Of a DNA stretch of 64,000 nt, positions 1 to 64,000 are shown piece by piece (the stretch's first letter is position 1; every line of letters starts with the position of its first letter). The stretch is taken from the NCBI GenBank assembly GCA_002269645.1, contig NIVC01000944.1, positions 248,001 through 312,000 of the forward strand. Reading direction: 5' to 3'. The position numbers were made by a program, and so were the translations under genes. This DNA comes from Macrostomum lignano. Its lineage: Eukaryota. The notes beneath the pieces are model-generated. The model worked only from the letters and a program-made list of their open reading frames with translations, had not been told where the DNA came from and did no database searches.

Positions 1-828
1 CTCTGCCTCTCTGCCTCCCTGCCTCCCTGCCTCTCTGCCTCCCTGCCTCCCTGCCTCTCTGCCTCCCTGCCTCCCTGCCTCTCTGCCTCCTCTGCCTCCC
101 TGCCTCAGCCTCCCTGCCTCTCTGCCTCCCTGCCTCTGCCTCCCTGCCTCTCTGCCCTCTGCCTCCCTGCCTCTGCCTTCAGCCTCCCTGCCTCTCTGCC
201 TCCCTGCCTCCCTGCCTCCCTGCCTCTCTGCCTCTGCCTCCCTGCCTCCCTGCCTCCCTGCCCCTGCCTCCCTGCCTCTCTGCCTCCCTGCCTCTGCCTC
301 CCTGCCTCTCTGCCTCCCTGCCTCTGCCTTCAGCCTCCCTGCCTCTGCCTTCAGCCTCCCTGCCTCTGCCTTCAGCCTCCCTGCCTCTCTGCCTTCAGCC
401 TCCCTGCCTCTCTGCCTCCCTGCCTCTGCTTCCCTGCCTCTCTGCCTCCCTGCCTCTGCCTTCAGCCTCCCTGCCTCTGCCTTCAGCCTCCCTGCCTCTG
501 CCTTCAGCCTCCCTGCCTCTGCCTTCAGCCTCCCTGCCTCTGCCTTCAGCCTCCCTGCCTCTCTGCGTTCAGCCTCCCTGCCTCTCTGCCTTCAGCCTCC
601 CTGCCTCTCTGCCTTCAGCCTCCCTGCCTCTCTGCGTTCAGCCTCCCTGCCTCTCTGCCTTCAGCCTCCCTGCCTCTCTGCGTTCAGCCTCCCTGCCTCT
701 CTGCCTCCCTGCCTCTGCCTTCAGCCTCCCTGCCTCTGCCTTCAGCCTCCCTGCCTCTGCCTTCAGCCTCCCTGCCTCTGCCTTCAGCCTCCCTGCCTCT
801 GCCTTCAGCCTCCCTGCCTCTCTGCCTC
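1..828. repeat. Pyrimidine-rich minisatellite (CTGCCTC[C/T] grading into a 21-bp CTGCCTTCAGCCTCCCTGCCT unit), presumably intronic in the CFAP100-like gene
   Basis: Directly visible tandem array; the RLKAEAG-repeat ORF 638-862 is its translation. Confidence 0.95.
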
Positions 829-897
829 CAACACACTGTCTCCAACACACTGTCTCCTTCAAATATCAGTGTCTCCCTCTGTTACCTGAGCATCTTG

Positions 898-1065
898 ATC
901 TCACTGTCTCCCTCTAATCTCACTGTCTCCCTCTAATCTCACTGTCTCCCTCTAATCTCACTGTCTTCCTCTAATCTCACTGTCTCCCTCTAATCTCACT
1001 GTCTCCCTCTAATCTCACTGTCTCCCTCTAATCTCACTGTCTCCCTCTAATCTCACTGTCTCCCT
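898..1065. repeat. 19-bp tandem repeat CTCACTGTCTCCCTCTAAT
   Basis: About 9 near-perfect copies visible. Confidence 0.95.
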
Positions 1066-1219
1066 CGTCGATTTTCTTCCGTCTCTCCCTTTTGTATACT
1101 ACTACTCACAATGAACGATGCAGCACATAATTTTTACTGTAAAATTTGATAAAATTTAAAAGTGCATCAGAAAAACCAGTTGCAATGTCCCCGCCGGTCC
1201 GCAGCCCAGCCCAGCTCAC

Positions 1220-4200
1220 TTCAGCGAGGTGCCGGTCTTCTCCTTCTGCTGCGAGCTGCTGCCGGCCGCTCCCGCCGACTCCTTGATGGACACCCGGCCC
1301 GCCCTGCTGGCCTTGCTGGCCCGGCTCACGTCCGTCTTCTCCCGGTCCGCCGCCCCCGGAGCTGCCGAGGTTGCCGTGGCCGCCTTTGCCGCCGCCTTCG
1401 CCTCCTTGCGGGCGCGGCGCCGCTGGCGCTCCTCCTCGGGCATGAGCCGCTCCAGGAACTCCTTGTAGGCCAGGTACTCGCGCAGCTGCTCCTCGAACTT
1501 GGTGATCTCCGACTTCATCTGCGTGAGCTGGGCGTTCAGCCGTTTGATCTCGTTCACCTTCTGCAGCTTCGCCTTCGCCTCCTCATCAGCTCTGCGGGTT
1601 TGAAGTGGTTGGTCTGGGGGTGTTGCTCCGGATTGGGAAGGGTGTTGCTCCGGATTGGGAAGGGTGTTGCTCCGGATTGGGAAGGGTGTTGCTCCGGATT
1701 GGGAAGGGTGTTGCTCCGGATTGGGAAGGGTAGTGAAGGGTATTGCTATGGGTTCTAAGTGGGTATTGCTAGAAAAGTCTTTGTGTCTGAGGAAATTGCT
1801 TTGACTAATAGCTCGTATGCAGTATTAAGCAAATCCGAACGGAACTCCAATATTGGGGTGGCGAGTTTCACAGGCCGCTCACATGCGAATGGCCTCGGCA
1901 GAGTTCTTGTTGTTCTCCTTCAGGAACTCGTCGAACATGGACGCGTCCTCCTCCAGGTACTGCTCCGCCATCTCCAGCTTCTTCTCCTCGGCCGCTGCCA
2001 CCTCCTCGAGCTTCCGCATCTCGTCCCGTTTCACGCCGAGCGAGTAGGAGAGCAGGAACATCTCCCGCTTCTTGCCGATGTAGTCCGACAGGGCCTCGCT
2101 CTCGATCTGCCGGTCTGCGCTCGGGTGGAAGGGCTGGACTGGTGAGCCTCTGACAGCTGGGGTGAGCCTCTGACAGCTGGGGTGAGCCTCTGACAGCTGG
2201 GGTGAGCCTCTGACAGCTGAGGTGAACCTCTGACAGCTGGGGTGAACCTCTGACAGCTGGGGTGAGCCTCTGACAGCTGAGGTGAACCTCTGACAGCTGG
2301 GGTGAACCTCTGACAGCTGGGGTGAACCTCTGACAGCTGGGGTGAGCCTCTGACAGCTGAGGTGAACCTCTGACAGCTGGGGTGAACCTCTGACAGCTGA
2401 GGTGAACCTCTGACAGCTGGGGTGAACCTCTGACAGCTGGGGTGAACCTCTGACAGCTGGGGTGAGCCTCTGACAGCTGAGGTGAACCTCTGACAGCTGG
2501 GGTGAACCTCTGACAGCTGAGGTGAACCTCTGACAGCTGGGGTGAACCTCTGACAGCTGGGAGACAGGGGCAGTCGAGGTCACTGACAGCTGGGGTGAGC
2601 CTCTGACAGCTGGGGTGAGCCTCTGACAGCTGGGGTGAGCCTCTGACAGCTGGGGTGAGCCTCTGACAGCTGGGGTGAACCTCTGACAGCTGGGAGACAG
2701 GGGCGGTCGAGGTCACTGACAGCTGGGGTGAGCCTCTGATAGCTGGGGTGAGCCTCTGACAGCTGGGGTGAGCCTCTGACAGCTGAGGTGAGCCTCTGAC
2801 AGCTGGGGTGAACCTCTGACAGCTGGGAGACAGGGGCGGTCGAGGTCACTGACAGCTGGGGTGAGCCTCTGACAGCTGGGGTGAGCCTCTGACAGCTGGG
2901 GTGAGCCTCTGACAGCTGAGGTGAACCTCTGACAGCTGGGGTGAACCTCTGACAGCTGGGAGACAGGGGCGGTCGAGGTCACTGACAGCTGGGGTGAGCC
3001 TCTGACAGCTGGGGTGAGCCTCTGACAGCTGGGGTGAGCCTCTGACAGCTGAGGTGAACCTCTGACAGCTGGGGTGAACCTCTGACAGCTGGGGTGAGCC
3101 TCTGACAGCTGAGGTGAACCTCTGACAGCTGGGGTGAACCTCTGACAGCTGGGGTGAACCTCTGACAGCTGGGGTGAGCCTCTGACAGCTGGGAGACAGG
3201 GGCAGCTGGGGTGAGCCTCTGGCAGCTGAGGTGAGCCTCTGACAGCTGTGGTGAGCCTCTGACAGCTGGGGTGAGCCTCTGACAGCTGGGGTGAGCCTCT
3301 GGCAGCTGAGGTGAGCCTCTGACAGCTGTGGTGAGCCTCTGACAGCTGGGGTGAGCCTCTGACAGCTGGGGTGAGCCTCTGACAGCTTGGAGACAGGGTC
3401 AGCTGAGGTCATGGAAACTTGTCTTTAATTAAGCAAGTAAGAATGAGAGAATTTGCATATTTGTACAAGCAAATAAGTTTTGTACATGAAAGAACGAGAG
3501 AATAAAGAAATTTCATTCGCGTGTAGGTTAACAATGGGTGAATTGTGATGGTGAGTCGCATTGCACGTGACGGACATGACAACTAGCAATTGATGTGGCG
3601 TTAAATTACCAATTAATTTTATACGAGCATTTAGTCGCCAAGTTGACTGAGATTGCGCTTTTTCTAATTAACCTTTTTGACTTACACTTGTTCAGGACTA
3701 CGGGAACTGCAAACGGGAAATTAGCACCAGTTCAGGGGATCAAAACTTAAAAAATGTCTCGCAGCTTCACGAAAGACCACAGAGTTCAAAGCCGTAGCAG
3801 CCACCGCAGCGGACACTCACCCCTTGTCACGGCCATGGTGTGTGTCGGATCCTCAGCCGACACCAGCGACCTTTCACTGCCGTCGGGCCCCGCTTCCAGC
3901 AGAGCCGCCTGTCGGAAGGAGATCGAAGACTTCTTTGGCACCTTCTCGTGCACCCGGAGGCCTTTCTGGCGCTCGCGCTCCTGCTTCTTCCTGCGGCGCT
4001 CCTGGTCGCGCAGAGCGAAGATGTCGTTGTCGGCTGGCATGCGGAAGGGCCGGCTGGGCGCGTCCTCGGCCGCCGCCGCCGCCCCGCCGCCGCCCGGCCG
4101 CTGCTGCCGGCCGCTGCCCGCTTCTGAGCGCACAGAGGCGGGGAAGTTCACTCGGCTGCCGCCACCGCCGCCGCTGCCCTGCGACTGGCGGGAAGCCGTC

Positions 4201-4295
4201 CTGGCCGCGCCGCCTCGGCCACCCGACTTGGCCGCGTCGGAGATGCCGGAGGCGGCGTCGTCTGCCGGATTAGAGCGTTGAGATGCCGCCGACAT
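1220..4295 (-). CDS. CFAP100: Cilia- and flagella-associated protein 100 (CCDC37)-like, 5' part; exons 4295-3821, 2114-1883, 1591-1220; continues past the window start
   Basis: The spliced translation reads DRQIESEALSDYIGKKREMFLLSYSLGVKRDEMRKLEE...LEEDASMFDEFLKENNKNSAEAIRIADEEAKAKLQKVNEIKRL...KSEITKFEEQLREYLAYKEFL, matching the DUF4200/CFAP100 pattern as I recall it. GT/AG sites are phase-consistent (phases 1 and 2). Confidence 0.85.
1618..1732. repeat. 22-bp tandem repeat GGGTGTTGCTCCGGATTGGGAA (intronic)
   Basis: About 5 copies visible. Confidence 0.9.
2140..3400. repeat. 20-bp minisatellite CTCTGACAGCTGGGGTGA[A/G]C with a 133-bp higher-order unit (CFAP100 intron 1)
   Basis: About 60 copies; a GGGAGACAGGGGCGGTCGAGGTCA interruption recurs every 133 bp between 2560 and 2985. 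Confidence 0.95.
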
Positions 4296-4392
4296 GCCGC
4301 ATGGGGGGATGTGAAGCAGGGGATGTAAAACTCATGCCGTTGCATTATATAATGCACTCAATGGCATGTATTTTTTCTTCTGTATATATGCA

Positions 4393-4755
4393 TTTTTTTT
4401 TTAGAGGCAGGGGGGTTGTGTGCACCCTGGCGCACTTTAAGCGACATTGGCACACAACCGGCGAGAGGCATTGCTGCCCATTCCGCCGACTCCCCTGAGC
4501 AGGCATACAAGCGCGCGGATACGTACGCAGGCACACGCTCACACAGGAGTGTACAGCAGCCCTAACTTTATATTATCGTTAGGCATGTACACTTCACTGC
4601 GCCTTGGGGGGTTGGCTCTCAAGGCCGTTAATTGCACGAGCAGAGCCAAGCCGAGATTCCAATTCAGCCCCAAATTAATGTGACTGCACTTGGAATCGAG
4701 CCTGGGTCGCTGGCACACCAGAGCAGCTGCGCTACCGCTGGGCTACGGCCCCCCT
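4393..4755 (-). mobile_element. tRNA-derived SINE, copy 1
   Basis: On the - strand it starts GGGGGGCCGTAGCCCAGCGG (A box)...GGCTCGATTCC (B box) and ends in poly(A). 13-bp TSD TGTATATATGCAT at 4381-4393 and 4756-4768. Near-identical to 31723-32087. Confidence 0.9.
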
Positions 4756-7453
4756 TGTATATATGCATACTCATATGCACTAAATCTGACACTAATAAGT
4801 ATTGCCTAACTTTTTTATACTAGTATATCGATTATTTGTATCAAGCATAATTGCTGAGTAGCAACTAATTTAATATTTTACATTGAAACTGTATTAACAA
4901 ATCCTAAGTTATATCCTTATGATGGTAATGACCTGGCAACAACTGATAACATGTCTTGCCGGATATAAAACTCATGCCATTAACTGATCCGATAGTTAAA
5001 GTTAATTAATTAAGAATTAAGAATTAGTTATATTTGACAGCACCAAGACGGGAGACTTATTGAGGGCCTTTAAAATTTTTGATTCCATGAAAGTAGGTTA
5101 TTTCCATTTTTTGCCATTTTCTGTTTGTTTTTAACTGTTGGGAAGCAATGCGCTGACGCAACAAGAATATTAAATTCAGTTTTCTTTACCACAAATAAAG
5201 AAAATTTCTGTTTTTTTATTAAAATTGCATTGAATAGTTAAATTCCAATTCTTTAATACCAAAAATTCACAGTCAAAACATCGAACACATAGATCAAGAC
5301 GCATATATTTTAAAAAAAGCATTTTGCGACTCTTGTCACAGTAATAATGTTTTGATATCTGAAAATAGAGAATCGAAATGATCCAATAAAATTATGAATT
5401 CTAAACTAATGGTCTTGAAAGATGCTATCTAGACACTCATGCAAATCTACATGCAATATCAATATACTAAAAATGAGTTGTCTATATACTCATTTATATG
5501 TGATTGATCAGAAAAACGGCTCAACCGATATTCATGAGACTTTTTATGGCTGAAAGCAATAGCTAAAAATATGAAATATGTCATGGATATTCTCACTGTC
5601 ACTGTAAAAAATAAGTGTTTATCACTCGTTATTTTTTGAGTAGCTTAACTCTTCAAGTTATACGACAAGCTTTTTTCGATCGTATGCAATTGCAATGCAA
5701 AAAATCGTCACACACAAATTATCTGAATAAAATCGAAGAATTAAATTCATAGTATATTTGTACTTCTTAGCTACTTAAAGATCTGCATAATTCTTATCGT
5801 CTATACAACAACAGTAAATTCAACAGTTTTATTTCAATTTTCAAGATTTTTACGAAATATTTCAAATTTTCTTTAGAAAAGAATAATAAAATGTGTTTTA
5901 CTTGATTACTTTCCGGGCTATCGTTTAATAATTAAATGTTACGTGAATGTGTCTGAAGAATAAAAATAATTAAAATTATGAAAACTAACGAAAAGTAAAA
6001 CAGCAACATCCGATCCTAAAGCGTTTAAAAAATAATTAAAATTTTAGTCATGGTTAGCAAATTGCAAATGTAACTGAAAAAAACTAAGATGTTCGCCAAC
6101 TTTTTTAAAGCAAAAATTTATAATATTTTTTTCTGCATGTACATGTGCATGTAAAATAAGAAAATGAGGCTGATGCTGCACGAATCACAGAGAGATTCTA
6201 GCGAATTATTTTGAAGCTTACAGTTTGTAGCTTCCACCACCGGGAGCTTACAATATGGGATGGTGTCAGCATGGGGTAAAACACCAAAATTTATAAACGT
6301 GCTATGTAAATTTATGCAATGATTGCATCTGAATTTTTTCTGGTGATCAGGGAATTTATACTGTAATTTTAGTGTTCCAAGCGAGCAGACCTCGACTTAC
6401 ACTAAAAAATTAGGCGCTGAGTTAATGCAGAGAGTAAGATGATCCTGATCATTGCTATGCAGTGTACATTTTGCATGTATTTAAAATACGAGCATATAGG
6501 GGAAGCAAATCCTGGCGTAAAAGCTGCATGCATCTTCATTCATCTTCATCAATCCACGCTGTGACATCAGGGTGGTACCAGGCTTCCGGCTGCGACTCCT
6601 CAGCAAGCAGCGAAATCCTGTCGGACGCATGCACATGCAATTCGGAGTCTGGAATTTCCTCCATCATCCTCGCAAAATCCCCGGCTTCATTTTGTTGAAT
6701 CGATATCATGGCTTCGTCAGGCCATCCAAGCAGCAATTCTCGATGAGTAGCATTGGCTCCGCGGCTTCCGTCCTGAAGTTCTGGCGAGCAAATTGCAGTT
6801 TCCTGCCGGCGCTGTAGCGGCGAGAGGTTCTGGCCGGTGACAGCGGCTCTGCGTGTTTGAAGTTGTTTATCTGAGTTTCATATTTATTGACACTGTACAA
6901 CAGAGTTTTTAATAACTATAACAGATACAAATTCACATATGGCCAGCAGAGTGACAGCTAGAGCTGATCCACAATTCCGAACTTAGAAATAAACATTTTT
7001 TCCGGACTCGAACACTCTGGCAGGCAATATTGCATTTTGTGCGGGGGTGCAGGATGCTTATATGAAGATTAAATTGGCATGGCTTTGATCCGCGCTGCTT
7101 GGTGACAGCCGGCAGCTGCTGCTACACAATCCCCCGCGCGCATGCAAAAGTACAAGTGCAGCGTTGCTCAATGGAGCTGCCAGGCTCAGTCAGTCAATAT
7201 CAATTTGGCAGATTCGCACCAAACACTCGCAACTCCCTGAAGGCCTTCAGTTTTCTGACACTTAACTAAATTAACCCGATCGCTGCAAGCGTAGCAGCAG
7301 CATGCATGTGCATCTCTGTGTCCCGAGTTTGGCTCACCACGCTGCATCCTCTAAATGGATTTCTTTGACAGACTTGCTTTTTGTGATTTTTGCCCAACCG
7401 TGAAGCGGAGTTTTACCATAGACAGGCTTCAAGAGTTCAGGGGATTTGTTAAT

Positions 7454-10400
7454 TCAGTGCTGCATGAACCCCGCCGGTTCAAATTGTGCAGCAAAGATCG
7501 GCAACAGCAAAAATTCGCACCTGGTTGGCGACGGCGGCTGCTGCTGGCTGTGCCGCCGATGCGACCACTGCCGCACGCTGAGCAGGCCGTACAGCAGCGG
7601 GTTGGCGCAGGCCGAGGCCAGGATGAGCAGCAGGGAGGCGCTCTGCACAATCTGGATTGGCACCTGGCGCCGGCTGATGAGCTTGGCTGTCGGCAGCAGC
7701 AGCTGCAGGTCGTTGGCGATGTTAAAGAGCGCCAGCGGCAGCCAGGCCAGCGCGAAGATGCAGGCGATGGCGGCCAGGCGGCAGTTGCTGCGCCGGTTTC
7801 GCCGGCGTTCCAGCAGCAGGCGCTGCATCTGGTAGGCCGACGACTGCTGGCTGCTCTCGCGGCGGTAGCGCAGCTTCAGGCGCAGGCGGGTGTGGATGCG
7901 GCAGTAGGCGGCCACCACGGTGGCCAGAGGCAGCAGGTACTGCAGCAGCAGCGTGGCCAGGCTGAAGGCCAGCTTGGTGGCCCGGCCGGCCCGGCTGCTG
8001 ACCGCCTCGCCGCAGAGCAGCATCCGGCCGATTGGCTGCTGCGGCTGCTGCGGCTGCTGCATCATCAGAGCCTGGTTCTCGGCGACGCTGGCGAACCACA
8101 GCAGCGGGGAGGCGAGGCCGGCGGCCGCCAGCCAGATGGCCGGCACCGAGAGAGGCTGCAGTAGGGTGGAGCTGCCGGTGCTGCCGGAGCCCGACAGCCG
8201 GCGGTCGGGGCGGACGATGGTCTGCGGAGGTCAGCGCAGGGACTACTCAAACACCGGGACGGGAAACTAAAATTTTTTTACGAGGCTGGCTGGCAATTAT
8301 TTGCATTAGAGAGATGCTGTGTTACTTTGTTGTCTATGGTTATTTTCTACTGCTGATAAAAGACCAGCCTCGTAAAAAATTCCTAGTTTCCCGTCCCGGT
8401 GTTTGAGTAGTCCCTGGGTCAGCGTGGGCGAGTGGAGTTCAAAGGGAAGCGGCTGCGTTGAAGAAACGGAGCTCTGGAAATTAGTTGAAGGGTCAATTGT
8501 GTCAGATAGGGGGTCAGCAGTGTCAGATTGGGGTCAGCGGTGTCAAGAAAAGAATCTGCAGTGTCAGAAAGAGGTTAGCGGTGTCAGATAGAGGTCACCA
8601 TTGTCAAGACAGGGGTCAGCAGTGTCAGATAGGGGTCAGCAGTGTCAGATGGGTCAGCAGTGTCAGATTGGGGTCAGCGGTGTCACATAAGGCTCAGCAG
8701 TGTCAGGTAGTTTCAGTGTCAGGGCCAGAATATCCACCAGACCGAGTTTTTCTCGGATGCGAGAAGGCCGCAACATGAAGACATGAGGAAGCCCTGAAGT
8801 CCATGTTAGTCTGATGCGTAAAGATAGGCCTAGTAGATTTCTGGCGTGACCTAGTTCTGGAGAAATTCAATTTATCTAAATTGGCAAACTCGAAGTTTAT
8901 GCTGCGGTTTAAAGTAGCCATAAATTCCATAAATTCGTAATGCTAGACAGACTTTTTAATTGCCTGCTTTGCTGAAGAAAAATCCCAATTAAAAAGCCCG
9001 TCTGCAAGACTGACTACACATCTCCCAGGTTGCCCCGCAAACTGCTCGGCCTCGTGTTGCTTTTGCAACAATAAATTGCCGCCGTGCATCGCATTCAATG
9101 TGAAGCAGCGCCGCCCCCAATCAGAGGCCGCGCGGGTCAGCGAAAGCAATTCGGCTTTTACGGGCAAGCCGAGCGAGCAAAAGCAGAAGATCTTCAGCCA
9201 GGCTGAAAGCGAGGAAGCCGCCAGAAAACTGAGGAATCCGACGCATCCTATCTCCCCTCGGTCGCGCTTCTGTTTGATTTCCCACTCAGCCTCTCCGTCC
9301 GCAATGCCCCCCGGGTTAATCCCCTCCTACCGGCGGCCTCCCAGCGCTTATCAGGCGGCGGGATTTCTCTGCCAGAGGCGAGGGAAAAGGGGATTTTCCT
9401 GCCGGACTCGATCGAAGCCGATGGGGCGGCCCCGGCTGTCACACGGGGCTGATGGGATTGCGGAGGCAGGCAGATATTCGGGCTTAATAAAAACCGAATT
9501 TTTTATTGAGGCAGCAAAATCAATTCCCTCTGATGCCTGTTTTTGATAGAGTACGGCGTTTGTTTGCGAAGCATGACGGCGCGTTCGCTGCGCAGATTTC
9601 TCTGCAGAGCTGCCGACAGGCAATAAATCAGAGCAGCTCAGAGTGAGAAACCCGGTCAGTCATAAATGTCTTCACAGCAATAGAGCTATGTGCACCGAAC
9701 TCTGCCTGAACCTGTCCATCTGCTGCTCCACTCACCCTGAACCTGTCCATCTGCTGCTCCACTCACCCTGAACCTGTCCATCTGCTGCTCCACTCACCCT
9801 GAACCTGTCCATCTGCTGCTCCAATCACCCTGAACCTGTCCATCTGCTGCTCCACTCACCCTGAACCTGTCCATCGATCTGCTGCTCCACTCACCCTGAA
9901 CCTGTCCATCTGCTGCTCCAATCACCCTGAACCTGTCCATCGATCTGCTGCTCCACTCACCCTGAACCTGTCCATCTGCTGCTCCACTCACCCTGAACCT
10001 GTCCATCTGCTGCTCCACTCACCCTGAACCTGTCCAGCGCGATGGCAGTGATAGAGAAGGTGGACACGAACAGGTTAAGGCCAGTCAGCCAGTTCGCCAG
10101 CTTGCAGACGGCGGTGCCAAGCGGCCAGCTCACGTGATCCTGCAGCAGGCGCAGCGCATTCACAGGCTGGGTGACGGTGCACAGCACCAAGTCCGACAGG
10201 GCCAGGTTCAGCACGAACAGCTGGCGCCGCCGAGGGCACCGCTGCTGGCGACCTCGAATTCGAGGGCCACCACGACGGCAGGCCCGAATCACCACCAGGC
10301 CGTTGCCGATGGCGCCGAGCAAAGCCAGGAGGCCCGATGCGAACAGGAGGCCCACCAGCCAGGGCAGCTCCCGGACCAGCAGCTGCTCCCAGGAGGTGCG

Positions 10401-10619
10401 CAGCTCAACAAAAGCGCTCGTATAGTTGGTGTCGTTGCGGCACAGATAGTACAGGTACAGCGCGTCCATCGGGTGACTGCGTCGTTGTAGCAGCTGCGAT
10501 AGGCAGGGATCGGCCGTCTGGTTGATTCTGAGCATCTTGTCTGAGTTCTGGTGACACTCGTACGGCGATGAGGACTTGCGAAGTTGGTCAGGATTAACAT
10601 CGCCTATACATCCTCTCAT
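7454..10619 (-). CDS. Class A neuropeptide GPCR (NPY/RFamide/PrRP-like); exons 10619-10023 and 8221-7454
   Basis: Motifs GAIGNGLVV (TM1), LNLALSDLVLC (TM2), CKL...ALDRF|RTIVRP (TM3 DRY-like), AWLP (TM6), ANPLLYG (TM7). Phase-0 intron AGG|GTGAGT...CCGCAG|ACC. The start codon is uncertain. Confidence 0.88.
8237..8416. mobile_element. hAT-type MITE, 180 bp
   Basis: ~55-bp TIRs CAGGGACTACTCAAACACCGGGACGGGAAACTA.../...TAGTTTCCCGTCCCGGTGTTTGAGTAGTCCCTG; 8-bp TSD GGTCAGCG at 8229-8236 and 8417-8424. Confidence 0.9.
8495..8722. repeat. Degenerate ~20-bp repeat (GGGTCAGCAGTGTCAGATA)
   Basis: Repeated CAGC[A/G]GTGTCAGA cores. Confidence 0.75.
9706..10035 (-). repeat. 31-bp minisatellite containing the GPCR exon-1 end and splice donor
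   Basis: The unit on - is ATGGACAGGTTCAGG|GTGAGTGGAGCAGCAG; about 10 copies. Confidence 0.95.
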
Positions 10620-13600
10620 GTGCTTGTAAATAAATCCTCGCCCTTGGCCAATAGGGAAGAGGCTGCTCTGGAAGTGAAGCCTCCAAAGTCATGTTTGCAG
10701 GGGCATGGAGAAGCATTTAACTGGATTCGCTAAATGCTTCGCTTGCTTAATTGCTGCACGGCGGATTAAGGTAGACAGACCGAGTCAGATTTGGGGCCAG
10801 TTCAGATTGACCGGATTCAGGCCAGATGGCAGCTGTCCATCTGCGAGGATCTGCACTGCCTAATCGACTGGACGCGGTGTGTTTGCAAATGCAGTGAGTG
10901 TTGGGGAAGCGGACAGCAGCTACAACAGATGGTTCGAATTCAATTCTTTTAAAGCATGCACTGACTAAAGGTTCATACGGCTGGCAGACTGATAGACATC
11001 TGCATGTATTGAAGGAGCGTACTAAATGATGTACTAAATGTACTACTAGTACAGTTCGGCTCACGGGAAGAAGCCATGCAATATTCTGTTAGACACGATC
11101 CAATTTCTAGCTCATAATTCCCTTCTTTCAGCTCGATCCTCTGCAGCGCATTAAATCCATCCAGAAAAATTCCGTTAATAATGACAGCAGTGGGTGGGAA
11201 AAGCTGGCTGTATCCGCGGGAGGCTCACATTCTATACACATGTGAGTAATCCAGCCAGTGGCGTAAATTGCTAGTAGGGAGGGCCGGGCCAAAGGAGGCT
11301 GAAGAAGCCCCCTCCAAAACAAAAAACTATGGCGTCCCTTCACCACAGCTGATTTTGACGCTCGATCCTGTTCCAAATTTGAAAATTGCTGTGCAAGCAT
11401 CAATTATGGCCATAGACTTACTAGTTGAGTAATACATGCGATGGAACATGTGATGGAACCGATGGCCATTAGATTTTACCATTGCGACCCTATGGTGATT
11501 ATACCTCCATCAATGGATGATTCCTTCATCCATGAATTACCAAAAGTTCCTGATCCACGATTCACGACCGAGATTCGCGACCCTATCGAGATTCACAGTC
11601 AGCTGTAAAACAATTTCAACTCCATGAATTGTATCAAAATGTTTATGGATAGCAAAAGTAATTGAGTGTATAGTCCTTACATGATAATATGTTAAATCAG
11701 CTCTCTCCAGAGACAAAGAAATCAAATTGTTCCAGCATTAAAGAGAAGCAAGACGAAAAACCCTTGATACATTAGGCAATCAACTTCGTCACGTTAAAAA
11801 CTTCAACTTGTAGTGACACCCACCCCCAATTCATTCATTCTCATTTTAAGTCCTTTGGTCTTTAATGCCATCCACGACACACTTATGTGTGGCAGCAGCC
11901 TATAGTTCTTAATAAAGCGTAAGGAAGCTTATAATTTAACCTTTGGTATTGACAAGAGTTTTGTTAACATACACCAGACTTTCCATGAAACTGGTGTAAT
12001 TCTAATTCCTGTTGGTTGCTGGTCAAGAACGCGCGTTATATTCCATTCGTCATAGATCAATGACGAAATCAATGACAAAATGACCAGGAGCAAAAACAGC
12101 GTTGTAAATTTACATGACATACTGAACAAATATTTTACTAATAGCTGGATTTTTACGTTGTCATCAATGATATATAACAATATGGCAATGCACACAAAAC
12201 TAAACTTGACAGTTGACACGCTTCAGCTAGTGAATGCTAACGCCTAAATAATTAAGATGACGAAGTGACCCGAATCAAGGTGGGGTGATAGACACCCTAG
12301 ATGACGAAATGGCTAATTCCCATAATTATATAGTGCGCCACTAGATTAGGCCTAATAGGCCTATTGTGGTTAGGCCTAGGCCTTGAAATTTGGCCAAGCC
12401 TAGTATTCCTAGGGCTTGGGGCTAGGCCAGGGTTAGGCCTAAATCTAAGATAGACCTAAATTAGAATAGATAAAATAATTATATAGTATGCCTATATACT
12501 TAGGCTCTTTACTTTTAAAATATTTTATTTGATGTCATAGATATAAATTAGGAATTTATGTTCTAAATAAAAATGCAAAGCTAGGCTAATATATTAAAAT
12601 TTTATGATTAGGCCTAGGCTAGGCATAGGCCCTTTGAGCCTAGGCCTAATTAGTTTTCGGTCATTTAGAAACAATATTAGCTTTATTTATGTTATTCTTA
12701 ATAATTTAGCTAGAATTAGAAATATAGGCCTTTTAGGCTATTCCTAATTTTATATATTAAGGTATAAGCCTATTTACTAGGGTAGAATTTCACTTTATCG
12801 TAATAAGTAATAATTTATATTTTATTATTTTGTTTGCAATAATTGAATAAGCTCAGTTTAAGTTTTTAACATTTATAATAGGCATATAATTAGACATGCT
12901 TGGGTACAACCTTGGGATTCACTCGGCCATTTCTATTGGCAACACACACATGTAAGTTGCTATTGGACGGAATAGTAGTCACGTTGAAGTGAAGCGAAAG
13001 CGCCGTTAGCAAGAGGATGGGAGAAATCAGCCAACACGCGCGTGATGCGTGAACAAGCATCCAGCCTTGGCAGCAACTCCCCAGATGCACAAGATCTGCA
13101 TGCCTAAAAATAATCCTGATGATCGGCGAGCAAGAAGCCCAGCCATGCGACCCTCGCGTGATGCATGCACAACCTCTGACCGACACTGCCTATTGGGCCT
13201 CGAAATCCCACTCTCTCTCTCCCTACTGCTCCTATTCCTTGTTGCTCGCGTACAGTGTGCTAGCTTATAAAATATACTGATTGAAGAGGAAAGATCCTCG
13301 CCTGAAGTTTGAGAATGTGACTCTAGAGATCACACAGAGAAAGTCCATTGTTCGTTGTCTTCCTGAACTGTTGGCAGAAGGAAACGATAATATGGGAAAA
13401 ACCCATATAAATTGCCGTTTCAATGTGACTGCTCTCAGCCAATAGCAACTTACATGTGTGTTGCCAATAGAAATGGCCAAGTGAATCCCAAGGTTGCGCA
13501 TAGGCCTATATGTAATTAGAGGTTTCACTTAGGTTTAGGCATGATTAAGATTCCAAGATTTTAGGATCAAGATCCTATTATATCTAATTGAAATATCCAT

Positions 13601-14234
13601 GATGATGCTTTTCAAGGATATATTAAAAGAAGAAAGGTGGAAGGCAGCTGCCTTCCTTATGGCTAGCAATGATAGTGCCATTTAAAAAGGTCCTTATTCT
13701 CTCTGCCCTTAGTTTGCTCAATATGCCACTCCTCCAATGTATATTAGATTAGGACCCCACTTATACTATAGTTGAAATCTGCCCCTTCATTATATATATA
13801 AATCTATATCTAATGCTTTTAAGAATTTTCAATTAAATGATTTTCCTAATAAGGAATTCAAAAGAATATATATTTAAAAAGATTGCATGGCCATATAGGA
13901 TAGATATGTAAAATATAAAACTTTCATATTTATGGTCTATCAATACAAATATAATATTAGGTCTAATATAAAATAAATTTATATACAGTAATAGATGCTC
14001 ATACCAAATAAAAGTAGTATGCATTTATTTTCTTTAGTATATATGATTTTATTTTTAATTAAAGCAGTTAATAAGATCAAAAAATAATTTTATTGTTTTT
14101 TTAAGTTAAACTATTAAATTTGTCAAAAGCTTTACTATATCAAGTCAAATTTATATATTGCACTCATGCAGCCACTGATTATTCAGTAACAAGTTTAACT
14201 TGCTAGTTTATATACTTACTAGCAGCCCCCTGGA

Positions 14235-17200
14235 ATGCAACTACTTAGACTATTCCAATGTGCTCGCCACTTTGGCCTCCATGGCTGCAAGGCACTGCAG
14301 CTCAGGAAGATAACTGGGCATGTATCTAGCATTGTAAGCTCACCTCATTTTTATTTCTGTTTAATCTATTCTGTAAGAGTACATCAGTGTACTCTGTGTT
14401 CTGTAAGAGTAAATCAGTGTAAATTGTGCACCGGTTTGCTCCACATCATCCAGGACCAAATGGACGTCACCAAGATCCGGAACATCGGGATCTCGGCGCA
14501 CATCGACAGCGGCAAGACCACCCTGACTGAGCGGGTTCTGTTCTACACCGGGCGAGTCGGCGAGATGCACGAAGTTCGCGGCACCGACGGTGTGGGCGCT
14601 GTGATGGACTTCATGGAGCTGGAGAGGCAGCGGGGCATCACCATCCAGTCCGCTGCCACCTACACCGAGTGGGCTGGTCACGTGATCAACATCATCGACA
14701 CTCCCGGCCACGTGGACTTCACCATCGAGGTGCGTTGAGCGGTGTGGATTTAGTGCTAACAATAGTCTGGTATAGAAAATCCCAGGTCGTCATTCTTGGG
14801 TTATAAGTCTCGGGTCGTGAATCTGGGGCCGTAAATCTAAGACCATGAATCTGGAGCGGTGAATCTAAGACCGTGAATCTCAGTCCGTGAATCTGAGGTC
14901 GTGAACCTAAGGCCATGAATCTCGGAGCGTGAATCTCGAGCCGTGAATCTTGGGCCATTAATTTTGGGTAGCGAATCTCGGGTCGTGAAGCGTAGATCAG
15001 GAAGTCACAGTGTAGGGTCATTACTCTAGTAAGGCTATGGCCATCAGTATTCGGTCACAGTGTAGGGTCATTACTCTAGTAAGGCTATGACCATCAGTAT
15101 TCGGTCACAATGTAGGGTCATTACTCTAGTAAGGCTATGGCCATCAGTATTCGGTCACAATGTAGGGTCATTACTCTAGTAAGGCTATGGCCATCAGTAT
15201 TCGGTCACAATGTAGGGTCATTACTCTAGTAAGGCTATGGCCATCAGTATTCGGTCACAATGTAGGGTCATTACTCTAGTAAGGCTATGGCCATCGGTAT
15301 TCGGTCACAATGTAGGGTCATTACTCTAGTAAGGCTATGGCCATCGGTATTCGGTCACAATGTAGGGTCATTACTCTAGTAAGGCTATGGCCATCAGTAT
15401 TCGGTCACAATGTAGGGTCATTACTCTAGTAAGGCTATGGCCATCGGTATTCGGTCACAATGTAGGGTCATTACTCTAGTAAGGCTATGGCCATCAGTAT
15501 TCGGTCACAGTGTAGGGTCATTACTCTAGTAAGGCTATGGCCATCGGTATTCGGTCACAATGTAGGGTCATTACTCTAGTAAGGCTATGGCCATCAGTAT
15601 TCGGTCACAATGTAGGGTCATTACTCTAGTAAGGCTATGGCCATCAGTATTCGGTCACAGTGTAGGGTCATTACTCTAGTAAGGCTATGGCCATCAGTAT
15701 TCGGTCACAGTGTAGGGTCATTACTCTAGTAAGGCTATGGCCATCAGTATTCGGTCACAGTGTAGGGTCATTACTCTAGTAAGGCTATGGCCATCAGTAT
15801 TCGGTCACAGTGTAGGGTCATTACTCTAGTAAGGCTATGGCCATCAGTATTCGGTCACAATGTAGGGTCATTACTCTAGTAAGGCTATGGCCATCAGTAT
15901 TCGGTCACAATGTAGGGTCATTACTCTAGTAAGGCTATGGCCATCAGTATTCGGTCACAGTGTAGGGTCATTACTCTAGTAAGGCTATGGCCATCAGTAT
16001 TCGGTCACAATGTAGGGTCATTACTCTTTACAAGCTAACCTTGCGCTTCAGTATCATGATGAACCCTCGTTTGCGACCATCGTTTCACTTGGGTTTACTT
16101 TTACTGTATTTTTATTGTTGTATTGTACTCGTAAAAAGAGTCTGCTAGAATGAGCATACCTCTTCCCCCATCACAGGTGGAGCGCGCCCTCCGCGTGCTG
16201 GACGGCGCCATCCTTGTGCTCTGCGCCGTCGGCGGCGTGCAGTCGCAGACGCTGACGGTGAACCGGCAGATGCTGCGCTACAATGTACCCTGTCTGGCCT
16301 TCATCAACAAGCTGGACAGGCAGGGCGCCAACCCTGTCAGGGTGCTGCACCAGATCCGGCACAAGCTCAAGCACACCGCCGCCTTCATGCAGCTGCCGGT
16401 CGGCCTGCAGAGCCAGCACGAGGCCGTCATCGATCTGGTTGACGAGTGCGTCATGCACTTCGACGAGCCGCACGGGCTCACGGTGAGTCTCCGCGTCCTC
16501 TGTGCCCAGTCACTGGAACCATCGGCACTCCTTCCTTTGCACCCAGGCACTCTGGAACCATCGGCACTCCTTCCTTTGCACCCAGGCACTCTGGAACCAT
16601 CGGCACTCCTTCCTTTGCACCCAGGCACTCTGGAACCATCGGCACTCCTTCCTTTGCACCCAGGCACTCTGGAACCATCGGCACTCCTTCCTTTGCACCC
16701 AGGCACTCTGGAACCATCGGCACTCCTTCCTTTGCACCCAGGCACTCTGGAACCATCGGCACTCCTTCCTTTGCACCCAGGCACTCTGGAACCATCGGCA
16801 CTCCTTCCTTTGCACCCAGGCACTCTGGAACCATCGGCACTCCTTCCTTTGCACCCAGGCACTCTGGAACCATCGGCACTCCTTCCTTTGCACCCAGGCA
16901 CTCTGGAACCATCGGCACTCCTTCCTTTGCACCCAGGCACTCTGGAACCATCGGCACTCCTTCCTTTGCACCCAGGCATTCTGGAACCGCTTCCTTTCCC
17001 GCAGGTGCGCCGAGAGCAGGTGCCGCCGGAGCGGCGCGCGGAGACGGCGGAGCGCCGGCAGGAGCTGGTGGAATGCGTGGCCAACGTGGATGACGAGCTG
17101 GGCGAGCTGGTGCTGATGGACCAGCAGCCGAGCCGCGACCAGCTTAAGGCGGCCATCAGGCGGGCCTGTCTTCAGCGCAGCTTCACGCCGGTGTTCCTCG

Positions 17201-20200
17201 GCACTGCCCTGCGCAACAAGGGCGTGCAGCCGCTGCTGGACGGCGTGGTGGACTACCTGCCCAACCCCACCGAGGTGCAGAACTACGCCTTCAGGCAAGG
17301 CGAGCCGGACCAGGAGCCGGTCAGGCTGCACCTCAATCCCGAGCGCTCCTGCCGGCTGCCGTTCCTCGGGCTGGCGTTCAAGCTGGAGGCCGGGTCGTAC
17401 GGCCAGCTCACCTACTTCCGGGTGTACCAGGTGAGCCTTGGGTGGCTGAGCATGAGACTTCCGGGTGTACCAGGTGAGCCTTGGGTGGCTGAGCATGAGA
17501 CTTCCGGGTTTACCAGGTGAGCCTTGGGTGGCTGAGCATGAGACTTCCGGGCGTACCAGGTGAGCCTTGGGTGGCTGAGCATGAGACTTCGGGGTGTACC
17601 AGGTGAGCCTTGGGTGGCTGAGCATGAGACTTCGGGGTGTACCAGGTGAGCCTTGGGTGGCTGAGCATGAGACTTCCGGGTGTTCCAGGTGAGCCTTGGG
17701 TGGCTGAGCATGAGACTTCCGGGCGTACCAGGTGAGCCTTGGGTGGCTGAGCATGAGACTTCGGGGTGTACCAGGTAAGCCTTGGGTGGCTGAGCATGAG
17801 CATGAGTGCAGGTTCACCTTGCGAGCATGTATCTGTTGTACGTACGATGTCATTAGCATGTGTGCAACCAGCCGCTGTACGCCTGCAGGGCTGCCTCAAG
17901 CGCGGCGACACGATGACCAACGCGCGCACAGGCCGGAAAGTCCGAGTCCAGCGGCTGGTGAAGATGCACGCCAACGAGATGGCCGAAGTCAAGGAGGTGT
18001 ACGCTGGCGACATTTGCGCCACGTTCGGCGTTGACTGCGCCTCCGGCGACACCTTCGTGACTGGAAGCCTGCACGACGTCAGCATGGAGTCGATCTTCGT
18101 CCCGGACCCGGTGGTGTCCATGTCCATCAAGCCGAAGGAGTCCCGCATGCAAGAGAACTTCGCCAAAGGCCTGCAGCGCTTCCTCAAGGAGGACCCGACT
18201 CTGCGCATGTCTTTCAACGAGGAATTCCGGGAGACCATCCTGTCAGGCATGGGCGAGCTGCACCTGGAGATCTACGCGCAGCGGCTGGAGCGCGAGTACA
18301 AGGCGCCCTGCGTGCTGGGCAAGCCGAAGGTTCGGCCTCTGGGGGTTCTGATCTACAGACACTGAAACAGATGTTAGGACAGGCACCAGGACAGACGCAC
18401 TAGCACAGACAGGCACCAGGACAGACAGGCACTGGGAGAGACAGGCACCAGGACAGACAGGCACTGGGAGAGACAGGCACCAGGACAGACAGGCTCTAGG
18501 AGAGACAGGCACCAGGACAGACAGCCACCAGGACAGACCGGCACTGGGACAGACAGGCCCTAGGAGAGACAGGCACTAGGACAGACAGGCACCAGGACAG
18601 ACAGGCACTGGGAGAGACAGGCACCAGGACAGACAGGCACTAGGACAGACAGGCACCAGGAAAGACAGGCACTGGGACGGACAGGCACTGGGACATACAG
18701 GCACTGGGACATACAGGCACTGGGACATACAGGCATCAGGACAGACTCACTAGCACAGACAGGCACTAGGACGGACAGGCACTGGGACATACAGGCACTG
18801 GGACATACAGGCATCAGGACAGACTCACTAGCACAGACAGGCACTAGGACGGACAGGCACCAGGACAGACAGGCACTGGGACAGACAGGCACTGGGACAG
18901 ACAGGCACTGGGACAGACAGGCACCAGGACAGACAGCCACTGGGACAGACAGGCACCAGGACAGACAGGCACTGGGACAGACAGGCACCAGGACAGACAG
19001 GCACTGGGACAGACAGGCACTGGGACAGACAGGCACTAGGACAGACAGGCACTAGGACAGACAGGCACCAGGACAGACAGGCACTGGGACAGACAGGCAC
19101 TGGGACAGACAGGCACTAGGACAGACAGGCACTAGGACAGACAGGCACCAGGACAGACAGGCACCAGGACAGACAGGCACTGAAACCGACAGACGCGCGA
19201 AATTCGAATGCTGTTCTCTATCCGCTCTCAGGTGGCCTTCCGCGAGACCCTGTCGGAGCCGTACCAATTCGACTACCTGCACAAGAAGCAGTCTGGCGGC
19301 GCCGGCCAGTTCGCTCGCATCATCGGCGTAGTGGAGCCGCTACCCCCGGAGAAGTGCACCACCCTCGAGTTTGTTGACGAGACCACCGGCACCAACGTGC
19401 CAAAGAACTTCGTGCCGGCCGTGGAGAAGGGCTTCCGGTTGGCCTGCGAGAAAGGCCAGCTGACCGGAAATCCCTGCGTTGGCATGCGCTTCCGCCTGCA
19501 GGACGGCGCGCATCACAAGGTTTGTCAGTCTATGGTATCATGTGTCTCTCTAGTACCTTGTGTCACTCTAGTGCACCTTGTGTCACTCTAGTGCACATTG
19601 TGTCACTCTAGTGCATCTTGTGTCTCTCTAGTACCTTGTGTCACTCTAGTGCACCTTGTGTCACTCTAGTGCACATTGTGTCACTCTAGTGCACATTGTG
19701 TCTCTCTAGTACCTTGTGTCACTCTAGTGCACCTTGTGTCACTCTAGTGCACATTGTGTCACTCTAGTGCATCTTGTGTCACTCTAGTGCACATTGTGTC
19801 ACTCTAGTGCACATTGTGTCACTCTAGTGTACCTTGTGTCACTCTAGTGTACCTTGTGTCACTCTAGTGCACCTTGTGTCACTCTATTGTACCTTGTGTT
19901 ACTCTAGTGCACCTTAGTCACTCTTAGTGCACATTGTATCACCTTAGTGCACATTGTGTCACTCTATTGTACCTTGTGTCACTCTAGTGCACCTTGTGTC
20001 ACTCTAATGTCTAGTGCACATCGTGTCACCCTAGTGCACCTGTGTCACTCTGGCGGCCTTCTCACCTCAAGTGTCGCAATTTGAATTTCAGGTGGACAGC
20101 AGCGACTGGGCCTTCCAGCTGGCCGCCATGCATGCAGTCCGCGAGATGCAGGACCACGGCACCTGGAACCTGCTGGAGCCTGTGATGCTGGTGGAGGTGA

Positions 20201-20496
20201 ACACCCCGGTGGAGTTCCAGACGGTGGTGATGGCGGCGCTGGTCCGGCGCACCGGCCTCATCACCCACTCTGACCTCATGGAGGACACCTGTGTGATCGA
20301 GTGCGAGGTGCCGCTCAACCACATGTTCGGCTTCATCGGTGAGCTGCGCAGCCTCACGCAGGGCAAGGGCGAGTTCGTGATGGAGTACAGCCGCTACTGC
20401 CCCGTGCCCTCCGACCTGCAGCTGCAGCTCGTGTCCGAGTACCGCAACCTGGAGTCCCAGGCGGCTGGCAGCAAGAAGGCCAGCGCCAAGAAGTAG
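14235..20496 (+). CDS. GFM1: Mitochondrial elongation factor G1; exons 14235-14333, 14454-14729, 16177-16482, 17005-17430, 17889-18329, 19232-19519, 20092-20496 (2241 nt, 746 aa)
   Basis: Motifs [15 protein letters not shown] (G1), [55 protein letters not shown]. All introns are GT-AG. Exon 1 (Arg/Leu-rich, presequence-like) is the least certain. Confidence 0.95.
15004..16027. repeat. 50-bp minisatellite (GFM1 intron 2)
   Basis: TGTAGGGTCATTACTCTAGTAAGGCTATGGCCATC[A/G]GTATTCGGTCACA[A/G], about 20 near-identical copies. Confidence 0.97.
16513..16988. repeat. 39-bp minisatellite (GFM1 intron 3)
   Basis: CTGGAACCATCGGCACTCCTTCCTTTGCACCCAGGCACT x12. Confidence 0.97.
17414..17797 (+). repeat. 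43-bp minisatellite containing the GFM1 exon-4 end and splice donor
   Basis: ACTTCCGGGTGTACCAG|GTGAGCCTTGGGTGGCTGAGCATGAG x9. Confidence 0.97.
18378..19182. repeat. 16-bp minisatellite AGGCAC(T/C)(G/A)GGACAGAC (GFM1 intron 5)
   Basis: About 50 variant copies. Confidence 0.95.
19543..20050. repeat. 20-bp minisatellite TGTGTCACTCTAGTGCAC(C/A)T (GFM1 intron 6)
   Basis: About 25 copies. Confidence 0.95.
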
Positions 20497-20539
20497 CCCC
20501 GGGTCGCGTGACGCTCCTTACTCTGGGGTGACTGTTGCG

Positions 20540-21170
20540 AATCCTATTGGGGGAATCCAGATCCCTATTGGGGGAATCCAGATCCCTATTGGGGGAATCC
20601 AGATCCATATTTGTGGAATCCAGATATATTGGGGGAATCCAGATATATTGGGGGAATCCAGATCCATATTGGGGAAATCCAGGTATTTTGGGGGAATCCA
20701 GATCCATATTGGGGGAATCCAGATATATTGGGGGAATCCAGATATATTGGGGGAATCCAGATCCATATTTATGGAATCCAGATCCATATTTGTGGAATCC
20801 AGATCCATATTGGGGGAATCCAGATCCCTATTGGTAGAATCCAGATCCATATTGGGGGAATCCAGATATATTGGGGGAATCCAGATCCCTATGGGGGAAT
20901 CCAGATCCCTATTGATGGAATCCAGATCCCTATTGGGGGAATCCAGATCCATATTGGGGGAATACAGATCCCTATTGGGGGAATCCAGATCCATATTGGG
21001 GGAATACAGATCCCTATTGGGGAAATCCAGATCCCTATTGGGGGAATCCAGATCCCTATTGATGGAATCCAGATCCCTATTGGGGGAATCCAGATCCATA
21101 TTGGGGGAATACAGATGCCTATTGGGGGAATCCAGATCCATATCCAGATCCATATTGGGGGAATCCAGAT
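20540..21170. repeat. 21-bp minisatellite GGGGGAATCCAGATCC(C/A)TATT downstream of the GFM1 stop
   Basis: About 30 variant copies. Confidence 0.95.
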
Positions 21171-21711
21171 CACATGGTTTAATTGGAGGCCGGTTTACTT
21201 TAAAGTACAATTGATATATTGCAGCAATCGTTAGAGCGATTTTATCTTACCATGCAAAATGAATTGCTAATTTGTGTTCTCCGTGTCTGTGCAGCCGCAT
21301 TTCACCTGTGCATTGAGCTGGAATCCACCACCACCTCACGGATGCGTGGGGTGTTGCGAAAACCTTTAGCCACTGTATTGCGCTCATGATCCTTGTGCTT
21401 GCTGAGAACTGCTTGCAGATCCAACTCTGACTGAACACCTGCTTGAGCAGTTAGTTAATTGTACTAAAAATAGAATAAATTTTGTTATCAGTTTTCTGTT
21501 AGCTTTTATTAAGAGTTGGCCATAGTTTTTTATGCATTTGAAAATGCAACGTCAAAGTGTTTTGCCGTCTGGTTTTTTATTTTATGAGTCTGTCTTTAGG
21601 CTTTTTTAAGTTGGTTAAACTTATGCGAACTGGGGCAGATCGGCTTTATTATCATATACCATGCAAGCACCTTTGGCGTCCTGAAATACCCCTCAGTGAC
21701 CCCAATGCCCA

Positions 21712-23272
21712 AATCCCATAGATTAGGAATCGAATCCCATAGATTAGGAATCGAATCCCATAGATTAGAAATCAAATCCAAAAGATTAGGAATCGAATCC
21801 CATAGATTAAGGATCGAATCTCATAGATTAGGAATCGAATCCCATAGATTAGAAATCAAATCCCATTGATTAGAAATCAAATCCCATTGATTAGGAATCG
21901 AATCTCATAGATTAGGAATCGAATCCCATAGATTAGAAATCAAATCCCATAGATTAGAGATCAAATCCAATAGTAAGGAATCGAATCTCATAGATTAGGA
22001 ATCGAATCCCATAGATTAGAAATCAAATCCCATAGCGTAGGGCTCAAATTCCATAGATTAGAAATCAAATCCCATAGATTAGGAATCGAATCCCATAGAT
22101 TAGGATCGAATCCCATAGATTAGGAATCGAATCCCATAGATTAGGAATCGAATCCCATAGATTAGGAATCGAATCCCATAGATTAGGAATCGAATCTCAT
22201 AGATTAGGAATCGAATCCCATAGATTAGGAATCGAATCCCATAGATTAGAAATCAAATCCCATAGATTAGAAATCGAACCCCATAGATTAGGAATCGAAT
22301 CCCATAGATTAGAAATCAAATCCCATAGATTAGAAATCGAATCCCATAGATTAGAAATCAAATCCCATAGATTAGGAATCGAATCCCATAGATTAAGGAT
22401 CGAATCCCATAGATTAGAAATCAAATCCCATAGATTAGAAATCAAATCCCATAGATTAGGAATCGAATCCCATAGATTAAGGATCGAATCCCATAGATTA
22501 GGGATCGAATCCCATAGATTAGGGATCGAATCCCATAGATTGGAATTCAAATCCAAAAGATTAGGAATCAAATCCAAAAGATTAGGGATCGAATCCTGTA
22601 GATTAAGGATCGAATCTCATAGATTAGGAATCGAATCCCATAGATTAGAAATCAAATCCCATTGATTAGGAATCGAATCCTGTAGATTAAGGATCGAATC
22701 TCATAGATTAGGAATCGAATCCCATAGATTAGAAATCAAATCCCATAGATTAGGAATCGAATCCCATAGATTAAGGATCGAATCTCATAGATTAGGAATC
22801 GAATCCCATAGATTAGAAATCAAATCCCATAGATTAGGAATCGAATCCCATAGATTAGAAATCAAATCCCATCGATTAGGAATCGAATCCCATAGATTAG
22901 AAATCAAATCCAAAAGATTAGGAATCAAATCCCATTGATTAGAAATCGAATCCCATAGATTAGGGATCGAATCCCATAGATTAGGAATCGAATCCCATAG
23001 ATTAGAAATCAAATCCCATAGATTAGGAATCGAATCCCATAGATTAGAAATCAAATCCAAAAGATTAGGAATCAAATCCCATTGATTAGAAATCGAATCC
23101 CATAGATTAGGGATCGAATCCCATAGATTAGGAATCGAATCCCATAGATTAGAAATCAAATCCCATAGATTAGGAATCGAATCCCATAGATTAAGGATCG
23201 AATCTCATAGATTTGGAATCGAATCCCATAGATTAAGGATCGAATCCCATAGATTAGGGCTCAAATCCCCAT
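21712..23272. repeat. 21-bp minisatellite GGAATCGAATCCCATAGATTA
   Basis: About 74 variant copies. Confidence 0.97.
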
Positions 23273-23323
23273 AAGTTAGGAATAATTTAACCGATAGCAA
23301 TCCACCGCCCCATTCGTTCGCAG

Positions 23324-24950
23324 GCCGCAGTGGTGCTGGTGCCCGGGCTGATGGGCTGGGGCCCCGAGGAGATGGAGACGCCGCACGGTCAGGTGCCGTA
23401 CTGGGACACCGGTGTGGCCGAGGACACGGACAGCTGCGGCCTGCCGCTGCTGCAGGCGTCTGTCGGGCCGGTCAGCTCGCAGCACGACCGCGCCTGCGAG
23501 CTCTTCGCCCAGATGCTCGGCCTGCGCACCGACTTTGGCGCCGAACACTCGGCCGAGTTCGGACATGACCGCTGGGGCTCAGATTTCAGCGGCCGGCCGG
23601 GGCTCTGGCCGGACTGGGGCCCGGACAGCCCATGCCATTTCGTTGGACACTCGGCCGGAGGGAATACGATAAGGTTAGTCCGGGGCCCGAATCCTCTACC
23701 TTTGTGATTGGCGCCTATAGAGTGGGGATCGAATCCCGTAGCTTTGGGATCAACGCCTATACAGTGGGGATCGAATCCCGTAGCTTTGGGATTAGCGCCT
23801 ATACAGTGGGGATCGAATCCCGTAGCTTTGGGATTAGCGCCTATAGAGTGGGGATCGAATCCCGTAGCTTTGGGATCAACGCCTATACAGTGGGGATCGA
23901 ATCCCGTAGCTTTGGGATTAGCGCCTATAGAGTGGGGATCGAATCCCGTAGCTTTGGGATTAACGCCTATAGAGTGGGGATCGAACCCTGTAGCTTTGGG
24001 ATTAGCGCCTATAGAGTGGGGATCGAATCCTATAGCTTTGTGATTAACGCCTATAGAGTGGGGATCGAACCCTGTAGCTTTGGGATTAACGCCTATAGAT
24101 TGGGGATCGAATCATGTAGCTTTGGGATTAGCGCCTATAGAGTGGGGATCGAATCCCGTAGCTTTGGGATTAGCGCCTATAGAGTGGGGATCGAATCCCG
24201 TAGCTTTGGGATTAGCGCCTATAGAGTGGGGATCGAATCCCGTAGCTTTGTGATTAACGCCTATAGAGTGGGGATCGAACCCTGTAGCTTTGGGATTAAC
24301 GCCTATAGATTGGGGATCGAATCATGTAGCTTTGGGATTAGCGCCTATAGAGTGGGGATCGAATCCCGTAGCTTTGGGATTAGCGCCTATAGAGTGGGGA
24401 TCGAATCCCGTAGCTTTGGGATTAGCGCCTATAGAGTGGGGATCGAATCCCGTAGCTTTGGGATTAACGTCTAAAGAGTGGGGATCGAATCCCGTAGATT
24501 GAAGATTGAATCCCACAGATTAATGATCGTGGACCATGGATTGAGGATAAATTGCCATGTGGGGATAAATTTCCAGAGGCTAGAGATCTATATAAGAAAT
24601 TGTAGCACTTCTGACAATCGCGATGCCCCCCAAACCCCGGCAGGCTGCTGCAGCACCTCTTGGCCACGGACTTCTGGGGCAGGGGCACCAGTGCGGCCTG
24701 GGTAAAGTCCGTCACCTGCATCGCCAGCCCGCTGAACGGGTCTACGGCCACCTACCTGTACGGCTCCAGCCGGGACACCGGGCTGTTCCAGTGGCCCAGC
24801 CTGGTGCCGCTGGTCAGCTGCGTGGAGCTCATCGAGACTCTGCAGGGAGTGCCGAGCGAGCGGCGGGGCCGCCTGCGACACTGGCGGCTGGAGCACTGGG
24901 GCGTTGAGAATGAGGATTTCAGGTGGGCTGAGCTGACTGACTTACTGACT

Positions 24951-24982
<32 letters not shown>

Positions 24983-25058
24983 GACTGACTGACTGACTGA
25001 CTGACTGACTGACTGACTGACTGACTGACTGACTGACTGACTGACTGACTGACTGATT

Positions 25059-25090
<32 letters not shown>

Positions 25091-25952
25091 GACTGACTGA
25101 CTGACTGACTGACTGACTGACTGACTGACTGACTGACTGACTGACTGACTGACTGACTGACTGACTGACTGACTGACTGACTGACTGACTGACTGACTGA
25201 CTGACTGACTGACTGACTGACTGACACTCCCATCCCGCAGGTCCTACTCCCGCCTGAATGCCAAGCTGCGCGGCCCCAGCCGGGTCTTCCTGACCGGCAA
25301 GGACAACCTGTCCTACGACATCAGCCTGGAGGGCGCCCTGGAGCTCAACGGCAGGATCGGCGCCGACCAGCCCGACTGCCACTACCTCAGCGTCCTCACC
25401 TGCTGCACCTCCTCTGCGCTTGGTGGCTTCGTACGGCCCTCTGGCCACTGCGGCGCCTTCCTCCTGCTGCCCTGCGCCTTCATGTGCGCCGAGCGCGTCG
25501 ACCACCGCCTGCCCGGCGCCGACGTCGCCGACTGGCGCCACAACGACGGCCTCGTGCCGCTGGGCAGCCAGCGCATGCCGTTTTTTGGCGCCAAGCGGCC
25601 GGCGCCGATTCAGCTGGACGGCGACGATGGTGCCGGCGGCGACACGCCGGACAGCAGCAGCAGCAGCTGGCGCCTCAGCGAGGCCGGCCGCTGGCACTGC
25701 GTGTGGGCCAACCGCCTGGCCGGCGACTCCGGCACCGACTGGGACCACAACGACCCCGTGTTCGGCCGCTCCCTCATCTGGGAGCCGCCGCGCCAGCGCT
25801 GGAGTTTCACCGCCGCTCTGCTAGACGGCGCCGCTGCCGCCGCGCGCTGGCTGGGGCTGCGCCGGGAGGGCGGCAGCTTCGCCAAGGTGGCGCGGGACAA
25901 ACAGAAGACTTTCTATGAGAGACTGTACCGGCTGCTGGCCGAGATCCCCTGA
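23324..25952 (+). CDS. Alpha/beta-hydrolase triacylglycerol lipase of the staphylococcal/Geobacillus (family I.5/I.6)-like type; exons 23324-23673, 24644-24922, 25241-25952; first exon not identified
   Basis: Motifs VVLVPGLMGWG...YW, HDRACELFAQ, GHSAGG (nucleophile Ser), SVTCIASPLNGS, YDISLEGALELN, WRHNDGLVPLGSQ (Asp), DWDH (His). Both introns are phase-2 consistent. Confidence 0.85.
23715..24500. repeat. 42-bp (21+21) minisatellite in lipase intron
   Basis: GGGATCGAATCCCGTAGCTTTGGGATTAGCGCCTATAGAGTG, about 18 copies. Confidence 0.95.
24932..25225. repeat. (CTGA)n microsatellite filling the lipase intron 24923-25240
   Basis: About 73 copies. Confidence 0.98.
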
Positions 25953-25984
25953 CTGTACCGGCTGCTGGCCGAGATCCCCTGACT

Positions 25985-26450
25985 AGGATCTCATTCTGTA
26001 TCTGTGGGATCTCATTCTGTGTCTGTGGGATCTCATTCTGTATCTGTGTGATCTCATTCTGTATCTGTGGGATCTCATTCTGTGTCTGTGGGACCTCATT
26101 CTGTATCTGTGTGATCTCATTCTGTATCTGTGGGATCTCATTCTGTGTCTGTGGGACCTCATTCTGTATCTGTGGGATCTCATTCTGTGTCTGTGGGATC
26201 TCATTCTGTATCTGTGTGATCTCATTCTGTATCTGTGGGATCTCATTTTGTGTCTGTGGGACCTCATTCTGTATCTGTGTGATCTCATTCTGTATCTGTG
26301 TGATCTCATTCTGTATCTGTGGGATCTCAGTCTATCTGTGGGATCTCATTCTGTATCTCTGGGATCTCAGTCTATCTGTGGGATCTCAGTCTATCTGTGG
26401 GATCTCATCAAATCTGTGAGATCTCATCAAATCTGTGGGATCTCATCATT
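25985..26450. repeat. 21-bp minisatellite GGGATCTCATTCTGTATCTGT downstream of the lipase stop
   Basis: About 22 variant copies. Confidence 0.95.
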
Positions 26451-27639
26451 CGCATGGGGATCCAAACGTGTTTTTATTCAGCAATTCTCAGCCAGCCTGT
26501 CACTGCCCGGGTCAGTGGCTCATTGATTTATGAGTTTGCAATTCCCTCTGACGAATCAAACTGATTGCCCTTGACAGATTGATAAGCATAAGTATTGTGT
26601 TTTTATTTCAAGCGAGTGCATTTCCACTGCAATTTTCAATCCCCTGCAAGGGAAACCTTTCTGTTCTATTCAAATTATTTTTATATTGAATAACTTTTCT
26701 GATTAATTTGTCCTCTAATCTAGATTTTGTTTTGAGATACCGCACGGAAGTCGTTAGCACTGAGCTGTGATTTTTGAGCCCGAGCTCGGGAGTTTTAATT
26801 ACATCGAATATAAATACTTTTATTCAGTTTTCTGTTCGAGTGCAGAAGTACCGATTTGTGGCTGCGATGTTCATAAACCTGAGTTGTTTTTGACGGCTTT
26901 AATATTCACTCTTATATTTCTTTTCTGATCGCAGGGGTCGCTTATCCAGCCGCTATATGTACATGTGAATGATAGGCTTCTTACTAATCTTTTAATCTTT
27001 TAATAATTAAAAGATTATGTGAATAGTAATTATTAAAATATTTTTTAGACTAATTGGCGCAAGGGGCTAGCCCCTCAATTTCCCTTAATGTATTGCTGTG
27101 ACTTTTTATGCAAATAAAGTAGAGTTGAAAACGCTTAATTGAAGTTTGTAATTAACGAGAGAGGCCTGAGGCTAGAGAGCCCGTGCGCGAGCCTAAATAA
27201 CTGATTTGCCGATTTATTGATTTCATAGATAAGAGATGTGCGGGGTTGAATGTACATTTATAAGAAGAAAGATAAGCGATGGACGACAGGGGGTGGCGTG
27301 CATGGGTGGCCGAGGTGCTGATCAATTAAGAATGGATGGTAGGCAGAGAGGGGAGCAAGTGCAGGCGCACTCATACTCAAATAACAATTTAGCGACATGT
27401 ATTTTTTATGCCTCTCAGGGGGAAATTCTATTATTTCAATCCTATTTCGAGTTATCCTGGTCATAACTTTACACAAATGATCATTTAAAAGTGCCTCCTT
27501 GAATGCCCCTAGCCCTTAGGGGTCCCCTAGATTGCCACTAAGCCATTTTCTACTGGGAGACGATCGAGGATCAACGCCAACTTCGACCAGCTCAAGGAGC
27601 TGCTGATGAAGTAATTCCAGCTTGATCCCGCCCCAGTAC

Positions 27640-29990
27640 CAGGAAGCTGGTAAAAGCCAACATCCTGGAGCTGACCGTCTCCTGACTGCTGGGCCTGCCT
27701 GCACAACCGCGGCGCCGGCAGAGGCCGCCGACGGCCGCTGGTTCGGTGCGCTTCGGACGCCTCGAAGACTTCGGCGATTCAGGCCGAGGACTCGAACAGC
27801 TGGCAAAGTAAAAAACTGGGATCATCACTTTCAGAGACCAAGTTTTCTGCAAGCCGCGTCCTCTCTGTTTCCTACTCCTATCCGCGTCTAATTGCACTCA
27901 AACCCCAAGAATAATGCCTTAAATATACTGACTTGGGCCCGGCGCCGCCCTACCTGCCTGACTCCTGAGAATTTAGTCTCGTCTGTTTCAACATTACAAG
28001 CTAATTAAATACTCGTACTTCGAGTATAAGTTCACTCAATTCTCTGTACCAGCAAAGTACACAGCAGCCAAGTCGGAGTTTGACAAACTGCAAATGGGCG
28101 TCGTTCGACCGTCCTGCAGTCCGTGGGCTTCGCCGCTTCCCATGGTCAAGATAGCTGACGGACCCTGGAGACTGCAGCGAATACCGCGCCCTGAACAGCG
28201 CTGAAATTACCGACAGGTATCCACTCCCGCATAGCCAACATTTTCACCACCAACTCCATGGTAGCCAAATCCTCAGCAAACTTGATTTAGTCAAAGCTTA
28301 CCACTCGCAAAAAACCACAATCTGTACATCGTTTGTTTCTTTCAAGTATGTCAGGATGCCGTTTGGTTCGCACCCCTCCGGTTGATACCTTCCAACGCTT
28401 CATCGACTCTCGGAGTCGGAGAGCGACCACAACCGGGACGTTCGGGTTGTCCTACAACGCTTTCATAAAGAGGGCCTTCGAGTTCAGCCGACCAAATGCC
28501 AATTCTTCCAAAGCAGCATCGAGTTCCTCGGTCACCCTGATCTCAGCAGTTGAAATCCAGCCACTTCCGTCCCGTGCGGCAGCGCTGCGCCAAATTTCGC
28601 CGCCCAAGAGATTTCAAAAGCCTGCAGCGAGTGCTTGGTATGTTTGGGTTCGACCAATTTCATGTCCTGAACTACGCCAGAATCGTGCATCCCCTTCAGT
28701 CGCTATCTGAAGCAGACTAAAACTGACAGCCCAAGCATAATACCGCTCTCCGAGAACTGCAAGACGGGAAGCAGGCAGCGACGACTCTAGTAGGTTTGTT
28801 CATTCACAATCACAACGGAAGCGAGCTCTTTCGCCATAGGCGCCAGTCTACATCAGGTCGCGGACGGCGATTCAACACACATCGCATTCTAACTCGCGAA
28901 ATCTCACCTGCACGGAGATGTCCTATAGCGTGTTGTACTTTCTGCTTCCGTCCGTGCGGACCGCAGACGGGGTGATCAGGGGTTCGGGTACTGGACTGCC
29001 CAGACCTTGCCGGGTGGGATAGGCGAGAGAGTGGCGACCCCCGAGGCGTACGGACACTTCGAGGCGGAGGTGGAGAGGCTGGGAGCGTACAGACACTCGG
29101 CCAGCCCCACGGAGAGAGAGATGCAGATGAGGAGGCTGTGAGCAGGTAGCCACTCAGCAGCAAAAGCAGATGTGAGCACGGGTCTGGAGGTGTACAGACA
29201 CTTCGCAGACCCGAAGGAAGACGGTGGCGAGAGAGGTGAATAATGGAGACGGGACAAATTAACGAAAGCGAATGCTGTCTTACCGTGCGGGTCACTTGTC
29301 GCGCTCATGCAGGCGTGGCCTCTAATATCTCAGCCTAATATCTAATATCTAATATTGAATGTATTTCAATTTCAAACTTCACTTTCACTCAAACACGCGT
29401 AGAGCTAGAGTTGTAGAGAGAGAGCAGGGAGGGCGAGGGCCGTGCGCGCACATAAATACTGGGTGAGCACTGAGCAGGGGACTGGAGGCTTAGCCACGCA
29501 GGGCTGGGGGTGGGGGCAAAACTCAGAGTTGAAGGGCGAGAGGGAAGGCTAGCCAATCAGGTGCCTCCGCGGCGAGACACATGATTGGACTAGCCCACGC
29601 GAGAGAGAGATGAAAATACGCCAGCCAATGAAAATGTGGGCTGATCAAAATGAGAACAAAAATGAATAGCAGCTTTAGACGGAGGGGGCAAGCCAGAAAA
29701 AACCAGTGGCAGGGAGAGGAGGGGCGGAGAGCGCAGGGGTCGGGGCAAGGGCATTGCGAGGCGCAGCTCACAACAAGCGCATTCGACTGCGAGCTTCTCG
29801 GCGTGTTCGCCGCGGTCAAGACGTGGCGATACCTACGAGCGTAATTCAATGACATTCAACAACCGTTTTCTGCGACCACAAGCCACTAATCGGAGCTTTT
29901 TACAGCAACAAAGAGCGCCTCTCTGATCGGCAGAATCGACAACTCGCCACGAGCATAATCCAGGTAAAAAACGATAAAGGCCTTAAATTT
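27640..29990 (+). pseudogene. Decayed Ty3/Gypsy LTR-retrotransposon pol (RT and RNase H), interrupted by a solo LTR
   Basis: Fragmented frames give SPWASPLPMVK, DRYPLP, SKLDLVKAYH, RMPFG, TFQRFID, EFLGH, EASSFAIGASLHQ, YS|AFDCELL and CDHKPL. Many indels. The 5' boundary is approximate. Confidence 0.85.
28931..29775 (-). mobile_element. Solo LTR, 845 bp
   Basis: Termini TGTTGT...ACAACA; 4-bp TSD AGCG at 28927-28930 and 29776-29779. Removing it rejoins the RNase H YSAFDCELL motif. Orientation is inferred from CCAAT boxes preceding a TATA-like TATTTAT on -. Confidence 0.85.
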
Positions 29991-30667
29991 TTTTTATCTT
30001 TACATTAACGGCGGTCACGCAGCTGTCTCACATTACGAGCTGCACGCTGGGCAACTTCTTTCATAGAATGAAAAAAAATTAAAAGTTTTTCTTCGTATTA
30101 TAACAAACTTCTTAAAAAGGTCTTTTTTCTCAGTTTTTACAACTCAATATAGCAATTGACGCAAAACGCATTCTGCCTTTTTGACTGTTTATAGTGATGG
30201 GACCGGAATTATAAAGACAGATCTACAGGTCTTCAACTTGTCGTACATGTAACTCTTTCTAATCTGTGCTGTACTCTCCGTGACGCTCTCAATACTACTC
30301 CAAAGGAGCTAGTAGTTAGAGTTAGGGTATGTGGTTAGTAAGGAGAGAATGAAGTGCCGGCGAGTTGGGCAAGGTTAGGGCGAGAAGAATTCCTTCCCCA
30401 CATCTCTATCTTACCAAATGGCAAGCACTGCATGCCATAGACAATTTAGATCTGCGCTGTACACTTCGAATTTCAAAACAGTTGCTTTATTATGGACAGG
30501 CAAGAAAACACTTTCTCAACAGGAGAAGTGACATCTTTGACTGGAGAATAGTCTATGGCCAACCTAGAAAAAAGGCAAGAGGGAGGGAATACAGGCATGA
30601 AAAGTTAACTGCAAGAATTTTTACTGGTGCCTCCTTAGCTCACCACCCCAACTTACCAAATCTTACA

Positions 30668-32794
30668 ATGCAAGCGGTCAGACAGCGACGGCAAGCAGCC
30701 AAGCAAGCCTTGCGAAACTTGGGCCTCGACAGCGAATCGAGCGATGATTCGAGCTATGACTCATTTTTCACTGCCGAGAGCGAGGGAGAGGACGGTGACG
30801 AAAATCAAGAAGGCAACGATGGACCGGAGGAAGACGATCAGGGAATGATGCACGATGATTGGAGATCAGTAACTCCAGAGACCGATGCTCGAGCTAATTC
30901 CCTTCCCGAGTTCCTCGGGGCAAGCGGAGTCAATCCGGGATTCTCCGTACCTGCTGATGTTGACGACGGCTGGACAGCCTTTTTCGAGCAATTTTTACCC
31001 GATGAGTTGCTGCTTCAGATGTGCATGTGGACAAACAAGAGAGCGCAGCTGGACATTGCCAAGTTTCAAGAAGAACACGGAGATGATGAACTGCCTTACG
31101 GGCTCAGAACGTGGAAGCCCTGCACTGTTTCTGAGATGAAGAAGGTGATCGGCGTTATATTATATACCGGAGTTGTACAGAAACCGGAGGTGACGGCTTA
31201 CTGGTCCACGGACCCGTTTTACTTTCATCCCTACTTTCAAAGCATGAAGATGCTTCCTCGCTCGCGGTTTCAACAAATCATGTCATGGCTGCGTTGCTAT
31301 GACTGTCTTGACTTCGACGCTGGTGATCCCTTGTGCAAGATCAGGCCGTTCCTAGACATGGTCCAGACAGTTTGCAAGAACAGCTACCTGCCCGGTCAAA
31401 GCATTGCCGTTGATGAAGCGCTGCTGCTCTATAAAGGGAGGCTGATTTTTAAGCAGTACATGCCCAACAAGAGAGCCAAGTTTGGCATTAAATTGTACTG
31501 CCTTGCAGAGTCTTCTACAGGCTACATGTGGAACTATCTGATACATTCAACCACCATTGCGAATGAACAGTTCGGCAACGATGTGCCGCAGCTCTCAATC
31601 AGTGAGAGAGTCGTCGTAGAACTTTGTCGCGACATTCTGGACCTTGGATATCGGGTCTTTTGCGACAGTTGGTTTTCATCGGTGCGACTGGCCAAGTTCC
31701 TTCTGACCAGAGGAACAACCTTTTTTTTTTATTAGAGGCAGGGGGGTTGTGTGCACCCTGGCGCACTTTAAGCGACATTGGCACACAACCGGCGAGAGGC
31801 ATTACTGCCCATTCCGCCGACTCCCCTGAGCAGGCACACAAGCGCGCGGATACGTACGCAGGCACACACTCACACAGGAGTGTACAGCGGCCCTAACTTT
31901 ATTTTATCGCTAGGCATGTACACTTCACTGCGCCTTGGGGGGTTGGCTCTCAAGGCCGTTAATTGCACGAGCAGAGCCAAGCCGAGATTCCAATTCAGCC
32001 CCAAATTAATGTGACTGCACTTGGAATCGAGCCTGGGTCGCTGGCACACCAGAGCAGCTGCGCTACCGCTGGGCTACGGCCCCCCCTGAGGAACAACCTT
32101 AACTGGGACCGTTCGCAAAGACCGAGGCGTTCCACCGATTCTGCGAGATATGCTCTTGCAACCACCGAGTCATTCCTTTGCCCGACATGGTGACATCCTT
32201 GCTGTGAAGCTGGTTGACAGGCGAAGCTCAGGAACAAAGACGGTCTATCTGTTGGACTCCTCTTCAACAGCTGCTAGCTCTTTGGTTAGCCGGGTACTGC
32301 GCGGTGGTGTGGAGCATCAGCTCCTGAAGCCCAACTCGGTGTTGCAATATAATCAGAACATGGGAAGTGTGGATCGGATGGATGCCGCAGCCCAGCCTTA
32401 CAGCGCATGCCGCCGAACGCACAAATGGTTCGTAAAGCTGGCGGTGTTTCTGCTACAGCAGCTGGTTCGCAACTCCTGGATTGTGTACCGACATCTAGGT
32501 GGATCCATGAGCTTTCTCAGCTACACTGAAAGGTGTATAAAGCACTTGATTGAAAGCAGCGGAAATGGTCGATCGAGAGTTAAGCGTCAGGCTCTTCCCC
32601 GTAAGCCAGGCGACATTCATCACCGGCTGGAAAAGCTATCCGCTACCGCAGCACAAGAACGGCCTACCAAGCGTTGCCGAGTTTGTTACCAGCGCAGACT
32701 GAAAAAGCGGACCGTCTACTTCTGCCAAGGCTGTGACGGTCAGCCTGGGCTTTGCCTGGAGCCGTGCTTCTTTGAGTGGCACTCGGCTAACTGA
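30668..32794 (+). pseudogene. piggyBac transposase split by a SINE insertion
   Basis: DDD residues in AVDEALL, FCDSWFSS and YNQNMGSVDRMD; KYGIK-like KFGIKLY; C-terminal cysteine-rich domain CRVC...CQGC...LCLEPCFFEWH. Removing the SINE and one TSD restores the frame (LTRGTTLTGTVRKDR...MLLQPP). Confidence 0.92.
31723..32087 (-). mobile_element. tRNA-derived SINE, copy 2
   Basis: Same sequence as 4393-4755 with a few substitutions; 13-bp TSD GAGGAACAACCTT at 31710-31722 and 32088-32100. Confidence 0.92.
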
Positions 32795-33335
32795 TTGCTG
32801 GCGCTTTGCTGAAACTGTAATCGAACTGTTGCTAAAATTATTTTCATTCACTTGCATGCAGCTTCATTTGCCCTTATGTTCTCAAGATTTACCTTTGTGC
32901 ATGCAATGTATGTCGTTTTCTATTTGTTTTGTGACACTCCGACGCAGTATGACAATACAAACAGTTTTTTGGCCTTGGCATGCATAGCATTCCATTTGGT
33001 TGAGTCAGACAATGATTCTGTCTAAACTCGCTTTCCCATCGACTTCAAATCTGTATATGGTCAATTGACAGAATGAACGATGGCATGCACAGCATGCCAC
33101 TGGAAATCATAAGGTTAATACGCGAAATAACAGAGATAGAGAAAATGGCAGAGATTTTAGGGTGCTCAACGCACCCAATGCACTCTGGTTTGTGGTGGGG
33201 GTTTGGTTGGAGTAGATATTTCCAGGTTTGAGATTTTTGTTTTTTTTTTAGTTTTTCGGGACTGGGTCAAGGTTAGGGGTTAAGTTCAGTTTCAGAGAAA
33301 GAGGAGCTTAACCGGCAGACAGGCAGTAAGAGAAG

Positions 33336-33915
<580 letters not shown>

Positions 33916-34709
33916 AAATCAGATAGGCCAAAAAGCAGATGAGTGATAGACAGACCGAATGACGGCGAAGGACAAACAGAAGAGCGGAGAAGAGGGATCA
34001 CAAAGTTAAAAATACACTCGTAGATATTAAGCAGATAAAAATGTGCAGGTATTAGAGATATTTCAAAATGACAAATATTACAAATATTACGGGCCAGGAG
34101 TAAAAAAGTTTTTTGTTGATTTCAAGGCCTTTATGTTCAATAGATGGAATGGCAGCAAAGATTTTGCGCTGCTTTGCGCGCATATTTATATTTACAAGAT
34201 TCAGGGGGCCAAGGGGGGTGCGAAAAGGTGGCGTGATAAACTTAGACATAGGTTGGGGGTTGCAAGTGCGGCTGCACTGGTGCTGGCCGGTCACGTATAT
34301 TCTGGCCGTCACAGTACAGAATAATACGAGCTCGCAGAATAAGGATTTTTCGGAGATTTAAGTTTTTTTCGTTTTTAGACTTCGGGCTTTTGGTTAGAGA
34401 TACTGCTGGTGTAATACTTAAGCTCTGGGCTTAGCTTTTAGTATGGATAGAGAAGAGAACTTGTCTTCATTTCAGCTATGTACAAGTGACGAGGCTTTAT
34501 GCTCTCGGCACGGAACACTAACCCTGCTGAAGCCCCATTCTCTTAACTTAGCGCAGACTTTACTGTACTAATTTTTTCTCTCTGGGGCCTCTGCTTCAGT
34601 GTGGTGTCTTGGTAAGAAGTTTTCATTGTGTTCTTTAAGACACGCGAAGCACAAGGCCGAAATCATGGTTCTGATGCATGATGAGAAGCAGAAAATGTAC
34701 ATAGCTGTC

Positions 34710-35017
34710 AGTAGTAGTGTTATATAAGGGGTTGCGCCACACTTATTGCTCGGGCGCATTGCGCGCCAGCTCGCTGGATGACTCAGCCCCTTATAACATA
34801 CTACTACTACCAGGAGGTCATGGATTCAAGTGGGGTGTGATATGTAAATATATATATATATCTGTGAGTGAGGGTGTTGGGGGTGAGGGCATGTGGGGGC
34901 ATTGGCTTGTGGAATATTTCACAGAACACAGAATTTCCGGAATTTTTATACTTTTAAAAAGGGGGGGTGCCCTCGCCCTCATGCCCTCACTCATTTTGAA
35001 AATCACTAAAAATAAGT
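34710..35017 (+). repeat. Left terminal inverted repeat of the Polinton-like element
   Basis: Reverse complement of 48363-48669 with roughly 7-8 differences by eye. Confidence 0.95.
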
Positions 35018-35222
35018 GAAAAATGACTAAAAACAGGTGAAAATGGTCTGAAAACAGCGATTTTTTGTGATTTTCAAAAATTTTGAAAAAGTGCAATTTT
35101 CACGATTCCAGCTCTAAAACCATGAGAAAAGTTGGATTCACGGGTCAATTTAATGCAATTTCAGATATATACAATATGAAAGTGTCATCTAATTTAACGA
35201 TAGTAAATTTTATAAATATAAA

Positions 35223-36578
35223 ATGGCCTTCAGTAAACCATTATTTCTAGGAAATGCTTTAGATATTCAGTCAGCTATAACAAAACTACCACCCATCTTC
35301 GCCACTGGAAAATATCCTGGCGAATTTCATATTCCAGGGTATTCTTTCACTGGCCCAGGTACAAATTTAGACAAGAGACTCAATCCAATTACAGACCGGC
35401 CTCGGTATGACAGTCTACCAATTAACCCAATCGATTGGACTGCTTACTATCATGACAAAAACTATAGAGATGCCGAAAACACTTCTTCAAATCCAGAGGA
35501 AGCTCTAGCAAAGAAGCACATTGCTGATGAAAAAATGATAGCTGATTTAGATGCTATTCCAACCAGTGACTTGTCTGTGAAAGAGAGACTCATTCGAAAT
35601 CTAGTAAAGCGTATTATCAAGGCTAAAGTTCGGTTTGGATTAGGAATTCTTACTCACAACCCCAACAATTGTATAGACTGTCTAACCATATACGGCAATG
35701 GTCTTAGCTATGAAGATGCTTTGAAATTGCATAAAGAATATCGAAAGCCAAGAGTATTTAGAAAAATGATTCACTATGCAAAAGACACAATTTGGCATGC
35801 AGATATCATTATCCTTCCTCCTGAAAGAGGTTACAAATATGCCCTCACTATCATAGATGGTTTTACACGTTACGCCTGGGCAGTTCCTTTGAAAACAAAG
35901 ACGGGAGCGGAAGTTGCAGAAGCTTTCCAAAAAGTATTTAAGGAATCAGGAAGACGATCAGAGAGACTTTGTGTAGATGAAGGCAAGGAGTTTTATAATC
36001 AGCATATGTACAAGCTATACTCGTTTTCAAAAGACGACATAAGAAAGAAAGATGAAAATGGGGAGTATATTAACAAGATGTTCTCAATTTATGGTGAGTC
36101 TAAGAATGCAATGATTGAGAGGTTCAATCGTACTCTCACAAATAAACTCTAGTTTGAATTTGATCTACAAGGAAACCAGAAGTGGCTCCACATATTGCCA
36201 GCTATTGTTGAAAAATACAACACAATCCATTCTGAGATTCTGATAACTCCTTTAGAAGCATCTAAACATCCTGAGCGAGTACCAAAGCCTTCATTTGAGT
36301 ATTCAAATGAGAAACCAAACTTCAAAGTAGGTGACAAAGTTCATATCTATAGATATAAGGAGCACTTTGAAAAGGGTCGAAAAGGTTATTGGAAAATTTC
36401 ACAATTGTTTAGGATAAAGAAAATAGTTTATTCAAATCCCATAACCTACATTATTGAGGATGAGAATGGAGAAGAAATTATTGGATCATTTTACAAATCC
36501 CAGCTTTTACCAGCAAATTTTCCAACAAAAAATGAGCGCCAATCGAACACACTGCAAACGGGCGAAAGGTCAGATTGA
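35223..36578 (+). pseudogene. Parvovirus-type phospholipase A2 fused to a retroviral-like (rve) integrase; in-frame TAG at 36150-36152
   Basis: PLA2 motifs GYSFTGPGT (Ca loop) and DWTAYYHDKNY. Integrase motifs WHAD, IDGFTRYAWAVPLKTK, VDEGKEF, IERFNRTL. The frame continues after the TAG into KYNTIHS and FKVGDKV (SH3-like C-terminus). Confidence 0.9.
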
Positions 36579-36954
36579 AACGTCTGATTCACAACTACTA
36601 GCTGATAAAGAGGGTGAAGGAATTGGTGATATGATCAGTGGTGTCACAAACTTTTTATCAAATCATGGAAGTAAAATTGTGAGTGGAGCTGATGCAATAG
36701 GTAAAACAGCTACCACAGCGAAGAACATATTCGATGCGAAGAAATCATACAGTGACATGTCTAAAGCAGGTGAGGAACTGGAATATATTAAAAAGAAACG
36801 CCGAGAAAAGGAAGCAAAGAAAAGAATGGAAGAAGAGCATCAGATAGCTTCACAATCAAACAAGGCCATTCAAGATATTGTTAAAAAGGCTCTAGGAACA
36901 GCAGAACAGTCTCAAGTGTCTTTGAGACAAGGCAATGGTTTGAAGAAATTCTGA
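36532..36954 (+). CDS. Putative virion core protein with an adenovirus pVI-like amphipathic helix
   Basis: EGEG|IGDMISGVTNFLSNHGSK, a coiled coil and a C-terminal QGNGL. ATG in AAAAAATG context. Homology is by eye only. Confidence 0.5.
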   Translation: MSANRTHCKRAKGQIETSDSQLLADKEGEGIGDMISGVTNFLSNHGSKIVSGADAIGKTATTAKNIFDAKKSYSDMSKAGEELEYIKKKRREKEAKKRMEEEHQIASQSNKAIQDIVKKALGTAEQSQVSLRQGNGLKKF

Positions 36955-36962
36955 CCTTAAAA

Positions 36963-37420
36963 ATGAGCGAGAAAAACACTGAAGCAAGACTCAATCGATA
37001 TGTTCGAGAGGGAAAACCAAGATATGTTACTGTAAATAAGCAAAAGCAATATCTTTCTAAAGAGAAGATTCGAGAATTGCAAGAGAAACAGAAAGAACAT
37101 GAAGGTGGAATAATTCCTCTATTAGGCTTACTACCAGCAATTTTGGGTGGTATCGGAGCAGCCTCAGGAGTTGGTACAATGATTGCAAAAAGTGTAAATA
37201 CAGCCAACAATGCTAAGCATAATAAGAAAATAGAAAGCATTGAACGGCAAAAACTAGAAGAGTTGAAAAAGGCTCAAGGGAGTGGAGTGTTAGTTGATGC
37301 GGCTAAAAGAGTCGAACAAGTACCGTACCCAGCAAAGCAGTCAAGTGGCTGCTAAAGACTTTTAAAGTTGAAAAGGAGAAACAGGGTAATGGGATAATTC
37401 TTAGACCTCACGAAGCTTAG
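36963..37420 (+). CDS. Adenovirus pX/Mu-like core protein precursor; probable frameshift near 37310
   Basis: A basic N-terminus precedes EGGIIPLLGLLPAILGGIGAASG. A shifted frame ends KQGNGIILRPHEA* at 37420. Confidence 0.6.
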
Positions 37421-37440
37421 TTGAAATTTCTCGTATAAAA

Positions 37441-38592
37441 ATGGAGAACAAAAAGGATATACTGAACCTATATGAGAGCAAAACTTTTAGCTTTTTCAAA
37501 AAGAAAGAAGACTATATTAAGATTTCGCCCACACCAGGTAGCACTAATAATCTCAATGTTGCAGGAGGTCAAATAGTTCATGAAGTCAATTCAACAGAGT
37601 CATACATTCTCATGTCAGAGGCATTCGGTTTTATAAGATACTCGATAACACAGCGAGATAACACAGACTTGAATACGAACATTACTCTAGAACATAATTG
37701 GCCTATGCGTCTGTTTTCTCAACTTATTGTGGACATAGGAGGATCAAAGAAAGTATATAATGATCCTGGAGAGTATGACACAATCTTAAAGTCCGTAATG
37801 TACTCAAAATTAATGAATGAAGTTGGAGAAGCATACGGATGGATTCCAGACACTGGAGATGCTGGGACTGTTTCTGATATACCTCTAGCAAACAACGCAG
37901 ATGCTGAAGCTGTGAGAACTGCAGCAATCGCTATGAAAAATAGACTTAATAAGAAGGATTCGAATACTGGATACATTAGGAGGCTTGAAAATTATAATGT
38001 CACTAATGCTCCAAACAGAGGTGGAACAATCAAACTATCATTAACACCCCTCATTGGGTTCCTTGATTGGCAGAAGATTAGCAAAGGAATTAAATACAAA
38101 TTTACATGGACAAGAAAGACTAACGATGCTGAAATTTTCTTTGGAGCTGCTGGGACGGAAGCTAAGTTAACTATTAATAGCTTTGAGATTTGGATCCCTG
38201 CTATTACTTTGTCACTCAGTGCTGAAGAAGCTTTTCTAAAATCACTCAACAAGGACATTACAGTATCATTTCCAGAGAGGGTAACGGTTCCGCCACAACT
38301 CATTCAAGGAAGTCCATATACATGGAACATAACCAGCGTCTCCAATATGCCACTTGCAATCTTTGTAGCCTTCAAATATGACGTAAACAATCCATCATAT
38401 ATAGTTAATGATCACAAGTATGTATCTTACAAGACTGGAGCAAATGCAGTAAAAATAACCCAGCTTCAAGTCAGATTAAATCAGGCGATGTATCCAACTG
38501 ATTATGTTGATATTGATCCAGTAGCTCAAGACATTCATAAAGCGTATGAAATGTACGAGGACATCTGCAGCCATTTCGGTGTAACTCCGTGA
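37441..38592 (+). CDS. Double jelly-roll major capsid protein (Polinton PY/hexon-like), probably C-terminally truncated
   Basis: LFSQLIVDIGG...NDPGEYDTILKSVMYS, PLIGFL, KLTINSFEIWIPAI, QLQVRLNQAMYP follow the Polinton MCP pattern as I recall it. Beta-rich, 383 aa, ending abruptly at a small duplication. Confidence 0.75.
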   Translation: MENKKDILNLYESKTFSFFKKKEDYIKISPTPGSTNNLNVAGGQIVHEVNSTESYILMSEAFGFIRYSITQRDNTDLNTNITLEHNWPMRLFSQLIVDIGGSKKVYNDPGEYDTILKSVMYSKLMNEVGEAYGWIPDTGDAGTVSDIPLANNADAEAVRTAAIAMKNRLNKKDSNTGYIRRLENYNVTNAPNRGGTIKLSLTPLIGFLDWQKISKGIKYKFTWTRKTNDAEIFFGAAGTEAKLTINSFEIWIPAITLSLSAEEAFLKSLNKDITVSFPERVTVPPQLIQGSPYTWNITSVSNMPLAIFVAFKYDVNNPSYIVNDHKYVSYKTGANAVKITQLQVRLNQAMYPTDYVDIDPVAQDIHKAYEMYEDICSHFGVTP

Positions 38593-38666
38593 TGAGGATG
38601 TAACTTCGGTGATGAGGATGAGCAAGATTTGTATAAGGATGTTCTAACTAAAATCCCATTGTAAAA

Positions 38667-39398
38667 ATGACTAATGAATATATAAGACAACTCATTAATT
38701 TAGCAAAGCAGCGAGAAATGTACAAATCCAGAAATGATGCTCAACGCTATTTGAAAATTGGAGAAGAGAGTTTATATGCAAGAGTGGCTCCATTAGCTCA
38801 AAAACCTGTCACAGAAAAGCTTGATCAATTTATTGATGTCAATGCCAACCTTGTTGATAAACTTCAGAATCAAAAAGTTCCAGTTCCGCAATCAAGTACA
38901 CCAAAAGGACGATTTGAACCTCTGGAAGTATTTGACAAAATAATTGAAGAAATTGGAAAGATTCCAATAACTCAAAGACCAGCACCTAGTATACGAATTC
39001 AAAAAACAGATGCTGGATATATATTTGGATCATCTGTAATAGATGTTGAATTCCATGAACAAGGTCGAGACATCATTGTCAACGAATTTCGAATGCCATT
39101 TTCTGAAGATCTTGAAGAGTTGTTCAAAATGCCTAAAGTAACTGAAAATGGTGAAGAGCTGAAGCAATTCAAGATGCAAACATTGCAGGATTATGTTAAC
39201 CTCATTGAACACTGTAAAAATCCAGCAGCCAAATCAAGTGGGAATTATAAGCAAGCAGTAAGGATATTGAAAGATAATCCACCAGGATATCGAGTAAAAC
39301 CGGGATCTGGACTCAGTGAAAGAGTGTTGACATTACTAGCCGCAAAAGCAGAGGGACATAACAATGTTGATAAAGAGCTAGAAGAATTACTTGCTTAA
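38667..39398 (+). CDS. Uncharacterised Polinton-type protein, 243 aa
   Basis: Open frame with a TAAAAATG start and a KPGSGL motif near the C-terminus; no function assigned. Confidence 0.6.
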   Translation: MTNEYIRQLINLAKQREMYKSRNDAQRYLKIGEESLYARVAPLAQKPVTEKLDQFIDVNANLVDKLQNQKVPVPQSSTPKGRFEPLEVFDKIIEEIGKIPITQRPAPSIRIQKTDAGYIFGSSVIDVEFHEQGRDIIVNEFRMPFSEDLEELFKMPKVTENGEELKQFKMQTLQDYVNLIEHCKNPAAKSSGNYKQAVRILKDNPPGYRVKPGSGLSERVLTLLAAKAEGHNNVDKELEELLA

Positions 39399-39400
39399 AA

Positions 39401-40194
39401 ATGGAAAAAGAAATAGAAAAAGTCAACATCCTCATGAGTAAAAAGTTTCAACGCACATTTGACTTCTTTTCAATTAAAAACCCATTTCGACAAACTCTAG
39501 GCACTCCGATAAATTTGTATGAAGATCGAGAATACGAAGCTGGTATAAAAAAGTTTGCAGTATTTGATGCCATTAACAATATTGAAGGAGGCAATAATGA
39601 GTTGCGATACTCGAGGGATAGTGGTAGAACATGGAAAAAAATAAAGATTCAAGCAGGATCTTGGGAAGTTAAAAGTCTGTCAAGTGAGATTCAAAGATTG
39701 CTAACAGCTGCAAATGATTGGAAAGAGGGAGCTATTGTCTTCAGTGCAAGCCTAGACACGCGTAGAGTTGAGTTACGGTTAGCCACAGATTATCAAGTTG
39801 ATTTCAGGGATGCACATTCCAATAATTTTAGAAGAGACTGTTGGGATTCAATTCAGAAGTGTATTTGAAACCATTTGAGAGAGCTCCAAATCCAGCTCGG
39901 ATAGACGGAGCTAGAAGTGCGATCATGGTTCGTTGTCTAAATATCAAAGGGGGTTTTATCACTAATCCAGCCAATGGAAATCATTTAATTGATAAGCAAA
40001 TACTTCTTTCAATTCCATCGTTCTCTGTCCCAATGGGAAGTAAAATTATTCAAGAGCCTGCAAATCCTGTGTACCTACCACTAACTACAAACATGTTGAG
40101 CACATTCGACTTTGTCATTGAAGATGAGTCTGGTGTTCTATACGACTTTGATGGCGAGGAAATATTTATAAATCTACACGTACGACAAATATGA
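39401..40194 (+). pseudogene. Single jelly-roll minor capsid (penton) protein; frameshift near 39835
   Basis: INNIEGGNNELRY...KIQAGSWEVKSL, then (shifted) LLGFNSE...IIQEPANPVYLPL...YDFDGEEIFINLHVR. Confidence 0.8.
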
Positions 40195-40203
40195 GTGTTA
40201 AAA

Positions 40204-40635
40204 ATGAGCGAAGCTGAGACATGGAATGCATTTAAACAAAAGTTTGGGACTGACACTACGACTAATATTGATCTGATAAATTGGGCAAAATATCTCAAGT
40301 TAAAACCATTTCGCTATGCCATGAGAGATGAAATTATTGATTTACCACAGTATGGTTACTTTATGACAAATATTCACACTTCGAAAGAACGGGGTATACA
40401 TCATTCAGCTATCTTTTCAGCTCCTGATAAGGTTTATTTTTTTGATTCCTATGCACTACCGCCCACACTAGAAATTATGGAAAAGTTTAATCACACAAAG
40501 AATAGAATATGTGGAGACATGGAAGAACAAATTCAAACTTTAGATAAGAAATTTTGTGGTCAAATGTCGCTGTACTTTTTACATCGAATCGATAAAGGAG
40601 ATAGCTATAATGAAATTTTGCAGCAATTAAAATGA
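40204..40635 (+). CDS. Adenain-like (C5) cysteine maturation protease
   Basis: NIHTSKERGIHHSA (His), FFDSY (Asp), QIQ...FCG (Gln, Cys). Confidence 0.85.
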   Translation: MSEAETWNAFKQKFGTDTTTNIDLINWAKYLKLKPFRYAMRDEIIDLPQYGYFMTNIHTSKERGIHHSAIFSAPDKVYFFDSYALPPTLEIMEKFNHTKNRICGDMEEQIQTLDKKFCGQMSLYFLHRIDKGDSYNEILQQLK

Positions 40636-42009
40636 GTTACAAGAATACTGCCAATCAATTTGGTTACTCGTCAAATTCAAATGATATAGCACCTGGAATA
40701 ACAATAGCGTTAGCTGATGATCGATACATCAATGAAAATGAAGGATATAAGAGAGAGGAAATAGATAATTTATTGTTAGCAAAGAGAAATGTTTCAGACT
40801 CTTATTCAAAGGAAGATAGTGACGCAATGAATATCACCATGCTAAAATTAATTGACGATGCTCATGGGCGCGTAAACAATGTCTACACAAAAACCGAAAT
40901 TGACACTATGATGTATTCTAAAACTGAGATTGACACTAAGATGTATTCTAAAACTGAGATTGACACTTTGTTAGCGGAAAGGCAAGGTACTGCGGCAGGT
41001 ACAGAGAGTTCGAAATTAGTCAATATTCTTTCATTACTGACTTCAAACGCTTCCCATCCTGACATGAAAGTGACCGCTTCTCATAACTCTTCAGCAGCAT
41101 ATCATGTTGCAGATTCAAACCCAGCTTCAGAATGGAGCAGTGTAGATGACTCAGACAAGTGGATACGATTTCAATTTTTGAAAAGAGCTAGGAAAGTTGT
41201 AGAGATAAAGTTGGAAGGAGAGGTGTGGCCTGGTTGGTCTGTTAGTGTGAGCCTAAATGGAACAAACTGGACACCTGTTGAACAAAGTGCACCCATTGAA
41301 CTACGAAGGGCAATGCACATCTTAGGAAAAAATACCCAATCCCTCATATTATTTCCATTATTCTCTTAATTTTTCTGGTTCCGTAAAGCTTACAAAAGTT
41401 GAATTACTTGAGAGACAAACAGTGGTTAATGATTTAGTGTGGCCTATAGATAGACTTCAAGCTGTACCAAAGCTATACGTAGACAATGCACTTGAATCAG
41501 TGGAGCTGCGACTAAGGCGGGGACTAGGTTTCAAATCTTATACAGGATATATCCCCCCACTAGCAACACGTCAAAACTATAGAGAAAGGGGTTTCAATGT
41601 AGCGTCATCAGGAGCATTTGAAACGTCAGATAATTGGGGTTATATAGTATCTAATTCAGAATGGGCATCGAGGAATGAACCCAATTCTTACATTGAAGTA
41701 CAACTTCCCGAGTCTATTCAAATTTGGAAATTCGGATTGAAAGGAACCAAAGCAGTAGGTAGTGAAATTATAAAAAATCAACCAAAAAGTTTTATTTTAA
41801 AAGGTAGCAATAACAAGAGAGACTTTAAAAATATTTTTTCTACCGAAAACGCTGGTTTAGTTCCTGGAGTGATGAAGTATTTCGAAGTAGCTTTCACCGA
41901 AAAATTCTCCGTTTATAGAGTGCATATTAATTCGGCCACTGAAGGATCAACTGTTCTTATAGTTTCAGGCTTTCAACTTTATCCGATTTTAGACATAATT
42001 GCCACATAA
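40632..42009 (+). pseudogene. Fibre/receptor-binding-like protein with Y(S/T)KxEID repeats and two discoidin (F5/8 type C)-like domains; +1 frameshift in an A6 run at 41327-41332
   Basis: YTKTEIDT/YSKTEIDT x3. Domain 1: VTASHNSSAAYHVADSNPASEWSS...WIRFQF. Domain 2: VASSGAF...WAS...SYIEVQLP...FILKGSNN...FSVYRVHI. Confidence 0.65.
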
Positions 42010-42011
42010 AA

Positions 42012-42745
42012 ATGAATGATAAAAATGAACACATCTATCCTGTGGTTGAGCTGCATGAAGCAGATTTGAGGGAGCGGGACTATTTCAACCAGAGAAAGGG
42101 TGAAATCAAAGGCAGTATTGAATGCATTACTAAAGATCTTACAATTTATAGCAAAAAGGTAAAAAAGAAAAAAGGATAAATTGGATCAACATTGTGACAG
42201 GAAATGTAAGTCTCTTGGCTGCTACAGGAATTGGCATAGCAACATCGATACTGATATTGAATCCCTTAGTCATTGGAGTAGTAATCGGGGCAATGAGTGG
42301 TTTTGAAGCTGTAAAATCCACGTCGTTGTTTGCAACTGTGAAAATGCATTGCCAAAAGCAGAAGGCAAAATACATTGTTCTCAGAGATCTGGCAAATCAA
42401 TATAGAGAGAGATTGTATATTTACTCCCAAAAAGCAGTTGATGATTATAGATTAACTCTTGAAGAGGTTCAAGCAGCTGCTGCAATTTATTCAGAATACA
42501 GAGAGAAAAGAGATCAATTGTTAGACACCTGTGTTGCGCCTGAAGAAGTTAACCATTCGGAAGTCGTTGATAAAATCCTTAAAGAGAGTAGACTTGGTCA
42601 ATCAGCGAAGGAAAAAATTAAAAAGGAACTGCTGGAGAAAGATCTGAGAGAAAAATTGGGTCAAAGCCATTGGGATAAGCCAAAAGAGTACTCGGCAACA
42701 CTCAATCTTCAATCAAATGCTCCAAGTGCGCCCCCCTATGCTTGA
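42012..42745 (+). pseudogene. Small membrane protein with two hydrophobic helices; frameshift at ~42165
   Basis: A TAAAAATG start at 42012 reads to TAA at ~42177; the -1 frame continues into VSLLAATGIGIATSILILNPLVIGVVIGAMSG. Confidence 0.55.
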
Positions 42746-42770
42746 GTCTGTTTAATTTTTTTTCTTAAAA

Positions 42771-45700
42771 ATGGAAATGAAAATACCAGCGGCCTCTTAT
42801 GAATTTGATCTCGACTCCGTTGAAGAAATTCCCGGTTTAATCTCCCCAATTCTTTCTAAACATTTGATGACTAGAGATTCAATAAAATACAGAATTTCCT
42901 TTGTCGCAGAATTTTATAAAGGAACTACCGACAGTTGGATTGAGTTCCAATATCATTCAAAGTATCGAACTTTGTTAAATCTGCTTCAAGTTGAAGATAG
43001 TATTGAAAGTACAATAAGGGATGTTCTGGATGAATTTGATGAATGGAAGGATAGTTTTAATGAAAGGGGATCGGGATATTATTTTGTTAAGTTAGTAAAG
43101 ATTGTGTTGAAAGTTGTTGGCATTAATCAGTTGAAAGGAGGAACTTATATTCCAATTCCAATTAAATCAAACGCATTAGTAAATGTTAAGAACACTAAAG
43201 ACAATAGGTGCTTTCTCTGGTCTATTTTAGCAAAGCTCCATCCTGTGAAGGAACATAGATATAGAGTTGGTAAGTATACACAGTATATAAATGAAATAAA
43301 CTTAGGAGACGTTAAATTTCCAGTGGACATTCGAGATATCTCTGATATTGAAAAGTTGAACAGTCTTCATATAAATGTGTTTGGATTGAGAGATATAAAT
43401 ACTAAAGAGTCAATATATTCTATTCGTCTGACAGAAGATTACGACAACCCCGATGTTATTGATTTACTACTTGTTGAAAATCATTATTGCTTAATAACAG
43501 ACTTGTGTTTATTCCTCACGTCCCAAAATTACAACAGGGTTTTTCTTTGTCGAAAGTGTCTTCAAGTCAAATACTCCCAGGATGCACTGGATAATCATAA
43601 AGCAATCTGTAATGACTTCAAAGTGTCAATTGAAGTTCCAAAGATTGATAAGAGGATATTAAAGTTTAAAAACTACCACATGAGTGTAAGAAAGCCATTT
43701 GTGTTTTATGCTATATTGGATTATGTAACTTTGGATGATAAATCGCTAGAACTATCACAATGGACACTTTTTACTAGTTCTGATTATGAAGACATTATAC
43801 AGTCGGATATTATTTCAAATACTACAGTGGAATCATTCGTTGAAACCGTAATAAAAAAGTTTGAGCATATAAAAAATGAAATGGATAGATATAAACATCC
43901 AAGATTAAGTGATGTCGAAGAGACTGATTACAAAGCGGCAGAACAATGTTTTCTCTGCTCAAGGCCATTTGTAGATAGTAAAAAAATTCGAGAGCATAAT
44001 CACTACAATGGTAAATATCGCGGCGCAGCATGTCAATCATGTAATACCAAGGAGGGCAAGGCGAATCAAACGGTGCCATTGTTTCTCTTGAATGAATCTG
44101 GAAAAGATCTAAACTATTTGATAGTTCCATTAACAAGAATAAAGAATGCAGCATATAAATTGGATTTCATTTCTAAAACATCTGATGACCATGTTGCAAT
44201 CAAGTGGGGGAATTATACCAGTGGTGTTGTGTTTTTAGATGGATCTAGGTTTTTGGAACCACCATTTACACTCTCTGAAGAAGAAATAAAATATTTGCCA
44301 CCCAGTGATACAACAGCAGTAATTAGAAAGATTTACTCATTTGTCAATGCTTTTGAGACGTTTCGATCAACATTTTTGAAATATTTCAAGATAGATCCTG
44401 CGTATTGCTTTTCCCTTTCTGGATTATCGTGGGCATGTGGGTTGAAATATACCAATGTGGAATTGGAATTACTTGGTGATAAAGATATGATATCCATGGT
44501 AGAAAGTGGTATTCGCGGCGGTTTCTCTGGAGTTCTTGGAGAAAAATGAATAACAAGTATTTAGAAAATTATGACAGCAATTCTGAATCGTCGTACATGC
44601 TATACTTGGACAAGAATAATTTATATGGTGAAGCAATGATGAAAAATCTACCTGTGGGAGATTTCAAGTTTGAAAATGATCTAGAGTATCACAAGAATAT
44701 TCCCCAATGGCAGGGGTTGTTTTCTTGAAGTTGACCTTGAATATACAGAGGAATGTAAGAAAGCTACAAGTAAATATCCACTGGCTCCTGAGAAACGAAC
44801 AACTAGATTTGAGGATTTATCTGATATACAAAAGCAATATCTTGAAGTCGAAAAGAAAAAGTTTGTTCAATCCAAGTTGATGTTGACATTTTACAACAAG
44901 GAGAAATATGTTTTACATCACAGACTACTTGAGTTTTATGAGAAGATGGGCATGCGAGTTATGAGAGTTCATAGAATTATTTCATTCAAAGAATCAAACT
45001 GGTTGAGTAAATACATCGAATTTAACACCAGGCGGAGAATGGAAGCAAAAACTAAATTTGAGAAAGACCTGTGGAAACTACTAAACAACTCATTCTACGG
45101 TAAAACAATCGAAAATGTAAAGAATAGGTCGAACTTTCATCTTGTAGCTGAAGAAAAAACTGCAAGGCGTTATTTTTCTAAACCAAATTTCAAAGATTTC
45201 ATTATGTTTAGTGAGGATGCGGTTGGTATCCAAATGTACAAAAAGACAATTGCGTGTGACAAGCCAATTTATTTAGGAATGGCTATTCTGGATTATGCAA
45301 AAATGCTAATGTACGATTGCTATTACAATGTTATTGAGAAGAATTGGAACAGCTGTCAATTGCACTATTCTGATTGTGATTCGCTAATATTCTCAGTGAT
45401 TACTCAGGATGTTTATGAGGATCTTGAAAAAATTAAATAACACTTAGACACATCGGATTATCCAAGAGAGCATCCACTATACTCCGAGAAGAATAAGAAA
45501 GTCATTGGAAAGTTGAAAGATGAAATGAACGGTTCAATAATTTCCGAAGCTGTATTCCTGCGGTCAAAGGAGTATGCTTTCACTACAGTTTCAGGGGAGT
45601 GTGTTAAGATTAAGGGAGTTGATAAAGGCAGTACAAATATAAAGTTTGAAACATTTAAAAACATACTATTGACAGATTACAAAGATATTCAAAGAGGTAG

Positions 45701-45830
45701 AGTAAGTATGACTGTATCTGAAAAAAATAAAATATATATTCGTGAGATTATGAAACAAACAATGAGTCCGTTAGATGATAAAAGATATTATTTGGATCCT
45801 ATCAGATCTATTCCTTATCAGCCAATGTAA
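42771..45830 (+). pseudogene. Protein-primed family B DNA polymerase; frameshifts at ~44545 and ~44705, in-frame TAA at 45438-45440
   Basis: CFLWSILA, endonuclease VII-like CFLC...EHNHYNGKYRGAACQSCN, GIRGG, YLDKNNLYG (motif A), KLLNNSFYGK (motif B), YSDCDS (motif C), GKLKDE, KGV, DDKR. Confidence 0.95.
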
Positions 45831-48317
45831 TCTCATTGATAACATCTTCGTTTATTTTTTTCGTGCACTGTAGCAACACATTTCTAGTTTCTTGCTGTTT
45901 ACCATCTATCCTACGCCTATATCTATCCTTATAATACTTACAATAGTCTTTGTGATTCTTGAAGAAATCTGTTATGTATTGTTGTTGGAATTCACGTTTC
46001 TCACGTTGGGCTAGAGTCCTATAGTATTCACTCTCTGTTGCGGCAGTGTAAATTTCTCTAATAAGCATAAATGTTTTTTCCTCAGTTTCTAAAAATTCAT
46101 AATTCTCTTCAAAGAAGTGAGAAAACCAATTACAATTTTGTATGAATTCATTAGTGTTTTCAATTACGCTTTTCGATCGATATATTTCACCCTTTGTTTG
46201 CTTGAAAATTTCTAGTAGGTTTTTCATCTCAGCAAACTTATATTTATTCTTAAATTCCTCGGTTTTAAGATATGAATCGGCTTTATAAATGTGTTTCGCA
46301 TGATCAATGATGTCGGTATCTGTTGTATATTTACATGGGTAATTAATATTTATAATTCGTCTTTTTTCTGCATCTCCAATATTTTGTCTAAAGTCAGGCT
46401 TGTTATTACATTCGACTATCAGAGTTGCGTGTAAAACGACATTACACTGGCTTGAATATAAATTTCTAGCTTGGATAACCCCACCAACAGTTAGTAATTT
46501 TATTGATGCATTGTTCAAGACACCACTTACTTCTTGACTGATAACCAACCTCTTTTTAATAATTTTTGCTAGGGCTGGTTGTGGCATGTCTATTCTTATT
46601 GGTAAATTCAAAACATCAGGACTCAGTGGTGCTGCATAATCAGATCCTAGATTTCTAAGAAGTAGGTTGTCCTCAACCCCTTGCCATTTCCACCAGCGCC
46701 ATCAAACATTATAAAGTTTTCAACATTCTTACCCATTAGAGCTGTGGCTATAACGGATTCCCAACTCTTTCTGTTTTCTGGATCGGGATGAATTTGGTTA
46801 TGCAGATTAACAATGAACTCATAGTCGTCATCACTCACTCCAAGTACATCCGAGTAATTATATCCCACCGATTTAGTAACGTAATCGTCAAATCTATACT
46901 CGCGAAACTCACCTGTAAGGAGGTCGTATACTCCATCGTTAAACCCTAGCAAATTCCATTTCATGTCGAATTCAATTTCATTGTTAGTAAACCTCTCTTT
47001 GAACAAAGTAGTTACCTGTTTGAGTTTGTTGGCTCCTTGTATTGAATTTATATTCTTCATTGTACTCTGTAGTTTCTTTTCAAGTGCTTTTAACTTTTCT
47101 TTATCATCAGCCGCCTTCTTAATTGCAATTTCGAGTCTAGTCTTTCGGTGGTTTAACTCACTGCTAACAAGGTCTGATATTTTAAGAAATATGTCATTTA
47201 TACTACTTAGTTCTCTCCACTTATCATCATCAAAATAGTAAACACCATCGCTATTGTAAATTATATTATTCTTCTTATATTCATAAACAAAGTTGGTTAT
47301 GTTAACGTCAGTGAAATTATCATCAAGATACTCAATCCTACCATAATAATCATATTTGCTTTTCCATTCCTTATATTTACAATAATTTTCTTCACTAGCC
47401 CATTTCTTTAGTGTACCGATAGTAAGTCTGTCCTGTGCATCAGCAGAGCTGGTATTGGTGCTATTCCACACATTTTTACATGCCTCGGAATCGAACTTAT
47501 CATAATTTACTTTTGACCAATCAGTGAATACTTTGTACATTTCATCACCACTGTCTATGTCGCGGAGTATAAGTGCTACCTTGTACCAAGAATCATAGTC
47601 TTGGTTTTTGTGCTGTATTATACTTAACAACTTTGAAGCTCCTTCACAAGTGGGTGGTTGAACGGTGCTTTTTAGTGCCTGTTTATCGGGTTCTTGGTTT
47701 TCTTTTTTATCCTGTGGCTTTATTAATCTATTTATCTCATCAAGAATTACAACTGGCATGTCTATTAAACATTTGGACTTTGTACGTTTGTATTCCTTAA
47801 TTTCACCATCGACATAATAGAAACCTGGTGGAGCAAATACTAAGGCGGGAATATCAAAACCCACACTTTGTTGAATCGTTACTTTCAATCCATCTACCTT
47901 GTTAAAGTAAAAGTGATGACCCTTGTTTGTCTGAACAATCCAATCACAATGAGTCATACACAGTTCATTCAACTCAGGGCATAGGTCAGCATTATCAATA
48001 TCGATTATGGTTATATTTGAGTTTCTAGTATCTATCCAAATCATGTTGTCTACATCTGGTCGAAATGGTGGTGAGGTTGAATTCCTATCTGCTTTGGTTG
48101 GCATTCCTGATGGTATTTTTTTCTTTGTTTTACTATTCCATGTTACACTGCAACTTCCGAATCTAAAATTAAGTTCTCCATAGAGATTAATTAGTTTATC
48201 GTACGATTTTGTTTGTTCTAAATTTGTCAATCTTGGTGGTGGGGCATCATGGTTTTGAAGCGGATCCTGTACGATCACAGGAGAGAAACTTGAATCGTTT
48301 TGATTTTTTCTTTCGAT
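45808..48317 (-). pseudogene. Prim-pol/PriCT-2/D5-like superfamily 3 primase-helicase; frameshift at ~46680, start codon possibly mutated to ATC at 48317
   Basis: IIDID, QTNKGHHFYF and VFAPP (prim-pol); YDSWYKVALIL...WSK...KFD...W (PriCT-2); LLGFNDGVYDL (D5_N); GAGGNGKG (Walker A); KRLVISQE (Walker B); QARNLY; RRIININY. Confidence 0.9.
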
Positions 48318-48362
48318 TTTATTTAAAATAAATTTAAATATATTAATTTAAATTTAAATTTA

Positions 48363-48669
48363 ACTTATTTTTAGTGATTTTCAAAATGAGTGAGGGCATG
48401 AGGGCGAGGGCACCCCCCCTTTTTAAAAGTATAAAAATTCCGGAAAATCTGTGTTCTGTGAAATATTCCACAAGCCAATGCCCCCACATGCCCTCACCCT
48501 CAACACCCTCACTCACAGATATATATATATTTACATATCACACCCCACTTGAATCCATGACCTCCTGGTAGTAGTAGTATGTTATAAGGGGCTGAGTCAT
48601 CCAGCGAGCTGGCGCGCAATGCGCCCGAGCAATTAAGTGTGGCGCAGCCCCTTATAACATACTACTACT
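48363..48669 (-). repeat. Right terminal inverted repeat of the Polinton-like element
   Basis: Matches 34710-35017 in reverse complement. Confidence 0.95.
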
Positions 48670-49307
48670 GCTGTCTGCTTGTCGGGAGGCAAATAGCATT
48701 ATATATATGAGCGTAACTTGGGAGTTTCGCAACTTAGAGATGCGGCATTCGCTCGGTAAAGCTATGTGCTCTTCAACAAACAAAATACAAGCTTCCGAAG
48801 CTCACCTTTAATATCGCCAAACATAGCAAGCAATTATATCGTTGGAGAAAGTGAGTACATGAAAATTTGATCGTGTTGTTACCTTTTTGTTAGATGCCGA
48901 TCATTCTAATCTTTGTAGCCCTTGAATGTTCAGATATGCTCAGCAACATTGAAAAGTTGCCGCTCTATGCGCCAGTGAGCAATTTCTCTTGGACCATTCT
49001 GAAATAAAAGACTGAAATAAAAGACGAAAAAACTGATCGGGGTAGCTTTAATCCGTCCAACCCTCGCACACCGCTCCACCACTTCATTCCACAACTCAAG
49101 TCTTCCGTCGCGTAGCTGAGTTGCGTCACTCACAAATATTGAGAGACTTTACCTACACTCTCAAAAGTGGCCACCACGGACGAAATCTTCTGTGATGGCG
49201 ACTTTTCGATGTTGCTAAGTATATACCATTGACTGTTCAGATATGTCTTTGAGTAGTAGGCATGATGACAGTTCCAGGCCAAAATTGTCAAAATCCCCCT
49301 TAGATCC

Positions 49308-49670
49308 ACATCTACTAATATCTATTGACACATAATGCGCTTACATCTAAAATCAGCTGACACCATGCAATACCTACAGCCGCTTATCTAAAAGGGTGAT
49401 AAAAAAGTCAACCACCCCCTTCCATATAACAACCTCAGATCAACATCTACTAAAATCTATTGACACACAATGCGCCTACATTAAAAATCAGCTATCCCAA
49501 TGTAATATCTACACGTCTTTATCGAAATTGGAAAAGTGCAAAACTACCCCTTTCCTAAAAATCAACATATACTAAGACCTATTCATACACAATGCACTCA
49601 CATCTGAAATCAGCTATCACCATGCAATACCTACAGCTGCTCATCTAAGTGGGAAAACCAGTCTCCCCCT
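49308..49670. repeat. Three diverged ~125-135-bp tandem repeats
   Basis: ACAT(C/A)TACTAA..CTATT.A.ACA.AATGC...ACAT...AAATCAGCT at ~49308, ~49443 and ~49565. Confidence 0.75.
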
Positions 49671-50037
49671 CTCCTCATAGCTCGTACATTTCTACACAGC
49701 AAGTTCCAAGCTCTCGCTTTCCACGTTTTTACGTAAAGTCAATCCATGGTAGCTCCATCTTCAGAGTACGGTTAATTCACGATATTTCCACGGTAATTCC
49801 ATGGGTTTGCCTAGCAGAGATTAGGTCCATGTTCAGACGGTAATTCCACAGAATTGCCGTGGAAATATCGTGGACTTGCCAGGCAGAGAGAGCAAAGATA
49901 TACCAATCTAGCCTCGCCTCTCCTCATGCAAATACATTGAGAGAAATTGGAGACAGAAAAAGAAAAGGCCCACTTGAAAGCGCATGCGAGCATACATTGT
50001 AATCATGCCTACTACTTCTTTGACTGTTGACATGCCA

Positions 50038-50415
50038 TTATATGCCATTGACTGTTCAGATATGCCATTGACTGTTCAGATATGCCCTTGACTGTTCAGA
50101 CAGGCCATTGACTGTTCAGATATGCCATTGACTGTTCAGATATGCCATTGACTGTTCAGATATGCCCTTGACTGTTCAGACAGGCCATTGACTGTTCAGA
50201 TATGCCATTGACTGTTCAGATATGCCATTGACTGTTCAGATATGCCATTGACTGTTCAGATATGCCCTTGACTGTTCAGATATGCCCTTGACTGTTCAGA
50301 TATGCCCTTGACTGTTCAGATATGCCCTTGACTGTTCAGATATGCCCTTGACTGTTCAGATATGCCCTTGACTGTTCAGATATGCCCTTGACTGTTCATA
50401 TATGCCCTTGACTGT
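50038..50415. repeat. 20-bp minisatellite ATATGCC(A/C)TTGACTGTTCAG
   Basis: About 19 copies. Confidence 0.97.
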
Positions 50416-51018
50416 TGTGGGAGCCGATGCAGTCTGAAAGTTTATTTGGGGGTGTCAAGATAAAGATGGTGTGCTGGGACTACATTGCTCTGCTTGATCA
50501 CCCAGAGCACCTATTACCGAGTTCTTTGCAATATTTCTTTGTAACCTTGTTAAAGTATGGGTCTGAAAGAGATTACTGTGACTCAGCGTCCATGCTTGTA
50601 TCTCTATCATTCACGAAAGTTCAAGTGCACAGCCTTCAGCATGCGTTCTGGCATGCTCTTGATGATGGGTTGGCCTGTAAGATGGTGTAAATTCTGAATC
50701 TGTCACCAAATAGTAGAGAAGCATAAGATTATAGGAGTATTAAAAGCATATCAGAAGAAGCAAGTAAGTGACACTTTCCATCGCCAGGTTGATACTTAAG
50801 AGTTTCAATGTCACTTTGGATTCAGGAAAATAACTCGGTAGAGTTAAGTCTTGTTATGATAACTACACATAAATTAATTTGATTCTAATGACACTTCAAT
50901 GCCAGCGCTCAGGAGCATGATTTCTTATGATCGATCGAACATTTCCCTAAGCCACAAATTCATGAAATGGCGTCCATCAAGCATTCTCAGCAAGCTACAC
51001 TCATCATCTGAACTGCAG

Positions 51019-54000
51019 ATGCAGATGCAGAAGAGGCCGACGCCCTCATCGTCGGTGGAGTCAGCGTCAGATCAAACTGCTCAGCATGCAGCCCGAATGG
51101 ATTACAAAGCTCAGCAGCTGCAGCAGCAGCAGGAGGAGGAGCTTCGAGATAATAATTTTATGGAGCAGGCATTTCCACAGAATCCTCAGCTGAGGCACAC
51201 ACTGCAGCAGTCTGTAAGTGATGAATGCAAGTTGATGATACTGGTATTTAAATTGAGTTCAGGGGCGTCGCCACCGGGTGGGGACAGGGGGACACGTCCC
51301 CCCCAATGAAAGCTATGGGTGGTCACATGCATATGCTTTGTCCCCCACCCCACCTTGTGACCCGTTGTGGAAATCAATAACTTTGCTTCAGAGCACCAAA
51401 ACGTTAAACCTTTGGCGTTAAAATGAGTGCTTGCAGCTCCAAAATGAGTGCTTGCAACTCCAAAACGAGTGCCTGTTGCGCTAAATTGATAAAATGAGTG
51501 CATGCAGCGCCAGGATAAGCGCTAACAACACCGATTTTTAAAATAATGCAGGAATTAAGTGAATTGACTCATGTACGGCTCATAGAATTCTTGGCTTTGC
51601 CCCCCCCCCACCATAAAATCCATGGCGACGCCCTGAGTGAGTTTGTCATTGCGAACAAATAACTACAACAATGAATTACGATGAATTCATATCAGTATTT
51701 CATATGATGAATTATAATAAATGATAAATTTCAGATGACAATGGCTGCTCAAAACAACAGACGCGATCAGTCAGTGATGGATGAAATCAATCGTTTGAAC
51801 GATTCCATTGATGAAGCCATGAGAGACAACCCACAGTTAGTAGCAGCGATCGATGAAGTTGTGCAGGAGGAGCCGGAGTTCGTGCAGCTGCTTGAAGAAG
51901 AACAGAACGAAGCTGGGAATAAGATTTGTCAAGCTGATTTGCTTTTTGCTAAAGCAAAGGGCCGAGACGGCATGTACCCGTATATTGACAATACTAACTC
52001 GCATCTCCTTGAACCTGGAGTGGTACTTGGATTCAAATACTACGGAGTGAATCACAATGGTATTTTGGAGTCAGTAGATAAAACTAAACCTCTGACAGTA
52101 ACGGTTATTCATTATGGCCGAGATCCTCTGAATAGTCCCTGTCGCATCATTCGAGAGAAGATAGAAGTAAAACTTGATGGAAGAAGCTTTTGGGTTGACC
52201 TTCATCCGATGAAGAGCTGCTATCCGAAGCAGACTGTCATCGCCAGAGCCAGGAGCAGGCTGAATGAGGCTGATCATTCGGTCCTGACTAATCGCGCAAG
52301 TCACTTTTCCAAGTGGTGTAAAATTATCAGTCCAGACAACAGAGCGTGCTGTAAAGTGCCAATTTATGTGAATGACGCACTGCCTGTACACGAACTGAAA
52401 TCGGGAGACCATCTGCAGATTAAATCGGACGGAAAGCGGATTCATTGCGAGATCATTGATGTTCAAAACGTTGGTGCAGTCCCTGATACAAAGCGTGTGA
52501 CAATGAACACACTGTCTGAGGACAGGACATCACTGACACAGATCACTCGTGATGTTACTCTACGAGATAAAAATGTGAAGCTCATAGTGCATAATGATGT
52601 GACACAGGACTGTGAGCTGCATGGAGGAGGATATGAGCAACCCAAGTACACAGCTGAGAAAGTCACTGATGTATCAGTGATTAAAAGAGGCTGCGTGATC
52701 AGCAGAAGATCAGGCACAAGTCAGCCATACTCACATTATGTTGTGATTGCTGTTCATGATCAAAATGACAAAGAAATCGACCAAACGCATGACCGAAACA
52801 AGAAAATGAAGTTGACAGTTATGACATACGCGATCAAATTCAAAAGGTCATTTGATACTCAGTTTGAGATTGTGCAAATGCAACTTGACCTTGACAATGT
52901 AAACAAGGACGCAGTTTACTTGATAAAGTACCAAGCGATGGAGCGCACCCGCTGCTCACCTGATGAAGTTGTGAGCAGAGCATTGTCTCGTGAAGGCGAG
53001 CGCGAGCATGACATTGAGTTGAACAGCAGCCGAGACTTTGCCAGATGGTGCAGCATCAAGCATGCGAGTAACAGAGAGCAGTGCAGAGTGAGAGTTCATT
53101 CAGCTCAGCAGCTGCTGGACTTTAACAGAGGGCACATTCGCTTCCCACGTTTCAGTGTTGCCAATAAATCTGTGTATGATCATCATGCACTGATGTGTCA
53201 CTGTGAAACAGTGGCTGGTCACTGTGATCTGGTTCGTGTGACACTTTATGAGAATAACAGTGAGTTAAAGAGAGTGAGAGCAGAGAACTTGAGCATTCCA
53301 GCAGATCAAACTGTGACTAGATTTATTTATGATGGAGCAGACTGTAACGATTTGAGTGACAGGTATGATTCTGTGATGGGTCTAAAATTCATTGATGCAG
53401 CAAACAAAATGAGCAGTGCTGACTTCTGCTTTTGGTTGAGAACTGGAGGCAGCTTCAGTGACTTGTTGGCTATAAAAGATAAACGCAGGTCGAGGCCTGA
53501 ATCACTGCAGGAGAGAGTAGTCAAAGGAAATGATTTGAGGGACTCAGACCATATAAAACTTGTCAAAAAAATACACGGCAAAGAGCAGGAAGTACATTAT
53601 GTTCTGACAAGCTGGGATCAGCCGTCGCAGACTTGGAATGCAGTGACTTATGAGTTTGAGGAGGATCACAGTCTGCAGTTAGGAGTCAGGCGGGTCACGG
53701 GAATTCTGCAAATCAATGAGAACAGCAAAGTTGATAAAGTTGTTCACAACCGGGAGATTGACTGGATCGAAGTTGAGAAGAAATTCAATGAGCTGCGTGG
53801 GATGCAGATCTACGATCTGAGGTACTTCAACTGTGAGCATCTTGTGAATTATCTGACTCTGGGACGCAAGTATTCAAGGCAGTGGTACGATGCAATTAAG
53901 AATTCCGCTCGTGCTGGCAGCCGTTCCAATGAACTGATGAAGGTGGTGAGGGCGGTGTTAAAGATTCTGACAAAAGTATCACCTGAAACAGAAGCCACAG

Positions 54001-54332
54001 TTTCTTTTATTCCGGATAAGGGCACTGTAGTCTGTGAATCAATTGCCATTGCAATAGCTGTTGCTATGTTTATCATCAAGCTGATCAGAATAACTCGCAA
54101 TTATTCTCGCAACAGAATGTCTGGCAATGAGTTTCGTGTTGAAAGGAAGAGAGCGATATTCCTGTTTGTAGCTGCAGTTGCTGGAGTGATCACAACTGCT
54201 GTAGTGATGACTGCATCGCCTCATTTCGTACTTGGCTTCCTCTCCACTGTGGCGATCGCGGCTGCTCTTGGTCTTGGAGCAGCCGGCTTATGTCGTGCGC
54301 CAGCTGCATACCGAATGATGACTGAGCCTTGA
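51019..54332 (+). CDS. Tandem LRAT/H-NC (permuted NlpC/P60)-domain protein with C-terminal transmembrane helices; Q-rich exon ending at 51213 spliced to the long exon 51735-54332
   Basis: Five repeats of a GDH...H...A.SR.G....Y....NCEHF-type module; only the last has YFNCEHL. Phase-0 TCT|GTAAGT...TTTCAG|ATG junction. The 5' start of the upstream exon is uncertain (50899 or 51019). Confidence 0.7.
51260..51635. mobile_element. Probable MITE in the LRAT-gene intron
   Basis: Inverted ends CAGGGGCGTCGCCA / TGGCGACGCCCTG; no clean TSD seen. Confidence 0.55.
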
Positions 54333-57052
54333 CTGTTTGCATGTGCTACGACCTGCTGCTGTGCATCTCCTGCAGCTGAATTTTGGTGACTGGAAGAGGG
54401 GGTGGCCGGGGTCAGAAAAATGTGAGCCAGCTACCATGCAGACCATTTCACTGACATTTTTTGTTAACTTCCAAATAATTAGCGATTGAGTTATTAGTGA
54501 ATGGTAGGGTTAAAGGGAACAGATCGACTTTGTGCGAAATTTTCAATTTCTGAGAGCTGCTTATATCGCTTTTGAATAGAACATTTTTCAGCGTTAGAAG
54601 AATCTATCATCTGTGTTGGTTGTACCTTCATTAGTTACTATAGTTACGAGAATTACGACCGAAGAGAGTTGATAGTGAGCTGGTCTGGGAAACAATTTTC
54701 GATAACGAATTTTGATAAAAAATTGCTCTAAATTTGTCACATGTTTGGTCCCTTGATTTCTGTGCCAGCAGATGTCGAAATGCGTCGAAAATAAGGAATT
54801 TTACAATGAAATCACAAAAAACGGAAATTCGACAGCACTTTTGTATTCGAAAAATGCCTAAAAGTAACTCTATAACGGTTCTTTCTAGGGAAAATGTAAC
54901 CTGAATAAAGCAACTGCTCAATGCAGCAAACAATATAATTTACGTTGAAGTGATTAAAATCACAGGAAATTTATTGAATAATATTTGGATTTTTGTTTAA
55001 ATGCGTCAATTTTTTTCTGCCCCCTACTGTCAGTGATGTACTTGTAATTGTATTTCATTGTATGCTCACCTCAAGGACTTCAGTGGTCTTTGGCTCACCT
55101 GCACCCCAGCCACTCCATCCTGGCCCAATCATGTACGTTGCGATTGCTATCGATTGCTCAGCCCCCCCTCGCCCCTCACTTGACTGACGCATACTCTATA
55201 TATAATATGCTTCATGATAATTTTGACCAATACAAGTTTTCTATCGACGCATGTAAATTATTAAATCTAAATACCCAATTCAATTAAGTACTTATAGAAG
55301 TACAATATTTTGTTTTTTTTGTAAATGTCTCGAAAACTTTGCATATAAACCTGCTATAGCGAAAATACTCTCATATATATATATATTGATTTACAAAAGG
55401 ACACCTTACATGTACATGCACGGACTTTTTGAAAAATAGGGGAGCAAGAATTTTTCAAAAATTGGATAAATAAGGTACATTTTGATTTTCTTAATTGAAG
55501 TTTAGGATGCCTATATTTCTGCAATGGTGGTAGCACATACTTATAGCCACATGCTTAAGTGTCATTTTGTAGAAAAAATTTTTCTGTATAATTAAAAGTA
55601 AAAACCTGAAAAAGTTGTCTTTTGTTTAAATTCACCAGTTTCGAAAATAAAGAAACTATTATCAATGTCCTGACCCTATTTTGAACCTTTAATTTAATTC
55701 AATGTTACACATTTCCGAGACTCTTACTTTTATCGTGTCAATTACGTTCCAGTGTATACCAGAAAAGTGTTGTGTCGTGTAACTTGACCAACTTAATGAT
55801 AAAATTATTACGCGGATATTTCTACTATAAGTATGATGTAACGTAAATGCAAACTATATTAATATTATTCTTGTCTTTTACTTATACGGCCACTTTAAGT
55901 AGAGTAGTTGATAAATTATCTGTATAATGTATTATTAATCACGTGACATCTCTGGCTCTTTAATTTATCGATCGTGCAGTTTTTCTAGTGCGTGGATAAA
56001 ATATCTATTAGGTAGTTTTCTTATGACTAAAATATAAATAAAGCACTGTGCGCACCTAGCACTTTACTTTGCAACTACAACTGGAAACTTCAAGTCTCGT
56101 CTACACAACAAAAAGCATGGAAAAGTTGAAATAAAATGTCTGTTCAATTTTTATTCTAGAAATCTACAAATTGTAGAATTTGTAAAATATTACAAATGTA
56201 ACGGAAACAAAATGTAACGGATTTTGTTACATTTGAAAAACCCTAAAATATATAGTTCTTCTTAAAAATCATAAACTTTGCATAAACCTATTGAGAAAGT
56301 ACTCTCATGCGCACTACATCTATCAATTATCAACTACCATTGTCATTTATTGATGGACAAAACGTCATTACATGTATGTCATTTATCAACTATCAATCGC
56401 CCACCGCTTCTTTTGGCCCCTTATAAAGTCGGATGTACAGCGATGGATGTAGAATGCACTGACTGCCAGACTGCCAAAATCGGTTGTCACATACATATAC
56501 ATGTATGTCGCCCGCTACATCAATTGCCTTCACTTTACACAGCGCTTCATCACAGTACACATTGACTTTCATGTAAGTCAGTCTGCTAACGTTACCCTAT
56601 GCTATAATCGACGCAGATCCACGGCCACTCTACGGGCCACTCTACGTGTACCTACTCATCATGGTAGATGTACACATGCTGGGTTGAGGCTGTGCCAAAT
56701 TGCTGACCATCACCATGTCAGTATGGCCGTTGTGAACCACTTGGTTTGCGCAGCTTTGGTCCGCCGCTTACGTTGATCACAGATCAAGGGGCCCAATTTT
56801 GTTCAAAGCTGCATGATGGCCAATCTGGTGAACCTTCGAATTCTTGGAGTCCACTACATACGCACATCAGCCGTTTAACTCCAAGGCTAACGGTATGACT
56901 GAGAGAGTCTAGTACACCGCACTTTTAAAACTAGTTTAAGTTGGTTGGTCATTGTTGGTTAACTCAGCTATACAGCTATCGCGTCTTGTTTAGCCTGCAG
57001 ATCAATCCGGACGATAATGGCTCCTCGCCGTACTAATCTGTGACTGGCGATC

Positions 57053-57515
57053 TCGCTTATCCAGCCGCTACATGTTTATATGATGACAGAGGTTACTTAT
57101 CCAGCCGCCACATGTATATATGATGGCAGAGGTTACTTATCCAGCCGCTACATGTATATATGATGGCAGAGGTTACTTATCCAGCCGCTACATGTATATA
57201 TGATGGCAGAGGTTACTTATCCAGCCGCCACATGTATATATGATGGCAGAGGTTACTTATCCAGCCGCTACATGTATATATGATGGCAGAGGTTACTTAT
57301 CCAGCCGCTACATGTATATATGATGGCAGAGGTTACTTATCCAGCCGCTACATGTATATATGATGGCAGAGGTTACTTATCCAGCCGCTACATGTATATA
57401 TGATGGCAGAGGTTACTTATCCAGCCGCTACATGTATATATGATGGCAGAGGTTACTTATCCAGCCGCTACATGTATATATGATGGCAGAGGTTACTTAT
57501 CCAGCCGCTACATGT
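57053..57515. repeat. 40-bp minisatellite ATGGCAGAGGTTACTTATCCAGCCGCTACATGTATATATG
   Basis: About 11 copies. Confidence 0.97.
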
Positions 57516-57698
57516 ACAAGACAAAAGCGAAAGCTTTCTGGCATGTCAGTTGCAGTTTTGCGTATCTTCAGCAAATTTTTTATTGGAAGAATTATGAAAT
57601 CGGGAAAATCAGGAACTGCACCGCTAATCTATTTACACGCGAATTCCGCACGCGCATCGGAGCCACGCGAGAAGCGGGCAGTCCGCACCGAGCGCCCG

Positions 57699-60451
57699 TC
57701 AGTCGTGCAGCGCCGCGATCACCAGGTCCATGACGTTCGTGCCCGTCAGCCCCGGCTGGAACAGCGCCGGCGGCTCGCCGCCCGCCTCAGCCAGCAGCGA
57801 GTGCGAATCGAAGCCGGCCAGGGCGGCCCGGCAGCGGCCCTCACCCAGCCGGGCGGCCGCTCTCGGCCACGTGTCCGAGTCCACCAGACCGCCAGCCGCC
57901 TCGGTCGGACCATCGATGCCGTCGGTGCCCGCTGTCAGCACGGTGGGTCGCCAGGGGCGTCCTTGGACGGTCTCTGCCGGCCAGCGGCCGAGCCGCTCAG
58001 CCAGCAGCAGCGCCAGGTGGCCGGCGCGGCCGCCGACGCCGATGACGCCGTTCAGAGCGCCGGTTGTGTCGACGGTCGGCTCACCTCCGGCCAGCAGGGC
58101 GATGCCGCCGGAGCCGCCGGCAGCGCGCCAGATAGCGACAGCCTCGGCCAGCTTCGCCGCGTCGCCTTCGCCTAGGCTTGGGAAGTCGGCGGTGTCGGCG
58201 GTGTCAGCGGCGTCGGCGCGGAGCATCAGGCGGAGCAGCGAGGCCAGCCAGGCGTGGACCCGCTCCGCCACGGCGGACACGTCACCAGCCAGCTCGGTTG
58301 TCATGACAACGGCTGCCAGGAAGCGGGTCCCGGGGGCACCGGCGTCGAGCAACCGAAGTCGAGCGGCCTCCAGCGCCGTCCGGTTGTTGCCGACGATGAA
58401 ATTCGCCACCGCGGGCGCTGCCACAGGCGCCGGAGCCGCAGCCTCATCAGCCTGCAGCAGCTTCAGTGCAGTTGGCGGCAGCCGGGCGTCGACGCCCCGC
58501 AGCCGCGCGGTCTCCAAGGCGGCCTGCAGAGCCGCGCCGGCCGCAGCCGGAGCCACCGGCACCGTGGGCCCGCTGGCGATCACCTCAAGCGGGTCGCCGA
58601 CAACGTCGGAGAGGACGAGGCCAGCCAGCTGGCAGCCGCGCGCGCGGCACCGGAGCGCCAGACCGCCGGCCTTCACGGCATCCAGACGGGCGCGGACGGC
58701 GTTGAGCTCCGCGATGGAGAAGCCGGCGGTGGACAGCGCCCGGGTGGCGGCCCGGTAGTCCGGCAGCGGCAGGCGGGGCCAGGCCAGCAGAGCGCTGCCG
58801 CCGCCGGTCACCATGGCAACCAGGAGGTCGCCGGGGCCGAGGCTGTCAATCAAGTCGGACACGGCCCGGCTGCCCATCAGCACCGTCTCGTCTGGCAGGT
58901 TGTCGCGGGGACCCTCGAACACCTGCGGGTTGGCGCGGCCAGGTGCTCAGAATTTACCCGGGTTTTATCAGCTGACCAAGGCTAACTAACTAACTAAATA
59001 AGTAATAAGGCGCCTCAGCCATTGAACAGGCTCTTCCGCCACTAGAGATAAATATAGATTCCAGGTTGGGAGTGTACTAATGTACACTAAGATCCTAATT
59101 AGAGCTGAGAGGACTGTACATCGAGCCGGGCAAGCGGCGCCAGTCAGGCCGAGAGCGGGCCCTCGACCCCGACCCTCAGATCGTACGCCTATCCCAAACC
59201 CATTGGCTTATCTAAACCTCCCCGGGGACAGCGAGGGTTCGACGTACCAGTCAGGAAGCCCGTGCCCAAAAAATCCTGGTTAGTAGACCCCATAGCCTAT
59301 TAGCGTTGGTCCGAAGACCGAAGGCCGTGGCTACCCGCTGGGGCCGACCGCCCACCACCCCCGGGTACTCTTGCCAAGACAGTCTCTTATCTTTGAAGCG
59401 GCAGGAGGGCTAATCGCCGGGACTATTTCACCCTTTGCTTCGCCAACCCACCATTTCTATAGTGACCGTGCAACGGTCCCGTCCTGTTCAGACTCAGTCC
59501 TGGTTTTGGCACACTACAGCTTTAATAGAGTCGCTGGCTGTTCGCTCAGAGGGCACTCCGAGGGGGACCGTCAGAGCACCAACTGGAACAGGTATAGGCC
59601 TGCCTACCTATACAGCTACCCACAGCCCTTCCTGATCCACTATTACCCTCCAACCCAGCCTACTAACTCATGACAAGCTTTCGGCCTGGCAGAGACAAGT
59701 TTCACAGGGGTACTGCGGTTAGGCGTCTCTATGCGAGACAAAACCATCAGCTGACCAAGGCTCGATTCCACCCATTAGCTAAACAGCAATTACACTCTGC
59801 AACAATTCTGTCCGCCCTACAAGCTTTCCGCGCCACATTCTCTACTTTCTACTTATCAGTAGACGAACCGGCTCTGACAGCTAATTGGATATCTGAATCT
59901 CGTGACACCTCAGTCACCCTGGCGCAACGCCCTCTCCCAATCATCGCACATGTACACTCTGGGCCTTGGGGGCTGGCCTCATGGAAGTGGATCGCATGAC
60001 AACCCGGCCAACCAAGCGTCAGACGCACCCGAATGCGGCTTGCCAGGCCGCTATCGTCCGGCAGACGAAAGCCCAGCCCGGCGCTCCGTTCAGCGCGCGT
60101 CGGCGCCGGCGCCAGCACGACGCCACCCAGAAAGCGCCGGCCGAGGCGCGCCAGCGGCAGTCCGCACGCCATCCCGCCGGCAGCCTTGCCGAAGGCCACA
60201 AAGCCGACGCCGCCTGCGACGTCAAAGTCGCGACATTCGCCGGCGCTGCTGCGGATCCGCAGGCGCAAAACTTCTCCATCCTGGACGTCGCTGAGCAGCT
60301 CGATGGAGCGGCGCACCAGCGACTCCGGGTCTACGGCGGCCACACCGGCTGCGAAGGCGTCGCAGAGGCGGCTGCCCACTGTGGAGGCTGCGGCGGCGGA
60401 CATCCGGCTGAGGCCGCTAATTCGAAGCACGGCTGCTGCGGCTGTGAGCAT
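57699..60451 (-). CDS. GLYCTK: Glycerate kinase (MOFRL family); exons 60451-60029 and 58922-57699
   Basis: Motifs FGKAAGGM, VFEGPRDNLPDE, VTGGGSALL, SDVVGDPLEVIASGPT, AGGEPTV, GTDGIDGPT, TGTNVMDL. Phase-0 intron CGG|GTGCGT...CCGCAG|GTG. Confidence 0.92.
58984..59745 (-). mobile_element. Non-autonomous non-LTR retroelement (RTE-like), 762 bp, in the GLYCTK intron
   Basis: 17-bp TSD ATCAGCTGACCAAGGCT at 58967-58983 and 59746-59762; (TTAG)n 3' tail on -; no long ORF. The RTE clade is inferred from the tail and TSD. Confidence 0.8.
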
Positions 60452-60867
60452 CAGGAGAATTGGGTCGGACAGCTGTCACGTGACTGGGCTTTATCTAGCT
60501 CGTAATAGCATCCTATGACATCTGAGCTACCGGAATGCTCAATCAGCTGTCTTATCAACAGACGAAATGAAAAGCCACAGATACTGCTAACGAGGTGAAG
60601 AATCGATGAGTAGTATGCTGTTGACATTACTACATGTAGAATTTTAAAATCTTTTTAATTTTAATCTGAAAAACTGCTCGAACGCATGCTTATACAACTT
60701 TATTTTTACTGTTTTTTGGCATTTGATTTTTAATGCAGAGCAGTCTGAGCAGTTTTTTATCAATGTACCGAGCAATTTTAAGCACTAGGCTGCTAATTTC
60801 CTCACATTCAGAACTATTGAAAAATTTTAAAGCTTTGATTTAGATGAAGTTATATTGGAAAATGTCT

Positions 60868-61610
60868 CAGGTGAAGTGTCCCAGTCTGAGGACAATGGCG
60901 GGTGAGTGTCCCAGTCTGAGGACCAATGGCGGGTGAAGTGTCCCAGTCTGAGGACAATGGCGGGTGAAGTGTCCCAGTCTGAGGACCAATGGTGGGTGAA
61001 GTGTCCCAGTCTGAGGACAATGGCGGGTGAAGTGTCCCAGTCTCAGGACCAATGGCGGGTGAAGTGTCCCAGTCTCAGGACCAATGGTGGGTGAAGTGTC
61101 CCAGTCTGAGGACAATGGCGGGTGAAGTGTCCCAGTTTCAGGACCAATGGCGGGTGAAGTGTCCCAGTCTCAGGACCAATGGCGGGTGAAGTGTCCCAGT
61201 CTGAGGACAATGGCGGGTGAAGTGTCCCAGTCTCAGGACCAATGGCGGGTGAAGTGTCCCAGTCTCAGGACCAATGGCGGGTGAAGTGTCCCAGTCTGAG
61301 GACAATGGTGGGTGAAGTGTCCCAGTCTGAGGACAATGGCGGGTGAAGTGTCCCAGTCTCAGGACCAATGGCGGGTGAAGTGTCCCAGTCTCAGGACCAA
61401 TGGCGGGTGAAGTGTCCCAGTCTGAGGACAATGGCGGGTGAAGTGTCCCAGTCTCAGGACCAATGGCGGGTGAAGTGTCCCAGTCTCAGGACCAATGGCG
61501 GGTGAAGTGTCCCAGTCTCAGGACCAATGGCGGGTGAAGTGTCCCAGTCTGAGGACAATGGCGGGTGAAGTGTCCCAGTCTCAGGACCAATGGCGGGTGA
61601 AGTGTCCCAG
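60868..61610. repeat. 31/32-bp minisatellite GGAC(C)AATGGCGGGTGAAGTGTCCCAGTCT(G/C)A
   Basis: About 23 copies. Confidence 0.97.
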
Positions 61611-62211
61611 CATTGACTACTCAGTAATTCCACAGACAAAGGTCCTAAGCAACAAAACTAAAGGCAGAGGAAAGCAGAACAGGTGTTTCTGTTGCACAGG
61701 ACATCTCGTGTTGCTGATCAAAGCTAAACAGCACAAATTGATTTATTGTCAATTAGAAAAATCAGCTTTGTGGTTGTCATCGGCTTGCCAAGAATAAAAA
61801 TTGATTGATTATTCGGAAAGATCAGGTTTAATAGATAAACGGCTAAAATTTTAGACAGGCACAAATATGACAAGTCTTTATAACCATGGATTTATTAAAA
61901 TTTACATGCTAAAAAATTAACGAAGCAGGAATACATGAGAAGCGATTTCATCCAAAGCCTTCCCAGGTGGCAGCACAATTAACAGAATTCTGTTGCAGAC
62001 AGACAAAAACATGGTATAACAGCTTTGAAATTGCTGGGGTGGCATCCAGGGCGATAAGCTGAGTATAAACTGAAATCTCAGGCGAATCAAAGCATGTAAG
62101 TTATTGGCATAAATATGAATAAAATTTCTAGCCTAAAACAGCTCGCACACACCAAGCAAGTTTCAGTGGAGACAGGCAGGACATCCGGCAGCTACAAAAC
62201 ACAGGCCGAAG

Positions 62212-62652
62212 TCACCGGTAGAACTCCAGCTTCTGCTGCAGCCATTCCTCGTCCAGTTCGTCCGTGCTGCGAATTTCGAACACCTTGGTGAGGCCGACCA
62301 CATCAATGACGGTCTTGATGGTGCCGGTGTACAGCACCTGCAGCTCCGGGTTGCTGTCACGCGGGGTGCTGAAGATGAACATCAGCGGGTAGGTGACCCG
62401 GCCGTCAGGGTACGAGTGCACGTAGCTCAGCAGCAGGTAGCGCGGCTGGTGCTCGGACAGCTCCTCCACAATGTCCTCAATGCTGCAGTCCTGAACCTCG
62501 GTCTCCACGCAGACCTCCATCTTCTCGCGGTCGATTTTCAGCACAATGGCGGCCACATTTTTCTCCTTGCGCAGTCGGAATTTCTTCAGCTTCTGCTGCA
62601 GCTCGTCGGGCAGGCTGCACATGTAGCCCGAGGATGCGCCGGATTTGCCTGC
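62212..62652 (-). CDS. GMFB: Glia maturation factor (ADF-H domain); ATG probably on an upstream mini-exon
   Basis: KLKKFRLRK...IVLKIDRE...ELSEHQPRYLLLSY...DGRVTYPLMFIFSTP...VFEIRSTDELDEEWL. The track start is TTG, and an acceptor TTGCAG|GCA precedes 62652. The beta/gamma distinction is not resolvable here. Confidence 0.9.
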   Translation of the reverse strand, partial: AGKSGASSGYMCSLPDELQQKLKKFRLRKEKNVAAIVLKIDREKMEVCVETEVQDCSIEDIVEELSEHQPRYLLLSYVHSYPDGRVTYPLMFIFSTPRDSNPELQVLYTGTIKTVIDVVGLTKVFEIRSTDELDEEWLQQKLEFYR

Positions 62653-64000
62653 CTGCAAGGTCCGGGGTTCGAGTCCTAGAACATTAAATTGTAATCAAAC
62701 TGGCAATCGTTTTCTCAATTTCTCTGTAAATGTATAATTTTCCCTTTTCCAATGTATATTTACTGTTTATTATATTTTCATTTGTAAAGAATAGTTTTTA
62801 TTTAAATTGACATTTTGCATGCACATTGGCAAGTCATGGTTGTCTATGTGACTTAATTAATGTTTTGGCAAATTCAAAAAGGTAGAAGTATACTATATGT
62901 AGCATATATTGCAACTATAGGAGTTTTTGGCTTTCAAGATATTGTGATTTAAAAAAAAACAAATTCAGAAGCTGCAATTAAAACAAAGAATAGATTATCT
63001 AAGTTGCCAACAAGTAATTGAAGTTATTCATTGCAAATTTAGAAATCATCATATAAAATAGGCAAAAACTAAAGCATATATTAGTAATATCTTTGTGACA
63101 CCATATCAATAATGCCCTAAGTAGCTTATATAGCAATTGGCTTGCCAACTTAGCATTTAGCAACCTATGCCAATGAGACATGCCAGGTTTTCTATATCAG
63201 GTCACAGCTGAAATTAAAACCTACACCATATAGTAGAGATGGAATAAAAATTTGGTATTCATATTTGGTATTTGGAAAGTAGGTTATTTTTTGCTATTTA
63301 ATTCATCATTGGATTCATTTAAATTTTTAACAAATATAAGAATAAAACAAAAGCAACTCCAATATTTTAAATATTTAAGTTTGTATAAGAAAAATATTAA
63401 TATATTAGTATTAGATTTGGTAGATAGCATCTACAAATGGGCTAGTGAATTAGTTTAATAGTGAGATAGTGCACTTTTCTATAATACTGTATATTCTTCT
63501 AGTATATTTTTGCTATGATAACAACCTATCATTTCTTAGAAAATATAATATTCAAATGTCTGCTAAAATATCTTTGTGTTAATGTTGTGATACAAAATAA
63601 TTTTCTGCAAATAAATTTGTTTTAAATAGACCAGTCAACTAGTATAAATAGAAGCCCCAAGTGGGCCAAGGAAGGCAACTTGCAGAGACCTGCAAACCTG
63701 CAAACTTGCAAGAACTTAGCTGATGGCTAAGTTTTCACTAAATCTATACGTATTTTTTATTTGGCTTCTTCAATTATTAAGAATTAAAAGCCCCAATTTG
63801 GGAGAGTTAAGATATGCTAAAAAGTAAGAATTGCCTTAGAGCAGTAGATCACCATTGGGCAATAGATTGCCTCAGAGCAGTAAAATGCCTTAGAGCAATA
63901 AATTGCCTCAGGGCAGTATAAGGCTAAGAAGCTGTGACCCTCTGATCCCAGGAATATCTAGGACTAAGAGAAGAACCCTTTAAAAGAGTAAAATAGGAGT

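Follow-up and report, generated by a model that had tools for sequence, protein, structure and literature searches.

A group I intron, a restriction-like nuclease and loss of GGNCC sites in Maverick-Polinton elements of Macrostomum lignano

A deleted copy of a Maverick-Polinton

Our window (64,000 nucleotides of Macrostomum lignano contig NIVC01000944.1) contains a 13,960-bp element that ends at 34710 and 48669 with AG...CT termini and is flanked on either side by a 6-bp target-site duplication (TSD), GCTGTC. The window also holds a peptide-type GPCR gene. Terminal inverted repeats (TIRs), an rve integrase, motifs A-C of a protein-primed family B polymerase (pPolB), a capsid gene and a protease were all seen, which confirms the ends, the TSD and the Polinton/adintovirus identity proposed in an earlier sequence-only reading. 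The features are as follows (window positions):

34704..34709, left TSD, GCTGTC
34710..35021, + strand, left TIR (part common to the right end); first 99 nt an imperfect palindrome
35223..36578, + strand, PLA2-integrase fusion gene, here without the intron; early stop codon at 36150-36152
35352..35356, + strand, sole GGNCC of the element, in the Gly-Pro of the PLA2 loop, straddling the intron site
36460..36954, + strand, 164-aa ORF, likely virion core protein by position; no Pfam match
36963..37355, + strand, 130-aa ORF, likely a virion protein, with a hydrophobic stretch rich in glycine; no Pfam match
37441..38592, + strand, major capsid protein (Pfam double jelly roll), 383 of 454 aa, truncated by deletion
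38589..38609, scar of a 954-bp deletion; capsid C-terminus and A32 ATPase gone
38667..39398, + strand, 243-aa ORF, function unassigned; the second family has a similar-sized ORF after the capsid gene start
39401..40194, + strand, likely minor capsid protein (penton); frame interrupted near 39835
40204..40635, + strand, adenain-type maturation protease; look-alikes are Peptidase_C5 clusters
40632..42009, + strand, fibre-like protein in which Pfam marks two discoidin (F5/8) domains; frame interrupted near 41320
42012..42745, + strand, membrane protein; weak SLATT_1 match (E 0.024); frame interrupted near 42170
42771..45830, + strand, pPolB with an EndoVII-like insert; frame interrupted
45808..48326, - strand, primase-helicase (Pfam Prim-Pol/PriCT-2/D5_N); frame interrupted near 46670
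48359..48669, - strand, right TIR, shortened by deletion; final 100 nt palindromic
48670..48675, right TSD, GCTGTC

The PLA2-like and rve Pfam matches fall in a single frame, as expected of the PLA2-integrase fusion first proposed; such fusions are present in at least 16 other proteins, an origin as a deletion artefact was rejected, and a search for longer PLA2 fusions (542+ aa) found none. The earlier assignments of a discoidin fibre, a protease and a prim-pol/D5 second replicase agree with the matches listed above. The labels pVI-like and pX-like gained no support from the Pfam search of the ORFs. For the penton, position and unnamed Preplasmiviricota look-alikes (0.98) speak in favour, and there was no Pfam match. 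No close capsid relative was found among viral contigs, and a search for an arthropod cuticle domain gave no match, its control being equally silent. With regard to replication, pPolB retains motifs A-C and has lost exonuclease motifs I and III; the proofreading motifs are absent from all copies read, and a DNA_pol_B_2 match was obtained on a pPolB homologue of the second family (B). The presence of pPolB with a dead exonuclease domain beside a full primase-helicase (832 aa in siblings) is unusual.

The siblings are 18 kb long and encode a 257-aa Pox_A32 protein at the point where the window copy, by comparison, has lost 954 bp after 38588; the deletion took the ATPase and, from the capsid gene, its final 70 codons. 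About 1.5 kb is additionally absent before the right TIR (reference, copy C2232), the TIR measures ~310 bp vs 570-640 bp in siblings, and there are breaks in the reading frames of integrase, penton, fibre, membrane protein, pPolB and helicase. The window element is a deleted, intron-less copy of a multicopy animal Maverick-Polinton, in a genome whose elements are mosaic among copies. The element is not complete, and the missing ATPase is not a trait of its family. Its gene set is unusual only in part: deletion in the window copy accounts for the ATPase gap, and PLA2-integrase fusions are known elsewhere. The hairpin tips did find support, as their DNA folds have z values of -3.7 and -9.8 with 0/200 shuffles equally low; in a flip-flop check the outer tips had the same orientation in 29/29 of a biased set. 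Protist contamination was considered and rejected, both on the GPCR gene and on an intron-bearing copy that lies next to a gene for an ENaC/DEG channel and to a repeat also present in the window.

The intron of sibling copies and its nuclease

Because the window copy lacks it, the intron was invisible from the window sequence. In sibling copies, a group I intron separates the Gly-Pro codons of the PLA2 loop (between window positions 35354 and 35355); among the matches listed, at least 28 copies are filled and at least 25 junctions, including that of the window, are empty. Family A introns matched Rfam RF00028 at 82.6-91 bits in 5/5 intron-bearing loci (gathering cut-off, 50 bits), and a search of the window and of locus L040 gave no match. 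In this family, exon 1 ends in U and P1 pairing is possible with a U-G wobble, the last intron base is G in 26/26 parsed copies, a stop codon lies four codons into the intron, and exon 2 is open for 408 aa in 10 of the 26. Family B, whose integrase is ~60% alike to that of family A, has the same intron; here the introns mostly fall below the Rfam cut-off (one of eight intron-bearing elements lies above it) and 12/25 copies end in A, not G. The P7 G-C pair is present in family A, P7 differs between the families by three compensatory pairs (23 family A and 25 family B copies parsed), and P10 pairing is weak. Judged from sequence, the intron is predicted to be self-splicing. The exact splice joint was absent from the assembled contigs of four presumed-RNA runs, which drop rare forms, and the joints across the intron site in these contigs carry the letters of the intron-less allele.

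On a tree of the flanks (41 of 50 rows, nine non-homologous rows being excluded), intron presence needs five changes and a single clade was rejected (p-AU 0.00026); only positions -6, -4 and -1 travel with the intron. The closest intron cores lie in giant-virus contigs, and neither PLA2 nor family genes were found beside 122 viral loci with the intron motif. Protist PLVs, also small integrating DNA viruses, have RF00028 introns in a gene near the capsid gene (PMC12220804); that study reports them only for Paulinella, Desmodesmus and Rhodomonas, and no nuclease is annotated in them, whereas ours lie in an animal genome, in PLA2, and contain an Eco47II-like ORF.

This ORF belongs to the RE_Eco47II family (30.1 bits; cut-off 25.9) and encodes a restriction fold of ~160 aa, in which no further DNA-binding domain was seen. 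Its model (pLDDT 93) matches EcoO109I (TM 0.71, E 1.7e-4) and AvaII, enzymes with GGNCC-type sites, and the likeness to these and to Eco47II extends over Pfam family, fold, catalytic motif and, probably, type of site. Residues D65, E76 and K78 are invariant across 16 aligned rows, and dN/dS values of 0.16-0.25 in three pairs indicate that the nuclease is under purifying selection. One source links Eco47II enzymes to GGNCC, though without certainty (PMC10305163), and the intron nuclease likely cuts GGNCC. Unlike type II restriction enzymes, it has no methyltransferase among the scanned ORFs of both families, and protection apparently comes from site loss and the intron.

In family B, a free-standing nuclease-like gene lies directly upstream of the ORF-less intron, an arrangement like collaborative homing in phages as PMC11296320 summarises it; here, the virus is eukaryotic, and the free-standing and intron-borne states both occur in one host genome. 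An Eco47II-like gene was present in one of six family B elements read (C4485), free-standing and broken. Scans for the context of the closest nuclease homologues yielded one close locus, metagenome contig L318, with the same intron (80.6 bits) and nuclease at the same codon, and 9/15 homologues continue into intron-core-like sequence. Distant homologues lie in giant-virus contigs. No purge was seen in other loci with distant homologues, 0/42 being free of GGNCC.

Loss of GGNCC sites

GGNCC is spelled by any Gly-Pro codon pair. Six intron-bearing family A copies contain none, with 12-21 expected in each; the complete family B copy with the same intron also has none, and the window element has one, precisely at its empty intron site. 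Among 256 spaced pentamers GGNCC was the most depleted, 0/200 third-order Markov simulations were as low, and in both families no site remains over 18 kb, whichever base stands at N. Since copies are 96-99% alike and some have common flanks, the purge counts as two independent families rather than seven samples. The host flank is not depleted by a sub-word test (125 vs 140), nor is a third Polinton-like stretch purged (7 vs 10.8). Intron-less copies C1101 and C620 have five core sites each, not one. Of the empty junctions listed, 22/25 keep GGNCC and 3/25 have lost it by a Pro-to-Gln change. Word counts point to a recognition length of 5 bp, vs the 14-40 bp usual for homing endonucleases.

A possible restriction-like homing system

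The siblings of the damaged copy suggest that intron, nuclease and site loss together give a virus a novel means of attacking its rivals and sparing itself. Our model starts from what is directly established, namely the element, its deletions, the structure and position of the intron, the family and fold of the nuclease, and the site counts. It holds that a methylase-free restriction-like nuclease acts as a homing endonuclease while the intron hides the only site that the virus cannot lose, and as a whole we consider it fairly probable. The intron would self-splice to give a 452-aa PLA2-integrase, which is probably packaged and then processed by the viral protease. Lacking a methylase partner, the nuclease would cut any GGNCC, and the virus would be immune through loss of every such site, the intron interrupting, at the DNA level alone, the single Gly-Pro codon pair that the PLA2 loop retains. 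An intron-less sibling (e.g., the window copy) would be cut once at its empty site and then either be lost or be repaired with an intron-bearing copy as template (homing); site-rich host or helper-virus DNA would be exposed too. Replication likely combines the non-proofreading pPolB with an acquired primase-helicase, the helicase replacing strand displacement. We propose more tentatively, as a claim slightly short of probable, that animal Polintons carry a methylase-free restriction system in which a 5-bp cutter acts on rivals, intron-less siblings and perhaps the host, with immunity by site loss and a site-hiding group I ribozyme.

Several points weigh against the model. A methylase-free 5-bp cutter would be expected to poison an animal nucleus; empty and filled alleles occur in similar numbers (25 vs 28 among the matches listed), so homing has not swept; and the scattered presence of the intron could be ordinary recombination among mosaic elements. 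The complete family B copy is purged of GGNCC yet has no nuclease gene, the family B introns are mostly sub-threshold with their frequent terminal A, and the five core sites of C1101 and C620 and the unpurged loci of distant nuclease homologues also count against it.

Some of these points would be met if the nuclease were an ordinary homing endonuclease with a lengthened site that cuts no more than the empty PLA2 allele; the loss of GGNCC would then date from an ancestral enzyme of lower specificity. I-Ssp6803I, a group I intron product with a restriction fold, reads such a long site (~23 bp), whereas genome-wide loss in our siblings points to 5 bp. Low toxicity would be accounted for, the three travelling positions fit, and family B holds zero sites mostly without a nuclease gene. 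PD-(D/E)xK homing enzymes are known, I-Ssp6803I included (PMC3943268). Nevertheless, we regard this explanation as unlikely, given the completeness of the loss in two such divergent families, the reappearance of GGNCC in intron-less copies, and a nuclease that is little more than its restriction fold.

It is less probable still that an outside enzyme, from a helper or rival large DNA virus, drives site loss, with intron and nuclease as passengers from that pool and empty alleles arising via intron loss and recombination. The closest intron cores and the distant nuclease homologues do lie in giant-virus contigs, and the intron would help to hide the site whoever makes the enzyme; against this, an enzyme of the matching family is encoded by the elements themselves, within the intron or next to it and under purifying selection, and the same pairing recurs in L318.

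With regard to known elements, our family resembles group-2 Maverick-Polintons/Alpha adintoviruses in pPolB, rve integrase, double jelly-roll capsid, A32 ATPase (siblings only), adenain protease, PLA2 domain, TIRs, 6-bp TSD and a variable replication module with AEP-SF3; we infer group 2 membership from PLA2 and the variable replicase. It differs in that PLA2 is fused to the integrase rather than a separate PLA2X, in having pPolB and primase-helicase together with exonuclease motifs lost, and in the group I intron with its nuclease (the word "intron" occurs 0 times in the text of bioRxiv 10.64898/2026.06.19.733378). The proposal of an undescribed lineage, defined by no ATPase, fused PLA2, a second replicase and hairpin tips, is very improbable: the pairing of replicases is unusual, as is an exonuclease domain that is dead in every copy read, and close capsid relatives are lacking among viral contigs, but siblings have the ATPase, PLA2-integrase fusions are common, PLA2, AEP-SF3 helicases and replication-module swaps are described for group-2 Maverick-Polintons (PMC8502044; bioRxiv 10.64898/2026.06.19.733378), and palindromic TIR tips for protist virophages/PLVs.

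What is new is the combination of intron, nuclease and site loss in the siblings; PLA2-integrase fusions, primase-helicases and palindromic ends are already known elsewhere. Searches of the open literature gave no report of this intron-nuclease pair; subscription journals and bioRxiv supplements may hold Rfam tables. If our model is true, restriction enzymes and homing endonucleases would be linked via a living intermediate, and a group I intron would have a protective role for its host virus. The group I introns of basal animal lineages and some sharks are organellar; here, self-splicing introns would lie in animal nuclear DNA, from which they are held to be missing, with dozens of working group I introns in one genome. 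According to PMC10964413, metazoans lack group I introns, basal lineages and some sharks excepted. Copies must meet as replicating DNA for homing and site loss to take place, and this would point indirectly to a viral way of life of animal Polintons.

Introns at one codon pair of the PLA2 loop

The Polinton-like element of the window (34710-48669) and its siblings form a multicopy group, family A. Many siblings carry an insert of ~880 nt at the point corresponding to window 35354/35355, where it separates the Gly codon from the Pro codon in the PLA2 loop. At least 28 full-length copies of it (28 of 41 matches listed) and at least 25 uninterrupted, empty junctions (25 of 40 matches listed) were found. 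Rfam's group I intron model RF00028 scored 82.6-91 bits in 5/5 intron-bearing family-A loci, with no match in the window or in locus L040. Exon 1 has 44 codons, and its final base, U, can pair as P1. The 3' intron base was G in all 26 copies parsed (2/28 were not parsed). Reading through into the intron meets a stop after four codons; in 10 of the 26 parsed copies, exon 2 is an open frame of 408 aa.

Family B, a second Polinton family of the same genome, carries a 330-nt version with no ORF at this codon in at least 40 copies. Its integrase is ~60% identical to that of family A, its gene order differs, and it has a target-site duplication (TSD) and a 267-nt tip palindrome. Three compensatory pairs in P7 distinguish the families, with the G-binding pair retained (23 family-A and 25 family-B copies parsed). 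Counting against the group I assignment, only 1/8 intron-bearing family-B elements reached the Rfam cut-off, and 12/25 family-B introns (L298-L317, L152-L165) end in A, not G, with P7 intact. One decayed intron copy (C1464, L161) holds a tandem-repeat array within its core. Among 122 viral loci, the nearest intron cores were mostly giant-virus introns in other genes.

In a tree built from 970 downstream bases (41/50 rows used, nine being left out for short homology), intron presence requires five changes, and a single clade was rejected (p-AU 0.00026). The introns of L086 and L087 are ~92.5% identical to that of L063, with nearly identical flanks around them. Filled and empty alleles are told apart by positions -6, -4 and -1 alone. 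Three copies have a right terminal inverted repeat (TIR) that includes PLA2 exon 1 and stops three bases short of the intron site. These observations are consistent with homing and breaks at the site, and also with ordinary recombination.

GGNCC depletion and the intron-encoded nuclease

The intron ORF matches RE_Eco47II (Pfam) above cut-off, and an ORF of at least 200 aa is retained in 15/28 full introns. The nuclease model (pLDDT 93; 16 aligned rows) resembles EcoO109I (TM 0.71), DdmD and AvaII; D65, E76 and K78 are invariant across those 16 rows, and dN/dS was 0.16-0.25 in three pairs. Among metagenomic homologues, 9/15 continue into sequence resembling translated intron core, and one metagenome contig (L318) reproduces the whole arrangement, with the nuclease inside an intron (80.6 bits) that interrupts PLA2-integrase at the same codon. 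The gene upstream of the intron in the family-B copy C4485 is free-standing, Eco47II-like and broken; in other family-B elements the upstream ORF has HNH-like motifs by eye and no Pfam match.

Eco47II homologues are tied to GGNCC, without certainty, in PMC10305163, and any Gly-Pro codon pair spells this site. Its depletion was predicted before counting. GGNCC was absent from six intron-bearing family-A elements (dinucleotide expectation ~21) and from the complete family-B element (20 expected), the independent units being two families, not seven genomes. The window element has a single GGNCC (15 expected), at 35352-35356, which is the empty intron site. The site ranked first of 256 spaced pentamers in 4/4 elements ranked, stricter expectations of 7.6-12.8 gave P from 4e-3 to 3e-6, and 0/200 Markov simulations were as low; host flanks held 125 against 140 expected. 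Gly-Pro occurred once against 8.6 expected in 14 proteins counted. Short loci with intron-bearing copies showed 2 GGNCC in 83,977 aligned bases, and empty junctions (at least 25) kept the site in 22/25, with Pro changed to Gln in 3/25.

The purge was not found in a third Polinton-like stretch (7 against 10.8 expected) or in 42 loci with distant nuclease homologues (0/42 at zero). The intron-less copies C1101 and C620 have five core sites each; family-B copy C757 has one, and C926 has eight, located in an insertion splitting its polymerase. The complete family-B copy (C1530, L173-L174) also has few CCNGG sites (7 against 20 expected), which may point to avoidance of a second sequence. Four PLA2-integrase fusions (P0023, P0025, P0027, P0068) have Ile, Val or Ala in place of the loop Gly-Pro, possibly another escape from a GGNCC cutter.

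We consider it probable that these features form one system, each step of which is predicted. Splicing would restore PLA2-integrase, and the nuclease would cut GGNCC. The virus would be immune through loss of GGNCC sites and through the intron at the remaining one, and empty alleles such as the window copy would be converted or destroyed. This mechanism leaves host toxicity of the proposed cutter unexplained. Among PLVs, the literature searched gave group I introns only for those of protists (PMC12220804), and it yielded no report of a group I intron paired with an Eco47II-like nuclease.

Structure, copies and replication genes of the element

The following features of the window bear on the element and its surroundings:
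1216-20496, host genes (EF-G-like, cilia coiled-coil-like, rhodopsin-family receptor) with introns full of tandem repeats
30353-32794, ORFs resembling transposases (by eye, of piggyBac type), adjoining the element
34710-48669, the element, with GCTGTC on both sides and inverted repeats of ~310 bp beginning AGTAGT
after 38588, absence of 954 bp that in siblings encode the C-terminus of the capsid protein and a Pox_A32 ATPase of 257 aa
before the right TIR, absence of a further ~1.5 kb compared with siblings
41989-48348, block of membrane protein, pPolB (protein-primed family B polymerase) and primase

The flanks and repeats bear out the ends and TSD proposed in the sequence-only reading, and its hairpin tips agree with a ~100-nt imperfect palindrome at each end (z -3.7 and -9.8; 0/200 shuffles as low). 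The absence of an ATPase that it listed does not characterise the lineage, since siblings carry the gene that the window copy lost by deletion. The PLA2-integrase fusion that it singled out is genuine by exon analysis and is not unique, both domains being spanned by at least 16 other aligned proteins (among 150 listed). Pfam places PLA2-like and rve domains within one reading frame, and finds a double jelly roll, discoidin domains, an EndoVII-like domain inside the polymerase and, on the minus strand, Prim-Pol/PriCT-2/D5_N; the protease is similar to Peptidase_C5 clusters. On gene content alone, the element is filed under group-2 Maverick-Polintons. Most reading frames of the window copy are interrupted, and part of these breaks may be assembly errors.

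Family-A pPolB retains motifs A-C and has lost ~87 residues with the Exo I acidic pair and Exo III in every copy where the region was read. Family-B pPolB keeps Exo I-III, and no primase-helicase match was found in family B. Strand displacement is lost when the exonuclease site of phi29 polymerase is mutated, and so the family-A primase-helicase, whose relatives are only distant (27-37% identical), might compensate for such a loss, a reading we hold tentatively.

A peptide-type GPCR in the window and an ENaC/DEG gene next to a related copy identify the host as an animal. At least 40 TIR matches had 91-100% identity (40 of 163 candidates scored), some copy pairs with common flanks being non-independent; copies with both ends span 17.8-22 kb. 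Across L031-L058, the membrane protein-pPolB-primase block occurs in two orientations (six as in the window, seven inverted), and the junctions bear short stretches of similar sequence. The accessory region varies among copies (L031:7100-9200, L038:1-1000, L036:7243-8300), with a RING-finger ORF, Gln-rich ORFs and tandem repeats. At L058:3900-10000, a different Polinton-like stretch with separate PLA2, rve and Adeno_PX follows a truncated family-A copy.

Follow-up and report, generated by a model that had tools for sequence, protein, structure and literature searches.

The window analysed here is a stretch of 64,000 nucleotides from Macrostomum lignano (assembly GCA_002269645.1, contig NIVC01000944.1, positions 248,001 to 312,000, forward strand). 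It contains an element of 13,960 bp (34710-48669), in which a gene joining a phospholipase A2 (PLA2) domain to an integrase is the first ORF. The features of the element are as follows.

34704..34709, no strand: left target-site duplication, 6 bp, identical to the six bases at 48670-48675
34710..35021, no strand: left terminal inverted repeat with AGT repeats at its start; identical to the right repeat at 303 of 310 aligned positions, with 3 gap positions
35223..36578, plus strand: PLA2-integrase fusion gene, its frame broken by one stop in the Macrostomum lignano window copy
35322..35633, plus strand: parvovirus-type PLA2 domain, aa 34-137 (PF08398)
35634..35705, plus strand: flexible linker; GX|G motifs at two places (G139-L-G141 and G158-N-G160), no A-run and no slippery heptamer
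35706..36149, plus strand: LHK motif of the integrase N-terminus, with the catalytic core (D194, D252, E299; PF00665, E 4.4e-10)
36150..36152, plus strand: premature stop at codon 310, private to the window copy or to the assembly
36153..36578, plus strand: C-terminal part of the integrase, frame unchanged past the stop; related integrases align by tblastn to about 36520
36460..36954, plus strand: small GxG-bearing ORF of uncertain true start, resembling 'Cytocx' of Adinto6405 by eye
36963..37355, plus strand: stand-alone pX-like protein (GG|IIPLLGLL), matched by BLASTP to the pX-like part of the L006 PLA2X (44% over 50 aa, E 3e-5)
37441..38592, plus strand: capsid gene (PF21738, E 9.4e-10)
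38667..39398, plus strand: conserved ORF with a GSG motif near the C-terminus, resembling 'P5669' of Adinto6405 by eye
39401..40194, plus strand: penton-like gene in two frames, split near 39830 (tblastn E 1.9e-22 in two frames)
40204..40635, plus strand: candidate maturation cysteine protease, open frame; 35% identical to the L001 homolog (E 5e-18), with matches from 6 loci
40632..41922, plus strand: fibre-like gene in pieces, with an F5/8 type C-like domain (PF00754, E 4e-6, below the cut-off)
42771..45830, plus strand: protein-primed PolB, broken (tblastn E 5e-82 to the L010 polymerase); identified from its motif and context rather than from Pfam
45808..48104, minus strand: primase-D5 helicase gene in two ORFs (PF08706, E 4.5e-12; PF08707, E 8.6e-12)
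48359..48669, no strand: right terminal inverted repeat, pairing with the left repeat
48670..48675, no strand: right target-site duplication, the same six bases as on the left

The element shows the traits of polintoviruses: inverted repeats with a 6-bp duplication, PolB together with an rve integrase, major and minor capsid proteins, and a cysteine protease. The capsid was recognised by PF21738 and matched its counterpart in L065 (E 8e-10); the penton and the protease were recognised via related loci. The N-terminal part of PolB matched L007 (E 3.5e-22) and L010 (E 6e-49). In the protease candidate, His, Asp, Gln and Cys stand in what we take to be the expected protease order; searches of Pfam and of PDB sequences gave no family and no credible match for it. 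At least five genes are broken, the integrase and PolB among them. The element is a decayed Polinton/adintovirus copy. No packaging ATPase (FtsK/A32) was found in the element with three ATPase queries and Pfam on 19 ORFs, and its only Walker A motif is that of the helicase. The element has no room for an ATPase, yet its genes include a protein-primed polymerase as well as a primase-D5 helicase, and it may be a helper-dependent or deleted form. The N-terminal part of the polymerase (42771-44549) also contains an Endonuclease VII-like domain (PF02945, E 1.6e-7), which is present in L010 as well.

Adintoviruses are defined, in the relevant part of PMC11071296, by an integrase with a C-terminal chromodomain, a PolB whose N-terminal domain is OTU-like, and a hexon recognisable by BLAST against references. 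Neither a chromodomain nor any other Pfam family was found in 36153..36578, and the chromodomain is likewise absent from P0002, P0007 and P0034. It was found in the integrases of L010, L040, L045 and L065. The PLA2X type of protein has a C-terminal pX-like domain on its PLA2; in the window, the pX-like protein is encoded apart from the PLA2, by the ORF at 36963.

The ORF at 35223-36152 encodes 309 aa. It matched PF08398 (PLA2) at aa 34-111 with E 3.8e-9 and PF00665 (rve) at aa 186-262, both above the Pfam cut-off, and the two domains are joined in one frame with zero stops between them. The sequence-only reading had described an intact PLA2 with a GPG loop, HD and Y, continuing without a stop via KVRFGLG (aa 135-141) and YGNGL (aa 157-161) into the rve domain. 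Both statements were borne out by the Pfam match, the ORF and the residues G44-P45-G46, H77-D78 and Y81. Together with D71 and D102, the window PLA2 thus has the calcium-loop GxG, the catalytic HD, the Tyr and the second Asp of PF08398. In an alignment of 27 sequences, H77, D78, Y81 and D102 of the PLA2 and D194, D252 and E299 of the integrase are invariant. With Foldseek, the PLA2 domain matched an entomopoxvirus PLA2-like protein (E 3.6e-4), and the integrase domain matched a foamy virus integrase (E 1.7e-6). Structural superposition of the PLA2 domain on rice PLA2 (2wg7) gave a middling to weak score (Z 6.8, rmsd 3.9, 91 aligned); that of the integrase domain on the SIV intasome gave Z 14.0 (rmsd 2.6, 111 aligned). 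The AlphaFold model of the fusion (mean pLDDT 77.8, pTM 0.42) consists of two folded domains and a low-confidence or disordered linker, with pLDDT below 50 at positions 141-155 and 157-161. The window gene is therefore a real in-frame PLA2-integrase fusion.

The frame is not open up to 36578, as had been implied for 35223..36578. The stop at 36150-36152 removes the last 141 codons, so the full-length protein cannot be made by the window copy, which is a non-functional relic. Sister copies were observed as contigs from sequencing runs of the same organism. In contigs from 4 of 4 runs, codon 310 differs from the window at full depth; the break is thus private to the window copy or to this assembly. 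No indel was listed in the linker of the run contigs, and one contig is gap-free across 35501-35815. Among the 40 of 87 window-versus-contig differences that were listed, 35 fall within the gene but outside the break; 33 codons are affected, of which 20 are silent and 13 changed, with 0 stops. The sister copies hence retain the fusion, which had been named as a point to check. In 2-3 runs, a minor contig type lacks some of the linker and of the integrase start (window 35649-35888); it represents a deleted sister copy or a subfamily.

To survey relatives, protein searches were run with profiles built from the fused alignment; both domains were present in 40 of the 120 listed matches of the first search and in 46 of 144 new matches of the second. 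At the level of loci, the fused architecture was found in 12 of 105. Relatives with 35-82% identity to the window keep the fusion. The loop, the HD..Y and the second Asp are retained in 50 of the 59 complete fused PLA2 domains (27 partial domains excluded). In four fused pairs the dN/dS of the PLA2 was 0.10-0.25, with dS near saturation in three of them. On a quick tree of 92 rows, whose sampling favours fused rows, the window falls within a 24-row clade in which all members are fused (SH-aLRT 99). The fusion, for which a search of relatives and domain architectures had been proposed, thus marks a whole clade. These comparisons indicate that it is conserved, under purifying selection and not copy-specific. 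A chance read-through peculiar to one copy of a decayed element would be in keeping with the at least five broken genes; we regard it as extremely improbable and rejected it, since the fusion is carried by the relatives, by the sister copies and by an independently annotated virus, Adinto6405. The rarity implied by the sequence-only reading did not hold up. The architecture is already largely common, as judged from the two protein searches, from two ESM Atlas clusters of 67 and 88 members automatically named for PLA2-integrase architecture, and from labels in a literature supplement described below. A DUF5679 zinc ribbon lies upstream in 2 of 86 fused proteins. Other domain orders were seen among P0050, P0145 and L029, namely PLA2-DUF5679-integrase in P0050 and an in-frame DUF5679-PLA2-integrase without an A-run in L029.

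The linker was analysed in 72 fused proteins, which are the 86 minus 14 lacking HD..Y. A GX|G or GG motif is present in 65 of the 72 linkers against 3.7 expected. Across the 27 aligned sequences G139 is invariant, in a linker whose remainder ranges from a few to more than 70 residues. GX|G motifs were also found in four other ORFs of the element. According to parts of PMC6048507, the mavirus protease is specific for GG|X and GX|G; two proteins of the mavirus virion are the integrase and a hydrolase, the latter cleaved close to a GK|G. The proposal that the GxG motifs of the linker are a protease site fits this specificity; by analogy, the linker may be cleaved by the protease of the element. 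GxG also terminates stand-alone PLA2X domains, so the linker GxG may be an inherited site and not one kept to free the integrase. The fusion could also work uncut, with the PLA2 as a permanent tether that holds the integrase at the core or at membranes of the endosome or nuclear envelope, and with a GxG that is a hinge or a leftover. The seven linkers without a motif, the several linkers of just 10-15 codons, and the fused proteins without a chromodomain (P0007, P0034 and L001), for which another targeting part could be useful, speak for such a tether. The invariance of G139 in an otherwise variable linker, the model with no fixed domain arrangement (pTM 0.42) and the recurrence of GX|G in four other ORFs speak against it, and we consider a permanently uncut protein rather unlikely.

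In 22 of the 105 loci, the integrase is immediately preceded by a PLA2 ORF that is discontinuous with it. The integrase is in the -1 frame in 14 of them, in +1 in 4, and in frame with a stop elsewhere in 4. Further split loci were sought in viral and genome contigs, where 1, 2 and 3 loci were found, with a junction in L107 only; it is a further +1 junction and brings the +1 loci to five. Those split PLA2 genes whose start is visible have a CxxC...CxxC domain (DUF5679) at the beginning, and their frames close a few codons past GxG-KK. The overlap contains a strict in-phase slippery heptamer (X XXY YYZ) in 10 of the 14 -1 loci, against 0.76 expected from the same loci, and in 0 of 13 fused loci (Fisher p 1.5e-4). 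The first ATG of the integrase comes only after the first catalytic Asp in 12 of the 14 -1 loci, and the other two have a usable ATG. In the control, 63 of 69 integrase ORF pieces from loci without an adjacent PLA2 have their own ATG (5 contig-edge pieces excluded). Many split relatives therefore combine a heptamer in the overlap with a downstream ORF lacking its own start, as expected for -1 frameshifting. Pairs of Lys-Lys/Asn codons are slippery at 12 of 25 tail positions versus 6 of 78 elsewhere (12 loci; the pairs are not independent). No A-run or slippery heptamer was found in truly fused lineages, and no A-type heptamer in the Lys tails of 7 stand-alone PLA2X genes.

The short protein was represented in 3373 homolog clusters. 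In clusters of as many as 2359 members the short ORF is the prevailing form, and 14 of 15 listed members share the end point. Identical short proteins were found from independent sources. When 260 stored tails were decoded against integrase junction peptides, 141 gave -1, 37 gave +1, 28 were ties and 11 were in frame; of the remainder, 37 had no junction and 6 were unusable. Many of these tails are not independent, having their source in a small number of multi-copy genomes. Strong hairpins of the 12-bp class, 5-7 nt after the heptamer, were found in L043, L048 and L058 (z -4.0 to -5.0). Of the stimulatory 3' RNA structure that a programmed -1 site is expected to have 5-9 nt downstream, 9 of 12 sites showed nothing significant. 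A crude pseudoknot scan scored above shuffles for L048 and L058 only. RNA structure shared across the split loci was not found, the DNA alignment showing conservation of the A-run and of coding sequence only.

This data can also be read without ribosomal frameshifting: the split form may result from polymerase slippage on the A-run, a non-ATG start, splicing, or decay and assembly errors of an always-fused gene. We consider this unlikely. A-runs are hot spots of indels and sequencing errors, which weighs against the frameshift reading, and the +1 offsets (37 of 260 tails and five loci), the 9 of 12 sites without a stimulator, the usable ATG in two loci and the lack of a strict heptamer in 4 of 14 speak for such alternatives. 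Against them stand the dominance of the short ORF in large clusters, the identical short proteins, the missing A-run in truly fused lineages and the three sites with hairpins; pure decay would not be expected to prefer -1 four to one. No pyrimidine-rich acceptor was found near any junction (maximum 0.64, a weak test of splicing), and polymerase slippage would yield the same fusion protein anyway. On balance, we find it fairly probable that a programmed -1 frameshift adds the integrase to a zinc-ribbon-PLA2 core protein, of which a few such extended copies would be packaged, and that lineages of the window type repeatedly froze an in-frame, protease-cut fusion.

In L039, L050 and L107 and in the cluster of P0337, most of the observed members with a junction have the integrase in the +1 frame of the PLA2, and the P0337 family has two A-runs in tandem. 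These junctions could be explained by two slips in succession, by a -2 slip or by decay. PLA2X is joined in frame to the protease at L004:340-1371 and L007:471-1535, and in L005, L006, L008 and L009 it ends in a Lys run right before the protease. A parallel, Gag-Pro-like junction for PLA2X-protease is possible. PLA2X and PLA2X-Adenain are listed for one and the same virus in the part of the PMC11071296 supplement that covers it.

On the integrase tree, the fused forms are interspersed with the split ones. A single origin of the fusion was rejected by the AU test (p 1.1e-5; 46 fused rows among 77), as was monophyly of the 17 rows that are split or carry the zinc ribbon (p 7.7e-4). These tests used 77 rows, the 15 excluded from the 92 being long branches, one unclear row and five single fused copies of split families. 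The trees are quick and have no firm root, and module recombination could be the source of the interleaved pattern. The direction of change between split and fused forms is what we infer.

The explanation which we favour, and hold to be probable, is that a large branch of Alpha-type polintoviruses (adintoviruses) produces its integrase by translating it as an extension at the C-terminus of a PLA2 virion protein, with which it is delivered before being cut free. The architecture and the sequence signals behind this explanation were observed. We infer packaging, cleavage, lipase activity and frameshifting as the steps that would connect them. In split lineages the main product would be the short core protein, zinc-ribbon(DUF5679)-PLA2, with small amounts of the long form arising via -1 frameshifting; fused lineages would make PLA2 and integrase at 1:1. 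Being a PLA2 extension would bring the integrase into the particle, and the cysteine protease of the element would cut at GX|G during maturation, freeing both parts. Parvoviral PLA2 acts in endosomal escape. The freed PLA2 would breach the endosome in the same way, and the integrase would travel with the genome. Counting against this explanation are the window element without a packaging ATPase, the +1 families, the few stimulators and the fused linkers lacking a cleavage motif.

The closest known case is found in the Buck et al. 2024 preprint (PMC11071296), where entries of supplement file 2 label Adinto6405 and Adinto15303 as 'PLA2-integrase', at 2 of 59 'PLA2' places. The adintovirus section of that preprint, taken as a whole, contains no mention of PLA2-integrase. 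The sequence-only reading had placed PLA2 in adintoviruses only as separate or structural ORFs. In its supplement entry, Adinto6405 has the same in-frame architecture as the window and, by eye, a matching gene set (Cytocx, Hexon, Macc, P5669, Penton, Adenain and PolBa). That its fusion is accompanied by hexon, penton, protease and ATPase speaks for the favoured explanation. It has an ATPase and no listed primase-helicase, whereas the window copy shows the reverse. PLA2X, described for Mayetiola-class Alpha adintoviruses in parts of PMC8502044, is likewise a parvovirus VP1-like PLA2 with a proposed role in membrane disruption at entry. It differs in carrying a pX-like domain and in being accompanied by a separate integrase gene with its own ATG and a chromodomain (L005-L009); in the window, the PLA2 is joined to the integrase, and the pX-like protein has its own ORF. 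The words 'fused' and 'fusion' were not found in the main text of PMC8502044. In mavirus, as reported in parts of PMC6048507, an rve integrase and a hydrolase are also virion proteins, and the protease has the GG|X and GX|G specificity; unlike here, the integrase (MV02) and the hydrolase (MV13) are separate products, and the hydrolase has an alpha/beta fold, not that of PLA2.

In the Gag-Pol of retroviruses and LTR retrotransposons, the integrase extends a structural protein, either through a -1 frameshift or in frame depending on the lineage, and is released by a protease. In contrast, the element described here belongs to a dsDNA virus with a jelly-roll capsid, a protein-primed polymerase and no reverse transcriptase; the carrier is a zinc-ribbon-PLA2 or a PLA2 instead of Gag, and the cysteine protease would act in trans. 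In the passages of PMC11071296 on slippage, -1 slips are proposed for Penton and Hexon-Adenain only, not for the integrase. Its supplement entry for Adinto13074 shows a zinc-ribbon-PLA2 followed by an 'Integrase' whose annotated start is a Met past the motif of the first catalytic Asp, the outcome expected if a frameshift had been overlooked. A DUF5679 protein was reported, in part of PMC11131425, from more than 40% of coral elements, with its function given as unknown. Nothing on a PLA2/integrase junction was found in the portions covered of PMC11161782, PMC3671162, PMC13215967, PMC11296320, 10.1101/2023.08.22.554363 and 10.64898/2026.10.13.758929. A full-text literature search did not find 'PLA2-integrase', with subscription journals, Repbase notes, GenBank feature tables and bioRxiv supplements outside its scope. 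'Polinton' and 'slippery' occurred together in PMC11071296 only; the frameshift idea could stand in subscription journals, Repbase notes, feature tables or supplements.

The fusion itself is known from one supplement label, common in databases and of a barely described kind; alone, it is modest news. Seen alongside the -1 junction of its relatives, it suggests an undescribed strategy by which polintoviruses express their integrase, and the switch from frameshift to fusion is what raises the interest. A PLA2-integrase chain offers a concrete route by which animal polintoviruses might bring the integrase into a new cell. If this is true, a dsDNA virus has converged on the retroviral solution, and thousands of annotated 'integrases' in this branch are N-terminally truncated, with the first catalytic Asp missing. 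Integrase starts in this branch are probably mis-called.

Three further features of the window were noted. Just upstream of the element lies a broken piggyBac-type transposase (30668-32794, plus strand; PF13843, PF13842). Two short-period tandem repeats at 24919-26309 read as SVSQ and MRSHRYR pseudo-ORFs. Outside the element, at 51735-54332 on the plus strand, there is an open ORF of 865 aa; it has apparent repeats as well as an LRAT/NlpC-like domain (PF04970, E 2e-10).
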